From IMG/VR virus record IMGVR_UViG_3300015024_000006, positions 1 to 53,002 of that record: a DNA stretch of 53,002 nt; one strand, given 5' to 3'. Each line of letters opens with the position of its first letter. Position 1 is the stretch's first letter. The notes beneath the pieces are model-generated. The model saw only the letters and a list, made by a program, of their open reading frames with translations, was not told where the DNA came from and ran no database searches. The position numbers and the translations under genes were made by a program. Of this stretch, positions 1-53,002 are shown in pieces. The DNA comes from a virus. Its lineage: Duplodnaviria; Caudoviricetes.

Positions 1-270
1 CTCACTGCTGAGATTGAGTACGTTGGCATTGGTCCCTGCTGCTGCTTTCAGAATCGAGGATCGTCCCGCGCCAATGATGAGGCAATTACTCGGCACGAGC
101 AGATCCGCACTGATGATGTAGGTACCGCTTGGAATGAAGACACTACCGCCGCCACTGGCAGCAGTGAGCGCAGCCTGAATGGAGGCGGTATCGTCGGTAG
201 AGCCATTGCCCAGAGCGCCGAACTGTTTGACGTTGCTGTAGTTGGTGGGCACCAATGCGATAAAGGTCAT
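1..270 (-). CDS. 5' part of tailspike/depolymerase gene spanning the circular junction (continues at 51447-53002; 565 aa in total)
   Basis: ATG at 270 with an AGGAG RBS. MTFIALVPTNYSNVKQFGALGNGSTDDTASIQAAL...VFIPSGTY is the pectate_lyase_3-type N-terminal motif, in frame with ORF 51447..52970 across the overlap. Confidence 0.85.
   Translation of the reverse strand, partial: MTFIALVPTNYSNVKQFGALGNGSTDDTASIQAALTAASGGGSVFIPSGTYIISADLLVPSNCLIIGAGRSSILKAAAGTNANVLNLSSE
3..128. repeat. 126-bp terminal direct repeat (circular assembly overlap), left copy
   Basis: 3-128 is identical to 52877-53002. Joining the ends restores one continuous ORF. Confidence 0.95.
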
Positions 271-281
271 GACTGCTGCTC

Positions 282-2651
282 CTAACTATGCGTACCGACG
301 TTGTAGCGTATGGCATCCGCGAGGTAGGGCAGGATCGCCGTGGCCAGCGTGCGACCATCTAACACGAGGTTCACGGGTTGTGTGCTGCCGCCGTTGCTGG
401 CACTGTTCCTGCCACCATTGTTGCCCCCTGCCACACCGCCGCCCCCTGCGATGCTGTTGAGGCGATTATTGGGCGTCACCTGTGCACCCTTTGGCAGATA
501 CACCAGTTCTGGCCCTTTTTCACCAACCATCGCCAGACCCCCAGGAGCATTATCCGTGCCCTCGGCAAAGCCCGCCCAGTTGGCTATGCCCCCGATGCCT
601 GGGATATTGTTCACCGCATTTTTGATGGTATCGCCGATGCGCCCAGCCGCCGATCCGAGTTGCCCGATCAATCCAGAGATACCGTCGATGACATGTTGCA
701 CGATGCCGCGCCCGAAGTTTGCCGCGCCTGCCAGGATACCATCCCAGGTCGATGATATTTTTGTGCCGATGGAAGCAAGCCCCCCCGCGATTTTTCCTGG
801 CAAAGATTCGATCCCATTGACAACATTGATCACCAAATCCGAAACACTCTTGACCGCATTGTCTTTGAATTGTCCCAGTTTTCCGAGGACCGATCCGAGA
901 AAATCCCCGATAGCGCCGAACATTCTACCGATGCCATCTTTCAGGTTGCCAAACCACCCAAGCAGATCACCGATGACACCGATGATATCCCCAAGTGTGC
1001 CAATTAGCCAACCGATGATGGTGATTGCGATATTGAGTGCAGGGCCTACCACGTTTTGCAGCACCCACCCGATCAGACGAAACGCAGGGATGAGGATCGG
1101 TGTGATTTTGCCGATCAGGTTTTCGATCGGCGGGATCAGTTTGGTCATGATGGTTGATGCGATGCTCTCGACGGTCGGCACGACATCGGTTTTGATGACC
1201 TCGGCCAGTGTCCGCAACACGGGTAAAATCGTCTTATCGAACCAGAGGGAGAATTGTTCCGCAGCAGGAATCACATCCTTGATAATGAAGGTGGCGATCG
1301 AGGTGATAGCGGGTACGACATCGGCCTTGATGATCTGTGCCAGTTGTCCCAACATCGGCAGGATATTTTTCACATACCAGTTCCCGAATTGTACTGAGGC
1401 TGGCAAGACGGTCCCCATGATAAAGCTACCCAGTTGCGATAACGCGCCCATTGTCTCGCCTTTGACGACCTGTGCCAACAGCGTCAGCGCTTGGTTTGGT
1501 TTGCTGAGGGCATCAAGGAAACCGCTGAGTGCTGGCATCACATTCGTCGTGAACAGCGTCGCGAGTTGCCCCAAGACGGGAAGCAGCAAGGTGCCAAACT
1601 TGATCGCCAGGGTGCCGACGACCTCTTTGGCTTGATCCAGTTTGAAGTTGAAATCGCCTTGCACATCCGACCAACCGATGATGCTCTTGCCGCCATTTTT
1701 GACCGCATCCCCCACGCTCTTGACGTTTGCCTTGAATTGGTCAAGATGCGTGCCACCCAGATCGAGCATCGCATTGAGGTTCTTCTGCCCACCCGCAATG
1801 GCGATCAAGGCCTTGTTATATTCGAGTGATCCGGCGGGGAATTTCTTCCCCACGGCGTCGGTAATCTCTTGTAGTGTCGCTGGCAAGCTCTCTTTCATAT
1901 CCGCATTGACTTGCTTTGCCGAGAGACCTATCGATTCAAGCGCCTTGCTGGCTGCCGACGTGGGGGATGCGAGACCTTTCAGCATCTGTCCGAGATAGGT
2001 GGCAGCATCCGCAGCAGGGACACCCTCGCCCGTCATCGTCGCCATCGCCCCTTCTACATCGTTCAGGCTCACACCAAAGCTCGATGCGATCGGCAAGACA
2101 TGCGACATCGCGCCTGCCAGATCGTTCATATGCGTCTTGCCATTGGCGACGGTGGCAATCAGACCATTGACCGCTTGTGCTGAGGTAATATTGCTGTCTT
2201 TATAGTCCGTCATCACGGTCGTCATCGCATCAGCGACGGTGCCCAGGTCAGCGACCCCTACTTTGGCTCCGCGTGCGGCATCGCCTAACGCGACGAGTGA
2301 GGCTTTGCCGTGGATGTTGGCACTATCGATGTTATACATACCAGCGATCAATTGCTGTGTCGATGTCCCTGTATCCACCGCCATCTTCAAGACGCCATCG
2401 GAGACCATTTTGAGGTTGCTCTGTGATTCACCCGCGCCTGTGACAAGCGAGGTCATGCCTGCCTGGAAGTCGCCAGCCATCAACACCGATTTGACGCCAG
2501 CGACAATCATCGCCCCGCCAGCCACCAATGCAAACGCGCCAATAGCCGCGCCAGCCGAGGCCACTTGTGCGCCCATTGCGGCAAGTTTGCTCTCAGCTTC
2601 GCCCGTATCGGCTCCTACTTTGACTTGTAACTGCGCAGCATTGACGGGCAT
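282..2651 (-). CDS. Tail tape measure protein (TP901-type)
   Basis: 789 aa, Ala/Gly-rich, with amphipathic repeats. Lies directly downstream of the tail chaperones. Confidence 0.93.
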   Translation of the reverse strand: MPVNAAQLQVKVGADTGEAESKLAAMGAQVASAGAAIGAFALVAGGAMIVAGVKSVLMAGDFQAGMTSLVTGAGESQSNLKMVSDGVLKMAVDTGTSTQQLIAGMYNIDSANIHGKASLVALGDAARGAKVGVADLGTVADAMTTVMTDYKDSNITSAQAVNGLIATVANGKTHMNDLAGAMSHVLPIASSFGVSLNDVEGAMATMTGEGVPAADAATYLGQMLKGLASPTSAASKALESIGLSAKQVNADMKESLPATLQEITDAVGKKFPAGSLEYNKALIAIAGGQKNLNAMLDLGGTHLDQFKANVKSVGDAVKNGGKSIIGWSDVQGDFNFKLDQAKEVVGTLAIKFGTLLLPVLGQLATLFTTNVMPALSGFLDALSKPNQALTLLAQVVKGETMGALSQLGSFIMGTVLPASVQFGNWYVKNILPMLGQLAQIIKADVVPAITSIATFIIKDVIPAAEQFSLWFDKTILPVLRTLAEVIKTDVVPTVESIASTIMTKLIPPIENLIGKITPILIPAFRLIGWVLQNVVGPALNIAITIIGWLIGTLGDIIGVIGDLLGWFGNLKDGIGRMFGAIGDFLGSVLGKLGQFKDNAVKSVSDLVINVVNGIESLPGKIAGGLASIGTKISSTWDGILAGAANFGRGIVQHVIDGISGLIGQLGSAAGRIGDTIKNAVNNIPGIGGIANWAGFAEGTDNAPGGLAMVGEKGPELVYLPKGAQVTPNNRLNSIAGGGGVAGGNNGGRNSASNGGSTQPVNLVLDGRTLATAILPYLADAIRYNVGTHS

Positions 2652-2663
2652 GATATGTCCCTC

Positions 2664-2909
2664 TCAGGTCTGCTTATTTTTGATGTCGTCGGCTTGTGCT
2701 TCGGCAGATGCGGCGATCACGGCTTTGTCACGCCACCAGACCGACTGCGCCATGAGATCCCAGGGGGCCACGCCTAAGTATTTGGCGGCTTGCATCAGGC
2801 TATACCAGTCAGGACACCATGCGGTCGCTGTCTCTTCGCCTAATACCAACCAGCGACGCAAGGCGACTAGCTCTGGGTCTGGGCCGTCGCTGGCCTCTTC
2901 GCGTTTGGG
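2664..2909 (-). CDS. Tail assembly chaperone C-terminal extension (gpT-like), reached by -1 frameshift
   Basis: The -1 frame from slippery C CCA AAC (2909-2903) reads REEASDGPDPELVALRRWL... into ORF 2664..2861. Confidence 0.8.
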   Translation of the reverse strand, partial: PKREEASDGPDPELVALRRWLVLGEETATAWCPDWYSLMQAAKYLGVAPWDLMAQSVWWRDKAVIAASAEAQADDIKNKQT

Positions 2910-3241
2910 CGTACATCTCGCACGATCGCGCCGTAGATCTCGCCGCGCAACACCATCGGCAATTGGCTGATCCGTTCGACCGTCAATGGTACGGCGATCG
3001 TCTCTTCCGCATCTTCGTAGAAGTCCCAGGATGCCACCACATCGACGATCGCCGTATCGAGTGCGGCTAGGGCGTCTTTGGTGGCTTGGGTCGTCTTGGC
3101 ATCATCGAACGTAGAGCCGATCAACATCCGATCTTGGGTGATCAGCGCGGGATGATAGACGATATTGAGGCTGCCGGTGTCGCCAAAGTCCATCGTGACG
3201 GTAGCGAGATTCGTGACCATCTTGGCAAAGCTGAGTGGCAT
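2867..3241 (-). CDS. Tail assembly chaperone (gpG-like)
   Basis: Between tail tube and tape measure, with a slippery heptamer near its 3' end. Confidence 0.8.
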   Translation of the reverse strand: MPLSFAKMVTNLATVTMDFGDTGSLNIVYHPALITQDRMLIGSTFDDAKTTQATKDALAALDTAIVDVVASWDFYEDAEETIAVPLTVERISQLPMVLRGEIYGAIVRDVRPNAKRPATAQTQS

Positions 3242-3275
3242 CGTGTGTGCTCCTAAGTTGAAATAGAATCGTTGG

Positions 3276-4292
3276 CTAGAGTGATGCGATCAGGTTCGTT
3301 ACCGTGACCATCTGTGATTTGCCCCATGTGTTGTCTTCGACGATGGTGCATTCCCATTCGATAGCGAAAACGCCTTGATCGTCAGCAAACTTTGTCGGCT
3401 TGCCCACTTTGATCGCCATATCGTGTTGGAAGACGTTGTACACCGTGCCTGGGCCATCGGCAGCGATCGCATTGCCTTGCGCATTGGCTCTCAGGTAATA
3501 GGTGACGCCACTTTGTAGGTAGCCCAAGAGCGCCATGCCTTGCGCGTCGGCTTCCAGTTTCAGCTTGAATTTGCTGGCAGGGACCGTATCGACATGCGCG
3601 GCCCATGATGCGTTGGTACGGTTGAACACCCAGAGCGGGCTATACACGCCAGCAACCGCAAAGTCGATCGAGAGCGCACGCAATAACTGTGTGGTGCCTA
3701 GCGCTGCCGCTGATGAGTCAAGATAGAGGTTCAAATGCTTCGAGACGATCGGCGCTATGGGGACCGCGACGGGGGATGCGGTGAGGGTGATCGCGTCTTG
3801 CAAGGGTTGCGCGATCATCTTCGTGCCATTCAGCGTGATATCGGTACGGGTGCCTTTGTACCCAAAATCGGTAAAGAGGCCGTAGGCAAGGCTGTGTGCG
3901 CGTACCGCGTCGCCTTGCTCGATCGAGAGCGTTTGAGGCACGATCGATCCAGTGATCGGCGGCGTAAATATCCAGTCTTTCGCGGTGACAGACGTACCAT
4001 GCGCGACAGGAGAAGCAGCGCCAAAGACACCGCCAAGCGGATAGATCACGCCGTTATAATCCATGTTCCCAGAGACATCGACTGACGACCATTCTTTGTT
4101 TTCCTCTTGGGTGCTCGGATACTTTCTGCCAGTTCCGCGATAAAAATTAACATCGGCATCGATACCGATGTCAAAGCTGAACATCTCTAACAGCTTGGTA
4201 CAGGCAACTTTCGTGCCCAATGCGGTCAAGCTCTCAGCACCTACGGCTATATGCTGATTGACGGTGGTTCTCTCTGCTGTCCATGTTGGCAT
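3276..4292 (-). CDS. Major tail tube protein
   Basis: 338 aa, beta-rich, canonical position between tail terminator and chaperones. Confidence 0.8.
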   Translation of the reverse strand: MPTWTAERTTVNQHIAVGAESLTALGTKVACTKLLEMFSFDIGIDADVNFYRGTGRKYPSTQEENKEWSSVDVSGNMDYNGVIYPLGGVFGAASPVAHGTSVTAKDWIFTPPITGSIVPQTLSIEQGDAVRAHSLAYGLFTDFGYKGTRTDITLNGTKMIAQPLQDAITLTASPVAVPIAPIVSKHLNLYLDSSAAALGTTQLLRALSIDFAVAGVYSPLWVFNRTNASWAAHVDTVPASKFKLKLEADAQGMALLGYLQSGVTYYLRANAQGNAIAADGPGTVYNVFQHDMAIKVGKPTKFADDQGVFAIEWECTIVEDNTWGKSQMVTVTNLIASL

Positions 4293-4304
4293 GATAGCTG
4301 CCTC

Positions 4305-4724
4305 CTATGATCCTTGTAATTGAATGCGGTACATGCCGCCCAGATGCGACCATGCGACGCCGTTGATCAGTTCGCTCATGGCAATCGTTTGCTCACGATA
4401 GCAGGCCAGCACACCGCCAGATGCCAGGGTCAATGGTCCTACACGGCCTAGCAGTGCATCGATGCGGTCAGCAATGACCACCAACACCGCATACTGTGCT
4501 GAGGGACCGATTGCCTTTACTTGCACGAGCAAATTGACGAACAAGCGTTTGACGTTCATGGTCAGGACATCCGTACCCGCTTGTTGCAGATAGAGTGCAT
4601 ACGGTGTATTCGTGCCAAGGTCTGCAAAGCCTTGCCACACCCCGCCCGTCGCTGCCGTGGTCAATGCGGTATCAGCTTTGAGAGTGGTGTTAATCCACTG
4701 GAACGCTTGCGCGATCTCTGCCAC
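4305..4724 (-). CDS. Tail terminator/completion protein (DUF3168-like)
   Basis: Size, position and the L..D..L....GGV...A......PY pattern. Confidence 0.7.
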   Translation of the reverse strand: MAEIAQAFQWINTTLKADTALTTAATGGVWQGFADLGTNTPYALYLQQAGTDVLTMNVKRLFVNLLVQVKAIGPSAQYAVLVVIADRIDALLGRVGPLTLASGGVLACYREQTIAMSELINGVAWSHLGGMYRIQLQGS

Positions 4725-5113
4725 TAGCGGATACCCCCAAAGTGCGATTCGAGTGCGCCCATTGCTGCCATGAATCCCTCACGACAGGCTTCTAATGCAG
4801 GGATGAGGAACGGGTGCGCGGCCATCTTGTGGGTACCGTACTCTAAAAACACCCCGTAATTTGCTCCCACTGCCACATACGCCGTGTGGTCATTTTCGAC
4901 AGCGGGGATCGGTGGTAGCAGATGTTGACCGCCGCCGCCATAGTCGCTGCTTTCGCTTGTGACCGCATAGGTTGATGCAGCCATGTTGCCCGTGTCCACT
5001 GCCGCCCGATTCTTGGCCTCTGCCTCGATATCGAACGCCGTTTTACGCACGATCTCGCCGGTGGTTGTATGCAGCATAGCGACGATTTGAGGGAAGTGAT
5101 TGAAGCTCAACAT
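4724..5113 (-). CDS. HK97 gp10-like neck protein
   Basis: AVDTGNMAAS, YGVFLEYGTHKMAAHPFLIPA motifs; TGATG coupling to the upstream gene. Confidence 0.85.
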   Translation of the reverse strand: MLSFNHFPQIVAMLHTTTGEIVRKTAFDIEAEAKNRAAVDTGNMAASTYAVTSESSDYGGGGQHLLPPIPAVENDHTAYVAVGANYGVFLEYGTHKMAAHPFLIPALEACREGFMAAMGALESHFGGIR

Positions 5114-5469
5114 CAGACAATCACCGTCATCAAGCACTCAGTCGAAAACGAATAGCTATCCGCATTGATGATGTTTTGTACGAGCCAGGTATGGGCATCG
5201 TAGAGGATGCGATCGGATTCCTTGATATCCGTGGTCTGGGCAAATCGCATCATCACCGCCCATTGCGCCCCGATGACATCCGCATAGGTGGTCAATTGCG
5301 TGGCTGAGGGCTGAAAGACATTGACCTTGGGGGTGCTAATTGGCCCCCACGCTTCCGTGCTATGCCCATAGCCATCGGGTGTCACACTCTTGCGTTGTAC
5401 CGTGATCGTGACATCGAATGACCCGATGACCACGGCTTGCATCGCGGCGATTTCATTGGCTGACAACAT
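5113..5469 (-). CDS. Head closure/head-tail joining protein
   Basis: DGYG..W and DIKESDRI patterns plus position. Confidence 0.75.
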   Translation of the reverse strand: MLSANEIAAMQAVVIGSFDVTITVQRKSVTPDGYGHSTEAWGPISTPKVNVFQPSATQLTTYADVIGAQWAVMMRFAQTTDIKESDRILYDAHTWLVQNIINADSYSFSTECLMTVIV

Positions 5470-6070
5470 CGCCTAATCCCCCTAGTTCTAGTGATACGGC
5501 GTCATTGGCGCGTGCAATATCATTACGGCGGATATGCGTTGATCGTGGCATCGACTGGGCGCGATGATTGTCGGCTAGTCGCTGCATATTCGGGATGATC
5601 TGACCACGTGAAAAGGATTGACGATCGCTCACGAAATTATAGGCAGTGGTTGCGAGACCAGCCGCCCATTGCTCCAAGAGATCAGCAGCAGCGCCGTGGC
5701 AGTCGTAGAACTTGCCCGTAATCCAGACTGGGGGATATTGGCCCCCTGGCTGCCCATTCGAGAACTGCCAATGTCCCGTTATTGGCTCTGACAAGGTAGC
5801 CGTCAGTGGGGAATAATCCCCCCACTGCAAGACATAATCATCTTCCCAGTTTTCGATCCCCAGGCTGTAGTAATCCGCATAATTGTAGATACCACTTGTG
5901 CCGATGGTGACTTCAGGACGGAGCGATCCGTACCGAATGACATGCCTTTGCAGGTCCAATTCGTCTTGGATATCCTGATCGGCAAAGTATTCGCTGGCTC
6001 CCGCTTTGTCACCAATGTAGCGACGGGTACGGGTGATGAGCGCTGCCATGCTGATACGGACCACTGCCAT
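5453..6070 (-). CDS. Head-tail adaptor/connector
   Basis: Directly after the capsid gene; R..IGD......F.D..I pattern. Confidence 0.65.
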   Translation of the reverse strand: MAVVRISMAALITRTRRYIGDKAGASEYFADQDIQDELDLQRHVIRYGSLRPEVTIGTSGIYNYADYYSLGIENWEDDYVLQWGDYSPLTATLSEPITGHWQFSNGQPGGQYPPVWITGKFYDCHGAAADLLEQWAAGLATTAYNFVSDRQSFSRGQIIPNMQRLADNHRAQSMPRSTHIRRNDIARANDAVSLELGGLGDVVSQ

Positions 6071-6091
6071 ACTGAAACCGCCTTCTTTTGA

Positions 6092-7303
6092 CTAGCTGAG
6101 CATCGTGACAGACAGCGATGGGCGAAGCGGCGTGAAACCGTACAAAATATCGAACGCGACATACTCAGCACGATATTGGATGCTGTATTGTTTCAGGACG
6201 CGCAGGGCAATACCGCTCTCGACATCCACGATGGTCGCGGTTGCGACACCACTGCCAGCAGGGACTTCGCTGAATGGTCGCATCGCCATAATGAACGCCG
6301 ATTTGTGCGCAGCGACGTTGTATGTGGCCAGGGTGCCAGATGTGCCAGCGGCAACGGTAGCCGTGCCACCTGTCAGAGCAGCGACGTTGAGGACGATCAC
6401 CGCATTGAGGGCGGCAGCGACACCCAGGAAGGTGATCACGTAGGATGTGCCAGCGGTACCAGTGACGGCGACATTCGCGGCGATTCCAACGGAGGACAGT
6501 CCCTGCAATGCGGTCGCGAGGGTTGCGGTCGCCACGTTGAATGCCTGGGCGGCGGTCGTCTGACCGCCGATCGTGACCGTAAATGTACCGCCCGTCGCGG
6601 TAGACGTGATGGTCTGGACGTTGTTATAGTTGCTGTTGATATCAACGAACTGGGACATGTAGGGCTTGAATCCTGCAAGGTTCTGCGCGAGCTGGCCTTC
6701 TTGCAAGTCCTGTGCTGCGCTGTAGGCGAAATACTGCGCGAGGATCGGATCGGTGATGAGCGAGATTTCGTCTTTGGTGCTGAACACGGCAAATCGATCG
6801 GTCTGTGGCGCTTTGAGGGCGTTCAGTTTCTGGCGTGCATTGAACAGCATCTGCCCAACAAGGTTGGTGCCTGGGATGCCGACGGTGCCTCCCGTGGATG
6901 ACTTGATCATGCCGAACAGGTCATTCTCGAGCTTCTCCACCAATGCGACGATCGCGGGTTGGATGTAGCGCATCATCACGTCAGTGGATGCCTGCGCTTG
7001 TGCGAAATCTTCGAGCAGGAAGTCAACCGTTTGATGCTGACTCAGGGTGAGCGGAACGGATGCGCCGCCTGCTGGCGTCTGCACAACCGCAACCGAGTTG
7101 ATCGCTTTGGCTTGCGCCGTGAACGTACCAGGGTACGGGATGTTCAATTGCTTCCCTTTCCATCCCGCTTCTCCCATGTCGGTATCTGTGGTGATGAGCT
7201 TGGCAAGGCGGATCAGGTTCCGCAGGATCGGGAGTGCTTCGGCTGCCCAGACTTGCGGGAGGAAGCCGGAAGCATCGAGGATCACATTCGTAATATCTGC
7301 CAT
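6092..7303 (-). CDS. Major capsid protein (HK97 fold, P22-coat-like) with inserted beta domain
   Basis: FLPQVWA N-terminus, C-terminal FDILYG, position after the scaffold gene. Confidence 0.9.
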   Translation of the reverse strand: MADITNVILDASGFLPQVWAAEALPILRNLIRLAKLITTDTDMGEAGWKGKQLNIPYPGTFTAQAKAINSVAVVQTPAGGASVPLTLSQHQTVDFLLEDFAQAQASTDVMMRYIQPAIVALVEKLENDLFGMIKSSTGGTVGIPGTNLVGQMLFNARQKLNALKAPQTDRFAVFSTKDEISLITDPILAQYFAYSAAQDLQEGQLAQNLAGFKPYMSQFVDINSNYNNVQTITSTATGGTFTVTIGGQTTAAQAFNVATATLATALQGLSSVGIAANVAVTGTAGTSYVITFLGVAAALNAVIVLNVAALTGGTATVAAGTSGTLATYNVAAHKSAFIMAMRPFSEVPAGSGVATATIVDVESGIALRVLKQYSIQYRAEYVAFDILYGFTPLRPSLSVTMLS

Positions 7304-7340
7304 GATTTATTCCTTTTGATAGCAGATATTACTGCTACCT

Positions 7341-8039
7341 TTAGTTGCTGATGATTTTGAGCTTGCCCTCACGGGCCATCTGGATGCGCTTGGCTTGCCC
7401 TATCATGGGATCTTTGCCCATGGCGTTATATTGCTCATAGGTGACTTCTAACACGCCGCTCCCCGCAATGGCGCGCCCTGGGTTGGTTGCGCCTGGGTTG
7501 GCTGCACGTGGCGGGGTGGCATCTGGTTGCTTCAAGAGATACGGCTTGGCAGTTGCAAGATCAGACAGCGCTTTATCCAGGTTGGTCGGCTGCCCATCGG
7601 CGTCGTAGTCGATTTTGCCAGTGAGCAGGCCGATCGCGTCTTGATGATCGACAAAACCGAGTTGCAAAGCGCGGATCTGGATGTCCCGTGCGACCAATTG
7701 GCTCTGATGCTCTTTGATGCGCAATTCGGCGGCGTCTGCCCGTTTTGTGGCTTTCTCGATCTCACTCAGCTTGGCGATATCCGCATCGGCTTGGGCTTTC
7801 TCGAAGAGGTCCAATTTCTTGCGGCGATCGATGCTCTCGATACGAGTAGATTTCAAGGCGGCATCACGGTCGGCTAATTGCGCCATGAGCTCAGAGACCG
7901 TTGGAAGGGGTGTTGCGGGTGTGGGGTGTTCTGTGGGGGTCGTAGGCGTCACGCCTAGAGTAACAGGGGTTGCAGGCGTCTCGCCTGTCGTGGTAGTTCC
8001 TGGCGTCGCACCAACAACTACGTTTGCATTCGGTAGCAT
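7341..8039 (-). CDS. Capsid scaffolding protein
   Basis: Disordered P/T-rich N-terminus, coiled coil (LSEIEKA), KPYL motif; upstream of the capsid gene. Confidence 0.85.
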   Translation of the reverse strand: MLPNANVVVGATPGTTTTGETPATPVTLGVTPTTPTEHPTPATPLPTVSELMAQLADRDAALKSTRIESIDRRKKLDLFEKAQADADIAKLSEIEKATKRADAAELRIKEHQSQLVARDIQIRALQLGFVDHQDAIGLLTGKIDYDADGQPTNLDKALSDLATAKPYLLKQPDATPPRAANPGATNPGRAIAGSGVLEVTYEQYNAMGKDPMIGQAKRIQMAREGKLKIISN

Positions 8040-8097
8040 TGTAACATCTCCATACTCACTATGTCAAGTGATTTCTTTATTCTGGCTTTGATTATCG

Positions 8098-9168
8098 CTA
8101 GTCGCTGTAATCAGCGGCGTCTAGCCCTAATTCTTTGAGGCTCTTGGTATAGATCGATGGTCCCCACTCAGCACTTTGTGAGCGTCCGAGGAAGTCATCT
8201 AGGGACACATCGCCGCGATCGTAGGCGTTGTAGGCAGATGGTCCGAGGATCTGGCGTTGTGTCGCGGCGTCTTGCTCAATGAACCATTCCTGCCCTGTTT
8301 GCCACGTATCGGGACTAGCCACTTCCTGTATAGCAGCGCCTTCGATTCCTGCATCGGAGAGAATGTCGTTATAAGAGCGAGTGATCGGCACCATACTGCA
8401 ACGACAGCAAGCGTGCGATGTCATATCTTCGTCCAGATCGTGGATACTGCCGTCCTCATCCAAGCAAGCAATACAGGTTCTATCACTAAAGGAGCACGTC
8501 CAGCGCCAGGATGAAACCACATCGCTGTTTGCCTTGTAATTCTCCAAGCTGCCAGTACGATAGGCACGCATCATCTCAGTACGTGCAATGACGAGCGCTC
8601 TATTGCGATTGACGCCTAGTAGTCCTTGTATGTCTCTTGCTACATCCTTGGGATTGCGCCCCGACACCACGCCGTAGACAAGTGCTTGCCCTGCGCGTGC
8701 TGCGGTGTCTTTACCCCACCCCGCAAAAAGCTGTTGCAACGGTGAATCTGGATGCAGTGCGCCAATGGCGGCGTGTACCGCATCGGGGGATGGCACACCA
8801 AAGGCATAGGTGATACCACGCGGTACGGTACTGTCGAGGATGCCTGACGCCGCTCTGACGCCTTCCTGAGCAGCCTTGCCGATACTCTGGGTGATGCTGC
8901 CATGAGCGACCTGTGCATAGTAATCGACTTGGGCCTTGATGATGCCTTGCAGGTGATTCAGTCGGTTTTGTTCGTACAGCCAGGATGGTGATAGCTCCTT
9001 GCCCTCTGTTGCGATGTCCCGTTCCATGCGTGCAGTCAGGATATCGAGATCGGCTTGCACCTTTGGGAGCATGGCGGCATAGTGGCGCTCGATCGCGTCG
9101 GTTGCCTCATGCTCAATGACTAGCATATCCCGCTGGAATTGACGCATTACCGACTGAATATCTCCCAT
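8098..9168 (-). CDS. Minor head morphogenesis protein (SPP1 gp7/Mu gpF family)
   Basis: IARTE, DRTC..C and H..CRC motifs. Confidence 0.9.
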   Translation of the reverse strand: MGDIQSVMRQFQRDMLVIEHEATDAIERHYAAMLPKVQADLDILTARMERDIATEGKELSPSWLYEQNRLNHLQGIIKAQVDYYAQVAHGSITQSIGKAAQEGVRAASGILDSTVPRGITYAFGVPSPDAVHAAIGALHPDSPLQQLFAGWGKDTAARAGQALVYGVVSGRNPKDVARDIQGLLGVNRNRALVIARTEMMRAYRTGSLENYKANSDVVSSWRWTCSFSDRTCIACLDEDGSIHDLDEDMTSHACCRCSMVPITRSYNDILSDAGIEGAAIQEVASPDTWQTGQEWFIEQDAATQRQILGPSAYNAYDRGDVSLDDFLGRSQSAEWGPSIYTKSLKELGLDAADYSD

Positions 9169-9374
9169 TACTCAGCCCCATCTTTATCAAGATATCCTCG
9201 GATTGCCTGTTGCATCTTTTCCATATCAACAACCATTGTGGCTAATGTATCTCGCATTGATGCGAGATGCGGCGTCAGGATATCATCTTCGATCAATTGC
9301 GACGCAAGCCGATGTGCGTTCCGTAAATCAAGGATGAGCCATGATAAGAGGTTGGCTTGCTCTTGTAATTTCAT
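9168..9374 (-). CDS. Hypothetical protein
   Basis: 68-aa ORF filling the gap, coupled to its neighbours. Confidence 0.55.
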   Translation of the reverse strand: MKLQEQANLLSWLILDLRNAHRLASQLIEDDILTPHLASMRDTLATMVVDMEKMQQAIRGYLDKDGAE

Positions 9375-9376
9375 GA

Positions 9377-9841
9377 CTATTCCGTCTCTTCTTGAATGGC
9401 ATGGTTACGCCAGTCATAGTCGAATCGTGCGGCTTGCATGTACGCTACCGCATCGGTATCGGGTTGCATGTATTTGACCATATCCAAGAGAAACCTGACA
9501 ATATCAATATGCCCTTGAATGGCGGCGCGGCGCGATGTGTAGCGGTGCTGCAAATCATTGAGCCATATATCATGAATACATGGTAACGTCTCCCAAAGAA
9601 GCGGCGGTCCTTCACCCATAAAATTATGATCGTAAAATAGGAATACCGTAGAGACGTATAGCCCAACCTTGGTAACATCTACCACGTCATGTGCGTCACC
9701 CGATTGTAAGTCAATGTCAGTCAATGCGATCTGATTGAGTGTATCAGTACGATTAAGTCGATTATCCGTGATGGGGATAGGTGGCTCATCGCTGGTAGTC
9801 ACATCTCCAACGGGCCGATACCAGAGTGGTTTCATCGTCAT
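9377..9841 (-). CDS. Hypothetical protein
   Basis: 154 aa, ATGA overlap with the portal stop, lower GC than flanks. Confidence 0.65.
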   Translation of the reverse strand: MTMKPLWYRPVGDVTTSDEPPIPITDNRLNRTDTLNQIALTDIDLQSGDAHDVVDVTKVGLYVSTVFLFYDHNFMGEGPPLLWETLPCIHDIWLNDLQHRYTSRRAAIQGHIDIVRFLLDMVKYMQPDTDAVAYMQAARFDYDWRNHAIQEETE

Positions 9842-11253
9842 TGTGGCGGGCCTCCTGTGGCGTTCTGCTGGCCTTGTGCCATCATGGGCTGCGCTGGTGG
9901 TGGTAGCCCTCGGCCTTGCGCATACGATGTCACCTGCTGCGTTTGCTCATCTTGCAATTGTGTCGCTTCCACATCCGGATCGAAGCCAAGACGGGACAGG
10001 ATCGTGGACTTGCTGATACCAAGCTGCGCATAGATGGCAGCGACTTGCGCGGCGGCGATGTCATCCGCAGGTAACAGATCTTGCCAGATGAGCATGATCT
10101 CCGTATCGTAGTCATAGCCCCCCAGGACGAGCATGCGTTTGCACAGGTCACGAATGATGTTCCCATACAACCGCTGCTTCTCGATAGTCTTCTCGATCAA
10201 TGGTTGGAAGAGCATTTGCAAGGCGATGCCACTGATACCGCGTGGTAAATCTTTCATGCGACCGAGGGCAACGGCAGGGACGCGGCTCTCCTCATCCATG
10301 TCTTGACGTAGATCTTCGGCAAACGCCATGATTTCTGCGATATTGCCATACGCTTGCAATGCGTTGAGCTTGCTGTCATGGCTTGGCAACACGATGACAC
10401 GGCCCGGCGTGATGGTCAATTCTGATGCCTTGAAACCGGTTCCCCAGATGTACGGGTGCCCATGATGCTTGATGATACGGGCAATGTTGGATTCGATGAA
10501 ATTGAGTTGCTGATTGATGCTAATGATATCGTCAGTGAGATCAGGTGTCCCCCAATGCTCGGAAGGATTGACGAGATTTTGACAGTCGGCGATCGGAGCC
10601 CAGGGATAGTCCCACACTTGCGGCTCTCCCAAGGCAACCCATTTACCGCCGCGCTTGATCTGGTTGGTGATGATCCAGGTAGCATCGTCGTCAGGTTCAC
10701 CAGCAATGGCAAGACCATCGGGATCATCGAGTTGGATCACCTGACGCTTTTGGGTGGGGGTGCTGTCAAGCGGATCGATCGTGTCATACGTGATGGTGTA
10801 CGCGATGACCGTATCGATGTCCTCGGGTGCCGTGATGACCTCGCAATTGAGGGGGTCCAAGACGACCATGCGACACGGTTTTCCTTGCGCTGACGGAGGG
10901 ATGATTTTCACGAATGCGTTGCCCGATATGCCGCCATGCTTGGCTAATTTGCAGAGGAGCACCATTTTGTTATCGTCATGCCCCCAGCAGGTGTTGAGAT
11001 ACTCTTGTGCGCCTACTTCCGCATTAGCATCGACATTGATCGCTAACGTCTTGCCAAACAGGAAGCTGACGCCTTTATCGACGATCGGGCGGCAGCGATT
11101 GATTTTCACGTTATCATTGGGATCGCCTGCTACCACAATCAGCGGATCGGGGAGTGTGCCGGTGTAGGCCGACCATGCTCTATGCATCGCCTGTTGATGC
11201 GATGTCTGTGCGATGAGCGTCGCGGCGTTAGACGTGCGATTACCAATATCCAT
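9838..11253 (-). CDS. Portal protein (SPP1 gp6-like)
   Basis: N.C..IVD....LFG and SG.AL motifs; follows terL. Confidence 0.92.
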   Translation of the reverse strand: MDIGNRTSNAATLIAQTSHQQAMHRAWSAYTGTLPDPLIVVAGDPNDNVKINRCRPIVDKGVSFLFGKTLAINVDANAEVGAQEYLNTCWGHDDNKMVLLCKLAKHGGISGNAFVKIIPPSAQGKPCRMVVLDPLNCEVITAPEDIDTVIAYTITYDTIDPLDSTPTQKRQVIQLDDPDGLAIAGEPDDDATWIITNQIKRGGKWVALGEPQVWDYPWAPIADCQNLVNPSEHWGTPDLTDDIISINQQLNFIESNIARIIKHHGHPYIWGTGFKASELTITPGRVIVLPSHDSKLNALQAYGNIAEIMAFAEDLRQDMDEESRVPAVALGRMKDLPRGISGIALQMLFQPLIEKTIEKQRLYGNIIRDLCKRMLVLGGYDYDTEIMLIWQDLLPADDIAAAQVAAIYAQLGISKSTILSRLGFDPDVEATQLQDEQTQQVTSYAQGRGLPPPAQPMMAQGQQNATGGPPQ

Positions 11254-11262
11254 GCGTGCCTC

Positions 11263-12573
11263 CTAGTACAGTTGTGCGCCATATTCGATGCGGTCATTGC
11301 CACCCAGATCCAAATGTGAGCAAGCGTAGCGTAAACCATCACATCCATGATCCATCTCTTTAACCGGTTGATCGCCTTTTTTCATGCCCTGCCGCGTATC
11401 CCAGCGGTAGCCCTCGATCTCCTCTTCCGTACAGGTGGGCAGCTTCTTATCGACTAACTCAGGATCACGCTCTACGAGGCTATCGCGCAAGAGGAAGATG
11501 CGCGGCTTGCCATCACCTGCTGGTCGCATGCGCACGGCGACCGCCTGTAGCCCTGGGGATACCGCTTTATGCGCGGAGATCGTGTAGAGGTTCAGATATC
11601 GTTCGAGCGTGGCGCGATCTTCGGCATCATGGTCACAGATGACGGCGCGAGGAATGGGATCGCCGCCGTCCTGTCCCCACCGCGACACTTGCGCAATTGT
11701 CCTGGCATGGTCCTCTACGAGCGTCTTGGTTTTGTAGATTTCACGGTAGCGGTAGAGTCTCCCGTCGGGATCTTCTGCCCACCACTGGCACACGAAAGCG
11801 TGAGTGAAACCGAAATCCACGGAGAGGTAGCGTGGCCAGGATGCGGGGATAGTAAAACGGTCAATCAGGTGGATCGCGGGATTCCAGACCTCTTCATAGA
11901 TGCCACCCTCTGCCGATGCCCACTGGCCAAGGAAGAGACGAGCACGACGAACACCTGTGAGGGCTGCCAGCGTATCGAGATAGGATTGTGTGACGGTTGG
12001 ATTGTCCTCATGGCGGCTTGGGAGGCGCATCGTCGTACCGCTATCCATGCGGAGCTTTAACCAATGCTGCGGACCTTGTGGGTTGCAATCACCTAGCAAT
12101 TGCTGATAGGGCATCTTGCCATTACGCAAGCGGGTCGTGATGGCTTCCCAATCATTCAGCGAGAGATCGGTCGCTTCGTTCACGTAGCACATGTCGTATT
12201 CTGAGGACATAATCTTCTCAGAGCGATCGAGACCGCCCACGATCAATACAGAGCCATTCGGATAGATGAATTGTGAGGGCTTGACCGCATTGCCCCCAAA
12301 GTATTTCACATGGTCAAGGGGATGCAGGATCTTCTCCGTGTAGGTCACCAATGCGGTGCTTTTCAAACTGGCGTGCGTCTTGCGCACCATGAGAGCGCGT
12401 GCTCCTGGGTATTTCAGCAGTGCCAGATGCAGCTTCATGAGGCACACGTAGGTCTTGCCCGATCCTGCACCGCCGTCGATGATTAACTCTTTGTCACGAC
12501 AGGAGAAGAGCGCCTTTGCCGCGCCATAGGGCCGATAGGTCAGGATGATCTCTTGCGACGCGGTAGCGACCAT
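11263..12573 (-). CDS. terL: Terminase large subunit
   Basis: Walker A GGAGSGKT, Walker B CYVNEA, DCNP coupling motif, nuclease DFG and DHGCDGLRY. Confidence 0.95.
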   Translation of the reverse strand: MVATASQEIILTYRPYGAAKALFSCRDKELIIDGGAGSGKTYVCLMKLHLALLKYPGARALMVRKTHASLKSTALVTYTEKILHPLDHVKYFGGNAVKPSQFIYPNGSVLIVGGLDRSEKIMSSEYDMCYVNEATDLSLNDWEAITTRLRNGKMPYQQLLGDCNPQGPQHWLKLRMDSGTTMRLPSRHEDNPTVTQSYLDTLAALTGVRRARLFLGQWASAEGGIYEEVWNPAIHLIDRFTIPASWPRYLSVDFGFTHAFVCQWWAEDPDGRLYRYREIYKTKTLVEDHARTIAQVSRWGQDGGDPIPRAVICDHDAEDRATLERYLNLYTISAHKAVSPGLQAVAVRMRPAGDGKPRIFLLRDSLVERDPELVDKKLPTCTEEEIEGYRWDTRQGMKKGDQPVKEMDHGCDGLRYACSHLDLGGNDRIEYGAQLY

Positions 12574-12980
12574 TACACGGCCTCCATATCGGCAGCTATC
12601 TGCCGTACCAGTGTCATATTGACCACTGCTGCCTCTTCTGGCTTGATATCGAGTCCCATCAGCTTACAGCGACGTTCGGAGATGGCCAGCAGTCGATCGA
12701 CGGCAAAGAGTCTGGCCCGATTGCTCTTGTCCAACATCAGTGGCCAGATCTCGGCGTGCATCTGATCGAGCATGGCACTTTCTTCTTGGCGTAGTTCCTC
12801 CACGTTGCTCACGACGATACGCTGCAATTCGCGCTGTACCGCGTTGTGGGCTGCCCCCCGTGACGCATAGCCGCACCGCACCGCTATCACGTCATAGGTG
12901 AGCTTCTGGGCGCGCAGCTGCATCGCTTGTGTGAGGCGTATGACCGCCATGCCGTCACGATTGACGCTATCACTTTTCAC
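12573..12980 (-). CDS. terS: Terminase small subunit
   Basis: N-terminal HTH (TYDVIA..CGY), ERRCKLMGLD motif, coupled to terL. Confidence 0.75.
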   Translation of the reverse strand: MKSDSVNRDGMAVIRLTQAMQLRAQKLTYDVIAVRCGYASRGAAHNAVQRELQRIVVSNVEELRQEESAMLDQMHAEIWPLMLDKSNRARLFAVDRLLAISERRCKLMGLDIKPEEAAVVNMTLVRQIAADMEAV

Positions 12981-13363
12981 GGTGTCACGACATGCGGCGC
13001 GATGATGATTTCGGGCACAGGATCGCGGCCCAGGAATGGCGTCACGGGCAGCACATTGCTATCGTGCCACTGCATCGAGTTGGCGAGGTCAGTCGGCAGC
13101 AGCGAGGCAGCAGAGACGGTAGACGATGCCGAGACGATCGGGCCAAGGTTGGTCGGATCAGGGATGATCGGCGCATAGGTTTTGAGCCATGTCCGCAATG
13201 TTGCGTAGCCCAATGGCACGATGATCAGCACGATGCTGAGGGCGATCGGCTGGACGGCAGATCTATCGACTGGCTTTACGATGCCCAGTCCAACCAGAGC
13301 CGCGACGATCATTCCTGCGATGGTCACATACATCTCACTGGTTTTGTAGCCTGGCTTAATCAT
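12977..13363 (-). CDS. Holin-like small membrane protein (KPGYKTSE type)
   Basis: KPGYKTSE followed by two transmembrane helices; first gene of the late operon. Confidence 0.55.
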   Translation of the reverse strand: MIKPGYKTSEMYVTIAGMIVAALVGLGIVKPVDRSAVQPIALSIVLIIVPLGYATLRTWLKTYAPIIPDPTNLGPIVSASSTVSAASLLPTDLANSMQWHDSNVLPVTPFLGRDPVPEIIIAPHVVTP

Positions 13364-13552
13364 GGGAATACCTCGTTATCGTAATGAGAGAGGCCGCTAC
13401 AGGGGGACTATAGCGACCTATGAGCAGAGGAGAGGCAACAGACAGCGCATACAGAGCAGAGAACACACAAGAGAGAGAGAGAGGGGGTACAGAGGCAGGT
13501 GTTATGTTGCACGTGGTTGGGTGCTCATAACCGTGGGTGCATCCACATAGTC

Positions 13553-13562
13553 ATTATACCAT
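13553..13562 (-). promoter_or_regulatory. Candidate late promoter (extended -10 TGGTATAAT, no consensus -35)
   Basis: Minus strand reads TATGGTATAAT about 190 nt upstream of the first late gene. Confidence 0.5.
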
Positions 13563-13578
13563 AAGTGGCGCGGAATCA

Positions 13579-14400
13579 TCACCCTAAGCACCGATTATTA
13601 GTAGTATTCGTGGTCAAATAGTGTCGGAGCTTTCTGATTGCTGCTGCTTCTACCTGTCGGATACGCTCACGTGAGCAACCGTAGGACCGTGCGATGGTGT
13701 CATACGTGGTCACAGTTTGACGCTTGTTCCATCCGTTGCGCTGTGTGATGACGACGCGCTCACGTTCGGAGAGAGACATCAGGGCTGCGTAGAGGGCATC
13801 ATTGTCGATGTCTTGCAACATGCGATCCTCAGTCGAGAGCATGGCGGCTGGCACGGTATCAGCGAGGGTCACATCGTCGCCTCTGCTGTTCTCAGAGACA
13901 CGATCGAGGGAGAGGGGATCGGCTTGGATGTGTTCGACATGACGGCGATCGGTGTCGGTTGCGCTGCCGTCATCACGCCATACCCGCATCGCGGCAGAGT
14001 GGACATAGCCAGGCAGTCGTATGATACGGCTTTCCGTCTCGAATAGCCGCAAGATCCTTTGACGTATCCAGGGATCGGCTACCGTCGTGATGCGGTGTCG
14101 TGTTGTCACATCGTAGCGATTGACAGCGACAATCAAGCCTTCATTACCTGCCATGATCAGATCGAGCAGTTCCACCTTGGCACTCAGGTAGCCTTGCGCG
14201 ATCTTGACGACGTACCGCATGTTGCACTCGATGAGCATGTCACGCGCTACGCTGTCCCCTGCTGCCATACGCACGATGAGCGCACGCTCTGCCGCTGCCG
14301 ACACAGGGATACAGCCGGGGCGCTGCATATCGGTAATGTACGCTCGCAGTGCTGGTGATTGTATGACCTGTGCTGAGTAGACTTCTGTTCGATACCCCAT
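13579..14400 (-). CDS. Sigma70-family (RpoD/RpoS-like) sigma factor
   Basis: Region 2 NMRYVVKIA..Y/DLI.AGNEGL..AV.RYD, region 3 SLD, region 4.2 SRERIRQVE..AIRKLR. Likely start is MGYR at 14400. Confidence 0.9.
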   Translation of the reverse strand: MGYRTEVYSAQVIQSPALRAYITDMQRPGCIPVSAAAERALIVRMAAGDSVARDMLIECNMRYVVKIAQGYLSAKVELLDLIMAGNEGLIVAVNRYDVTTRHRITTVADPWIRQRILRLFETESRIIRLPGYVHSAAMRVWRDDGSATDTDRRHVEHIQADPLSLDRVSENSRGDDVTLADTVPAAMLSTEDRMLQDIDNDALYAALMSLSERERVVITQRNGWNKRQTVTTYDTIARSYGCSRERIRQVEAAAIRKLRHYLTTNTTNNRCLG

Positions 14401-14497
14401 GCCATCCCCCGATGTTCCGCCTACCTGCTGAGAATCAATCCGTAGAAAGTGGCGACGATTGCTGCTAAGATAATCCCTGCGATGATGGTGTAAAGCA

Positions 14498-14839
14498 TCA
14501 TGCTGCCACCTCTTCCATGCAGCGACACACCCAATACGTCGCGCTCTTGCCATGCTCTACGGTGGCACAGGATAGGCATATGTGGCGCTTACAGAGCACA
14601 CAGGTTACGATGGTACGCACAGCCCGATCGCAGATAGCACAGCGCGTATAGGACGTACCGCATGCTGGTGGCAGTGCGGTACTCGTATCGTTCCCAATGA
14701 CACCCCATGCGCGCAATATCCGCATGATGAGGCCCCCCACGATTGCGCCGATCATGCCCAGTAAGAGCAAGAGACCGAAGACGGCGAAGATGACGCCCAA
14801 ATACGTCACGAATAGTCCCAAATAGTCCGTAAATACCAT
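14498..14839 (-). CDS. Membrane-anchored Cys-rich (zinc finger-like) protein
   Basis: Hydrophobic N-terminus and four CxxC-type pairs; AGGGGG RBS before ATG 14839. Confidence 0.6.
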   Translation of the reverse strand: MVFTDYLGLFVTYLGVIFAVFGLLLLLGMIGAIVGGLIMRILRAWGVIGNDTSTALPPACGTSYTRCAICDRAVRTIVTCVLCKRHICLSCATVEHGKSATYWVCRCMEEVAA

Positions 14840-14908
14840 GATGTTGTACCCCCTGTGTTCGCTGATTTTGTGAATGGCTTTGTGATGTGTCAATCGAGTT
14901 GACCATAA

Positions 14909-15108
14909 GTGTTGCACTTCGTATTTTACGTTGTGCCTGCGCTACTAAGTGCAACAGTGCTTGTAATCCTGTACTGGCCTTGATTTGTGATATGCAAGCG
15001 TTCGGTACTGTGGCACTTAGATTTCTATTTCCATGAAACTTTCCTTTGATATAGCTCATATGGAAAAGTTTTAGGGAAGTCGTGCAACAAGTGCAACAAG
15101 TGCAACAG
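14909..15108. repeat. Iteron-like AGTGCAACA repeats in an AT-richer intergenic region; candidate replication origin
   Basis: Tandem GTGCAACA(A/G) x3 at 15082-15108, copy at 14947-14956, inverted copies at 14910-14919 and ~15007-15020. Confidence 0.65.
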
Positions 15109-15109
15109 A

Positions 15110-17596
15110 TCAGGAAAATGGCGAGGAATCAGAGGAAATGATCCGCAATCCGACCCCATACCAGTACGATCCTCCACGAATACGATCGCGTCTAAACTCG
15201 TGATCTTTGTGTTTCACGCTCAATCCACGATCGGATATTTTTCCTGCTGCAACTTCCCCATGTTCGGTACACCACTGCGTATACGAGTTATAGAGTTGCA
15301 TGGCGAAACAGCCTTGTTCATGTCCAACAATGCAGCATTCTTCTAACCATTGTGCATAGATATCCATCTCAGCACGATAGCTAGCAACCGCTTCTTTCAC
15401 AGCAGGGGGATCGGCAATACCGTCTTTTTGAAAATCCAAGCAGCCAGCTAGCATCCAATTGAAAACGCCGGATAACTCCCCGCGTAATCGTTCGTTATAG
15501 TTTTTATCGGCTGCCGAATCTTCGATATGGTGCAGAAACTGGATACGTTTTAATCGATTCCATATAGCCATATCTGTACCGCGAATCTTGGGCATATGGT
15601 TCGTATCGAGAATCAGCGTATGACTCGGATCGAAGTTGAACATGTTTTCATACTTGCGTTCGCCTACCTGTGTTCCTCCACCAGTCAGATCCTTGACTTT
15701 CGCCTCTGCTAAATAATGTCCCTCTTCCAGTTCCGATGCGATCGCTAGCCGCACGCCTTTTAATTCCGCAATATCGGTATTCATGGTCTTGTTTTCCATG
15801 ACCATGAGTGATTGTGACGGCAGCTTCCCCGCATAGGTGCCCATGACCGCCTTGATGGTCTCAACAAATGTCGTCTTGCCTGTATTGCCGACACCCTCAA
15901 GGATAAAAAGCGCCTTCACATTCGAGAATCCCGTCAACGCATACCCTGCAACACGCTGTAAATACATGACGACCTCTCCCCTATCAGGAAAGAATCGCTC
16001 GAGGTAATCATCCCAGAGTGGTGACGTTGCCGAGGGATCGTACTCGAACGGGCATATCTTCGTGATGTTGTCTGCTTGCCGATGTGGTAACAAATCGCCC
16101 GTTCGTAAATCGATCGTTCCATTCTGACAATTGAGCAACATGGGATCGCGATCGAGGTCGTCAGGACTGACCGAGCATGCGGGTTGTGCTAGGTTGATCA
16201 TCGCTTTGATACGCGGTACGCATGCCGACTGCTTAGCCCACTTGATCATCGCGTCGCGTGCATCCTTATCGGTGATTGCCGCAACCTCGATAAAGATCTT
16301 GCACGCGGTTTCCATTGCCAGCGTCAAGATAATATCGCCTTGATCGATCTTCCAGCGTTGGCCATTCCAGATGAGCCACTTTTTCCAGAGCGTGCAGTAC
16401 CGAATATTCTTGCCGTGCATAGCTATCATGCGTTGGGAGTTGCCAATATCCGTACACGATAATTCGCCTAGAAAAAGCGGTCGCTCTTTCGCGTCTTGCC
16501 CGATGGGTGTAGGTGGCACGTCCTCTGATACGTCCTCAGCCTCATCAGCATCACGATCATCGACAGGATCGCTGTGGTCATGCTGAGGCTGCCGTATGGG
16601 TGTTGGTGGTGCTATCGGCGCTGTGGGGATAATGGGGGCAACCTGCGCACGTATAGGCGTTGGTGTCTGCGATCGGGCGGGATCGCGTGCTGGTGTACGG
16701 TAGACGTTGCGCAGCGTGGCCAGTGCCTCACGATCGGTATACGGCGATTGCGGCGTCGTCACTTGCGCAGCATAGCTGATCATTGCTGACTCTGCCTCGC
16801 TCTGACTTAACTGTGCATCACGTAACATCAGTGAGAGCCAATGGCCCGTATCATTGCGGTTGCCCTCTCTGGCATCACCTACCGCACGGTGTACCCAATA
16901 GTTTGCGTCATCCTGACTGCTCTGTGGCCAGGATGCAAGCGATGCACTCTGCACATATGCGGTTGGCTGTGGCTGTGCTCGTATTGCCGTAAACAAATCG
17001 ATAAATGATAGAGGCAGATCCGCCAGATCATGCGGCATGGCGACGCTATAGCGGCCTAGCAGGTTGCGCGATGGTGGCAGTACGATGTAGCCAAGATCGC
17101 CACGTGTATCGACGCCAGGATATGCCTCTAAGTATTTGCCAAGAGATCCCCCCGTCGCACTGGCGATCGCCACACCTTCGGGATGCCTGAAAATATAGTG
17201 CATGCCGCCACTGCCCGTGGTATGCGTCAACGTCTCTGGCAGGTCGCACGCATCGTGCAGCAATTGCGCGAATGACGCCGCGCTCTCTGGTTTCATATCC
17301 CGATCGATGACGAAACGCCCCGATGTCTGTCCTGTCACGCCGCCAATATTCGCCTGTGGCCATTGTCGCCACCATGCCCTAATCTGCTTCTCGTCAAGCG
17401 TGGCATCATGAAAGCCCTTCGGCGTCTTGGGATGCTTGCCACTCTTGCTCCCGCATGCTGCCCCCTCATTGCAGCTACAGATCCCCGCCGTCGTGATGTA
17501 CTGCACCGGAAATACGGGCCATCCCTGTTGCGCGTAATCAAGCGCAAGTGTTAGTAGCAGTGTGTTATCGTTATTGCGTGATCGTTCCGTCGCCAT
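15110..17596 (-). CDS. Bifunctional primase-polymerase / P4-D5-family SF3 helicase
   Basis: GWPVFP, GKHP, DRD, TGSGGMH, GVDTRG..GYIVLPPS (Prim-Pol); TDIGN (D5_N); Walker A GVGNTGKT; ASE; TNH.P. Confidence 0.95.
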   Translation of the reverse strand: MATERSRNNDNTLLLTLALDYAQQGWPVFPVQYITTAGICSCNEGAACGSKSGKHPKTPKGFHDATLDEKQIRAWWRQWPQANIGGVTGQTSGRFVIDRDMKPESAASFAQLLHDACDLPETLTHTTGSGGMHYIFRHPEGVAIASATGGSLGKYLEAYPGVDTRGDLGYIVLPPSRNLLGRYSVAMPHDLADLPLSFIDLFTAIRAQPQPTAYVQSASLASWPQSSQDDANYWVHRAVGDAREGNRNDTGHWLSLMLRDAQLSQSEAESAMISYAAQVTTPQSPYTDREALATLRNVYRTPARDPARSQTPTPIRAQVAPIIPTAPIAPPTPIRQPQHDHSDPVDDRDADEAEDVSEDVPPTPIGQDAKERPLFLGELSCTDIGNSQRMIAMHGKNIRYCTLWKKWLIWNGQRWKIDQGDIILTLAMETACKIFIEVAAITDKDARDAMIKWAKQSACVPRIKAMINLAQPACSVSPDDLDRDPMLLNCQNGTIDLRTGDLLPHRQADNITKICPFEYDPSATSPLWDDYLERFFPDRGEVVMYLQRVAGYALTGFSNVKALFILEGVGNTGKTTFVETIKAVMGTYAGKLPSQSLMVMENKTMNTDIAELKGVRLAIASELEEGHYLAEAKVKDLTGGGTQVGERKYENMFNFDPSHTLILDTNHMPKIRGTDMAIWNRLKRIQFLHHIEDSAADKNYNERLRGELSGVFNWMLAGCLDFQKDGIADPPAVKEAVASYRAEMDIYAQWLEECCIVGHEQGCFAMQLYNSYTQWCTEHGEVAAGKISDRGLSVKHKDHEFRRDRIRGGSYWYGVGLRIISSDSSPFS

Positions 17597-17626
17597 GCCC
17601 TATCATCCCCCGCTGCTTGCTCTGCA

Positions 17627-17655
17627 TTGACAGACGGCGATAAAATAGGTATGAT
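17627..17655 (+). promoter_or_regulatory. Sigma70-type promoter antisense to the replication gene leader
   Basis: TTGACA-17 nt-TATGAT. Confidence 0.7.
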
Positions 17656-17661
17656 ACCTAG

Positions 17662-17852
17662 TAGTACGCAGTCGTCAAGCGGTGCTCTGTGCTCAGTTAC
17701 GGACTCGCATGATTGCTCTCTGCTCAGTCAAAATACATCTTTGGAGGTGTCTTCCCACGGTCACTCATGGTTTGGTCGCCATGTCCTGACCTGCAATGCT
17801 GTTCCTTGGTCATGCCGCTCTCGATCGTGCAAATGTTGGGAGCGGTTTTGTT
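17662..17852 (+). ncRNA. Putative ~190-nt antisense (counter-transcript) RNA
   Basis: Bounded by the promoter at 17627-17655 and a hairpin plus T-rich tail at 17814-17852; no convincing ORF inside. Confidence 0.5.
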
Positions 17853-17888
17853 GTGCCTATTTTTCGGGCACGTGGGCACCTGATGAAG

Positions 17889-18182
17889 CTATGCCCCCCG
17901 TGCTATCAATTCCCCCACGTGATCGGTCACTTCCTCTACTTGAAAGCCACGTGACCGCATGAACGCGATGACGGCACTCTCTGGAATGAGCCAGCCGCCC
18001 CGATTCCCAAACGGCTTGAATGCGCCAGGGAACCGCAATGGCTTGCGCTGATCGACAGGCTTCTTCAATTCCTCAGCATCCAATTGCATCCACGTGTGGA
18101 CACTACTCAGCTTGACGTTCAACTTCTCTGCCAATTCTTTGAGCTTGTAATGCTTCTGTGTTTGCCCCCAATTGATACTCAT
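17889..18182 (-). CDS. HTH DNA-binding protein (excisionase/HTH_17-like)
   Basis: YKLKELAEKLNVKLSSVHTW and W.IPES motifs. Confidence 0.75.
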   Translation of the reverse strand: MSINWGQTQKHYKLKELAEKLNVKLSSVHTWMQLDAEELKKPVDQRKPLRFPGAFKPFGNRGGWLIPESAVIAFMRSRGFQVEEVTDHVGELIARGA

Positions 18183-18234
18183 ATGTCACCCTTCACTTCT
18201 TCTGGAACGTATCAATGCAGCGATTGATATATCT

Positions 18235-18342
18235 AGAGTAGCATAGTCAAGCGTACTTGTCAATAGAGAAATACAAATATATTGATATAATACAAATATT
18301 ACGTATTTAACTGTTGACAACTATAATTAACTGTGCTATACT
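18235..18342. promoter_or_regulatory. Divergent promoter pair with candidate operators
   Basis: Leftward TTGACA(18263)-17-TACTCT; rightward TTGACA(18314)-17-TATACT. AATACAAATAT x2 and TTAACTGT x2 lie between or overlap them. Confidence 0.75.
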
Positions 18343-18409
18343 TAGGAAGTCAGAGATGCACGCTACCTGACACGCTCGACCAAGAGCAGAGAACACCAAG
18401 GAGCAGACA

Positions 18410-19108
18410 ATGACAGCAGCACAACCCGTACAGATGACCCCCACTGGCCGCTATCCGATGACCGCCGTTCGCGCCGCGCAATGGGCACGCGCAATGGATA
18501 AAGCACAGGCGATGGCCTGCAAAAACGTTGGCATCGTCAAGAGTACGTATGACGCCGTGACGGGCACCACTGACACGTGGGTCGCCTCAGCGAGTGGCCA
18601 GACCTCCTATATCGTCAGGCACGACGCGACGGGCTACCACTGCGATTGTCGCGCTACTGACGCCTGCTGGCACATCGCCGCGCTATTGCTACCAGCTAAC
18701 CCGATCGAGTGCGACACGCTCTTGACAGACTACCTCGCAGCGAATACGAAGACGCAGACAAAGACCTCCAACGCAGACGCCGCCGTTGCAGTTGTCCAAG
18801 CACGCATCGCCTCGCACGACGTACCAGCACAACCCGCAATCGTTGCGGCGAACGCCGCCGCGCTCTGTCCTTCCTGTGATCGTACGCTCACATGGTATGC
18901 ATCCGATGATGTAGTCAATGATCAGGGTGTGATGCTCGGGTGGTACGACTATGAGCACTGCATCGACTGCGAAACACTATTCCGCTGCAAATGGATACCG
19001 TCCCTCGCTGGCAGAGCGCAAGAGGCCGCACAGATGGCCGCTGATGACGCACGCCGCGACAGCTATGTGATGATCCGCCCCGCCGTGTCCCGATCGATGT
19101 GGCGCTAG
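18410..19108 (+). CDS. SWIM zinc-finger protein
   Basis: Y.V......CDC.....CWH motif; AGGAG RBS. Confidence 0.75.
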   Translation: MTAAQPVQMTPTGRYPMTAVRAAQWARAMDKAQAMACKNVGIVKSTYDAVTGTTDTWVASASGQTSYIVRHDATGYHCDCRATDACWHIAALLLPANPIECDTLLTDYLAANTKTQTKTSNADAAVAVVQARIASHDVPAQPAIVAANAAALCPSCDRTLTWYASDDVVNDQGVMLGWYDYEHCIDCETLFRCKWIPSLAGRAQEAAQMAADDARRDSYVMIRPAVSRSMWR

Positions 19109-19178
19109 TCGCCAGACATGCCCTGCTGAGTGTTCGGAGCAGCTAACCCCTGCTCCCGTTGACGAGAGGATCAGCGAC

Positions 19179-19862
19179 ATGTTAAGCAAAGAGCAACGTA
19201 CCGCATTAGCCGCCCCATTCCCCGCGACAGCGATCAACTGGAAAACGAGCAGCCCTGGCACAAAGAATACCACCACGGAGGTATGCGCCTATATCGATGC
19301 ACGCGACGTGATGGATCGGTTTGATGAGGTGCTTGGCTGCGATGGGTGGTCATTCGACTGGCAACCTGTTTTGATGGGAACGAATAAAAAGAACGAGCCG
19401 ATCATCATGAGTGCGAAAGGCACCATCACGATCGATGGTGCTAGCAAATCAGATATAGGCGATATGAATAACGGGAACTTCCAACCCAACAAAGCTGCCG
19501 TCTCTGATGCGCTAAAACGCGCCGCCGTCCACTTTGGTATTGCTCGCTATCTCTATGATCTTCCTGAGATGCGCGCGCAAGTCGATGGCAGCGGCAAACC
19601 GACCGCGAAAGAGCTAACACGACTAGCAAGCATCATCGCATCACTAGTGGCAGGGGGCCGATCATCGAGTATCGAGACAGCAGCGCCGAATGAAATCATG
19701 TTCCCTGCTGAGAAGATACGAGGTGCGCTAAACCGCAAGGGCATCACCACGACAGAGGCACAAGACAAGATCCTCTTGCATCTGAAACTCGACACCAAAG
19801 CAACCACCTACACGGCTGAGGATATGGAACGTATCAAAGTATCCCTCGCATTGGCGGCATAG
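19179..19862 (+). CDS. Rad52/Rad22-family single-strand annealing protein (Sak-like)
   Basis: YIDARDVMDRFDEV...W and KAAVSDALKRAAVHFGIARYLY motifs. Confidence 0.9.
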   Translation: MLSKEQRTALAAPFPATAINWKTSSPGTKNTTTEVCAYIDARDVMDRFDEVLGCDGWSFDWQPVLMGTNKKNEPIIMSAKGTITIDGASKSDIGDMNNGNFQPNKAAVSDALKRAAVHFGIARYLYDLPEMRAQVDGSGKPTAKELTRLASIIASLVAGGRSSSIETAAPNEIMFPAEKIRGALNRKGITTTEAQDKILLHLKLDTKATTYTAEDMERIKVSLALAA

Positions 19863-19873
19863 GAGAAAAAGCT

Positions 19874-20206
19874 ATGCCAATGAATCGAGCCGACTATCCC
19901 AAAAATTGGGAAGAGATCTCACTGAAGGTCCGAAGGGATGCGGGGTGGAAGTGCCAGCAATGCGGTATCGCACAACATGCCCTCACCGCCAAATCAGAGC
20001 GTACCAGAGGCACAGCCAGGGTCGTCTTGACCGTCGCTCATTTGGGAGCGACCAAACACAATAAGCACGATGTCAGCAACCTTGCCGCCCTGTGTCAGTC
20101 GTGCCACATTAAGGAAGATCAAGCCGACCATAACAAAGCCGCTGCCGAGACACGCCGCCTGCGCAAGATCGACCCCAAACAGACGACATTCGGCGGTGAC
20201 GTATGA
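19874..20206 (+). CDS. HNH endonuclease
   Basis: YP.NW, CQQC, LTVAH, NL.ALCQSCH. Confidence 0.85.
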   Translation: MPMNRADYPKNWEEISLKVRRDAGWKCQQCGIAQHALTAKSERTRGTARVVLTVAHLGATKHNKHDVSNLAALCQSCHIKEDQADHNKAAAETRRLRKIDPKQTTFGGDV

Positions 20207-20484
20207 CGCCCTTCTTCCGCTGGCACTGCGTCCCCTCAGAGACCATCTGCTCCCATTGCGAGAATGACAGCCGTTGGGCACGTCCGACCGCATACGCCGT
20301 GCCCACTGGTAAGATCAAGCGCGTGTGGGATGCTTTGCGCATGCGTCAAGTGTCGCAACCTGAGATGGTCAACACTCCCGTATCGGGCGCATGGGTGCTC
20401 TGTGTGAAGTGCATCCCTCCGACGCGCTGGCAAGCATTTTTCACCGAATATGAGCCTGAGCACATCCAACGAAAGGCGGCGTAA
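20203..20484 (+). CDS. Hypothetical protein (two CxxC)
   Basis: ATGA-coupled ORF in the early operon. Confidence 0.6.
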   Translation: MTPFFRWHCVPSETICSHCENDSRWARPTAYAVPTGKIKRVWDALRMRQVSQPEMVNTPVSGAWVLCVKCIPPTRWQAFFTEYEPEHIQRKAA

Positions 20485-20485
20485 C

Positions 20486-21481
20486 ATGCGAGCACTATCA
20501 CTGTGTAGCGGTGTGGGCATGTTGGATCTCGCCGCTGAACAGGCAGGTATTGAGATCGTAGGGCAAGTCGAGATCGATCCGTGGTGTTCGGCGTGTCTCG
20601 CATATCACTGGCCAGGCGTCACGCGCATGACCGACATCAATAAGGTGCAAGGCAATGAATTTGGAGCAATCGACATTCTTTTCGGTGGTATTCCCTGCCA
20701 ACCGTTCAGCAGTTCAGGCAAACAGCGAGGCATGCAAGACGACCGCTACCTCTGGCCAAAGACTCTTGCCATTATTACAACAGCGCGGCCCCGTTGGGTC
20801 GTTATTGAAAATGTTAGCAACTTCCTCCCAATGGTATTCGACACTGTATCGTCTGACATGGAGATGCAAGGCTACGAAGTCGGGGCGGCGTTACTTCCAG
20901 CTTGCGCACTCGATGCGTCACATGTCCGCGAACGTGCCGTCATCGTGGCCCACACCAATAGCCAACAACGCGATCGGTGGCAGGGGCTATCAGGCCGATG
21001 GGACACCCTATCCACACCGACACACGGGATCGACATTGATAGACGCGGTGGGCAAGGCATGGCAAACACCCCTCGCCAGCGATGCGAACGGGATACGCAA
21101 GCCAGATGGCAAGCGCGGCGTGGGGCTGAATACACAGGCGATGTGGGCGACCCCGACCGCGCACGATGCCAAGAACATGAGCATGCCCCCAACGGCAGCG
21201 CTGAGGGAAGACTTGACGGGCGACATGATGCGCTGCGGACAGCAGGGCTATCTCAATCCCGACTGGGTAGAGCAATTGATGGGGCTGCCCGTGGGTTGGA
21301 CCGATATCCCAACCCTGCCTTCCAAGGCGAAATCCAAGCCGTATGGGAAGCGCCCCGCACCGTCTCGCGCCGCAAAGCCAAACATGCCCATCGCCTGAAA
21401 GCACTTGGCAATGGCGTCTACGTTCCGCTTTGGCGTGAGATATTCAGTATCATCTATCAGATAGATCGGGGGATGAAATGA
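20486..21481 (+). CDS. DNA cytosine-5 methyltransferase, alpha polypeptide (lacks motif IX)
   Basis: Motif I LCSGVG, IV PCQPFS, VI ENV, VIII H.RER, X LKALGNGV. Confidence 0.9.
   Translation: MRALSLCSGVGMLDLAAEQAGIEIVGQVEIDPWCSACLAYHWPGVTRMTDINKVQGNEFGAIDILFGGIPCQPFSSSGKQRGMQDDRYLWPKTLAIITTARPRWVVIENVSNFLPMVFDTVSSDMEMQGYEVGAALLPACALDASHVRERAVIVAHTNSQQRDRWQGLSGRWDTLSTPTHGIDIDRRGGQGMANTPRQRCERDTQARWQARRGAEYTGDVGDPDRARCQEHEHAPNGSAEGRLDGRHDALRTAGLSQSRLGRAIDGAARGLDRYPNPAFQGEIQAVWEAPRTVSRRKAKHAHRLKALGNGVYVPLWREIFSIIYQIDRGMK
20655..21398 (+). CDS. C5 methyltransferase beta polypeptide in an overlapping +1 frame (motif IX, W.TP repeats)
   Basis: 247-aa nested ORF containing LNPDWVEQLMGLPVGWTD and WPTP/WQTP/WATP repeats. 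Confidence 0.8.
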   Translation: MNLEQSTFFSVVFPANRSAVQANSEACKTTATSGQRLLPLLQQRGPVGSLLKMLATSSQWYSTLYRLTWRCKATKSGRRYFQLAHSMRHMSANVPSSWPTPIANNAIGGRGYQADGTPYPHRHTGSTLIDAVGKAWQTPLASDANGIRKPDGKRGVGLNTQAMWATPTAHDAKNMSMPPTAALREDLTGDMMRCGQQGYLNPDWVEQLMGLPVGWTDIPTLPSKAKSKPYGKRPAPSRAAKPNMPIA

Positions 21482-21747
21482 GAGCAAAAGCAGTGAAGCA
21501 AGAGCGTGGTATCCATGCACACATCCTGGGCAATTCTGAGGCAGTAGCACGGATCGGGGTGAATGGCTGTGGCTATGAAATCACCAGCGATGGCCAGTCG
21601 ATCGGCATCATTGTCGAAATCAAGCGCAACTGGTGGATCGCGCAAGGGGTAACGTTCTTGGATGGCACGACCTACAAGCGCTATAAAAACATGAGCGCGG
21701 CGAGGGATGGACTTGTAGGTCGCGTCGCGAGAGAGGCAATCACATGA
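21478..21747 (+). CDS. Hypothetical protein
   Basis: ATGA-coupled to the methyltransferase gene. Confidence 0.6.
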   Translation: MRAKAVKQERGIHAHILGNSEAVARIGVNGCGYEITSDGQSIGIIVEIKRNWWIAQGVTFLDGTTYKRYKNMSAARDGLVGRVAREAIT

Positions 21748-22118
21748 TGCGGTTCACCGTCGCCTCATGGCACAAGCACCACCTTGACCACGAATGGTGG
21801 ATCGCGCATAACGGCTACACCACGATGGCATCACCGCCGCCTTGGGCATTGCAGCACAAGCGCAATCTTGCCCTCTTCACACCACCTGCTGAAATCGTCT
21901 TTGGGGACTACAGCCCCGCCGAATACGAGCAGGTGTATTGGGAGACGCTACGGCCCAAGTGGAAGGCGATCAAAGCCTGGGTAGCAGCGCAAGGCGACAC
22001 CCACGTGATCCTGCTCTGTGCCTGTGGTGATGGCAAGTTCTGTCACCGCTTGTTGATACGCCAATTGCTCCTCAGAATGGGAGCACACGAGATCGCACTA
22101 GAGGATGTGCCAACATGA
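21744..22118 (+). CDS. DUF488-like protein
   Basis: Y...Y and LLCAC.....CHR motif. Confidence 0.6.
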   Translation: MMRFTVASWHKHHLDHEWWIAHNGYTTMASPPPWALQHKRNLALFTPPAEIVFGDYSPAEYEQVYWETLRPKWKAIKAWVAAQGDTHVILLCACGDGKFCHRLLIRQLLLRMGAHEIALEDVPT

Positions 22119-22402
22119 ATAATAGTGAGCTATTGATGATGTCTGTCGAGATAGCAGTCATGATACGGCTTGATGAAATAAAGCGCATTGGACCGCCAGA
22201 TATGTCGCTTGATCGTCGCCTTGCACTTGCTGAAATTATTGGTGAGCAAGGGGATATCATCTTGTATGCCGACAAGAAGCGCACGCCCCATGCATTTACC
22301 GCATTAGTTGAGACGTTGGTGATCCTCGCACATGCCCCAGGGGGTGTGCTGTTCTGTGGACATCGCTATCAGGTCACATCTGATGAGGATGTGAAATCAT
22401 GA
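22115..22402 (+). CDS. Hypothetical protein
   Basis: Coupled ORF with RBS. Confidence 0.65.
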   Translation: MNNSELLMMSVEIAVMIRLDEIKRIGPPDMSLDRRLALAEIIGEQGDIILYADKKRTPHAFTALVETLVILAHAPGGVLFCGHRYQVTSDEDVKS

Positions 22403-22683
22403 AAGCGAACTGCCGTATCTGTCAACGTCCGCTTATGAGGCAGCGAGATATCGGACAAGGCCGTTGCATCGATCATAGTACTGATGCCAAGCTCATGCAC
22501 GGATTGATATGGAGCAAAAACGCATGTATCATGCGTGCATTCAGAGACAGCGACATGTACACCAAAGTCTCAGTAGGGGAATGGGCGCGAGAATGTGATA
22601 GTGCATGGGAACGTTGCGACATTCAAGAGCTAACCCGATTGCGGACGATCGCACGATACACGCCAAAGGAGGCGACACAATGA
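22399..22683 (+). CDS. Hypothetical protein (N-terminal CxxC)
   Basis: Coupled ORF. Confidence 0.6.
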   Translation: MKANCRICQRPLMRQRDIGQGRCIDHSTDAKLMHGLIWSKNACIMRAFRDSDMYTKVSVGEWARECDSAWERCDIQELTRLRTIARYTPKEATQ

Positions 22684-23168
22684 CACAGCTAGGGGATATC
22701 CTCATCATCGAAAACACAGAGACAGGCGCGCAGCAAGAGGTCATCATCACACAGGTATTCGGCGACGGCTGGTATCAGGTGACAGCGACCGCAACAGGCA
22801 AGACCTCGCTAATGATGCTGTTGGGTACTGAACACGTAGTGACCGATCCTGACACCATCGAAGCCGCTAAAGCCACCATGAGGGCCGCCCGTAAAGCGTT
22901 CGACACAGAAACCGATGCCGCCAATTTCTATAACCATGTGAGGACACATGAGCAGAACAGAGATGACACGGTGATAGCAGGTCGTACCGCATTGGACGCG
23001 GCAATCCAGACACCAGAGGCAGCAGAGGACATGGCGGCATTTGTCCGCTATGCCGAACAGATAGGATCGTTGGACCCGAGTGATACGGCGAAAGAAGCAC
23101 TCTACGAGCGACTACAGCAACGTATGCGGATTTGGCGCGAGGGGCTGACAAGCGACGATATCTTGTGA
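22680..23168 (+). CDS. Hypothetical protein
   Basis: AGGAGG RBS before ATG 22680. Confidence 0.7.
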   Translation: MTQLGDILIIENTETGAQQEVIITQVFGDGWYQVTATATGKTSLMMLLGTEHVVTDPDTIEAAKATMRAARKAFDTETDAANFYNHVRTHEQNRDDTVIAGRTALDAAIQTPEAAEDMAAFVRYAEQIGSLDPSDTAKEALYERLQQRMRIWREGLTSDDIL

Positions 23169-23356
23169 GCAAGATCGCGCCATAGCCGCCCGTAAAGCGT
23201 TCGACTCAGCACTACAGGCAGCCGAGGATATGGCGACGTTTGGACTGACACTGACACTCGATCAACTAGGGCCACTGAATACGAATTATGTATCAGTAGA
23301 AGCACTTTATGAGCGGCTACGTAACAGCCTACAGCAGCGACGCGAGAGGATGAATC
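23164..23356 (+). pseudogene. Degenerate partial duplicate of the 3' half of gene 22680-23168
   Basis: Exact 21-bp repeat (22884-22904 = 23185-23205), plus AAEDMA.F and EALYERL remnants in shifted frames. Confidence 0.6.
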
Positions 23357-23896
23357 ATGACGTGGAACGATGAGGACTACCAGCCAGCCGAGGGCATGTA
23401 TCCGTGCATCTCGATACAGCAACCATTCGCCAGCTTCATTAAATTTGGTGTCAAGAGCATCGAATTGCGGGGATGGTCCACAAAATACCGAGGGCCGATC
23501 CTCATCCATGCGGGTAAAGCGTGGTATGGCCAAAAGAACACTAACAAGGCATCAGAGCAGATAGGCGAGCGGAACGCAGGGATATTGGCCTGTAAGTTCC
23601 ATATGCCAGGCCCCGATGAAATCTTGACGGATGGCAGCACCTTCTATCCGCGTGGGGGCCTTGTCGCGATCGCCTATCTTGTGCGAGTGGCACACTTTAC
23701 CGCAGTGTCTTGGGAGACGTTGCGCGATGCCCATAGAAGCAACGGACCATTCGATCCGAGGGAATACGGGTGGCTGCTCGAAAACGTCAGCGGCATCGAA
23801 CCACACGTCCCCTACCCTGGCCAACAGAAGATCTTCCACGTGCCTGCTGAGATGATCCCCGCTGACATCATGCCAGCGTTTACCAAGACAGTGTGA
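23357..23896 (+). CDS. ASCH domain protein
   Basis: ISIQQPFA..I..G.K.IE.R.W.T.YRG.ILIHA motif. Confidence 0.9.
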   Translation: MTWNDEDYQPAEGMYPCISIQQPFASFIKFGVKSIELRGWSTKYRGPILIHAGKAWYGQKNTNKASEQIGERNAGILACKFHMPGPDEILTDGSTFYPRGGLVAIAYLVRVAHFTAVSWETLRDAHRSNGPFDPREYGWLLENVSGIEPHVPYPGQQKIFHVPAEMIPADIMPAFTKTV

Positions 23897-23987
23897 CCTA
23901 TTGCGGCATACGGTAGAGGGTGCTATACTTCCCCCGTCACCTTCACCGGTAACGAGCACAAGCCAAGAGCACAAATCACAAAAAGAG

Positions 23988-24015
23988 ATCCCCACAATGC
24001 AGCGATTGTGGGGAT
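23988..24015 (-). terminator. Intrinsic terminator
   Basis: ATCCCCACAAT/ATTGTGGGGAT stem followed by CTCTTTTT on the minus strand. Confidence 0.65.
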
Positions 24016-24345
24016 TGTTCCATGCACCCGAGGGAAGCTCCATAGAAAACACGCATGCCGCATAGGTATAAACCATGCGGCATGAATGCAGAACAATCCT
24101 ACTATTTGATGCACTACGGGGACACACTCAATAATGCTAGTATGCCTGACCTTCTGCGAAAACGCGCACATTCTAGGACTATCGGCTATTTCTTGAGTGG
24201 TCGCTCGATCGGCTCAATCGGGATGATATGTTCTCTGCTATGACCGCAGGGAGAGACGGTATGCTCTCTGCTCTCCTTGGCAGTCAGATGATACAGCGAT
24301 GCGCCATACAACCGACCGCATATGCTACACTTGCAGACTTTGGTT

Positions 24346-24939
24346 TCACCCATTACTCTGCTCTCTTTCCTCAGTATCCCAATTTGGAAGTGGCCCTAGC
24401 GTCTCTGCCATGCGCAACAATTCACTCCCGATGGCTGTCAGGATTTTGCTTTGTATCTCATCAGCGCTCACCCCTTGACGTTGATAGGCACTAATGGCTT
24501 TATAGATCTCGCTACGTATTTGCTCTCCCTCAGCAACCATTTTGTACATATTCCCCTGATGTGTCAAATACTGACTTGCTGTGACGGTCGTGTTGATCTT
24601 TCCATCAAGCTCACTCAACTTCTCAGCAAGCGGGGTGATTTCATCTTGAATCCGCTTTGTCGTCGTGTTGCGTGCTGTTGCCAGTCGCGCATTAACGAGA
24701 GCACGTGTCCATCCTTGCATCGCTGTTTCATTCGGCTGTACTGCTGTTGCTTCCTGTGCATCTGCCTGCCGTTCCAGTGCATCCGCCTGACGACGTGCTA
24801 AATCGGCTTGCTCTTTTTGTTGTACGTCCGCCTTGCGTGACTGATTGACTTCACGTACAAAGGAGGCGACGCCTAATCCACCGCCAATGATGCCAGCGGC
24901 AGATCCTAAGACACCAAACCAGAATGACAGATCAATCAT
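24346..24939 (-). CDS. Single-pass membrane coiled-coil protein
   Basis: N-terminal hydrophobic helix, then a Q/A/E-rich coil. Confidence 0.7.
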   Translation of the reverse strand: MIDLSFWFGVLGSAAGIIGGGLGVASFVREVNQSRKADVQQKEQADLARRQADALERQADAQEATAVQPNETAMQGWTRALVNARLATARNTTTKRIQDEITPLAEKLSELDGKINTTVTASQYLTHQGNMYKMVAEGEQIRSEIYKAISAYQRQGVSADEIQSKILTAIGSELLRMAETLGPLPNWDTEEREQSNG

Positions 24940-24960
24940 AAATATCTTCTCTCTTTGTGT

Positions 24961-25554
24961 TCATTTTCTGCTAGCATACCACGCCACGATCGCCTCTTGC
25001 TGCTCAGCATCCACAGCAATGCGGATTGTCGCACGACCTTGCTTCCATTGTCCTCGATGTGCTGATAGATCCCCGCGAGCGATCGCATAGCGGACCGTGG
25101 TGGATGACACGTTGATCCGACGACAATACGTCTCAATCGCCTCAAAACCATGCGGTAGCGTATCCGTGCCAGAAACCGACGCGCTACGATGCCGCTCACG
25201 TGGCAGTGCTGGCGGTAGGACGTGTGATGCATCATCCTGATAGGTAGCCTCGCCTAGCAACGATTGTACCTCAACCACCTGCGCTTGTAATCGTCGCATC
25301 TCTGCTGTCAACGTGATAATCCGTTGCCATGCGCCCATGAGCGTCGTAGGCAGATCATCTGGCAGTTCGAGGAGCACGATATCATGCAACGCCGCAATGC
25401 GCTGTGCATCCGCAGCCGTGATGTAATGCTTGCGTGCATCGCGTGCCCCCACCTCTTGCCGTATCCCCGCTGCCTCTAACCAGCGGCGCAACGTGCTATC
25501 ATCGATGCCCCCCATTGCCGCTAATAACTCTTGTGTCGTGTATCGCTCTCGCAT
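24961..25554 (-). CDS. MerR-like HTH protein with coiled coil and second HTH-like domain
   Basis: YTTQEL...GIDDSTLRRW at the N-terminus; C-terminal NVSSTTVRYAI..G. Confidence 0.65.
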   Translation of the reverse strand: MRERYTTQELLAAMGGIDDSTLRRWLEAAGIRQEVGARDARKHYITAADAQRIAALHDIVLLELPDDLPTTLMGAWQRIITLTAEMRRLQAQVVEVQSLLGEATYQDDASHVLPPALPRERHRSASVSGTDTLPHGFEAIETYCRRINVSSTTVRYAIARGDLSAHRGQWKQGRATIRIAVDAEQQEAIVAWYASRK

Positions 25555-25568
25555 GCCGCCCCCTGTCA

Positions 25569-25724
25569 CTCCGAATAACCCCGATACATAGCATAACACC
25601 CCGATCAATCATCCTGAGTCGGAAGACATCGGAAGATACTCATCCGTATCATTCCGAATTGCCACTAAACCATCAGACGGTATCGGAATGTATCGGAATG
25701 AATCGCCCTGGTATCTTCCGATGT
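25569..25724. repeat. Array of TCGG(A/G) motifs including a 14-bp perfect inverted repeat
   Basis: ACATCGGAAGATAC 25626-25639 / GTATCTTCCGATGT 25711-25724; TATCGGAATG x2 at 25681-25700; further copies at ~25570-25660. Confidence 0.75.
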
Positions 25725-25749
25725 TGCCTAATATTCCTTACAAAATGTC

Positions 25750-25778
25750 TTGACATCGTTAAACTATGCCGTTATAAT
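25750..25778 (+). promoter_or_regulatory. Perfect consensus sigma70 promoter of the recombinase operon
   Basis: TTGACA-17-TATAAT. Confidence 0.85.
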
Positions 25779-25787
25779 CGTGTGTAG

Positions 25788-25821
25788 TCATGCCACACTA
25801 ATACCTGTTAGTGTGGCATGA
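25788..25821. other. 34-bp loxP-like site (13-8-13)
   Basis: TCATGCCACACTA-ATACCTGT-TAGTGTGGCATGA: perfect arms, asymmetric core, 635 bp upstream of a tyrosine recombinase. Confidence 0.6.
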
Positions 25822-25840
25822 AAGAGAGGGAACCATATCT

Positions 25841-26431
25841 ATGCACAATCTCGTATCGCAGCGAACGTGTCCTCGGTGTCAATGGTCTCATCACGAAAGT
25901 GAGACATCCTGTCATTGGTGCAATTACAACATGATTGCTGGTACCACCGCCGCCGATCGGCGTCATGCCAAGCAGCCTAACTTCTATCTCGTGCGCCCAA
26001 CACCTACCAGTTTGCCGATCGTCACTGGCACGTTGTTACGGGCGGTCGATCGCACAATGGGATTACCGCCATCCTTAGCAGGTGATCCCGCGACCAGCCG
26101 CGCTATGTCGCTCCGTGATGCGTGGCATGGGATCAATGCGCTCGTCGCAGCTGGCGTTTTCTGCCGATGGGAGATACGCGATCTGATGTCCTCATGCCGC
26201 ATTTTGGGCGATCCATCACTTCCTTATTATGCAGTCATCGAAGCACAGTATATGGACATGCACGACAATAAGCAGATGTGCATGATCGCATGGACACGTT
26301 ATCTTGCAAAGGTCCACCCCGTACGCTACCAACGCCTCATGAATGAAGAGGCACACTGGATGATCATTACGACCACGTGGCTCGATATCAAAATCGAGGC
26401 AGCGCACCTGATGACAAAGGTTACCAAATGA
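25841..26431 (+). CDS. Hypothetical protein with N-terminal zinc ribbon
   Basis: CPRC..CHWC; GAGAGGG RBS before ATG 25841. Confidence 0.65.
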   Translation: MHNLVSQRTCPRCQWSHHESETSCHWCNYNMIAGTTAADRRHAKQPNFYLVRPTPTSLPIVTGTLLRAVDRTMGLPPSLAGDPATSRAMSLRDAWHGINALVAAGVFCRWEIRDLMSSCRILGDPSLPYYAVIEAQYMDMHDNKQMCMIAWTRYLAKVHPVRYQRLMNEEAHWMIITTTWLDIKIEAAHLMTKVTK

Positions 26432-26455
26432 AAGAAGACACGTAAAGGACACCAC

Positions 26456-27460
26456 ATGCAAACGATTATCGACAGCACGTCCACAATGGACCTCTCAGCA
26501 ATCAGCGATGGCCTTAGTATGCCATCGCTGATTGAAGCCTTTGCGCAATCCAAGTACAAACGTAGTCGATCCGACCGTACCCGATCGACGTATCGAGAGA
26601 CGATGCAATCCTTCCGTGCATTCGTGGATGGCATCGGCGGCGATCTCGATAGCGACCCGAAGATCATTACCGCATTCGCCGCTGATTGGGCGATGATCAG
26701 CGGCGACAAAGGAGAGCCAAGCGCAGCCACGTTTTCGCAGCGTCTGGCGATCGTCTCCTCCTTCTATGCGTTTTGTATCCGGCGCGGCTACCTGCCGACC
26801 TATACCAGTAATCCCATATCCGCGATCGATCGCGCACCCGTGCAATCGTACCGCGCCGCGACATACCTACCGACTGAGACCGTACAGAGCGTCTTGCAAC
26901 GCATCGATCGCAGCACTCAAAAAGGCATGCGGGATTATGTCTTGCTCTGCCTGGGATTAGAGACGGCACGCCGTGTCACAGAGATTGCTAACCTCACGAT
27001 CGGCGATCTGCTCATGACCGGCGATCGGATGGTTGTGCAATGGCAACGTACAAAAGGCGGTAAACGGGCTGAGGATGAGTTGGAGCCGACCCTCGCACAC
27101 AACATGCGGTCGTACTGTTACGCCGCGCATGGTCCCGCATGGCGATCGCAGCCGCAATCACCGCTGTGGATCTCGTTCCAGCCTGGAACAAAACGGCGAT
27201 TTGGGCGCGATGGTATTACCGCAATTTGCTTGCAATATTTTGGTACGGGCAAAGTCCACACGCTGCGTCACACGACGGCAAAGACGATGGAAGATCAAGG
27301 CGCATCGCTCACACAAATCCAGCACAAGCTCGGACATGAGAGCGTCGCCACCACCGCACGCTATCTCACCCAGGTGAAAAAAGCACACAACCCATACGCT
27401 GGCCAGTTAGCAACCGTATTCGGTTTCACAGAAGTAGAAGTAGAGGTAGAAGCACCATGA
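26456..27460 (+). CDS. Tyrosine recombinase (Xer/Cre-like, no obvious arm-binding domain)
   Basis: RD...R..E (box I), TKGGK, HTLRH, LGH.....T..Y catalytic residues all present. Confidence 0.95.
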   Translation: MQTIIDSTSTMDLSAISDGLSMPSLIEAFAQSKYKRSRSDRTRSTYRETMQSFRAFVDGIGGDLDSDPKIITAFAADWAMISGDKGEPSAATFSQRLAIVSSFYAFCIRRGYLPTYTSNPISAIDRAPVQSYRAATYLPTETVQSVLQRIDRSTQKGMRDYVLLCLGLETARRVTEIANLTIGDLLMTGDRMVVQWQRTKGGKRAEDELEPTLAHNMRSYCYAAHGPAWRSQPQSPLWISFQPGTKRRFGRDGITAICLQYFGTGKVHTLRHTTAKTMEDQGASLTQIQHKLGHESVATTARYLTQVKKAHNPYAGQLATVFGFTEVEVEVEAP

Positions 27461-27762
27461 GTGATACTGACATCGATCAACCTGACAGCAAAGAATGGTT
27501 CCTGCAACCACCGCCAAAATTATCACCATTGAGCAACGAATACCAACCGATCGCCTCGTACAGCCATAGCCCGTCACGTCGATCGCTGGAGAAGATCGTG
27601 CGTATTGCGGTGTCGGCTGCATTCCGTAAAAAGCTCACACATCCGATCGTCGATCCCCCCGCCATGTACACCGCACTCGATATCATCTATATCTGTTCGA
27701 TTGCTGGTAGCGTCATCCTGACATTGATCGTCTTGCTGGCCATAGCCATTGCCCGCCAATAG
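27457..27762 (+). CDS. Small C-terminally anchored membrane protein
   Basis: ATGA-coupled to the recombinase; C-terminal hydrophobic helix. Confidence 0.6.
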   Translation: MSDTDIDQPDSKEWFLQPPPKLSPLSNEYQPIASYSHSPSRRSLEKIVRIAVSAAFRKKLTHPIVDPPAMYTALDIIYICSIAGSVILTLIVLLAIAIARQ

Positions 27763-27905
27763 TCCTGCTCCGTTGCGTCGTGTGCTGTTGTCAGGCATAC
27801 TAGCAGGGCACGATGTCTTGCTAGCGGCGGGAATCATGCACAGAGCGACCGTACCGAGGTGTAGTTACCTTAGTACGGTCTCTTGTTATCATGGCGGTAT
27901 GATCG

Positions 27906-28259
27906 CTAGGTATTGCGGAATAATCCGATCTCGCTAGTATAGTCCATATCCTGTATCGGTATGGACTCGTTATCGTCGTGAAAGTGCGCCACATAGCGCC
28001 CGTCCGCATCTTGCATGATGGTGAATAATCCATCATTCCATCGTTGCAGCAGGAAAACCCATGCTGCTTTTGTTGGCATCTGCTCAGCAGGAAAATCACC
28101 AGGCGTAATCATCTTCTCTTGCTCTCTCAATACACGCTCGTGCTGTTTCTTGGCTGCCGCTACCAGTGCGTCGCGTCGCTGCGCGGGACTGAGTAGCCGT
28201 ATCCAGTGGTACTCAGCTTCGGTCATGTCGCCGAGCCGTACAGCTTTCTTGGGTTTCAT
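27906..28259 (-). CDS. Hypothetical protein
   Basis: GAGGA RBS, 117 aa. Confidence 0.65.
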   Translation of the reverse strand: MKPKKAVRLGDMTEAEYHWIRLLSPAQRRDALVAAAKKQHERVLREQEKMITPGDFPAEQMPTKAAWVFLLQRWNDGLFTIMQDADGRYVAHFHDDNESIPIQDMDYTSEIGLFRNT

Positions 28260-28288
28260 GTTATCCTCTCTTCGGATCGACGTGGTGC

Positions 28289-28882
28289 CTATGAAATCTG
28301 TGATGCTTTTTCACAAATGGATTGTAGCGCCTCTTCTACGGTGATCACGTGCTGATTCGGTTTTGGTGTGAAGAGTACCCACTCTTCGGCGTCATCATCG
28401 GTACGACCTTGCATCAGCGACCACTCATAGCCGTATTGTTTCAAGAGACGATTCTGCACGAAGATCGCCTGACGTTGTGCCTCACGTCGCTTCTTATCGG
28501 CATAGCGTCGATCGATCTCGTCATGCTGTGCCTTCACATGCGCCGCCTGAATTGCCGCGCCATTAATGGCGGGTGCTTCGACTGTTGGCACCTTTGGTAG
28601 TCGCTCAGGATTGATAACCCACCCAGCTAACAAGTGTAAGTTCACAGGTGTGATGTAAAGGTTAGATACCTCACCCTCTCCGTACTGATTGAAGCTGCCG
28701 ATCGCGTTGTCGAGAATGCGAACACTTGGTATGCTGCTCCGACCTTTGCGTACTGGCGTAACATCAATACCGATCTCCTTGAAGAATGCGTTTGCTGCGT
28801 CGGATGTTTCAATACCTGTGATACCCAACGCTTTCAGGACCGTATCCTGTGCCACTGTTGTTGAAAATGACTTATACCGCAT
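28289..28882 (-). CDS. Hypothetical protein
   Basis: 197 aa with RBS, downstream of a clear promoter. Confidence 0.7.
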   Translation of the reverse strand: MRYKSFSTTVAQDTVLKALGITGIETSDAANAFFKEIGIDVTPVRKGRSSIPSVRILDNAIGSFNQYGEGEVSNLYITPVNLHLLAGWVINPERLPKVPTVEAPAINGAAIQAAHVKAQHDEIDRRYADKKRREAQRQAIFVQNRLLKQYGYEWSLMQGRTDDDAEEWVLFTPKPNQHVITVEEALQSICEKASQIS

Positions 28883-28914
28883 TGTTGCTATCCCCCTACT
28901 GTTTTATCGTGGTA

Positions 28915-28950
28915 TGTGTACATTGTATACTTTGTGTACATGATTGTCAA
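28915..28950 (-). promoter_or_regulatory. Sigma70 promoter with TGTGTACAT direct repeats
   Basis: TTGACA-17-TACAAT; TGTGTACAT at 28915 and 28933. Confidence 0.7.
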
Positions 28951-29065
28951 GAGCAAACAGCATCAATTGGAGAGAGCTTCCCCAAATCCCCTAGTCCTGC
29001 CTCCTTGCCAAGTGCCGATCGTGCGATGATACTGAGACATCCCCACCAACTGAAAAGGATACCTC

Positions 29066-29665
29066 ATGACCGCTTTTATGCACAGCCTCAGCCGTACCCA
29101 GATCATCATCGCAAGCTGCATCCTCGTCTTGCTCTGTTGCACGTGTGGTACCATCGCCGCGCATCTGCCAAGCAGCACAACCACAATCGCTACGCATAGC
29201 CCCACGATGCCCGCTACAGCCATCCACGCCCCCATTCCTGCTACTGCTACCTCGATCCCAGAGACACGCACGCAACGAGCCGCACGCATCGCCCTCGCAG
29301 CGACCAACGCCTCGATCTATGGTGGTCATGATGCTATCACGCAAATCACCACCTACGATACCCCCACCAATGCGGTACTCGTCACCATTACGATTAAAAG
29401 CATCTGGGATATCAGTGAGGCACAGCGCCGCGTCAAGGGTCTCACATTCGCGATCGAGGGCACATTCTGGCAGAGTCAATTCCTGCCTGATGAGGTCGAT
29501 GTGGCCTTTGTTGGACCGCTCATCGACAGCTACGGTGCCAAGAGCGTCGGCAGCTATGGCTATGCGCATCTCTCGAAAACCACTGCGCACTTATTCGTCT
29601 GGGGCAATCTTGACGCCGATACCGCATGGCCTGACTATGATGAGCAGGCCGTACGGCAGCAGTAG
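29066..29665 (+). CDS. Exported/membrane-anchored protein with P/T-rich linker
   Basis: N-terminal hydrophobic Cys-rich helix, PT linker, globular domain; AGGA RBS. Confidence 0.7.
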   Translation: MTAFMHSLSRTQIIIASCILVLLCCTCGTIAAHLPSSTTTIATHSPTMPATAIHAPIPATATSIPETRTQRAARIALAATNASIYGGHDAITQITTYDTPTNAVLVTITIKSIWDISEAQRRVKGLTFAIEGTFWQSQFLPDEVDVAFVGPLIDSYGAKSVGSYGYAHLSKTTAHLFVWGNLDADTAWPDYDEQAVRQQ

Positions 29666-29693
29666 CATTGCCTATAGTCCCAGGCTATACGAA

Positions 29694-29724
29694 AGCACCC
29701 AAGGCTGTTATGCACTTGGGTGCT
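29694..29724. terminator. Hairpin between convergent genes
   Basis: AGCACCCAAG/CTTGGGTGCT stem. Confidence 0.55.
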
Positions 29725-29738
29725 CAGTGTGTCGAGTG

Positions 29739-29990
29739 CTAGTCGTTTGTTCGTGGCCCGTGACAGGGATCACAGAGCCACCCACCTTCCATGTGTCGCC
29801 AATACTGTGATTTGAGATACTTCAGGAATGCTGCCATTGTGCCAATACTGGGCGTGATGCTCTGTGTAGTGGTCACATCCTTACACGCATAGCAAATAGC
29901 GCTATAGATCACGTCAACATCAGCACTCATGCGATTTTTCTTTTGTGTTGCAAGTCTTCTTAGCACACGCTTATCAGTGACCATGATCAT
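29739..29990 (-). CDS. Hypothetical protein (two CxxC)
   Basis: Last ORF of the leftward operon. Confidence 0.55.
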   Translation of the reverse strand: MIMVTDKRVLRRLATQKKNRMSADVDVIYSAICYACKDVTTTQSITPSIGTMAAFLKYLKSQYWRHMEGGWLCDPCHGPRTND

Positions 29991-30288
29991 GTCTTTGCTC
30001 CATTGATGTTTGCTGTGCGTACCAATACTTCATCTTGATAGCGTTATCCTCTGCTACTGCCAACGCTATCTGGTGTTTCACTCCATCAATACGAGTGAGA
30101 AAAAGATGCATGATAGCCGTATTCAGTTCATGATCCGCTACCGCCATCCACTGAATACCCGCGCCATCAAGAGCGCCATTCCTAATCTTTTTCATGCGCT
30201 CTTGTGCTGAAATCAGTTCCTTGATTGCTGTTGCTAACTCTTTATCGGTGCTCTCAGGATGATCGTGTGGACTGTGGACGTATCCCAT
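29974..30288 (-). CDS. Hypothetical protein
   Basis: AGGAG RBS before ATG 30288. Confidence 0.6.
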   Translation of the reverse strand: MGYVHSPHDHPESTDKELATAIKELISAQERMKKIRNGALDGAGIQWMAVADHELNTAIMHLFLTRIDGVKHQIALAVAEDNAIKMKYWYAQQTSMEQRHDHGH

Positions 30289-30290
30289 AA

Positions 30291-30497
30291 CTATTCTCCT
30301 ATGATTTCTGCAAGCGGTGTCTCGATTCCATGCGTGCGTAGTTGTGCCTGTGCTTCCCACAACTTTTCACGTATTGCGAGGTAGTCCCTGCGCTCAACTT
30401 GAAACGCACGACGCCAGGGTTGTAGATGGATAGCCGCAAAGAAGCCAGCAGAGAACGATGGACCGCATACTAGGACGACGATAAGCAAGGTACTCAT
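30291..30497 (-). CDS. Small membrane protein
   Basis: Hydrophobic N-terminus, coupled start. Confidence 0.55.
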   Translation of the reverse strand: MSTLLIVVLVCGPSFSAGFFAAIHLQPWRRAFQVERRDYLAIREKLWEAQAQLRTHGIETPLAEIIGE

Positions 30498-30967
30498 GAT
30501 GGTTTCCTCTCTTGTTCGCGCTCAGCCTTGATTGCCTCATACGCATGATTAAGGCGATGCATGCGTTCCGTTCCTGCCTCTTTGCCGATGATGTCAGGAT
30601 GCACCATCTTTGCAAGTGCTCTGTAGACGGCGTGTACGACTTCGATCGGCGCTGTCTCGCGCAAGTGCATGGCGGCATACGGGCTGTTATGTGAAAGGAA
30701 CTGCAATGGCGGCGGCTGTGGAGGTGGTGGTCCTCTGCGTTGCGGTGTGTGTCCTACTGTTCGGCATATGTCTTGCCAGTTCTCAGCAATACCATCAAGA
30801 CTATCCAAGGTCTCGTTATCAATCCACCAGATATCATGCTGCTTCAAATAGCGGCTGTGCTTCTCAGGTCGCACGCCAAAGATGCGCCGCCCTTCGGTTT
30901 TGGGGCGTAGATTGATGAGCCAACCACCATAGCGCCCCGCTGAATGGCGTAGTTCAGCGATTTTCAT
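30494..30967 (-). CDS. J-domain (DnaJ-like) protein
   Basis: C-terminal PY..........VYRALAKMVHPD.......M..LN.AY J-domain. Confidence 0.85.
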   Translation of the reverse strand: MKIAELRHSAGRYGGWLINLRPKTEGRRIFGVRPEKHSRYLKQHDIWWIDNETLDSLDGIAENWQDICRTVGHTPQRRGPPPPQPPPLQFLSHNSPYAAMHLRETAPIEVVHAVYRALAKMVHPDIIGKEAGTERMHRLNHAYEAIKAEREQERKPS

Positions 30968-30969
30968 AC

Positions 30970-31233
30970 CTATGCTCCCTTCTTTATGCGTCGTATCCCC
31001 TGTCGTGTCCCGCGATCGGCTGCTCTGCCATCCGCTCTGTTCGTCACCACTGGCAGCACCCGATCCGTTAGCGCGTCAAGCCAAGGACCACGATCGCCGA
31101 TCGGAACATTAACCATCATCCAGCAATAGGTGCTACAGGCCGTGTGTGTGGGTGGCCAGTAGCTCTGCTGCGTGATACCGCATCCAGGCCGAGCACAGAC
31201 CACAGTATGCGCGGTGGTGCCATTGTATTTCAC
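30970..31233 (-). CDS. Hypothetical protein (Cys motif)
   Basis: GTGA-coupled start. Confidence 0.5.
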   Translation of the reverse strand: MKYNGTTAHTVVCARPGCGITQQSYWPPTHTACSTYCWMMVNVPIGDRGPWLDALTDRVLPVVTNRADGRAADRGTRQGIRRIKKGA

Positions 31234-31682
31234 GATGTCACCTTCTTGGCTGCCTTTGCACGCATGGCGACGAGCTTCTTTTTGCATGCCGCGCAATTAT
31301 CGCTGTGGGTATCCTTGCCCTCCTCTCTTTCACCGCCATAGAACCAACCACCACAGATCGCTGTGTGGTCATCAGCAGGAAAATAATGATACCTGTTTGC
31401 CGCCAAAGGTCGCGCCCATCCTGCAATCTTCGTGTTTGCAGCAGGAACAACGTCTTTCACTTCCTGCTCTTTCCCGACGGGCTTACTCTTGCGTGGCGCG
31501 ACGTAGAACGCATCGGCAGGGAGCTTGCTGATGGTACCGCATTGGCATTTGTAGCGATATTCCGCGACGATCATATCCTCTGGCGTCCACAGAAACGATT
31601 CGCTCTGTGTGAGCATCCCCTCTCGACACTCAGGACAGATCAGATTTACCGCCGCTATGCTCTCAACTGTTGCGTATTGCAT
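31230..31682 (-). CDS. Cys/His-rich hypothetical protein
   Basis: CPEC, CQC, HYF....ICG...C..C; GAGG RBS. Confidence 0.65.
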   Translation of the reverse strand: MQYATVESIAAVNLICPECREGMLTQSESFLWTPEDMIVAEYRYKCQCGTISKLPADAFYVAPRKSKPVGKEQEVKDVVPAANTKIAGWARPLAANRYHYFPADDHTAICGGWFYGGEREEGKDTHSDNCAACKKKLVAMRAKAAKKVTS

Positions 31683-31744
31683 TATTTTCGTTCCTCGTCG
31701 CTCTCCGTGGTGGGGTGACACGTGCCACCCATGGTAACGCTTAT

Positions 31745-32065
31745 CTAAGCAAATGTAATGGGCGCGGGATTGAGAAACAGCCCGTCATGCAACCGTACCG
31801 TGCCTAGTGCGGTACCTGTATATGTGCCCTTGAAGCATCCGCGTGTCCTGAGTACGGTACCGCTCAACCCAAACTGGTTGGGGTGGCCCATCATCGGGAT
31901 TAGCTTCACATATTCGTCTTTGCTGCCAACGAGGAAATACTCTTCGTAGATGTTGGCGGGCTGTGTGTAGCGATACGCGGTGTATGCTTTGCTATTGTGT
32001 TCGAGCGTGATGGTATTCACCTGAGTGGCCAGTGCAATCATGGCTGGTGTGCTGTGTGTCTGCAT
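31745..32065 (-). CDS. Hypothetical protein (first gene of leftward operon)
   Basis: AAGGGG RBS, upstream promoter. Confidence 0.7.
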   Translation of the reverse strand: MQTHSTPAMIALATQVNTITLEHNSKAYTAYRYTQPANIYEEYFLVGSKDEYVKLIPMMGHPNQFGLSGTVLRTRGCFKGTYTGTALGTVRLHDGLFLNPAPITFA

Positions 32066-32104
32066 TGTGTATTCCCCTTCTCTCTCTGTGCTCTTGACTC
32101 TCTA

Positions 32105-32203
32105 ATGATATCATAGTAATGTCAAAGTGTCAAGGGATTTATCACGAATATCACATATTGGTCGCTATATTCATTGCGTATTGACATTACTATGATATAT
32201 ACT
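32105..32203. promoter_or_regulatory. Divergent promoters, each overlapped by an identical 18-bp operator
   Basis: Leftward TTGACA(32133)-17-TATCAT; rightward TTGCGT-18-TATACT. ATATCATAGTAATGTCAA (32108-32125) is the reverse complement of 32181-32198. Confidence 0.8.
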
Positions 32204-32221
32204 GCTATGGGAGGTAGTCAA

Positions 32222-32482
32222 ATGGATACAGCAAAGAAAGCAGTAGTACGCGGTATCGCGTTACCTTATCTATTGGCGTGGCGTACTTATCATGGTTTGT
32301 CACAACGGGAACTCTCTGAGAAGTCGCATGTCACACAAAATACTATCACTCGTTTCGAAACAGGCATACAACATGCGCGTCCTAGCACGATTGAAAAGCT
32401 CGCGAACGCATTGGGTGTTGATCGCACGACACTGGTATCGAAGCAGCCACATATAGCAAAGAGGAAAGCAGAGACGGCATAA
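32222..32482 (+). CDS. XRE/HTH_3 transcriptional regulator
   Basis: R...GLSQRELS......TI.RFE.G.....TIEKLA.ALGV; GGAGG RBS. Confidence 0.9.
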   Translation: MDTAKKAVVRGIALPYLLAWRTYHGLSQRELSEKSHVTQNTITRFETGIQHARPSTIEKLANALGVDRTTLVSKQPHIAKRKAETA

Positions 32483-32573
32483 CTTTTGTGATTCGCCAAA
32501 AGTTTTATGCGATTGTAAGAGATAGGTTTTTAGGTGATCGCCTAACAACCTCACAGGAAAAGGACATCATACC

Positions 32574-33089
32574 ATGAGCACTGACGATAACTTTACTGAC
32601 AGCGATAAAGTTTCACCATCTGAAATCAAGGCAACCGACACGCCCAAATGTCGCTATGCACGCGCTCGCCAAGATGACAGCGCATCCCCTTGGCTGATCA
32701 CGCTCTGCTATGACTACCTGCCACTGGGAGCACACATCAGCATCACTACGGAGTACATGGGTGATTACTTCCTGCCTGTGGTCTGGGATACGGCGCCATA
32801 CGACAAATTGGAGCAAGAGGCAGTGGCGTATCAGATCAGCGAGGTCGCACTTGCAGGAATATTCACGACCGCGCATTATCGCGCTGACGATGACCACGCA
32901 CTCTATGCGGTCGATGCACAAGGCTATGAGCATTTGCTCTGTGTGACAAGCGAGTGGGGGGATATTGGCGAAATCGCCTATGCGATGAATGCGACGTTCC
33001 CTGCTGGCGACACGGCAGCGTATCATGAGGCCGAGCGAGAAAAGGCACGCGCCCATTTTGCGACGTTCAGGATAGGACGGGATGGGTAA
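32574..33089 (+). CDS. Hypothetical protein
   Basis: Acidic 171-aa ORF with RBS. Confidence 0.7.
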   Translation: MSTDDNFTDSDKVSPSEIKATDTPKCRYARARQDDSASPWLITLCYDYLPLGAHISITTEYMGDYFLPVVWDTAPYDKLEQEAVAYQISEVALAGIFTTAHYRADDDHALYAVDAQGYEHLLCVTSEWGDIGEIAYAMNATFPAGDTAAYHEAEREKARAHFATFRIGRDG

Positions 33090-33343
33090 TGAGCTATATC
33101 ATCTATTCACGCACGCTTGCGAATGGTCTACAGGTCCACGTGGAATTAGGCAACGGTACCATGACACTTGCATTGCCGCATAAGGATTGCCCTGAGAGTG
33201 AAAGTGATATGCCGGATGTATCTCTTGCAGCTACTGTTGCGGACTTGCACGCGATGGGGTTCACAGAAAGCGGTGATGCTGCGCTCAATACGGCAGTACG
33301 GAGTATGCTGACAGGATTCGGCTATGAGGATGAATTAGAGTAG
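33089..33343 (+). CDS. Hypothetical protein
   Basis: TAATG-coupled. Confidence 0.65.
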   Translation: MSYIIYSRTLANGLQVHVELGNGTMTLALPHKDCPESESDMPDVSLAATVADLHAMGFTESGDAALNTAVRSMLTGFGYEDELE

Positions 33344-33348
33344 ACACA

Positions 33349-33382
33349 AAGAGGTTATTGCCGCTATCAGCAATAACCTCTT
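33349..33382. terminator. Bidirectional intrinsic terminator
   Basis: AAGAGGTTATTGC/GCAATAACCTCTT stem between convergent genes. Confidence 0.75.
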
Positions 33383-33430
33383 CTTATGCTCACTTCCGAT
33401 ACTGGCAGATTTCTTATTATCGGTTATTGA

Positions 33431-33787
33431 TCAAAAGCCAAGCCAGTGAAAATGAGTGATCATCATGCCAAGAAGTAGAAAGAATAAATTTACCATAATT
33501 GCATCTACTGATTGCTTTTTATCTTTGATCTCTTGGATTTCGAAATAGCGACGAAGGTCTGGATTATTCAACAAGACTAGCTTCCTCTGTATTAGCATTT
33601 GCTTCTTTCGATACCATTTCATGATTTCATACACCACTATGAAGAAAACAAGAGACATATTGAGCGGAAAAAGAATATCTAGGAAATCATGCAAGTAGAA
33701 TAATATAAACTCAATAACTAGTAATGGAAAGAACGTGATGTATATGAAGTGCATCACGTATTCTGATATGTCGTATGGCTCTTTCAT
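33431..33787 (-). CDS. AT-rich multi-TM membrane protein (moron-like)
   Basis: Three hydrophobic segments; visibly much lower GC than flanks. Confidence 0.7.
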   Translation of the reverse strand: MKEPYDISEYVMHFIYITFFPLLVIEFILFYLHDFLDILFPLNMSLVFFIVVYEIMKWYRKKQMLIQRKLVLLNNPDLRRYFEIQEIKDKKQSVDAIMVNLFFLLLGMMITHFHWLGF

Positions 33788-33807
33788 AGTTACTTCCCGT
33801 CTACACT

Positions 33808-33836
33808 AGGGGAGCTAACAATCCATTAGCTCCCCT
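33808..33836. terminator. Hairpin
   Basis: AGGGGAGCTAA/TTAGCTCCCCT stem. Confidence 0.6.
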
Positions 33837-33841
33837 CTTCT

Positions 33842-34165
33842 CTAGTCGATGATGTCCCAGCCCTGTTGTGCGAGCGACCCGTGTAGCATGCCCGATATCA
33901 GCATGATGGTAAATTCCTCTCGTATCTCAGGAAAGAGATCGCGTACAATCATCTGCACATCCGTTATAGTCATCGTGCGCTCAGGATAGCGTGTCATCAT
34001 GTCCTCTTCTTGCTTGACCACATAGGCCAGCCATGTGGTGACAGCATCGCATGTGTAGATAGTGAGATGTGTTACTTCCAACATGCCGTTACGTGCCAAG
34101 CTAAGACACCCTACCGCTCTATCGAGTGCTTTTCTGACCTGTGCTAATTGCTCTGATTGTGTCAT
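33842..34165 (-). CDS. Hypothetical protein
   Basis: Coupled ORF. Confidence 0.6.
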   Translation of the reverse strand: MTQSEQLAQVRKALDRAVGCLSLARNGMLEVTHLTIYTCDAVTTWLAYVVKQEEDMMTRYPERTMTITDVQMIVRDLFPEIREEFTIMLISGMLHGSLAQQGWDIID

Positions 34166-34347
34166 GTTGCCTTCCTCATCTGTTGACGTAGTACCGCATG
34201 CGCTATGCGGATATCCACCTCTTTATCACGCGCTGATAATGCATTCCAGGGAGTGATCCATCCAGGATGATCCGCAATATCTGGTTGCTCTAACGCCCAC
34301 TCGATCCAGGTTTCGCGCACTAATCGCCCAAGCTCGTCGTCTGTCAT
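34162..34347 (-). CDS. Hypothetical protein
   Basis: LG..VR..W..W....PW..L...DKE.D..I pattern; RBS. Confidence 0.65.
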   Translation of the reverse strand: MTDDELGRLVRETWIEWALEQPDIADHPGWITPWNALSARDKEVDIRIAHAVLRQQMRKAT

Positions 34348-34359
34348 GCTATCCCCCTC

Positions 34360-34614
34360 TCAGTCTGTGCTCTGCTCTGCGTTGCGTAGTCGTGCCATAT
34401 TGCTTGCCACGTGCTCCGCATTGCGTGCTGCCTCTGCCAGCGTGATCCCCATTCCACTCATGAGTACGCTGCTATCTGCCAAGGTGCTCGCGAGCTTGTC
34501 GATGTGCCGATCCTGCTCTCGCACGTGGCGTAACAATCGCTATGCATCATCATTCGTGGCGGTCCCTGCCGTGATGCGATCCTCGATGGCCATGCGCTCA
34601 TAAAAGCCAAGCAT
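34360..34614 (-). pseudogene. 85-codon ORF interrupted by one in-frame TAG (34540-34542)
   Basis: MLGFYERMAIEDRITAGTATNDDA*RLLRHVREQD...AEQSTD exactly fills the gap between neighbours. Confidence 0.6.
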
Positions 34615-34615
34615 G

Positions 34616-35035
34616 TTATCCCTCTTTCTCAGCAGGTGGTTTATCCCATGTCTGCTCAGGATCGGCGGTGAAATGGTCAAGCCGTTGCAAGTGATGCGGA
34701 TACGGCACATCTTCAGCAAAGAGCATCGGTTCCAGTGCCACAAACAAACGATGCAAGAGATCGTACTTAGCCTGTGATTGTATGAAGGTACGGGTAAATG
34801 CCGTCACAGGAAACACGTTTTCGGGGCTGTTTGGTGTCTCTAGGGCGATTAATGCTCTGATGGTATCGATCGCCATCATGTGACCACGTGCGACATTATA
34901 CGCCCCAGGTGAAGTCACATCGGCATTCTCTTCTGCTTGGTACCGATCGGTTTCTCGCATGATGTACGCCCGTATCTGGTGCATGCGCCAGATCTCACGT
35001 GCTGATTCCCATTGCTGTTCTACCGTAAAGGTCAT
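34616..35035 (-). CDS. Hypothetical protein
   Basis: Coupled ORF. Confidence 0.65.
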   Translation of the reverse strand: MTFTVEQQWESAREIWRMHQIRAYIMRETDRYQAEENADVTSPGAYNVARGHMMAIDTIRALIALETPNSPENVFPVTAFTRTFIQSQAKYDLLHRLFVALEPMLFAEDVPYPHHLQRLDHFTADPEQTWDKPPAEKEG

Positions 35036-35280
35036 GGTCGTTTCGCCTCGTCAGTCTCAGCAGCGACCGCTCGCGCCTCGTCTCGCATACGCTTGACCAT
35101 CATCTTTGTGACAACATCGTACATCATATCATTATCCATGTATTTCGCCTGTTGCTCTGCCTTGATGGTGAAGCTGCCAGCGATCGCGATCCGTGCCTCT
35201 ATCGTGACAGATCCGTCATCTTGCTCTACCGCTTGCAGATCGATGCTGCCTACGTTGCGTGCCCATAGTATCCTGCTCAT
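35032..35280 (-). CDS. Hypothetical protein
   Basis: GAGGG RBS. Confidence 0.6.
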   Translation of the reverse strand: MSRILWARNVGSIDLQAVEQDDGSVTIEARIAIAGSFTIKAEQQAKYMDNDMMYDVVTKMMVKRMRDEARAVAAETDEAKRP

Positions 35281-35341
35281 GATTCCCTCTCTTTATGCCG
35301 CTTACTCATGATATGCAGCCGCCCTGCCTGCCAAAGCACAA

Positions 35342-35590
35342 TTACCTTCCTGGCTTTAAACGATACACCTGCTCCACAATAGTGTTTTCAAGCAGCCATT
35401 GTTGAAACACCGCATAGTCGATGGCGATCGCGTTGCCGAACTTCGTGGATGGCAGCGGATTCTTGCGGATCGTAATCCACGATCGGATTTTGGTCTCTTC
35501 GATGCCGGATAACCGCACAAGCTCTTTCAGCGTGATCATATGCGCGATGGATGCCTGATCGGGAACGGACTGATCGGGCTGTGTCATCAT
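35342..35590 (-). CDS. Excisionase/HTH_17-like DNA-binding protein
   Basis: ITLKEL...SGI....IRSW.....LP..K.G....I....F..W. Confidence 0.75.
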   Translation of the reverse strand: MMTQPDQSVPDQASIAHMITLKELVRLSGIEETKIRSWITIRKNPLPSTKFGNAIAIDYAVFQQWLLENTIVEQVYRLKPGR

Positions 35591-35633
35591 GGTGCCTGCC
35601 TCTTTTCTGTAGTCATACTGTTGACTATCAACT

Positions 35634-35739
35634 AGTATACTCTTCGCGCATCAATTCGTCAACATAATGAGGTTATCTGAGCAAATAGTTTTATTTGCCT
35701 AACAGTACCATTGACAGATACAAGTATGTCGTGTAAGCT
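35634..35739. promoter_or_regulatory. Divergent promoters (HTH gene vs csrA-par operon)
   Basis: Leftward TTGACG-17-TATACT; rightward TTGACA(35711)-17-TAAGCT. Confidence 0.65.
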
Positions 35740-35785
35740 ACTCTCATCACAGAGTGATGACCACAACGAAAAGGAAGTAGCAAGC

Positions 35786-36061
35786 ATGCTGGTACTACGG
35801 CGCAAAGAAGGCGAGTCCATCATCATGAATGGCGTCATCAAAGTGACCATCCTGGCAGTCGAGGGCGATCGCGTCAAGATCGGCATCGATGCCCCACCCG
35901 ATGTGATTATCGTGCGCGAGGAACTGCTCAACGAGGCAGAAAACAGTACACGCCACAATCCCCCACACGCCATCCGTATCCCCGCGATGGCAGCACCCGA
36001 TCGCACCATTGCCGACCATCACATCTATGACGAAAAGCAGAAAGAAGGGACACCTGAGTGA
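35786..36061 (+). CDS. csrA: Carbon storage regulator CsrA/RsmA
   Basis: MLVLRRKEGESIIM...IKVTIL.VEGDRVKIGIDAP.DV.IVREEL. Confidence 0.95.
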   Translation: MLVLRRKEGESIIMNGVIKVTILAVEGDRVKIGIDAPPDVIIVREELLNEAENSTRHNPPHAIRIPAMAAPDRTIADHHIYDEKQKEGTPE

Positions 36062-37134
36062 GCATCGCACTAGACAATCCATCATTCATCGGCACCATGC
36101 GCGAAGCCGTGAGCGACGCGCAACCCAAAGCCATCACCATGAAAACCGTTGGCCTCCCTGGTTTCGTCAGGTGGTTCTTTCAGATCTTCGCATTGGTGAT
36201 CTACGGACCTGATATGTACTTCAGCTATCAGATCTATACCAAAAATGGTGAACTGGTCGCGGGGGATATCTTTCATGCCGCACCCGCGATCATCCTGTTT
36301 GCCACACTCAGTGCTGGTACCGTTGGCATGGCGTACCTGCTGTCTGTCCTGGCTCCGTTCCATTGGCGCAAGGGGCATCGTACCATCGCACTCACATGCG
36401 GTATCGGCGTCCTGATTGCAACTGCCGTGACGATCCTCTTCTCCCTCGCCTATCGCAGCGAGAACCCTGTCACCTACGCATTCGATGCGACGTTACGGCA
36501 GTGGATCGGCATACAGAGCATATCGCCGATCCAATTCATCGCCGCCTTTGCCCCGCCATTCTGGGGCCTCTTCTGGGCCATCGTGCAGCCTACCGATACC
36601 AAGAGCGAGGCAGAGATCGCCGCTGACGACCCCGACGCCGTAGCCAAGATTCAGCACAAGGCAATGGTACAAACAGCACAGATCGAAGCAGCATCTAATC
36701 TGGCACAAGCCAAGGCAGCCGCCAATGCTCTCGCACGTGGCGCTCAGTTAAAAGGATTGATCAGCACAGCACGCGAGGCAACACATGCCGTACAGCAACA
36801 GATCGCACCATCCACCATCGAGACCGCCAGCACGCCACCAGAGGCAGCACAGAGCATTGAGGAGAGTATCCCTGCTGTGACAGAGCAAGAGGTAGAAGTT
36901 ACTGAGGACGTGATAGGCATACCTGTCATGAGCAACAATGTCGCACCGCAAACGGAGGCAGCGGTCTATGCACCCAAGCTCACGAAGATTGATGTCCGTA
37001 GCGCGTTCAACCAGATCGCCGCGAAAGGGGTGAAACCAACTGTCGAAGATGTTGCAGAGCACTTGAATGATACGGTTGCTAACGTCACCCCGTTTTTTGA
37101 TGAGATCATGGCGGTCAAAACAGGCAGACGTTAA
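36058..37134 (+). CDS. Multi-TM membrane protein with coiled coil and C-terminal HTH-like domain (DUF2637/Spd-like architecture)
   Basis: About 4 TM helices, Ala/Gln coil, acidic linker, PTVEDVAEHL. Confidence 0.65.
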   Translation: MSIALDNPSFIGTMREAVSDAQPKAITMKTVGLPGFVRWFFQIFALVIYGPDMYFSYQIYTKNGELVAGDIFHAAPAIILFATLSAGTVGMAYLLSVLAPFHWRKGHRTIALTCGIGVLIATAVTILFSLAYRSENPVTYAFDATLRQWIGIQSISPIQFIAAFAPPFWGLFWAIVQPTDTKSEAEIAADDPDAVAKIQHKAMVQTAQIEAASNLAQAKAAANALARGAQLKGLISTAREATHAVQQQIAPSTIETASTPPEAAQSIEESIPAVTEQEVEVTEDVIGIPVMSNNVAPQTEAAVYAPKLTKIDVRSAFNQIAAKGVKPTVEDVAEHLNDTVANVTPFFDEIMAVKTGRR

Positions 37135-37159
37135 TCCAAAATGATGCAACCGTTCACAC

Positions 37160-37177
37160 TTTATGCACGTGCATAAA
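37160..37177. promoter_or_regulatory. parS-like 18-bp perfect palindrome
   Basis: TTTATGCACGTGCATAAA immediately upstream of parA, with a CACGTG core. Confidence 0.65.
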
Positions 37178-37218
37178 ATCGGCATGACTGAATAATCACA
37201 CAGAGAGCAGAGGAAAAC

Positions 37219-38100
37219 ATGACCATCATTACCGCATCGGAGAACAAAAAAGGCGGCGTCGGCAGAACCACCACCGCGATTAATTTGGGGACGATCCTTG
37301 CATCCGTGTATGGAGAGCGCGTCTTGCTCATTGACTGGGACGCCGATCGCTGCCTCACAGATGGCCTTGCGGGTGGTGCCTTCGATGCCCATGCCGCCAA
37401 TCGTCTCAATATTCTCGATTGCATGGCTGATAGTAAGAATGGTTTCGATAGCGCCGTCGTACCATTCCCCATCGCACGCTACACAGAGGCAGCACACCAC
37501 ATGGCGACACTGATCGATGTGCCTTGGCAATCGGGAGGCAGTGTCGATATCATCACCGGATCGGAGGATCTGTCCGAGGCACCCGAACGCTTTACCACGA
37601 TCCGCCAGCCTGTCGCCACCTTTGAACAATCGCTTCATTGGATGTTGCGTCAACCCGACGTGACCGATCGGTGGGATCGGGTGATTCTCGACATCGGCCC
37701 TGGCTGGGACATCACGGCGAAAACCGCATTGTTTGCCGCTGATGAGGCAATCATTCCTGTTGAACCTGCTTCACTCTCGATCGAGGCGTTCAAGCGTCAC
37801 AACTTGCGTATCAGCCGAGGCAACACGGAACGGAAACGGGCGGGACTGCCAGGCCAAACCGTCATCAAAGGTGTGTTCGTTTCGCGCATCTCCCTCGCGT
37901 CGCCAGTGCATCAGCATTTTGCTGCTGGTATTCGTCAGATGTTGGCCAGTGGGAATATCCGCTGTTTCGACACGATGATCCCTAACAGTGACGCGATCCT
38001 CGCCGCCATGAGTAACCATACACCGGCATGGGGGCAATACCCCGATGATGAAGGGGCACAAGCGTACGCCTATCTCGCAAAGGAAGTGAAAGCATCATGA
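37219..38100 (+). CDS. parA: ParA/Soj-family ATPase
   Basis: KGGVGRTT, VLLIDWD, VILDIGP, AADEAIIPV. Confidence 0.9.
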   Translation: MTIITASENKKGGVGRTTTAINLGTILASVYGERVLLIDWDADRCLTDGLAGGAFDAHAANRLNILDCMADSKNGFDSAVVPFPIARYTEAAHHMATLIDVPWQSGGSVDIITGSEDLSEAPERFTTIRQPVATFEQSLHWMLRQPDVTDRWDRVILDIGPGWDITAKTALFAADEAIIPVEPASLSIEAFKRHNLRISRGNTERKRAGLPGQTVIKGVFVSRISLASPVHQHFAAGIRQMLASGNIRCFDTMIPNSDAILAAMSNHTPAWGQYPDDEGAQAYAYLAKEVKAS

Positions 38101-39359
38101 CGATCAATCCACATGACGATCTCACACTGACTGATGATCTCTTCAAGCTCGAGGGAGCAAAGCCTGTCATGGGCACTGATATCGTCATGACGACGATGAC
38201 CGGCATCACGGAACGGTCGATGGTGATGGGCGCTGCCGTCACTCCTATTACGCAAGTGAACGGCGTTCCTATCGGCAGAGCGGTCGGAACGTTACTCATG
38301 GTCTATGTGGCGCAATTACGTTTACCAGAGGACACAGTCCGACGTGGCTATGATCCGAATACGGATGAGACGTTCGACACGTTGCGGATCAGCATCGAAC
38401 AAACCGATCGATGTAATCTTGATCCGTTACTCTGTGAAGTAACGGATGAGATGATCGACGTAGAAGGGATCGCCCGTCCGATCGTCCTGGTACGATCAGG
38501 CACCCGTCGCTATCACGTATTGACGCAGATCGGCGCATCAGAAGCACTGATCCGCGTGTTGCCACGTGACGCAGATGCACGAATCGTAACGTTGATCTCC
38601 TTGATCGCCAATGAAATGCGTGAACCATTACCCGTGCTCGATCAGGCCGATATCATCGCCATGATGATTGATGAGTACGGATTGAAGCAGCAGGTCATCG
38701 CGCAACATGCGGGCTACTCGCAATCCAAGGTATCGCGCCTGTGGACGATCAGCAAACAACCCCCACTCATCAAAACATATGTCTCCAATGAAAGCATCGA
38801 CTTTGCCACCGTAGAAGCGCTCAATAAACGGTTCAAAGAGGATGTCCAACAACGCGAATTAGCTGCACGGTATATCGTGCAAGAAGGGGGATCGATCGGC
38901 GTCAATGATCTCGCGAACCAGATCGCCCCCCCACCAGGAATCGCCGTCACAGGACGATTAGAGATGCGTGGCGATCTCGTGCATCTCCTCCCAATGGGAC
39001 TAGCAGCAAGCAAGAATAGCGCATTGCGCTTAGTGAGCGATCGGAAAGATAAACCAGAGGAGCCGATCCACTATTGGAAGCGTGGCGCTCCTATTAAAGC
39101 CGATCCGACGCGCATCTTGAAACAACACCATGCGGTCATCGTGCAAGGCACATTCGAGGCACCGACGATCGGCGTCAAATCCTTGCACATCACCCAACTG
39201 CTGAAGATGATAAAAGGTAGTGAGATGGTCGATATGGCGGCATTGGAGGAGGCGATGCTCAGCGACCTACAAGCCATCCAGGAAGGCATAGATGCGATGC
39301 CACCGCCAGCAGAGACAGAGGATGCAGAGGGGGTGATTGTAGACGCAGTAGCAAACTAG
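38097..39359 (+). CDS. parB: ParB/Spo0J-family protein
   Basis: SGTRR (GxxR), N..RE.L, HTH QQVIAQHAGYSQSKVSR; coupled to parA. Confidence 0.85.
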   Translation: MTINPHDDLTLTDDLFKLEGAKPVMGTDIVMTTMTGITERSMVMGAAVTPITQVNGVPIGRAVGTLLMVYVAQLRLPEDTVRRGYDPNTDETFDTLRISIEQTDRCNLDPLLCEVTDEMIDVEGIARPIVLVRSGTRRYHVLTQIGASEALIRVLPRDADARIVTLISLIANEMREPLPVLDQADIIAMMIDEYGLKQQVIAQHAGYSQSKVSRLWTISKQPPLIKTYVSNESIDFATVEALNKRFKEDVQQRELAARYIVQEGGSIGVNDLANQIAPPPGIAVTGRLEMRGDLVHLLPMGLAASKNSALRLVSDRKDKPEEPIHYWKRGAPIKADPTRILKQHHAVIVQGTFEAPTIGVKSLHITQLLKMIKGSEMVDMAALEEAMLSDLQAIQEGIDAMPPPAETEDAEGVIVDAVAN

Positions 39360-39436
39360 TCAGCATTGATAGAAACAGGCTAGCGATCCTCCCAAAGCCT
39401 CGCTAGCCACATAGCCCGATTGAGGAGCTACACATC

Positions 39437-39745
39437 ATGGTACCACAGCCCTACATCTTTGAATCGCCATTCGCGCTCGTACCCTTCACCTCAGCAGATA
39501 CCGCCGTTACCATCGTACCAGAGCCGTCGCCCGCCATTGACATGACCAGCTTCACTCGCGCCGATCTCTGGTTGCTCTATCCGCATGCGGGACCGTTCCC
39601 TCTCGACAATCTCACCCTGTTGCAATATGATTGTCTTGATTACTGCATCACCGCATTTGGTTGGTTCACGATTACCAATGGGGTTGTCAACCCTACCGCT
39701 GCCTATCGTGCTGATTGTCTAGCACAAGCGGCAGCCCTCCACTAG
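39437..39745 (+). CDS. Hypothetical protein
   Basis: GAGGAG RBS. Confidence 0.6.
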   Translation: MVPQPYIFESPFALVPFTSADTAVTIVPEPSPAIDMTSFTRADLWLLYPHAGPFPLDNLTLLQYDCLDYCITAFGWFTITNGVVNPTAAYRADCLAQAAALH

Positions 39746-39758
39746 GAAGTGAGACACA

Positions 39759-39959
39759 ATGGAAGACATCATCACCGATCCGATCGAAGTTGCCAAGACA
39801 CTTGAAAACATTCCGACGATCACGCCCGATCGGATGCACTGTCCGATCTGCTTTAGCCCGATGATTCCGATCTCATCACAACTGTATTACTGTGACTACT
39901 GCAATTCAGTTGGCAAAGTTACAGGCCACACGAAAGAAGGGAAGATGTTATGGGGCTGA
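39759..39959 (+). CDS. Small zinc-ribbon protein
   Basis: CPIC..CDYC. Confidence 0.55.
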   Translation: MEDIITDPIEVAKTLENIPTITPDRMHCPICFSPMIPISSQLYYCDYCNSVGKVTGHTKEGKMLWG

Positions 39960-40034
39960 TCACGGATACTGCGATCATGGTCGCACGACAGCTAGCACCG
40001 ATCATCACGCCATAGAGTCTGGCAGTAATCCATG

Positions 40035-40066
40035 AGCGGTAGATCATCACGGTCTACCGCTTTTTT
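40035..40066. terminator. Intrinsic terminator at the convergence of the par and late operons
   Basis: AGCGGTAGA/TCTACCGCT stem followed by a T tract. Confidence 0.8.
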
Positions 40067-40070
40067 GTGC

Positions 40071-40361
40071 TCAGAATTGCGACGGCTTGACGAAAAAACT
40101 GCCCTCGGTCGCGGCGATAAACGCGCCCGTCGTCTCGAAACGGTAGTAGTAATAGCCCTGCTGTGCTGCCAGGATATCGACATAGTATTTACCAGTGGCA
40201 CTCTGTATCAAGGCAGCATCCACGCCATACACCAGCGATGTCGCCACGCCGCTCTGATTGCGGTATCGACACGTGACGGCGCTCACAGCGATGTCTACGG
40301 TGCCATTCGTGAACTCAGCAGAGATCCGTACGAGGGATGTTTTGTCATAGCTGTTGGTCAT
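40071..40361 (-). CDS. Small Ig/BppU-like structural protein
   Basis: Beta-rich, G.YY.D......G.Y.YRF pattern; last late gene. Confidence 0.55.
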   Translation of the reverse strand: MTNSYDKTSLVRISAEFTNGTVDIAVSAVTCRYRNQSGVATSLVYGVDAALIQSATGKYYVDILAAQQGYYYYRFETTGAFIAATEGSFFVKPSQF

Positions 40362-42205
40362 GCAATTGCTCCTAAGCTATCTAATATGGTCATCACGACT
40401 GCCGCGCTATCGGAGAGTAGGCAGATCGCGTTCGTTGGTGCATCGGAGATCAGGCACATCACCGCATTGGTAGGCGCATCGCTCACGATACACACGATCG
40501 GCTGTGTCATTGCCGATAGGGGCAGTGTTGCGGGTATGGCTCTGCGCTGAATCGTGAGCAAAGGAACAGCAGCGGGGATCGTGCGTGTGGGCGTCGTCAG
40601 AAAAGAGAGCGGCATCGCGGCTGCCACGATGCGCATGTTTGTGGACTGCACCGGCAGTACCGCGCCGATCGTGCGTGTTGCTATCGCCAGTACAGGCAGT
40701 GATGCACCAACCACGCGGCTATTCGTCGCCATAATGGGCAATGCGGCTGGAACGATGCGTGCTGCCGTGCCAAGCATCGGCAGTGCTGCTGGTACCGATC
40801 GCTGCCGCATTGACTGCAATGGGACAGCGGCAGGAACGGTGCGTGTTGCTGTTGTCAATATAGGCATTGATGCTGGTACATTGCGCGTCGCGGTCGCAAA
40901 GAGCGGCAGAGCGGCAGGGACAGCACGGCTTGACGTGGCCAAGAGCGGCATCGCTGAAGGAATGGACCGCGTGAGTGATCCCGCCAGAGCGAGCGGCATC
41001 GCAGCGGACAGCACACGGCTATTCGTCGCAACTACGGGCATCGATGCTGGTACATTCCGCATTGCGGTCGCTAACAGCGGCAGAACAGCGGGGATAGTGC
41101 GGCTAGTGGTTAGCAAGAGCGGCAGAGCAGCCGCTAGCGATCGCGTGGATGTCGCCAGTACAGGCATGCTAGCAGGTATTGATCGCGTGGAGGTTTTCAA
41201 GAGCGGCATCGCTGCGCCGATGCTTCGGCTATTCGTGCTGAGTAGGGGCAGAGCAGCAGGGATAGATCGCGTACTAGTAATGAGTAGTGGCACTGATGCT
41301 GGTATAGATCGCGTATTCGTTGCGAGTAGTGGCACTGTCCCTGGAACGTTGCGCGTCAAAGTACTCAGTAGCGGGGAGCTCGCAGGGACAGATCGCGTGG
41401 CGGTACTGAGCATCGGCATCGATGCTGGTATATTGCGCGTGGTAGTTGCGAGTAGCGGGAAACTAGCAGGAATAGATCGCGTGGTGGTTTTCAGCAGCGG
41501 CATTGATGCTACTATGTTACGTGTAGAGGTAGCTAAGATCGGCAGCGCCGCTAGGACATTGCGAATAGAGGTAGCCAACAGCGGCAGAGATGCAGGTATT
41601 ATTCTGTTAGGAGCATAGCCAGGCGTGACCACCTGCGAGGTATTGCTACCAGTGGTGACGCCCGATCCTTCGTTCCACACCATTGTCGCCGCGCCGCTCG
41701 CAGAGCCATTGGTCGTGATGTTGAGCCAGATATCGATGTAGAGCTTATCGCCTGTGACGAAATTGGCTGATGACAGACTGACCGCAGTAGCCGTATACGT
41801 GGCACTGACCGTGGTAAACGCCTGCGCAGCGAGATTGTTACTCCCAATGAGCGTATAGACACCAGCATTATATTTATAAAAGCGCGTGATGATATCGGCG
41901 GTCGCGGTGCCGACGCTGATATGCCCTCGCTGGGTGCTCTGCCAGTTGCCAGCGATGATCTGCTGCCCTTCCATCGCAGTCACATCGTAGAGCCACCCAT
42001 GCCCCGAGGGAGCACCCAAACTGCCAGCACCCGCCCATGCGGTAGCCGTCCCAGGGGCATAGATTTCGCCGTAGCCCGTGGATGTGCCAACCAGTATCGT
42101 CTTATTGGTGCTAGTGCCAGCACCCGCGACGATGATCTGATTCGCCGTGGCTATGGTGGTTGCTGCCGTATTAGTGAGGTACGCGGTCAGTGCAATTGCG
42201 GTCAT
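40358..42205 (-). CDS. Putative virion fibre/ruler protein with 26 x 14-aa repeats
   Basis: N-terminal domain paralogous to 45646..48564; repeats R-[S/N/T]-[I/V]-P-A-[A/S]-[L/M/V]-P-L-L-x-T-x-x. Confidence 0.8.
   Translation of the reverse strand: MTAIALTAYLTNTAATTIATANQIIVAGAGTSTNKTILVGTSTGYGEIYAPGTATAWAGAGSLGAPSGHGWLYDVTAMEGQQIIAGNWQSTQRGHISVGTATADIITRFYKYNAGVYTLIGSNNLAAQAFTTVSATYTATAVSLSSANFVTGDKLYIDIWLNITTNGSASGAATMVWNEGSGVTTGSNTSQVVTPGYAPNRIIPASLPLLATSIRNVLAALPILATSTRNIVASMPLLKTTTRSIPASFPLLATTTRNIPASMPMLSTATRSVPASSPLLSTLTRNVPGTVPLLATNTRSIPASVPLLITSTRSIPAALPLLSTNSRSIGAAMPLLKTSTRSIPASMPVLATSTRSLAAALPLLLTTSRTIPAVLPLLATAMRNVPASMPVVATNSRVLSAAMPLALAGSLTRSIPSAMPLLATSSRAVPAALPLFATATRNVPASMPILTTATRTVPAAVPLQSMRQRSVPAALPMLGTAARIVPAALPIMATNSRVVGASLPVLAIATRTIGAVLPVQSTNMRIVAAAMPLSFLTTPTRTIPAAVPLLTIQRRAIPATLPLSAMTQPIVCIVSDAPTNAVMCLISDAPTNAICLLSDSAAVVMTILDSLGAIA
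40502..41605 (-). repeat. Degenerate 42-bp coding tandem repeat, 26 units
   Basis: 368 codons = 24 x 14 aa + 2 x 16 aa, counted from the translation. Confidence 0.9.
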
Positions 42206-42207
42206 GC

Positions 42208-42642
42208 TTACACCGCCTGATAATCATTCGTGATGGTGCTCGATCCATCCTCAGCGATGAAATGATAGACCGCCATATTATGCCCGTGCACGGTCTCTTG
42301 ATAGCCGATGCAGTGAATGGTGCTGTATTTTCGTTCGTCGTCGCTCATGAGCGCGATCGAGCGTCGCCGAAAGAAGATCGGCCTCGCATGGACGGGTAAT
42401 AGCACCGTATGCACGGGCAGGCATGGCAGATAAAACTCGACCGTGGTGCTCTCAGCGGACACAGCGACGGGCATCGTGGCATAGGCAATTGGCCCCACGT
42501 TGCTTGACGGGACAAGTTGCAGTACCCGCGATCGACTCAGATCAACATCGGCGAAACCATGACCATCGGGAGCAGCATCGTCAAATTCAGCGATGCTGCT
42601 GCCATCGTCATACGTCACACGCCATGTATAGATATCTAGCAT
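42208..42642 (-). CDS. Hypothetical protein in fibre module 2
   Basis: W...Y.DG..I.EFD...PIFFRRR...IGYQ; start 42642 or 42666. Confidence 0.7.
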   Translation of the reverse strand: MLDIYTWRVTYDDGSSIAEFDDAAPDGHGFADVDLSRSRVLQLVPSSNVGPIAYATMPVAVSAESTTVEFYLPCLPVHTVLLPVHARPIFFRRRSIALMSDDERKYSTIHCIGYQETVHGHNMAVYHFIAEDGSSTITNDYQAV

Positions 42643-42689
42643 CGGGTGGTATCCCTTCTCTCGCATGGTATTGCGTTCTCAGTCAGCGA

Positions 42690-43208
42690 TCACGCCTCGT
42701 CGTAGGTCAAAACCACATTCGGTAATGCAGCGACACCAGCGCCGATGATGAACGTATTATCGACGGCTGCCACGATAACCGCCATCATGCCGTTTGGTCC
42801 GGTGCCTGATGTAGCGACGGACGTATTATCGTACTGCGCAGCGGTCGTGCTCATCAATGTATACCCCGCTGGCACCGCGCCATTGCTGCCCGATGCTGCC
42901 GGAAGGTTGCCCACTGCTGCCTGTGCATAGCTGCCGACTGCTAGCGCCTTCCAGTGCAAGAAGAGCCCTGTCGATGCTGCCGATGCGAGGGAGACGCGCC
43001 TATTGGTGATAGCCGTCGTGCCAGCAACCGTGACGCTCAACACGATGTTCTTGATCCATGTGTACGCGGTACCTGTCGCGGTAGGGATCGGTGTCGTGCT
43101 CAATCCGCCGATCGTATCTTCGCGATTCCACTTCACGCCGCCTTCGGCGTTGACCCAGGTCGCGGTACTACCCGTTGCGAGTTGTGCTTGCGAAGTAGCT
43201 GCTGCCAT
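42690..43208 (-). CDS. Small beta-rich structural subunit (paralog of 48577..49101)
   Basis: Shared NREDT, WIK, NRR, WKAL.V.SYAQAA, SGSNGA.PAGYT, YDNTSV, terminal YDEA. Confidence 0.85.
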   Translation of the reverse strand: MAAATSQAQLATGSTATWVNAEGGVKWNREDTIGGLSTTPIPTATGTAYTWIKNIVLSVTVAGTTAITNRRVSLASAASTGLFLHWKALAVGSYAQAAVGNLPAASGSNGAVPAGYTLMSTTAAQYDNTSVATSGTGPNGMMAVIVAAVDNTFIIGAGVAALPNVVLTYDEA

Positions 43209-43231
43209 TACAATGTTCCTGCTTTCCTTTT

Positions 43232-43636
43232 TTAGAGCGCGTTCGTGGGGACCGTTTGTGTATCACGCAAAAACTGATCGGCCATCGGGACCGGTCCTGT
43301 ACCAGAAAGGCCGGATCGGGGTAACGCATCGACCGCCGCCTCGATAAACATGCTGAGAATGGACGGTGCCACGTTGAAACCGTGCGCTTTCAGAATCGTC
43401 TCTGCCGCGTTGACTGCCGCCTCTTTGCGTTGTGACAGTCCGACCGTGGGCGCGTTGCCCAGGCTTGATTGTTCCACGCCGTGTACGACGGTGGAGACGA
43501 TCGCTTGAATCATCGCGTACTTGCGGACGGGCAAGTGTGCTTCGAACTGCTTGTACAGCGTGGCGACGATCCCACTAGAAATAACCAGGGAAATAATTGT
43601 CGCAATGACCTGTGCCCATGCGTTTTGTTGGATCAT
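43232..43636 (-). CDS. Holin, LL-H-like
   Basis: One N-terminal TM, V..VEQ, K..A, IEAAV. Confidence 0.75.
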   Translation of the reverse strand: MIQQNAWAQVIATIISLVISSGIVATLYKQFEAHLPVRKYAMIQAIVSTVVHGVEQSSLGNAPTVGLSQRKEAAVNAAETILKAHGFNVAPSILSMFIEAAVDALPRSGLSGTGPVPMADQFLRDTQTVPTNAL

Positions 43637-43647
43637 AATAGCCTCCT

Positions 43648-44631
43648 CTATCGCGCCGCCTGTAATGCCGCTAGCGCGTCTAAATAGTGGACAATGACAT
43701 CATGTGACTTCGTATCGACCGGCACCGCCTGTAATGCCGCTAACGCCGCTCTAGCCTCATTCATTTGGACCTCGGCTTTCATCCATTCGTCGGTCGTGTC
43801 CCCTTCCCACAATTTCGCCATGTTGACCGAATAATAGAGGACATGACCATGGAGAAAACGTTGACGAGTGATGGTATCACCCGACCATTGAAAAACATGC
43901 TCCAATTCCGCGGGAATCACCGACGCATCCCATGTTGACGAAAGGATATGCTGTGCGAAACCAAGTATCACGACATCGGTCGTGCCTGGGGCGTGCAATT
44001 GCGTACCGTCCCACTGCCACCCGTCGGGTACATGATTCGTCGATGGCACGGGCACCGGATCGGGTGGCACAGGTACGGGCACGGCAGCCATGTTGAGGAT
44101 CAAAATTCCACATGGTATCGCCGCCGCTAACGTGTCCCAGGTATAGATCTGGTTGTGATCGTTGGCTTGCGGGTTGTCACCATCAGCGCAAATGTAGCCG
44201 CGTGGCTCTTTATCAAGGATGGCGATCGCGTGGTAGTGCAACCCTTGCTCATCCGCCGCGCCCGTCACTGCATCGCGTAATGCTTGACCATTAGCAACCT
44301 GCAACACAATTGGGCGCACACCCGCATTGTGTTGCAAGACGGTACGCACGTCGATCGGAAGCGGCTCCTGATAGTCGTGCTCGTATTCGATCGCCGCGCC
44401 TTGCACCTCGGCAGCACGGGCTAATCCCCACAGCGTCGCCGCGCCATTTGCCGCCGCCCAACCGCGTGATTGCATGTCGTGCGTGATGTCATTCATTAGT
44501 GCTTGGATCGCCGCCGTGGAGACATCTCCACGCCGTGCGGCTTGCACCGTTTGCGCGAGGCTCACTTGTCCACAGGTGCCATGCCACCCGTACGCGAATT
44601 CGGACGCATGCCCATACGCATAATTCCCCAT
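43648..44631 (-). CDS. Putative endolysin (C39/papain-like Cys peptidase, PV linker, cell-wall-binding-like domain)
   Basis: TCG...H.IAI...DGDNP Cys-His-Asp arrangement, QRF..G motif, adjacent holin. Confidence 0.65.
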   Translation of the reverse strand: MGNYAYGHASEFAYGWHGTCGQVSLAQTVQAARRGDVSTAAIQALMNDITHDMQSRGWAAANGAATLWGLARAAEVQGAAIEYEHDYQEPLPIDVRTVLQHNAGVRPIVLQVANGQALRDAVTGAADEQGLHYHAIAILDKEPRGYICADGDNPQANDHNQIYTWDTLAAAIPCGILILNMAAVPVPVPPDPVPVPSTNHVPDGWQWDGTQLHAPGTTDVVILGFAQHILSSTWDASVIPAELEHVFQWSGDTITRQRFLHGHVLYYSVNMAKLWEGDTTDEWMKAEVQMNEARAALAALQAVPVDTKSHDVIVHYLDALAALQAAR

Positions 44632-44643
44632 GATGTCTAGCCC

Positions 44644-45162
44644 TCACTTATTGGTGATTTCAGTGATATCAGTAACGGTGTGTCTTCGTCGTGGTCCGAT
44701 CTCTTTCTGCCGCAATACTGCCATTTGTTCAAACAAAATGTTGATTTGAACGCGGAGCGTCGCAACCTCGGCAGCGTTTTGTAGACGCATGGTGCCAATT
44801 TCCGCGCGTACCACCGTGACCTCTTTTTGTGCCGTGAGCAATTGCTCAGAAAGATGAGCAATAGTGGTATCCCGTTGTTTAAGCTGCTCTTCAAGATAGC
44901 TGGTCCGATCCGCGCCTTGTTGCACTTTGACGGTCAATCGCTCCACTTCTTGATCTTTCACTTTGGCGTAACTCATGGCGTCATTCGTGATGCGTGATTG
45001 CTTTTCGCTGTCGTCGTTGCGCGAGGCAATCATGTTGGCTTCGTGTTGCGGAATAATCTGAAATCGTGTTACCGCTACGGAGAAGAATCCGCCGATCACC
45101 GCCGCGCTAATGACGCCGATGAATGCGATGATCGGCGTCAAGGCAATATCCAATACCACCAT
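44644..45162 (-). CDS. Membrane-anchored coiled-coil protein (lysis cassette)
   Basis: N-terminal TM plus long coil; TAATG coupling. Confidence 0.65.
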   Translation of the reverse strand: MVVLDIALTPIIAFIGVISAAVIGGFFSVAVTRFQIIPQHEANMIASRNDDSEKQSRITNDAMSYAKVKDQEVERLTVKVQQGADRTSYLEEQLKQRDTTIAHLSEQLLTAQKEVTVVRAEIGTMRLQNAAEVATLRVQINILFEQMAVLRQKEIGPRRRHTVTDITEITNK

Positions 45163-45623
45163 TACGGCTCCTTCGCAGGCACATGCAACCAACCACGAAT
45201 AATGGTAGTAAATCGTGGAATCATCAGCTTTTCTTTTCCTGGGTACATACGCGAATACACGTATATGGCCAGGAAATGACAGAGAAGAAATACCAGCCAG
45301 ACGAGCGACGCAGTAAAATCGATCCCTGTGGCAAACACGATGATCGTCCGTATCGTGAGGTATGCCGCCGCCAGAGCGATCATCCCTGCCATTGCGATAT
45401 CGCGCAACAGCAACAGATCGGGGCGTGTCAATGATTGAAAAATCAGCACAGCGCTACTGACGAATAACCATCCCCACACATTCGGACTTGCCAGCACACC
45501 GCCTATCGCGACGACGGTGAAACGACGTGCGAAAAGCAGAAAGTTTAGCCCATACCCGCCATAGAGCAATGTGACTACAGCGAGGTAAGCGCGGTAGACT
45601 TTAGTGAGATCTTCTTTATCCAT
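45162..45623 (-). CDS. Four-TM membrane protein (lysis cassette)
   Basis: Four hydrophobic segments. Confidence 0.7.
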   Translation of the reverse strand: MDKEDLTKVYRAYLAVVTLLYGGYGLNFLLFARRFTVVAIGGVLASPNVWGWLFVSSAVLIFQSLTRPDLLLLRDIAMAGMIALAAAYLTIRTIIVFATGIDFTASLVWLVFLLCHFLAIYVYSRMYPGKEKLMIPRFTTIIRGWLHVPAKEP

Positions 45624-45645
45624 GTCCCGTGTCCTTCGTTATTTT

Positions 45646-48564
45646 CTAGGCACCCCGCAAGAAGATCCCCACCATCCCCGCATCGGTTTGATGTAGTGCG
45701 TAGCCCAGCCGATGCACCTTCTTGCGCCCCACGATGGCACGCACACCGCCCATGCCGTCACTCGTCACCCATGCACGTTTCTTGATGTGTGCAGCCGTGG
45801 CAACGCGCACGCGACCGCACAGGGCTATGGCCAGGGCTATGCCTTCTGCGCCCTCAGCATCCCCGATGCAGAAGCCACCGCCAGCACTGACGATCATGGC
45901 GAAATCACAGCCATCATGGGTGCAGCGTGTCAGGGTATTGTCATCATTTGGACAGACCACCGTACCAGCGGCATAGGCGGCATCGCTCGGATAGATCTCC
46001 GCATAGTCGAATGTGTCGAACGTACCGCCGACGCCATAGTTGTAGCTACTATTGGTCGTTTTCACATTGGTCCCGCCAATGGTGAAATCACCGTTGGCTT
46101 TCATCTCGGCGAGCTTGGCACCTGCAAACGTGCGAAAGCCGAGCCAGCTATCACACTGGATGGTCCCAGGAGTACCATGTATGCCGAGGATGCCCGTCAC
46201 GCCAAGATACCCGGCGAGAAAACTATTACCAGCGCCGTCTACCTGGAATTGCGTCAGGCTGACCGTCCCACTCCCGCCCAGATTGGCGGCGGCGTTGGCA
46301 TTCGCGGCATAGCCTGCATTCACCGCATAGTTGGCATTGGCAGCGGTCCCTGCGTTGGTGGCGTTAACTGCATTGGTGGCGTTATCTGCCGTGCCGTGTA
46401 TGGCCCCTGCTACAGTCATAGCGCCGGAGAGTGTGGTAGAGGCAGCCGAGATAGCCAACGTGCCATTACCAGCACCCGTATTGCCGCCCGATGCCCGTAG
46501 CCGTACATCGTAATCGATGGCATTGCCACTGCTATGCATGTCGATCGTGGGGGCATTCACCGTGCCTTGATTGCCCATTTCGATCCCCGCATTGACGGCA
46601 GTGAGTGAGAGCGCCCCCACCTGTGCCGAGGGGTTGGCAGCACTAATCGAGAGCGCACCCGTCATGGTGCCACCGCCACTGGTGATCGGCGATCCGCCGC
46701 CACTATACAGCGCGTTGATCGCATTGGTGGCGTTGACGATCCCGTTTTCAATGTTGGTCATGTTGGGTTGTGAGAGCGGCGTGGTGCCAGCGATCCACGC
46801 CGTCGCGGTGTACGAAAGTGGCATCGCAGATCCTCCAGAAAATGCAGCAGTCATAGGAATGGAACGAGTATTGGGAATAGTCGATGACGAAAAAGCAGCA
46901 GTGAAGGGGATCGGGCGTTGATGCACACCAGCGCCGAATGCCGCCGTCATCGGAATGGAGCGCGTCTGAAACATCGTGGAGGCGTGTCCAACGATCGTTC
47001 CCATCATTGGCTGATCGACACCCGCAATCGGCTCGACGCTGTTGATGTCACCATAGTTGCCGACATTCCAGTACCAGCTATGCACGCCGTTGGTATCAAG
47101 GAAGGTCAGCGTATTGTCGAGCATCGTTGCCCATCGACTATCGGACGTGCCACCGCCTGTGATGCCCGTCGCAGTGCCACCCGTCCACAACGTCGGCACG
47201 CCTAGCTCGCCAACGACACCGATCGCACTGTTGGCTTTGAGCCACGTCACGAACGGCTGTACGCGGGTAATCATGCCATTGACCCCAACGCTATTCGTGC
47301 TGAAATTATTGGGGCTGTATTGGCCATAACCGGATGGATCGCCAGGGACATCGCCATAGACATGCGCCTGATACCAGAGGTTGCTCCCAACGTAGGGGGT
47401 AAAGCCGGTATACCTGTACGGCTGCATATCGGGACCGCAGGTCGTGATAATCGGTTTCACCGTGTCGATGAGGCGTATCGCGGTGATAGCGGCTTGCGAT
47501 GCGGTAGGCCAGTCGAGGGTATGCCAGGGTTCATTCATGAGGTCATACGCAAAAACGGTGTTACTCGTCTTATAATGCGTGGCCATGCGCGACCAGAAAT
47601 CCGCGAACGCCGCATAGGGGAGGGTGCTACTGCCAAGCGTATCGGATCCTAACGGATATTGGCCCTGATTGATGAGCGTAAACGCGATGTGCTGGCCATT
47701 GCGAGCGGCAGAGCCAACGAACGTATCCATATTGGCAAGGTACGTCGCATTCAATGCGCCTGATAATGTCGGTTGCAGTGCCTCCCAACGCAGCGGGACA
47801 CGGAACCAGTCGATGCCCTTCGCATGGTAATAGTTCATCTGTGCTTGGCTAGGGAACACATCACTACCACCATAGCCGCCCTGCCATGCGCCGAATACAT
47901 TCGCGCCTCGGAAATAGCGTGCTGTGACCGCGCCAGTCGTGCCACTAAATGCCGCCGTCATAGGAATGGATCGTGCGAACGAGGTGGCACTGCCCGTGCC
48001 AGGGGTGATGATCTGCGTCGTGCTGTCGCTATCGGCGTTGCAGATAAAGTTTGCCGTGCTCGTGCCAGTGGCATTGGTGGTGATATTCAACGTCACTTGT
48101 ACGTACAGTTTGCTGCCGCTGTAGAATACCGCATTTGGGAGAGAGGTTGCGGCAAAGGTGTAGGTGGTATTAGAGGTCGTGAAACCTTGCGCGATGAGCG
48201 ACATACTGCCGATGGACGTATAGACCCCTGCGCGGTACACAGAGACGTTGAGGATCAGATCGGCGGCGATGCTGCCTGACGACACGGAGCATTGCAGCGT
48301 GGGGGTCCAATTGCCAGCGACGATCTGCTGGCCTTCCAATGCGGTCGTATCGTAGATCCAGCCATGCCCACTAGCAGCGCCGATACCCCCCGCGTTTGGC
48401 CATGCCGCGCCACTGCCTTGACTGATGACCTCGCCATAGCCGGTCGATGTCCCGATCATCGTCGTGTTGGATGCGTTGCTACTGGCAGCAGGGGTGATGA
48501 GGCCATTGGCACTCGCTACAGACGACGCAGCGGTATTGGTCAGATAGAGCGTTAATGCGGTCAT
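45646..48564 (-). CDS. Multidomain tail fibre: N-terminal paralog domain, GH5 glycoside hydrolase, fibre, C-terminal chaperone-like domain
   Basis: GH5 FR.P.RWE.LQP, LMNEP (acid/base), H.Y, VGE.G (nucleophile); A.NA repeats; DYAE.Y......GTVV. Confidence 0.85.
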   Translation of the reverse strand: MTALTLYLTNTAASSVASANGLITPAASSNASNTTMIGTSTGYGEVISQGSGAAWPNAGGIGAASGHGWIYDTTALEGQQIVAGNWTPTLQCSVSSGSIAADLILNVSVYRAGVYTSIGSMSLIAQGFTTSNTTYTFAATSLPNAVFYSGSKLYVQVTLNITTNATGTSTANFICNADSDSTTQIITPGTGSATSFARSIPMTAAFSGTTGAVTARYFRGANVFGAWQGGYGGSDVFPSQAQMNYYHAKGIDWFRVPLRWEALQPTLSGALNATYLANMDTFVGSAARNGQHIAFTLINQGQYPLGSDTLGSSTLPYAAFADFWSRMATHYKTSNTVFAYDLMNEPWHTLDWPTASQAAITAIRLIDTVKPIITTCGPDMQPYRYTGFTPYVGSNLWYQAHVYGDVPGDPSGYGQYSPNNFSTNSVGVNGMITRVQPFVTWLKANSAIGVVGELGVPTLWTGGTATGITGGGTSDSRWATMLDNTLTFLDTNGVHSWYWNVGNYGDINSVEPIAGVDQPMMGTIVGHASTMFQTRSIPMTAAFGAGVHQRPIPFTAAFSSSTIPNTRSIPMTAAFSGGSAMPLSYTATAWIAGTTPLSQPNMTNIENGIVNATNAINALYSGGGSPITSGGGTMTGALSISAANPSAQVGALSLTAVNAGIEMGNQGTVNAPTIDMHSSGNAIDYDVRLRASGGNTGAGNGTLAISAASTTLSGAMTVAGAIHGTADNATNAVNATNAGTAANANYAVNAGYAANANAAANLGGSGTVSLTQFQVDGAGNSFLAGYLGVTGILGIHGTPGTIQCDSWLGFRTFAGAKLAEMKANGDFTIGGTNVKTTNSSYNYGVGGTFDTFDYAEIYPSDAAYAAGTVVCPNDDNTLTRCTHDGCDFAMIVSAGGGFCIGDAEGAEGIALAIALCGRVRVATAAHIKKRAWVTSDGMGGVRAIVGRKKVHRLGYALHQTDAGMVGIFLRGA

Positions 48565-48576
48565 GTCCTGGCCTCC

Positions 48577-49101
48577 TTACGCCTCATCATAGCCAAGTAG
48601 CAGGGTTGGCATGGCAGCCGCATTGTTGGCACCTGCTGCATAGGTGTTATCGACGCCCAGACAGATGACGACCATTGACCCTGTGGGGCCTGTGCTGGCA
48701 GTCGAGACGGACGTATTGTCGTATTGCGCGGTGCTTGTCGTGACGGCGGTATAACCAGCGGGTATGGCCCCATTGCTGCCGGAAGCAGTGGGCATGTTGC
48801 CTGCCGCTGCCTGCGCATAACTGCTCACTGCCAAGGCCTTCCAGTAGACAGTGATACCCGTCGCGGTGGCTGCCGAATTGGAGATACGGCGATTGCTGAT
48901 CGAGGTCGTACCACCTGTGGTAACGGAGAGGACCATGCTCTTGATCCATGAGAAGTTGGTGCCAGCGGCGGCAGGAAGCGGAATGATATTGGTCGTGCCA
49001 TTGGTGGTATCTTCTCTGTTGTATTTGCCGCCCGTCTCGATGTTGAGCCACGTTGCGGAACCGCCGACGCTGTTTTGTGCCTGTACGACTGCATTGGCCA
49101 T
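48577..49101 (-). CDS. Small beta-rich structural subunit (paralog of 42690..43208)
   Basis: Same shared motifs as the paralog; AGGAGG RBS. Confidence 0.85.
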   Translation of the reverse strand: MANAVVQAQNSVGGSATWLNIETGGKYNREDTTNGTTNIIPLPAAAGTNFSWIKSMVLSVTTGGTTSISNRRISNSAATATGITVYWKALAVSSYAQAAAGNMPTASGSNGAIPAGYTAVTTSTAQYDNTSVSTASTGPTGSMVVICLGVDNTYAAGANNAAAMPTLLLGYDEA

Positions 49102-49113
49102 GATATGCCCTCC

Positions 49114-49500
49114 TTAAATGATGCTATCGAGTTGGAACTGAATGCTTTCCTGATTGACGATATGGGTATGGGAATAGAGCGCACGTGCTATCATAATACC
49201 ACTATTCGGCGTCATCGTAGCGGTATTCCCTGCGAACCACCCGACTTCTGTTATCACCGTACCGCCGCTCTCGGAAGGGGACAGATACATCGTGATGAGG
49301 CCTTCCCCCGCCGCCGCGCCATTGGCCCACGCGGTCGTACGCTTGCGGAAGACTTCCGCCCCTAACTGTGTATCCGTCGCAGCGGGGGCCGTGCTGCTCG
49401 TGCCAATAGCGATATAGGTCACGGTGGTAGATACTGGCACGCCATTGATCGCGTCGCGTAACAAGTTCAGCCCGGCATTGGTGATGGTGACTGCTGCCAT
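49114..49500 (-). CDS. Tail/baseplate protein (ITNAGLN...IAIGT...DTQLGAEVFRK type)
   Basis: AGGAGG RBS before ATG 49500; motif resembles tail-fibre attachment domains. Confidence 0.65.
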   Translation of the reverse strand: MAAVTITNAGLNLLRDAINGVPVSTTVTYIAIGTSSTAPAATDTQLGAEVFRKRTTAWANGAAAGEGLITMYLSPSESGGTVITEVGWFAGNTATMTPNSGIMIARALYSHTHIVNQESIQFQLDSII

Positions 49501-49511
49501 GATGAGACCTC

Positions 49512-51434
49512 CTAACAGGCAATAGTGGTATTGGCACAGAGTGTGGAAGGACCGCAGAGCGGACAGACGAACACCGTTGTGATCAGATTTGCAGTCCATG
49601 CGGGCCATGTCGCGGTAAACGGCGCAAGCAACGCGATCTGCTGTGAGACGCCGATATTGATCGCATTTGCTGCCTGCTGTGAGGCGAGCAGCGTGGCGAA
49701 AAATGCGACCCAGGTCGTATCGTATGGCCCCATAACCGCCGTGATCTGATACCAGATGTTGAGATTGTCTGATCCATCGGTTGCGGTAACGGACTCTATC
49801 AGCATGGAGGCATTGTTGAGCGCATGCGCTGGCAAGTTGACGGTCACGAATTGGCCCTGACTGAAGCCGCTCTGTCGTGTCCAGAATGTGAGGATCGTCC
49901 CCGTGGCGGCATAACGACTGATGAGTTGCGCAGCGAGAGCGAATCCGTCCGCCGTGCTTTGAATCGTGGCATCGGTCGGGCCACTTTCGACAATCCCTGT
50001 CGTGCTCTCTAACGTTGCCTCGGTGGTGATCTGTCCAACGTCAGAGGTAATGACCACCGTCGCATATTGCCCCGTATACGTGACACTGAGTGTATCCGTG
50101 CTGAGGAGCTTTGTCCCTGCTGTATCTTGTGCCAGAATGGGATCACCCTTTGCCCAGTACCAGTCATAGCCCGATGTATTGACACCCTTGATGCCTTTGG
50201 TTTTCGCAGTGCCATTCACGGTGATTGTCGGAACCGTTGCGAAGGGATAGCCCATGGTAAACGCCGTCGCGGTGCCATCGCCTTTCCGTGTCTCGGTCTG
50301 GCTTGCCGTCTGCGCTGTGCCTCCCAGGACGTATTGGGTATTGCGATAGTTCGGATTGCCACGTGACACCGTGATTTGTTTGCTATGGTCGATCTGCGAT
50401 CCATCGATGATCGTGGGATTGACGATGGCACTATACGGCACGAAATACAATTGCTTGAATTGGTCGATCTGCCAATAGAAGCCAGCACGCGCCGCCAGGG
50501 TATCAAGTGCGCTGGCTGCCGTGACATAGTTGAACGTTTCATTGATCGTCGGCCCTGCGTTGATTTGCCCAACCGTGACACCCTCGCTGGCCAGATAGCG
50601 ACTCACGATATCTGTGACGATCGCACCGCATGTTTGGCTGTTGTAGATGCCCACGATGATGCGTTTATCTGCGAGGTAATGCTGGTCGATGCAGACAACA
50701 TCGTGCAGCAGATTTGCCATGTACCCAGGCTTGGCTTCCTTCGGCTGTGAGACATAGCCACTAAAGATCAGCAACCCTTTGTTGTCATAGATAGCGGTGG
50801 CTTGATATTGCTGTACATGCGTCGCGGTGGTCGTGCGGAGCGCAAAGGACGCCTGTGAGCGGCGTCCTATGGCACTCATGATGTTGAGTGAGCCAGCCAG
50901 GGGAATGTACGGCGATCCTCCAACGTTGATGGTATAGGTGCCTGTCAATGGTCCGACGGTATAGTGCGCGGTGATGCGTAGCGGAGAGAGGGTGTAATTG
51001 TAGATCGCGATCTCATCGAGATAGCCGTCTTGCGTGTAGCTCCCTGCGTATTCCAGTGCTTGCGAGAGCGGGACGGCAGCCCCCGCACTGCTGGTTGTGA
51101 CCGCACCATCGACATAGAGGATCGTGCCAAAGCTGTCTACCGTGATGACGACATAGTGCCAGCCCGATCCGATGTTGATCCAGAATTCCAGTGATGCCGC
51201 TGTGAAGGTATCGACGTTGAGCGTCACGGGCAGCGTGATGCCCCCCGCCGCCGTGAACCGCATGGCGGTATCCGTATCGCCGCTGATCGCTCCTGGCTGA
51301 TTCAGCGTAGCACCAGACAACGCGGCATGGTAATTATTGCCACTGCTGTCATGCGCTATCATGCCGATCGTTTCATCAGCACGATAATACGCTTTCGGGT
51401 TGTCTGCCAGGACCGTTGCGGAATACAGCGACAC
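49512..51434 (-). CDS. LamG/ConA-like domain fused to tail hub-like protein
   Basis: Y...VLAD.P.AYYR.DE..G..A.DSSG and G.LDE.AIY...LS...I..HY (LamG), then a hub-like region. Confidence 0.75.
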   Translation of the reverse strand: MSLYSATVLADNPKAYYRADETIGMIAHDSSGNNYHAALSGATLNQPGAISGDTDTAMRFTAAGGITLPVTLNVDTFTAASLEFWINIGSGWHYVVITVDSFGTILYVDGAVTTSSAGAAVPLSQALEYAGSYTQDGYLDEIAIYNYTLSPLRITAHYTVGPLTGTYTINVGGSPYIPLAGSLNIMSAIGRRSQASFALRTTTATHVQQYQATAIYDNKGLLIFSGYVSQPKEAKPGYMANLLHDVVCIDQHYLADKRIIVGIYNSQTCGAIVTDIVSRYLASEGVTVGQINAGPTINETFNYVTAASALDTLAARAGFYWQIDQFKQLYFVPYSAIVNPTIIDGSQIDHSKQITVSRGNPNYRNTQYVLGGTAQTASQTETRKGDGTATAFTMGYPFATVPTITVNGTAKTKGIKGVNTSGYDWYWAKGDPILAQDTAGTKLLSTDTLSVTYTGQYATVVITSDVGQITTEATLESTTGIVESGPTDATIQSTADGFALAAQLISRYAATGTILTFWTRQSGFSQGQFVTVNLPAHALNNASMLIESVTATDGSDNLNIWYQITAVMGPYDTTWVAFFATLLASQQAANAINIGVSQQIALLAPFTATWPAWTANLITTVFVCPLCGPSTLCANTTIAC

Positions 51435-51446
51435 CGTGAAACCTCC

Positions 51447-53002
51447 TTACAGCGTAAACCAGTTATTCCCGTTATTCGTCAGGCGCATCACGCCATACGC
51501 GGTAGTGATGGTCTTATTCGCCGCGCCGTCAATCGTGCCAGAGGCAGCAGTAATCGTAATGGTATAGGTATTCGCCGCGCCCATATCTTTGATGATGAGA
51601 CCTTGCCCATTCAGACCGTTCGGATTCGGGATGGTGATAGCAAGCACTGCCGATTGATTGACGAGGATGAGGCTATCACTCAGCAATGCGGTATAATTCG
51701 CGGTGATCTGCACGATGCCTTGTGTTTGCTCGTCATAATAGCGACTATTCGCATGATTGAAGGTGTATTGGTTGGTGGATTGATTCGTAATGCGGCTGTA
51801 CGAAATGCGGGTAGGGCCTGCTCCACTCTGCTCTTGCACGGCGCGGCGCTGATTCGTGCCGACAATATTATTGAAGATACAATTGCGGATCTCGATATTG
51901 GCAACAGGGCTATCAATCAGGATGCCATTGTCCTGATTATCATAAATGGTGCTACCGATGACCATGCTTCTGTCAGAGCCAGCGGCGAAATGGATACCTT
52001 CTTTATTCAGCGCTGCACGGGCATAGATGCCACCCTGGATGATGCACGGCTTGGTTACATACACGTTGTCTTGTGCAGAATCGGTGACGGTGTTGTCCAG
52101 TAAAATGAAATCAGTACCACTGGAAGGGGAGACACGAATACCCGTATTCAATGACGATCGGACCACATTCCCGATGATCTGACAGTGATTTGCGCCTTGT
52201 GCTAACACATCCGTGATATTAATGCCAAAACCATTATTGTAGACAAGATTGCCTGACACCACAATCGTATCCGTGTCGGTTATCGAGATGCCCCCCGCAT
52301 CACCATTGGTGCTCGTCTGGCCTGAGCACTCGTTGCCAGTAACCGTGACATAACTCGATATCTGATTGCCGCCCGTCTCCGTCGTGCCGCGAACATTGAC
52401 GCCTTGGATACCATTATTTGCACAGACGTTATTCGCGATCGTGATATGTGAGCATCCTTCACTGCCAACGCCGTCGCCTTGTGCCATCGTGGGACCGTTG
52501 CCCGTGCAGACATTATTGGCAAACGTGATATAGGTGCTTCCCAAGCCTTGCACGCCAGAAAAAGCACCACCTGTACACACGTTGCCAGAAACGGTGATAT
52601 TGGTGCATATCGTATAGGGCGCGATGTCTTTGGCACGGATATAGATTTGATTGTCATAGTTCGCTACCATACGATTTTGCGTAATCATCAGATTGCTACA
52701 GCCGCCATTGGCCATGATTCCACTGACATAGCAGTCATGGATGTAGCAGCGAGTAATGGTAATATCGTCACTATTGGCCATGAATATTCCAGAGAGATGC
52801 GTATATTGTATCGAAAGCTGGGTGACATTGACTTTATTCCCATCGATCGTGATGTCAGAAATCGTGACATGCGCGACACTGCTGAGATTGAGTACGTTGG
52901 CATTGGTCCCTGCTGCTGCTTTCAGAATCGAGGATCGTCCCGCGCCAATGATGAGGCAATTACTCGGCACGAGCAGATCCGCACTGATGATGTAGGTACC
53001 GC
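51447..53002 (-). CDS. Right-handed beta-helix tailspike/depolymerase (3' part; starts at 270)
   Basis: Repeated I.I..N...N...G.I parallel beta-helix pattern; C-terminal IIKD.G.....ITI....GTIDGA module. Confidence 0.85.
   Translation of the reverse strand, partial: GTYIISADLLVPSNCLIIGAGRSSILKAAAGTNANVLNLSSVAHVTISDITIDGNKVNVTQLSIQYTHLSGIFMANSDDITITRCYIHDCYVSGIMANGGCSNLMITQNRMVANYDNQIYIRAKDIAPYTICTNITVSGNVCTGGAFSGVQGLGSTYITFANNVCTGNGPTMAQGDGVGSEGCSHITIANNVCANNGIQGVNVRGTTETGGNQISSYVTVTGNECSGQTSTNGDAGGISITDTDTIVVSGNLVYNNGFGINITDVLAQGANHCQIIGNVVRSSLNTGIRVSPSSGTDFILLDNTVTDSAQDNVYVTKPCIIQGGIYARAALNKEGIHFAAGSDRSMVIGSTIYDNQDNGILIDSPVANIEIRNCIFNNIVGTNQRRAVQEQSGAGPTRISYSRITNQSTNQYTFNHANSRYYDEQTQGIVQITANYTALLSDSLILVNQSAVLAITIPNPNGLNGQGLIIKDMGAANTYTITITAASGTIDGAANKTITTAYGVMRLTNNGNNWFTL
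52877..53002. repeat. 126-bp terminal direct repeat, right copy
   Basis: Identical to 3-128. Confidence 0.95.

Follow-up and report, generated by a model that had tools for sequence, protein, structure and literature searches.

What does a perfect 34-bp inverted repeat do at the head of a phage operon that encodes a tyrosine recombinase? The question is raised by a tailed-phage genome (IMG/VR record IMGVR_UViG_3300015024_000006), the whole 53,002-nucleotide stretch of which was analysed and is called here the window. The features concerned are the following.

25750-25778, + strand: sigma-70-type consensus promoter of the recombinase operon (12/12 hexamer matches)
25788-25821, no strand: predicted recombinase-binding and strand-exchange core site and operator (from arm complementarity, sites in relatives and single copy)
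25841-26431, + strand: first operon gene, a 196-aa ORFan whose translation has an N-terminal CxxC...CxxC zinc-ribbon-like stretch
26456-27460, + strand: second operon gene, an Xer-like tyrosine recombinase of 334 aa (from PF00589, alignments and predicted structure)
27457-27762, + strand: probable third operon gene, an ORF of 101 aa that overlaps the recombinase stop with its start and matches no family

The repeat, TCATGCCACACTAATACCTGTTAGTGTGGCATGA (25788-25821), consists of two 14-nt arms, 25788-25801 and 25808-25821, that are 100% complementary and flank the asymmetric 6-nt centre TACCTG (25802-25807). The first-pass annotation had proposed a 13-8-13 site with an asymmetric core. This arrangement is contained within the repeat and the asymmetry is real, but the outer A and T of the claimed 8-bp core are complementary, so that only the inner 6 bp are asymmetric and the repeat is best read as 14-6-14, dif-like with its 6-bp centre; a 6-bp stagger fits either parse of the 34 bp, the loxP-type one included. 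By arithmetic, 53 kb should contain about 2e-4 perfect pairs of 14-nt arms at a single fixed spacing. Since the window holds further perfect hairpin-type repeats (26499-26534, 33349-33382 and others), the repeat by itself proves little, and it is because of the comparative data from related loci that we regard it as more than chance. The full 34-bp site is single-copy in the record, and half-site matches with at most 2 mismatches number 8 in the window against 4.4 expected, a count reached by 5 of 100 shuffles. An inversion or excision switch within the phage was ruled out, as a second site is absent.

The promoter is made up of TTGACA (25750-25755) and TATAAT (25773-25778) with a 17-nt spacer, the sole 12/12 match in 24000-28500. 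Its predicted +1 lies near 25785, which places the 34-bp site at roughly +3 to +37, and the earlier statement that the site sits just past the +1 of a consensus promoter is borne out by a repeat that begins about 3 nt after the predicted start. Downstream of the repeat come a purine-rich ribosome-binding stretch and the ATG at 25841. The promoter also heads the recombinase operon as had been described, with one addition, namely the 196-aa ORFan between the site and the recombinase gene. This protein matches no Pfam, PHROG or NCBIfam family above cut-off; its homologues form only 3 clusters, all at least 64% identical, and its ESM Atlas leads are zinc-ribbon, all below 0.9. Because the site covers about +3 to +37 of the operon's own promoter, a dimer bound there should block RNA polymerase, which would amount to negative autoregulation.

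A repeat that lies wholly downstream of the predicted start would also be transcribed as a whole, and its predicted RNA fold is stable (-24.4 kcal/mol, z -4.1), in a phage that is rich in perfect hairpins. These observations fit another reading, in which the repeat acts as a stem-loop at the 5' end of the operon mRNA, making the message more stable or adjusting its translation, and the symmetry of the DNA is a by-product. Rfam matches in the window number 0, as do tRNAs, which counts against an RNA element and rules out a known RNA family as the identity of the repeat. An intrinsic terminator was likewise ruled out, as a T run is absent 3' of the repeat on either strand; the bases that follow are AAGAGAGGG, and the absence of a U-tract recorded at first pass was confirmed.

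The recombinase belongs to the tyrosine recombinase superfamily (62.8 bits against Pfam PF00589, cut-off 27.1, E 4.5e-17) and is the only PF00589 gene product of the record. It has two domains, SAM-like core-binding and catalytic, and its residues R173, K200, H268, R271, H294 and Y303 are unchanged across all 14 aligned sequences. The solved structures nearest to it by sequence are XerA and XerD, and its top NCBIfam models are XerC, XerD and XerA. We place it outside the Xer equivalog families, because all of its scores are far under the equivalog cut-offs (XerC 83.8 bits against 335, XerD 83.7 against 330, XerA 77.7 against 220, XerS 61.3 against 267). The AF2 model (pLDDT 79.7) aligns over its full length with Cre-loxP, IntI4 and XerH complexes at a TM of about 0.6; with Cre-loxP complexes, the top structural matches give TM 0.57-0.64 at 16-20% identity. 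The proposal of a Cre-like enzyme thus stands for the fold, which matches Cre-DNA complexes, but not for the sequence, which is Xer-like, and Cre is absent from the 15 sequence-profile matches (E <= 1e-3); kinship to Cre is one of fold only. After residues 1-18, which are modelled with low confidence, the SAM-like core-binding and catalytic domains follow directly, and a search for a lambda-type N-terminal arm-binding domain gave no family match. The recombinase is Xer-like by sequence and has the Cre/Xer two-domain fold without an arm-binding domain.

Related loci carry most of the argument. The comparison set comprised 51 loci with recombinases 33-45% identical to that of the window, from Chloroflexota genomes, phages and metagenomes, and these were scanned, over the 1 kb upstream of each gene, for 11-6-11 repeats that have AA/TT inner ends and pair at 8/11 or more arm positions. 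Relatives at 95% and 61% identity are also known. Such a repeat was found at 29 of the 51 loci, while 22 had no site upstream at this threshold. The scan gave 30 matches in the 46.4 kb upstream of the 51 genes against 11 in 340 kb elsewhere in the same loci, a 20-fold difference in density, and shuffles yielded 1.6 on average and never more than 6. In 7 relatives the arms are perfect over 11 bp and the spacer is 6 bp. Twenty-eight sites were tabulated, with the exclusion of L058 and L065 (arms unlike the family), the second match of L134, L010 (7-bp spacer) and L054 (site 1970 bp upstream); the counts are slightly inflated by L070/L145 and L005/L006, which are duplicates or near-duplicates. 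The 11-6-11 layout is kept in all 28, and the arms of the window site are longer, at 14 bp. At the half-site positions left free by the scan, C occurs in 42/56 and T in 50/56, so that the sites read CTAA-N6-TTAG. The window site and its relatives therefore have the dif-type layout of two half-sites of about 11 bp around a centre of 6-8 bp. These sites were reached by alignment-based scans; BLAST of 24300-28000 matched none of 50,697 phage records, viral contigs searched for the exact pattern of both arms gave 0 matches and a single-protein peptide scan of viral contigs gave nothing.

What the loci share besides the site is the recombinase, the sole protein family common to 12 site-bearing loci. 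Homologues of the window's neighbouring ORFs, among them the 196-aa ORFan, are absent from the related loci, and the ORFan and the divergent helix-turn-helix (HTH) protein described below were rejected as the conserved binder of the site, neither having a homologue in any related locus. The earlier claim that site and recombinase form a cognate pair is supported by these data, that is, by the 29 loci with a site and by the recombinase as the only shared protein. Moreover, 12 of the 28 sites abut or overlap a promoter, defined as a hexamer pair with at least 10/12 matches that ends from 3 nt inside to 12 nt before the left arm, where about 0.35 would be expected by arithmetic. Sites of relatives thus adjoin strong promoters, in support of the suggestion that such a placement allows autorepression.

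The same comparison weighs against the RNA reading. In 9 relatives, 7 of which match both hexamers at 10/12 or better, the -10-like hexamer ends between 1 nt short of the left arm and 3 nt into it, so that the transcript would start within the arm. In four further loci (L069, L070, L145 and L146, where L070 and L145 encode identical recombinases) the -10-like hexamer lies just downstream of the site, which is then upstream of the -10. The 47 arm mismatches (14 G:T, 8 A:C, 25 neither) have no G:U bias. Finally, the partly conserved spacer ends C...A are polar in 17 sites, 13 forward and 4 flipped relative to the gene, the window's own spacer being one of the 4 flipped ones. We consider a function in the transcript very improbable.

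Palindromic operators over the +1 are common, and in many relatives the site falls on the promoter or around the start; the repeat could then be solely an operator, for the recombinase acting as a repressor or for another dimeric regulator, with no strand exchange at all. We find this unlikely. The 6-bp asymmetric centre and the conserved TAA/TTA correspond to the dif layout (PMC5357621), and the catalytic residues are invariant in all 14 sequences, so that selection maintains the enzyme's ability to recombine. The recombinase has no further candidate site linked to it, no conserved palindrome was found within the 5' end of its gene in relatives, and no second regulator is common to the loci.

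The reading that we prefer, at a probability of about 0.55, is that the Xer-like recombinase has the palindrome beside its operon genes as its cognate core site and that the two constitute a self-repressing multimer-resolution module of a phage-plasmid. The anatomy of the locus and the conserved linkage of site, gene and promoter are read directly from the sequences, and from them we infer binding, cleavage positions, repression and the role in resolution. As in the family in general, each 14-bp arm would take one recombinase monomer, Tyr303 would cleave at both edges of the 6-bp centre, and synapsis of two sites would lead to strand exchange via a Holliday junction. The role that appears most likely is the resolution of multimers of the plasmid prophage, possibly together with cyclisation of incoming DNA. 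It rests on further features of the window, given here with two elements that flank the site.

15110-17596, - strand: Prim-Pol / D5_N primase-helicase (phrog_1156 4e-144; PF09250, PF08706)
24961-25608, - strand: divergent ORF of 215 aa whose C-terminus weakly matches an HTH_17 / excisionase-type helix-turn-helix
25619-25721, 4 boxes on + and 2 on -: six TCGGAA(G/T) boxes that precede the core by 67-170 bp and are candidates for accessory or regulatory sites
37219-38100, + strand: ParA-type partition ATPase (phrog_164 7.8e-33; PF13614 3.6e-21, above cut-off)
38097-39359, + strand: ParB-type partition protein (ParB-like PHROGs to 3e-9; PF17762 HTH_ParB 33 bits, cut-off 22.6)

The start of ParB overlaps the stop of ParA, and a search near parAB gave no clear parS-like repeat. 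The Prim-Pol/D5 protein is the phage's own replication protein and provides a context for plasmid-like maintenance. Virion genes (terminase, portal, major head, tape-measure), ParA/ParB and Prim-Pol/D5 occur together on one replicon, and judged by its genes this glacier phage looks able to live as a plasmid. Multimer resolution is most likely because ParA/ParB, an own Prim-Pol/D5 replicase, one recombinase and one site are found together. In addition, sites next to chromosomal homologues were examined in three host genomes, and in 3/3 the intact site is single-copy (<=3 mismatches). Such sites are not what attL/attR pairs would give and, with ParA/ParB, favour resolution.

They bear on a further alternative, in which the enzyme is an arm-less integrase, the palindrome is the attP core and a host site shares its 6-bp centre; the HTH protein and the TCGGAA boxes would be a directionality factor and its sites, and through its overlap with the promoter the site would tie int expression to its own state. 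An attP beside int is the usual phage layout. The neighbouring HTH protein is weakly excisionase-like (PF12728 E 1.5e-4 and TIGR01764 E 3e-3, both below cut-off; Cox-like E 1e-3). The boxes form tandem pairs 10 bp apart, with 6 of the 10 matches of the window inside these 103 bp and an imperfect 32-nt inverted repeat (25626-25657 / 25693-25724) at the cluster, and the HTH protein is a candidate for their binder. A protein and boxes of this kind beside the core fit an attP with a directionality factor. None of the 5 related viral records has a ParA homologue or a ParB above cut-off; one of them is complete with terminal repeats and has the recombinase as its sole PF00589 gene, and another is classed as provirus, so that the enzyme could act as an integrase in the family at large. 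Arm distance follows recombinase distance (Mantel r 0.24, p 0.02), so that the arms track the recombinase tree, whereas spacer distance does not (r 0.05, p 0.29), and spacers differ at 4/6 positions between recombinases that are 97% identical; stable arms and fast-changing spacers are what target switching of an attachment site would give. Lastly, PDB 5vfz, an arm-less integrase of mycobacteriophage Brujita, is among the sequence matches of the recombinase. Like Brujita-type integrases, the recombinase is a small phage enzyme that lacks an arm-binding domain and has a simple site of core type, but the 5vfz match (E 9e-6) is much weaker than the Xer matches and the phage studied here has partition genes.

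That partition cassette, with the phage's own replicase, is also the first point against integration. An integrated element should leave two hybrid sites and not the single intact palindromes seen in the three host genomes. Among the features listed for the contigs of four metagenome runs, no joint or loose end lies at the site, and the missing junctions are weak evidence because contigs drop rare forms and a further 16 loose ends and 249 differences lie outside that list. The idea that the core might be found as a host attB was not borne out, 401 sampled Chloroflexota genomes having yielded no near-identical site and only matches of 16-21 nt (E >= 0.008), none over the centre, in a test of low power because a typical attB is too diverged to detect. 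Moreover, perfect arm symmetry would be unusual for an attP core obliged to resemble host sequence. On balance, we judge the integrase reading rather unlikely.

Multimers are resolved by XerS/difSL for streptococcal chromosomes and by Cre/loxP for P1, where a two-domain recombinase acts on a 34-bp site, single-copy near its gene, in a phage with plasmid-type partition genes. The pair described here resembles Cre/loxP in the 34-bp length, perfectly symmetric arms, asymmetric centre, single site near the gene and partition genes; it differs in that the repeat is 14-6-14 instead of 13-8-13 and lies on the operon's own promoter. In dif, two 11-bp half-sites flank a 6-bp centre where cutting and exchange take place (PMC5357621), and the conserved 11-6-11 part of our family has this geometry of XerCD/dif and XerA/dif. 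Xer/dif systems resolve replicon dimers, the chromosomal ones upon activation by FtsK. Unlike XerCD, however, which consists of two enzymes with different arms, a single enzyme faces identical arms; unlike both systems, the pair is on a mobile element and not at a chromosome terminus, and its scores of 78-84 bits are far from the XerC, XerD and XerA cut-offs of 220-335. In streptococci and lactococci, the XerS gene adjoins its own dif-like site, difSL, as a single module (PMC5357621, PMC2731167), and one Xer-like recombinase beside its dif-like site is also what the phage has (NCBIfam XerS E 6e-17). The difSL site has unequal, imperfect arms and an 11-bp centre (PMC5357621), in contrast to the perfect 14-bp arms and 6-bp centre of the phage site. 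XerS is chromosomal and FtsK-controlled (PMC2965235), whereas our module is phage-borne, at 61 bits against the XerS cut-off of 267. TnpI/IRS of Tn4430 comes close in another respect: its core is a pair of perfectly symmetric inverted motifs of 14 bp, cut with a 6-bp stagger, and repeated accessory motifs on one side contain the 9-bp recognition sequence of the core and are bound by TnpI (PMC2847244). The phage site likewise has symmetric 14-bp arms and repeated motifs on one flank, but the TCGGAA(G/T) boxes do not resemble the CTAA-ending half-site, the IRS spacer is 4 bp and not 6 bp, and the window has no transposase.

The pair is probably a further example of the Cre/lox and Xer/dif kind; a narrow search found no published account of such a system in Chloroflexota phages or phage-plasmids, and one may be in print. 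If the main reading is true, this Chloroflexota phage of glacier and ice habitats would combine plasmid-type lysogeny with its own multimer resolution, and it would offer a clear example in which the site of a tyrosine recombinase also serves as operator for the enzyme's own promoter. Should the prediction hold, the pair would be a compact recombinase with a defined, perfectly symmetric 34-bp site, plausible as a genome-engineering tool, and more than 20 related enzymes, whose predicted cognate sites vary in both arms and centre, might serve orthogonal engineering. A wider view is possible, although we lean towards doubting it: the loci might represent an uncharacterised family of recombinase/site cassettes, self-contained and self-repressing, that are carried by mobile elements of Chloroflexota and in which the arms co-diverge with the enzyme and the centre changes faster under diversifying selection. 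Such selection would keep co-resident elements from recombining with each other, and the family would amount to a natural collection of over 20 lox-like systems, each orthogonal to the others, whose enzyme dosage would also depend on how far the site is occupied. Within the window's own site, the only variant among those listed for the four metagenome runs is 25807 G>C, in the spacer.

The 34 bp upstream of the tyrosine recombinase gene had been described in the first-pass annotation as a 13-8-13 site. The stretch itself stands, but each arm was drawn one base short, and the repeat is 14-6-14. The consensus promoter claimed just before it is present, with a 12/12 hexamer match, and the reported lack of a U-tract also holds, the repeat having no T run after it.

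Recombinase operon and DNA methyltransferase gene in the window
20450-21481, DNA methyltransferase
25750-25778, promoter (TTGACA, 17 nt, TATAAT)
25788-25821, site, TCATGCCACACTAATACCTGTTAGTGTGGCATGA, with perfectly complementary 14-nt arms flanking the 6-nt centre TACCTG
25841-26431, ORFan, 196 aa
26456-27460, tyrosine recombinase
overlapping the recombinase stop, 101-aa ORF

Since the promoter ends 9 nt 5' of the repeat, the repeat spans roughly +3 to +37; a ribosome-binding stretch lies 3' of it, followed by the ORFan, for which only three homologue clusters were found anywhere.

The recombinase matches PF00589, a SAM-like N-domain and integrase PHROGs, and R173, K200, H268, R271, H294 and Y303 are invariant in all 14 aligned sequences. 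Its family profile matched XerA, XerD, IntI4 and XerH among solved structures, and Cre was absent among these matches. The top NCBIfam models were XerC, XerD and XerA, every score being far under the cut-off. The AlphaFold model (pLDDT 79.7) is a plain two-domain clamp, alignable along its whole length to Cre-loxP complexes, IntI4 and XerH (TM about 0.6), and the protein has no arm-binding domain.

In protein searches, the recombinase had one cluster of relatives with 95% identity, another with 61% and a dozen more with 36-45%. Alignment-based scans covered 51 related loci (10 viral, 26 metagenome and 15 genome contigs; product match E <= 1e-29, 32-45% identity in the best segment), a set lying outside the 95% and 61% relatives. 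All 15 genome contigs belong to Chloroflexota (Chloroflexia, Ktedonobacteria, Thermomicrobiales, Oscillochloris). In seven relatives, the region upstream of the recombinase gene has 11-bp arms that pair perfectly around a 6-bp spacer. With at least 8/11 arm pairs and AA/TT inner ends as the criterion, a match lay within 1 kb upstream of the gene in 29/51 loci; 30 matches fell in 46.4 kb of upstream sequence versus 11 in the other 340 kb, and shuffled upstream regions averaged 1.6 matches and reached 6 at most. The 28 curated sites (L058, L065, the second L134 match, L010 and L054 dropped; duplicates or near-duplicates such as L070/L145 and L005/L006 kept) have the half-site consensus ACTACAACTAA. 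The bases 5' of the imposed AA are C in 42/56 and T in 50/56 half-sites, which gives a conserved core CTAA-N6-TTAG. One Oscillochloris genome holds two paralogous recombinase/site pairs (L146 and L148), each single-copy and differing in arms and centres, which look like naturally coexisting and presumably orthogonal pairs. In the viral locus L004, some 950 nt on from the match start and ~80 bp past the recombinase gene end, there is a further perfect 14-6-14 repeat; this record carries a second PF00589 gene.

Which protein might the site belong to? In the 12 site-bearing loci examined, the recombinase was the only protein family common to all, the remaining shared clusters being shadow frames over its gene; the ORFan, the HTH protein encoded divergently (24961-25608, minus strand) and the other window neighbours had no homologue in any related locus. 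Arm distance tracks the recombinase tree (Mantel r 0.24, p 0.02), whereas spacer distance showed no correlation with it (r 0.05, p 0.29). Between L069 and L070, whose recombinases are 97% identical, the arms differ at one position and the centres at 4/6. Across the 51 loci, site density away from the recombinase gene was at shuffle level; thus, a general host regulator is unlikely to be the binding protein.

The repeat might also act as an RNA hairpin: in the window it lies wholly inside the predicted transcript and folds at -24.4 kcal/mol (z -4.1). For 12/28 sites, a hexamer pair with a match of 10/12 or better has its end in the stretch from 12 nt before the left arm to 3 nt inside it. When weaker pairs are included, nine relatives have a -10 whose end lies from 1 nt before the arm to 3 nt inside it, so that the transcription start would fall within the arm. 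In four loci (L069, L070, L145 and L146; the recombinases of two are identical), a -10-like hexamer stands directly 3' of the site, which would then stay untranscribed. Arm mismatches (n=47: 14 G:T, 8 A:C, 25 other) are without wobble bias. The spacer ends are partly conserved, as C...A at 13 sites and as the reverse complement T...G at 4, the window included; site polarity is therefore independent of transcription direction. Taken together, promoter positions, mismatches and spacer ends argue that promoter overlap, rather than presence in RNA, is what is conserved, and hence for a protein-bound DNA site that would serve as an operator.

Perfect palindromes are abundant in this phage. A second one, unrelated in sequence to the site (26499-26534, 14-nt arms, 8 nt between), lies in the recombinase gene at codons 15-27; the relatives' recombinase genes have no counterpart, and 26533 T>C in strain variants breaks an outer pair of it. 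Possible roles are an RNA hairpin that influences translation and a site for some other protein. Intergenic gaps contain more hairpin repeats, perfect or nearly so (33349-33382, which has a 13-8-13 layout, 33808-33836, 23988-24015 and 24054-24084), and these look like terminators.

The record (53,002 bases, completeness estimated at 95%) encodes on its minus strand terminase, portal, head-morphogenesis, major head and tape-measure proteins. The tape-measure gene terminates near the window start (region 1-2651), and more large minus-strand ORFs lie at the other end (40358-53002), one with a tail-fibre family match and one running off the end. This continuation makes the gene order look circularly permuted and suggests a nearly complete, circularly permuted genome, the record itself being classed as linear. 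Prim-Pol/D5 primase-helicase, sigma factor, Erf-type annealing protein and DNA methyltransferase are also encoded, as are adjacent ParA and ParB genes; taken with the virion genes, these make it a tailed phage that carries plasmid-type partition genes. The phage's own sigma-70-family factor and DnaJ-domain protein lie at 13579-14553 and 30494-30967. Near-identical sequence occurs in runs from 8 studies, whose label, where there is one, is glacier or ice metagenome.

We propose that the recombinase would resolve multimers at the site and repress its own operon, a functional reading to which we give a probability of roughly 0.55. Partition genes, an own replicase, one PF00589 gene and one copy of the site in the record speak for resolution. 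So do two findings from relatives: chromosomal homologues have intact single-copy sites next to them, once in an 11.3-Mb Chloroflexia chromosome and twice in the Oscillochloris genome, and in 3/51 loci ParA-like genes lie no more than 5 kb from the recombinase. Among the listed features of contigs from four metagenome runs, no joint at the site was found, which also fits resolution; the sole listed variant within the site in these runs, 25807 G>C, falls in its centre. An integrase lacking arm binding and serving phage integration is the less probable explanation, and we consider it unlikely. Integration is favoured by ParA or ParB above cut-off in 0/5 related viral records (one complete, one a provirus), by the weak excisionase-type HTH protein encoded beside the operon, and by six TCGGAA(G/T) boxes 67-170 bp from the core.

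These boxes form a cluster (25619-25721) between the HTH gene and the recombinase promoter, where 6 of the 10 TCGGAA(G/T)(A/G) boxes of the window fall within 103 bp, in tandem pairs 10 bp apart inside an imperfect 32-nt inverted repeat. Loci L004, L079 and L139 have their own repeated boxes near the core, differing from the window's. In L069, a ParA-like gene directly follows the recombinase, and in the clade of L069, L070, L145 and L146 the site is about 650 bp upstream of the recombinase gene.

Seeking lox-like sites as inverted repeats beside recombinase genes is an established approach; what this pair adds is predicted cognate sites for an entire family, together with a site-on-promoter design that is conserved. 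Nearest in logic to the phage pair are XerS/difSL, Cre/loxP of P1 and TnpI/IRS of Tn4430. As the recombinase stays under the Xer equivalogs' curated cut-offs and has no sequence-level link to Cre, it would work like these systems without membership in them. In the relevant passages of PMC5357621, XerS gene and difSL site form one module, and dif has 11-bp half-sites on either side of a 6-bp centre, the place of strand cutting; the CTAA-N6-TTAG sites share this 11-6-11 layout. The part of PMC2847244 on TnpI/IRS describes 14-bp core motifs that are perfectly symmetric, a stagger of 6 bp and one-sided accessory repeats. CGATCG-type strings appeared common in the window by eye, and GCGATCGC occurs 11 times against 3.1 expected, a count reached in 0/100 shuffles.
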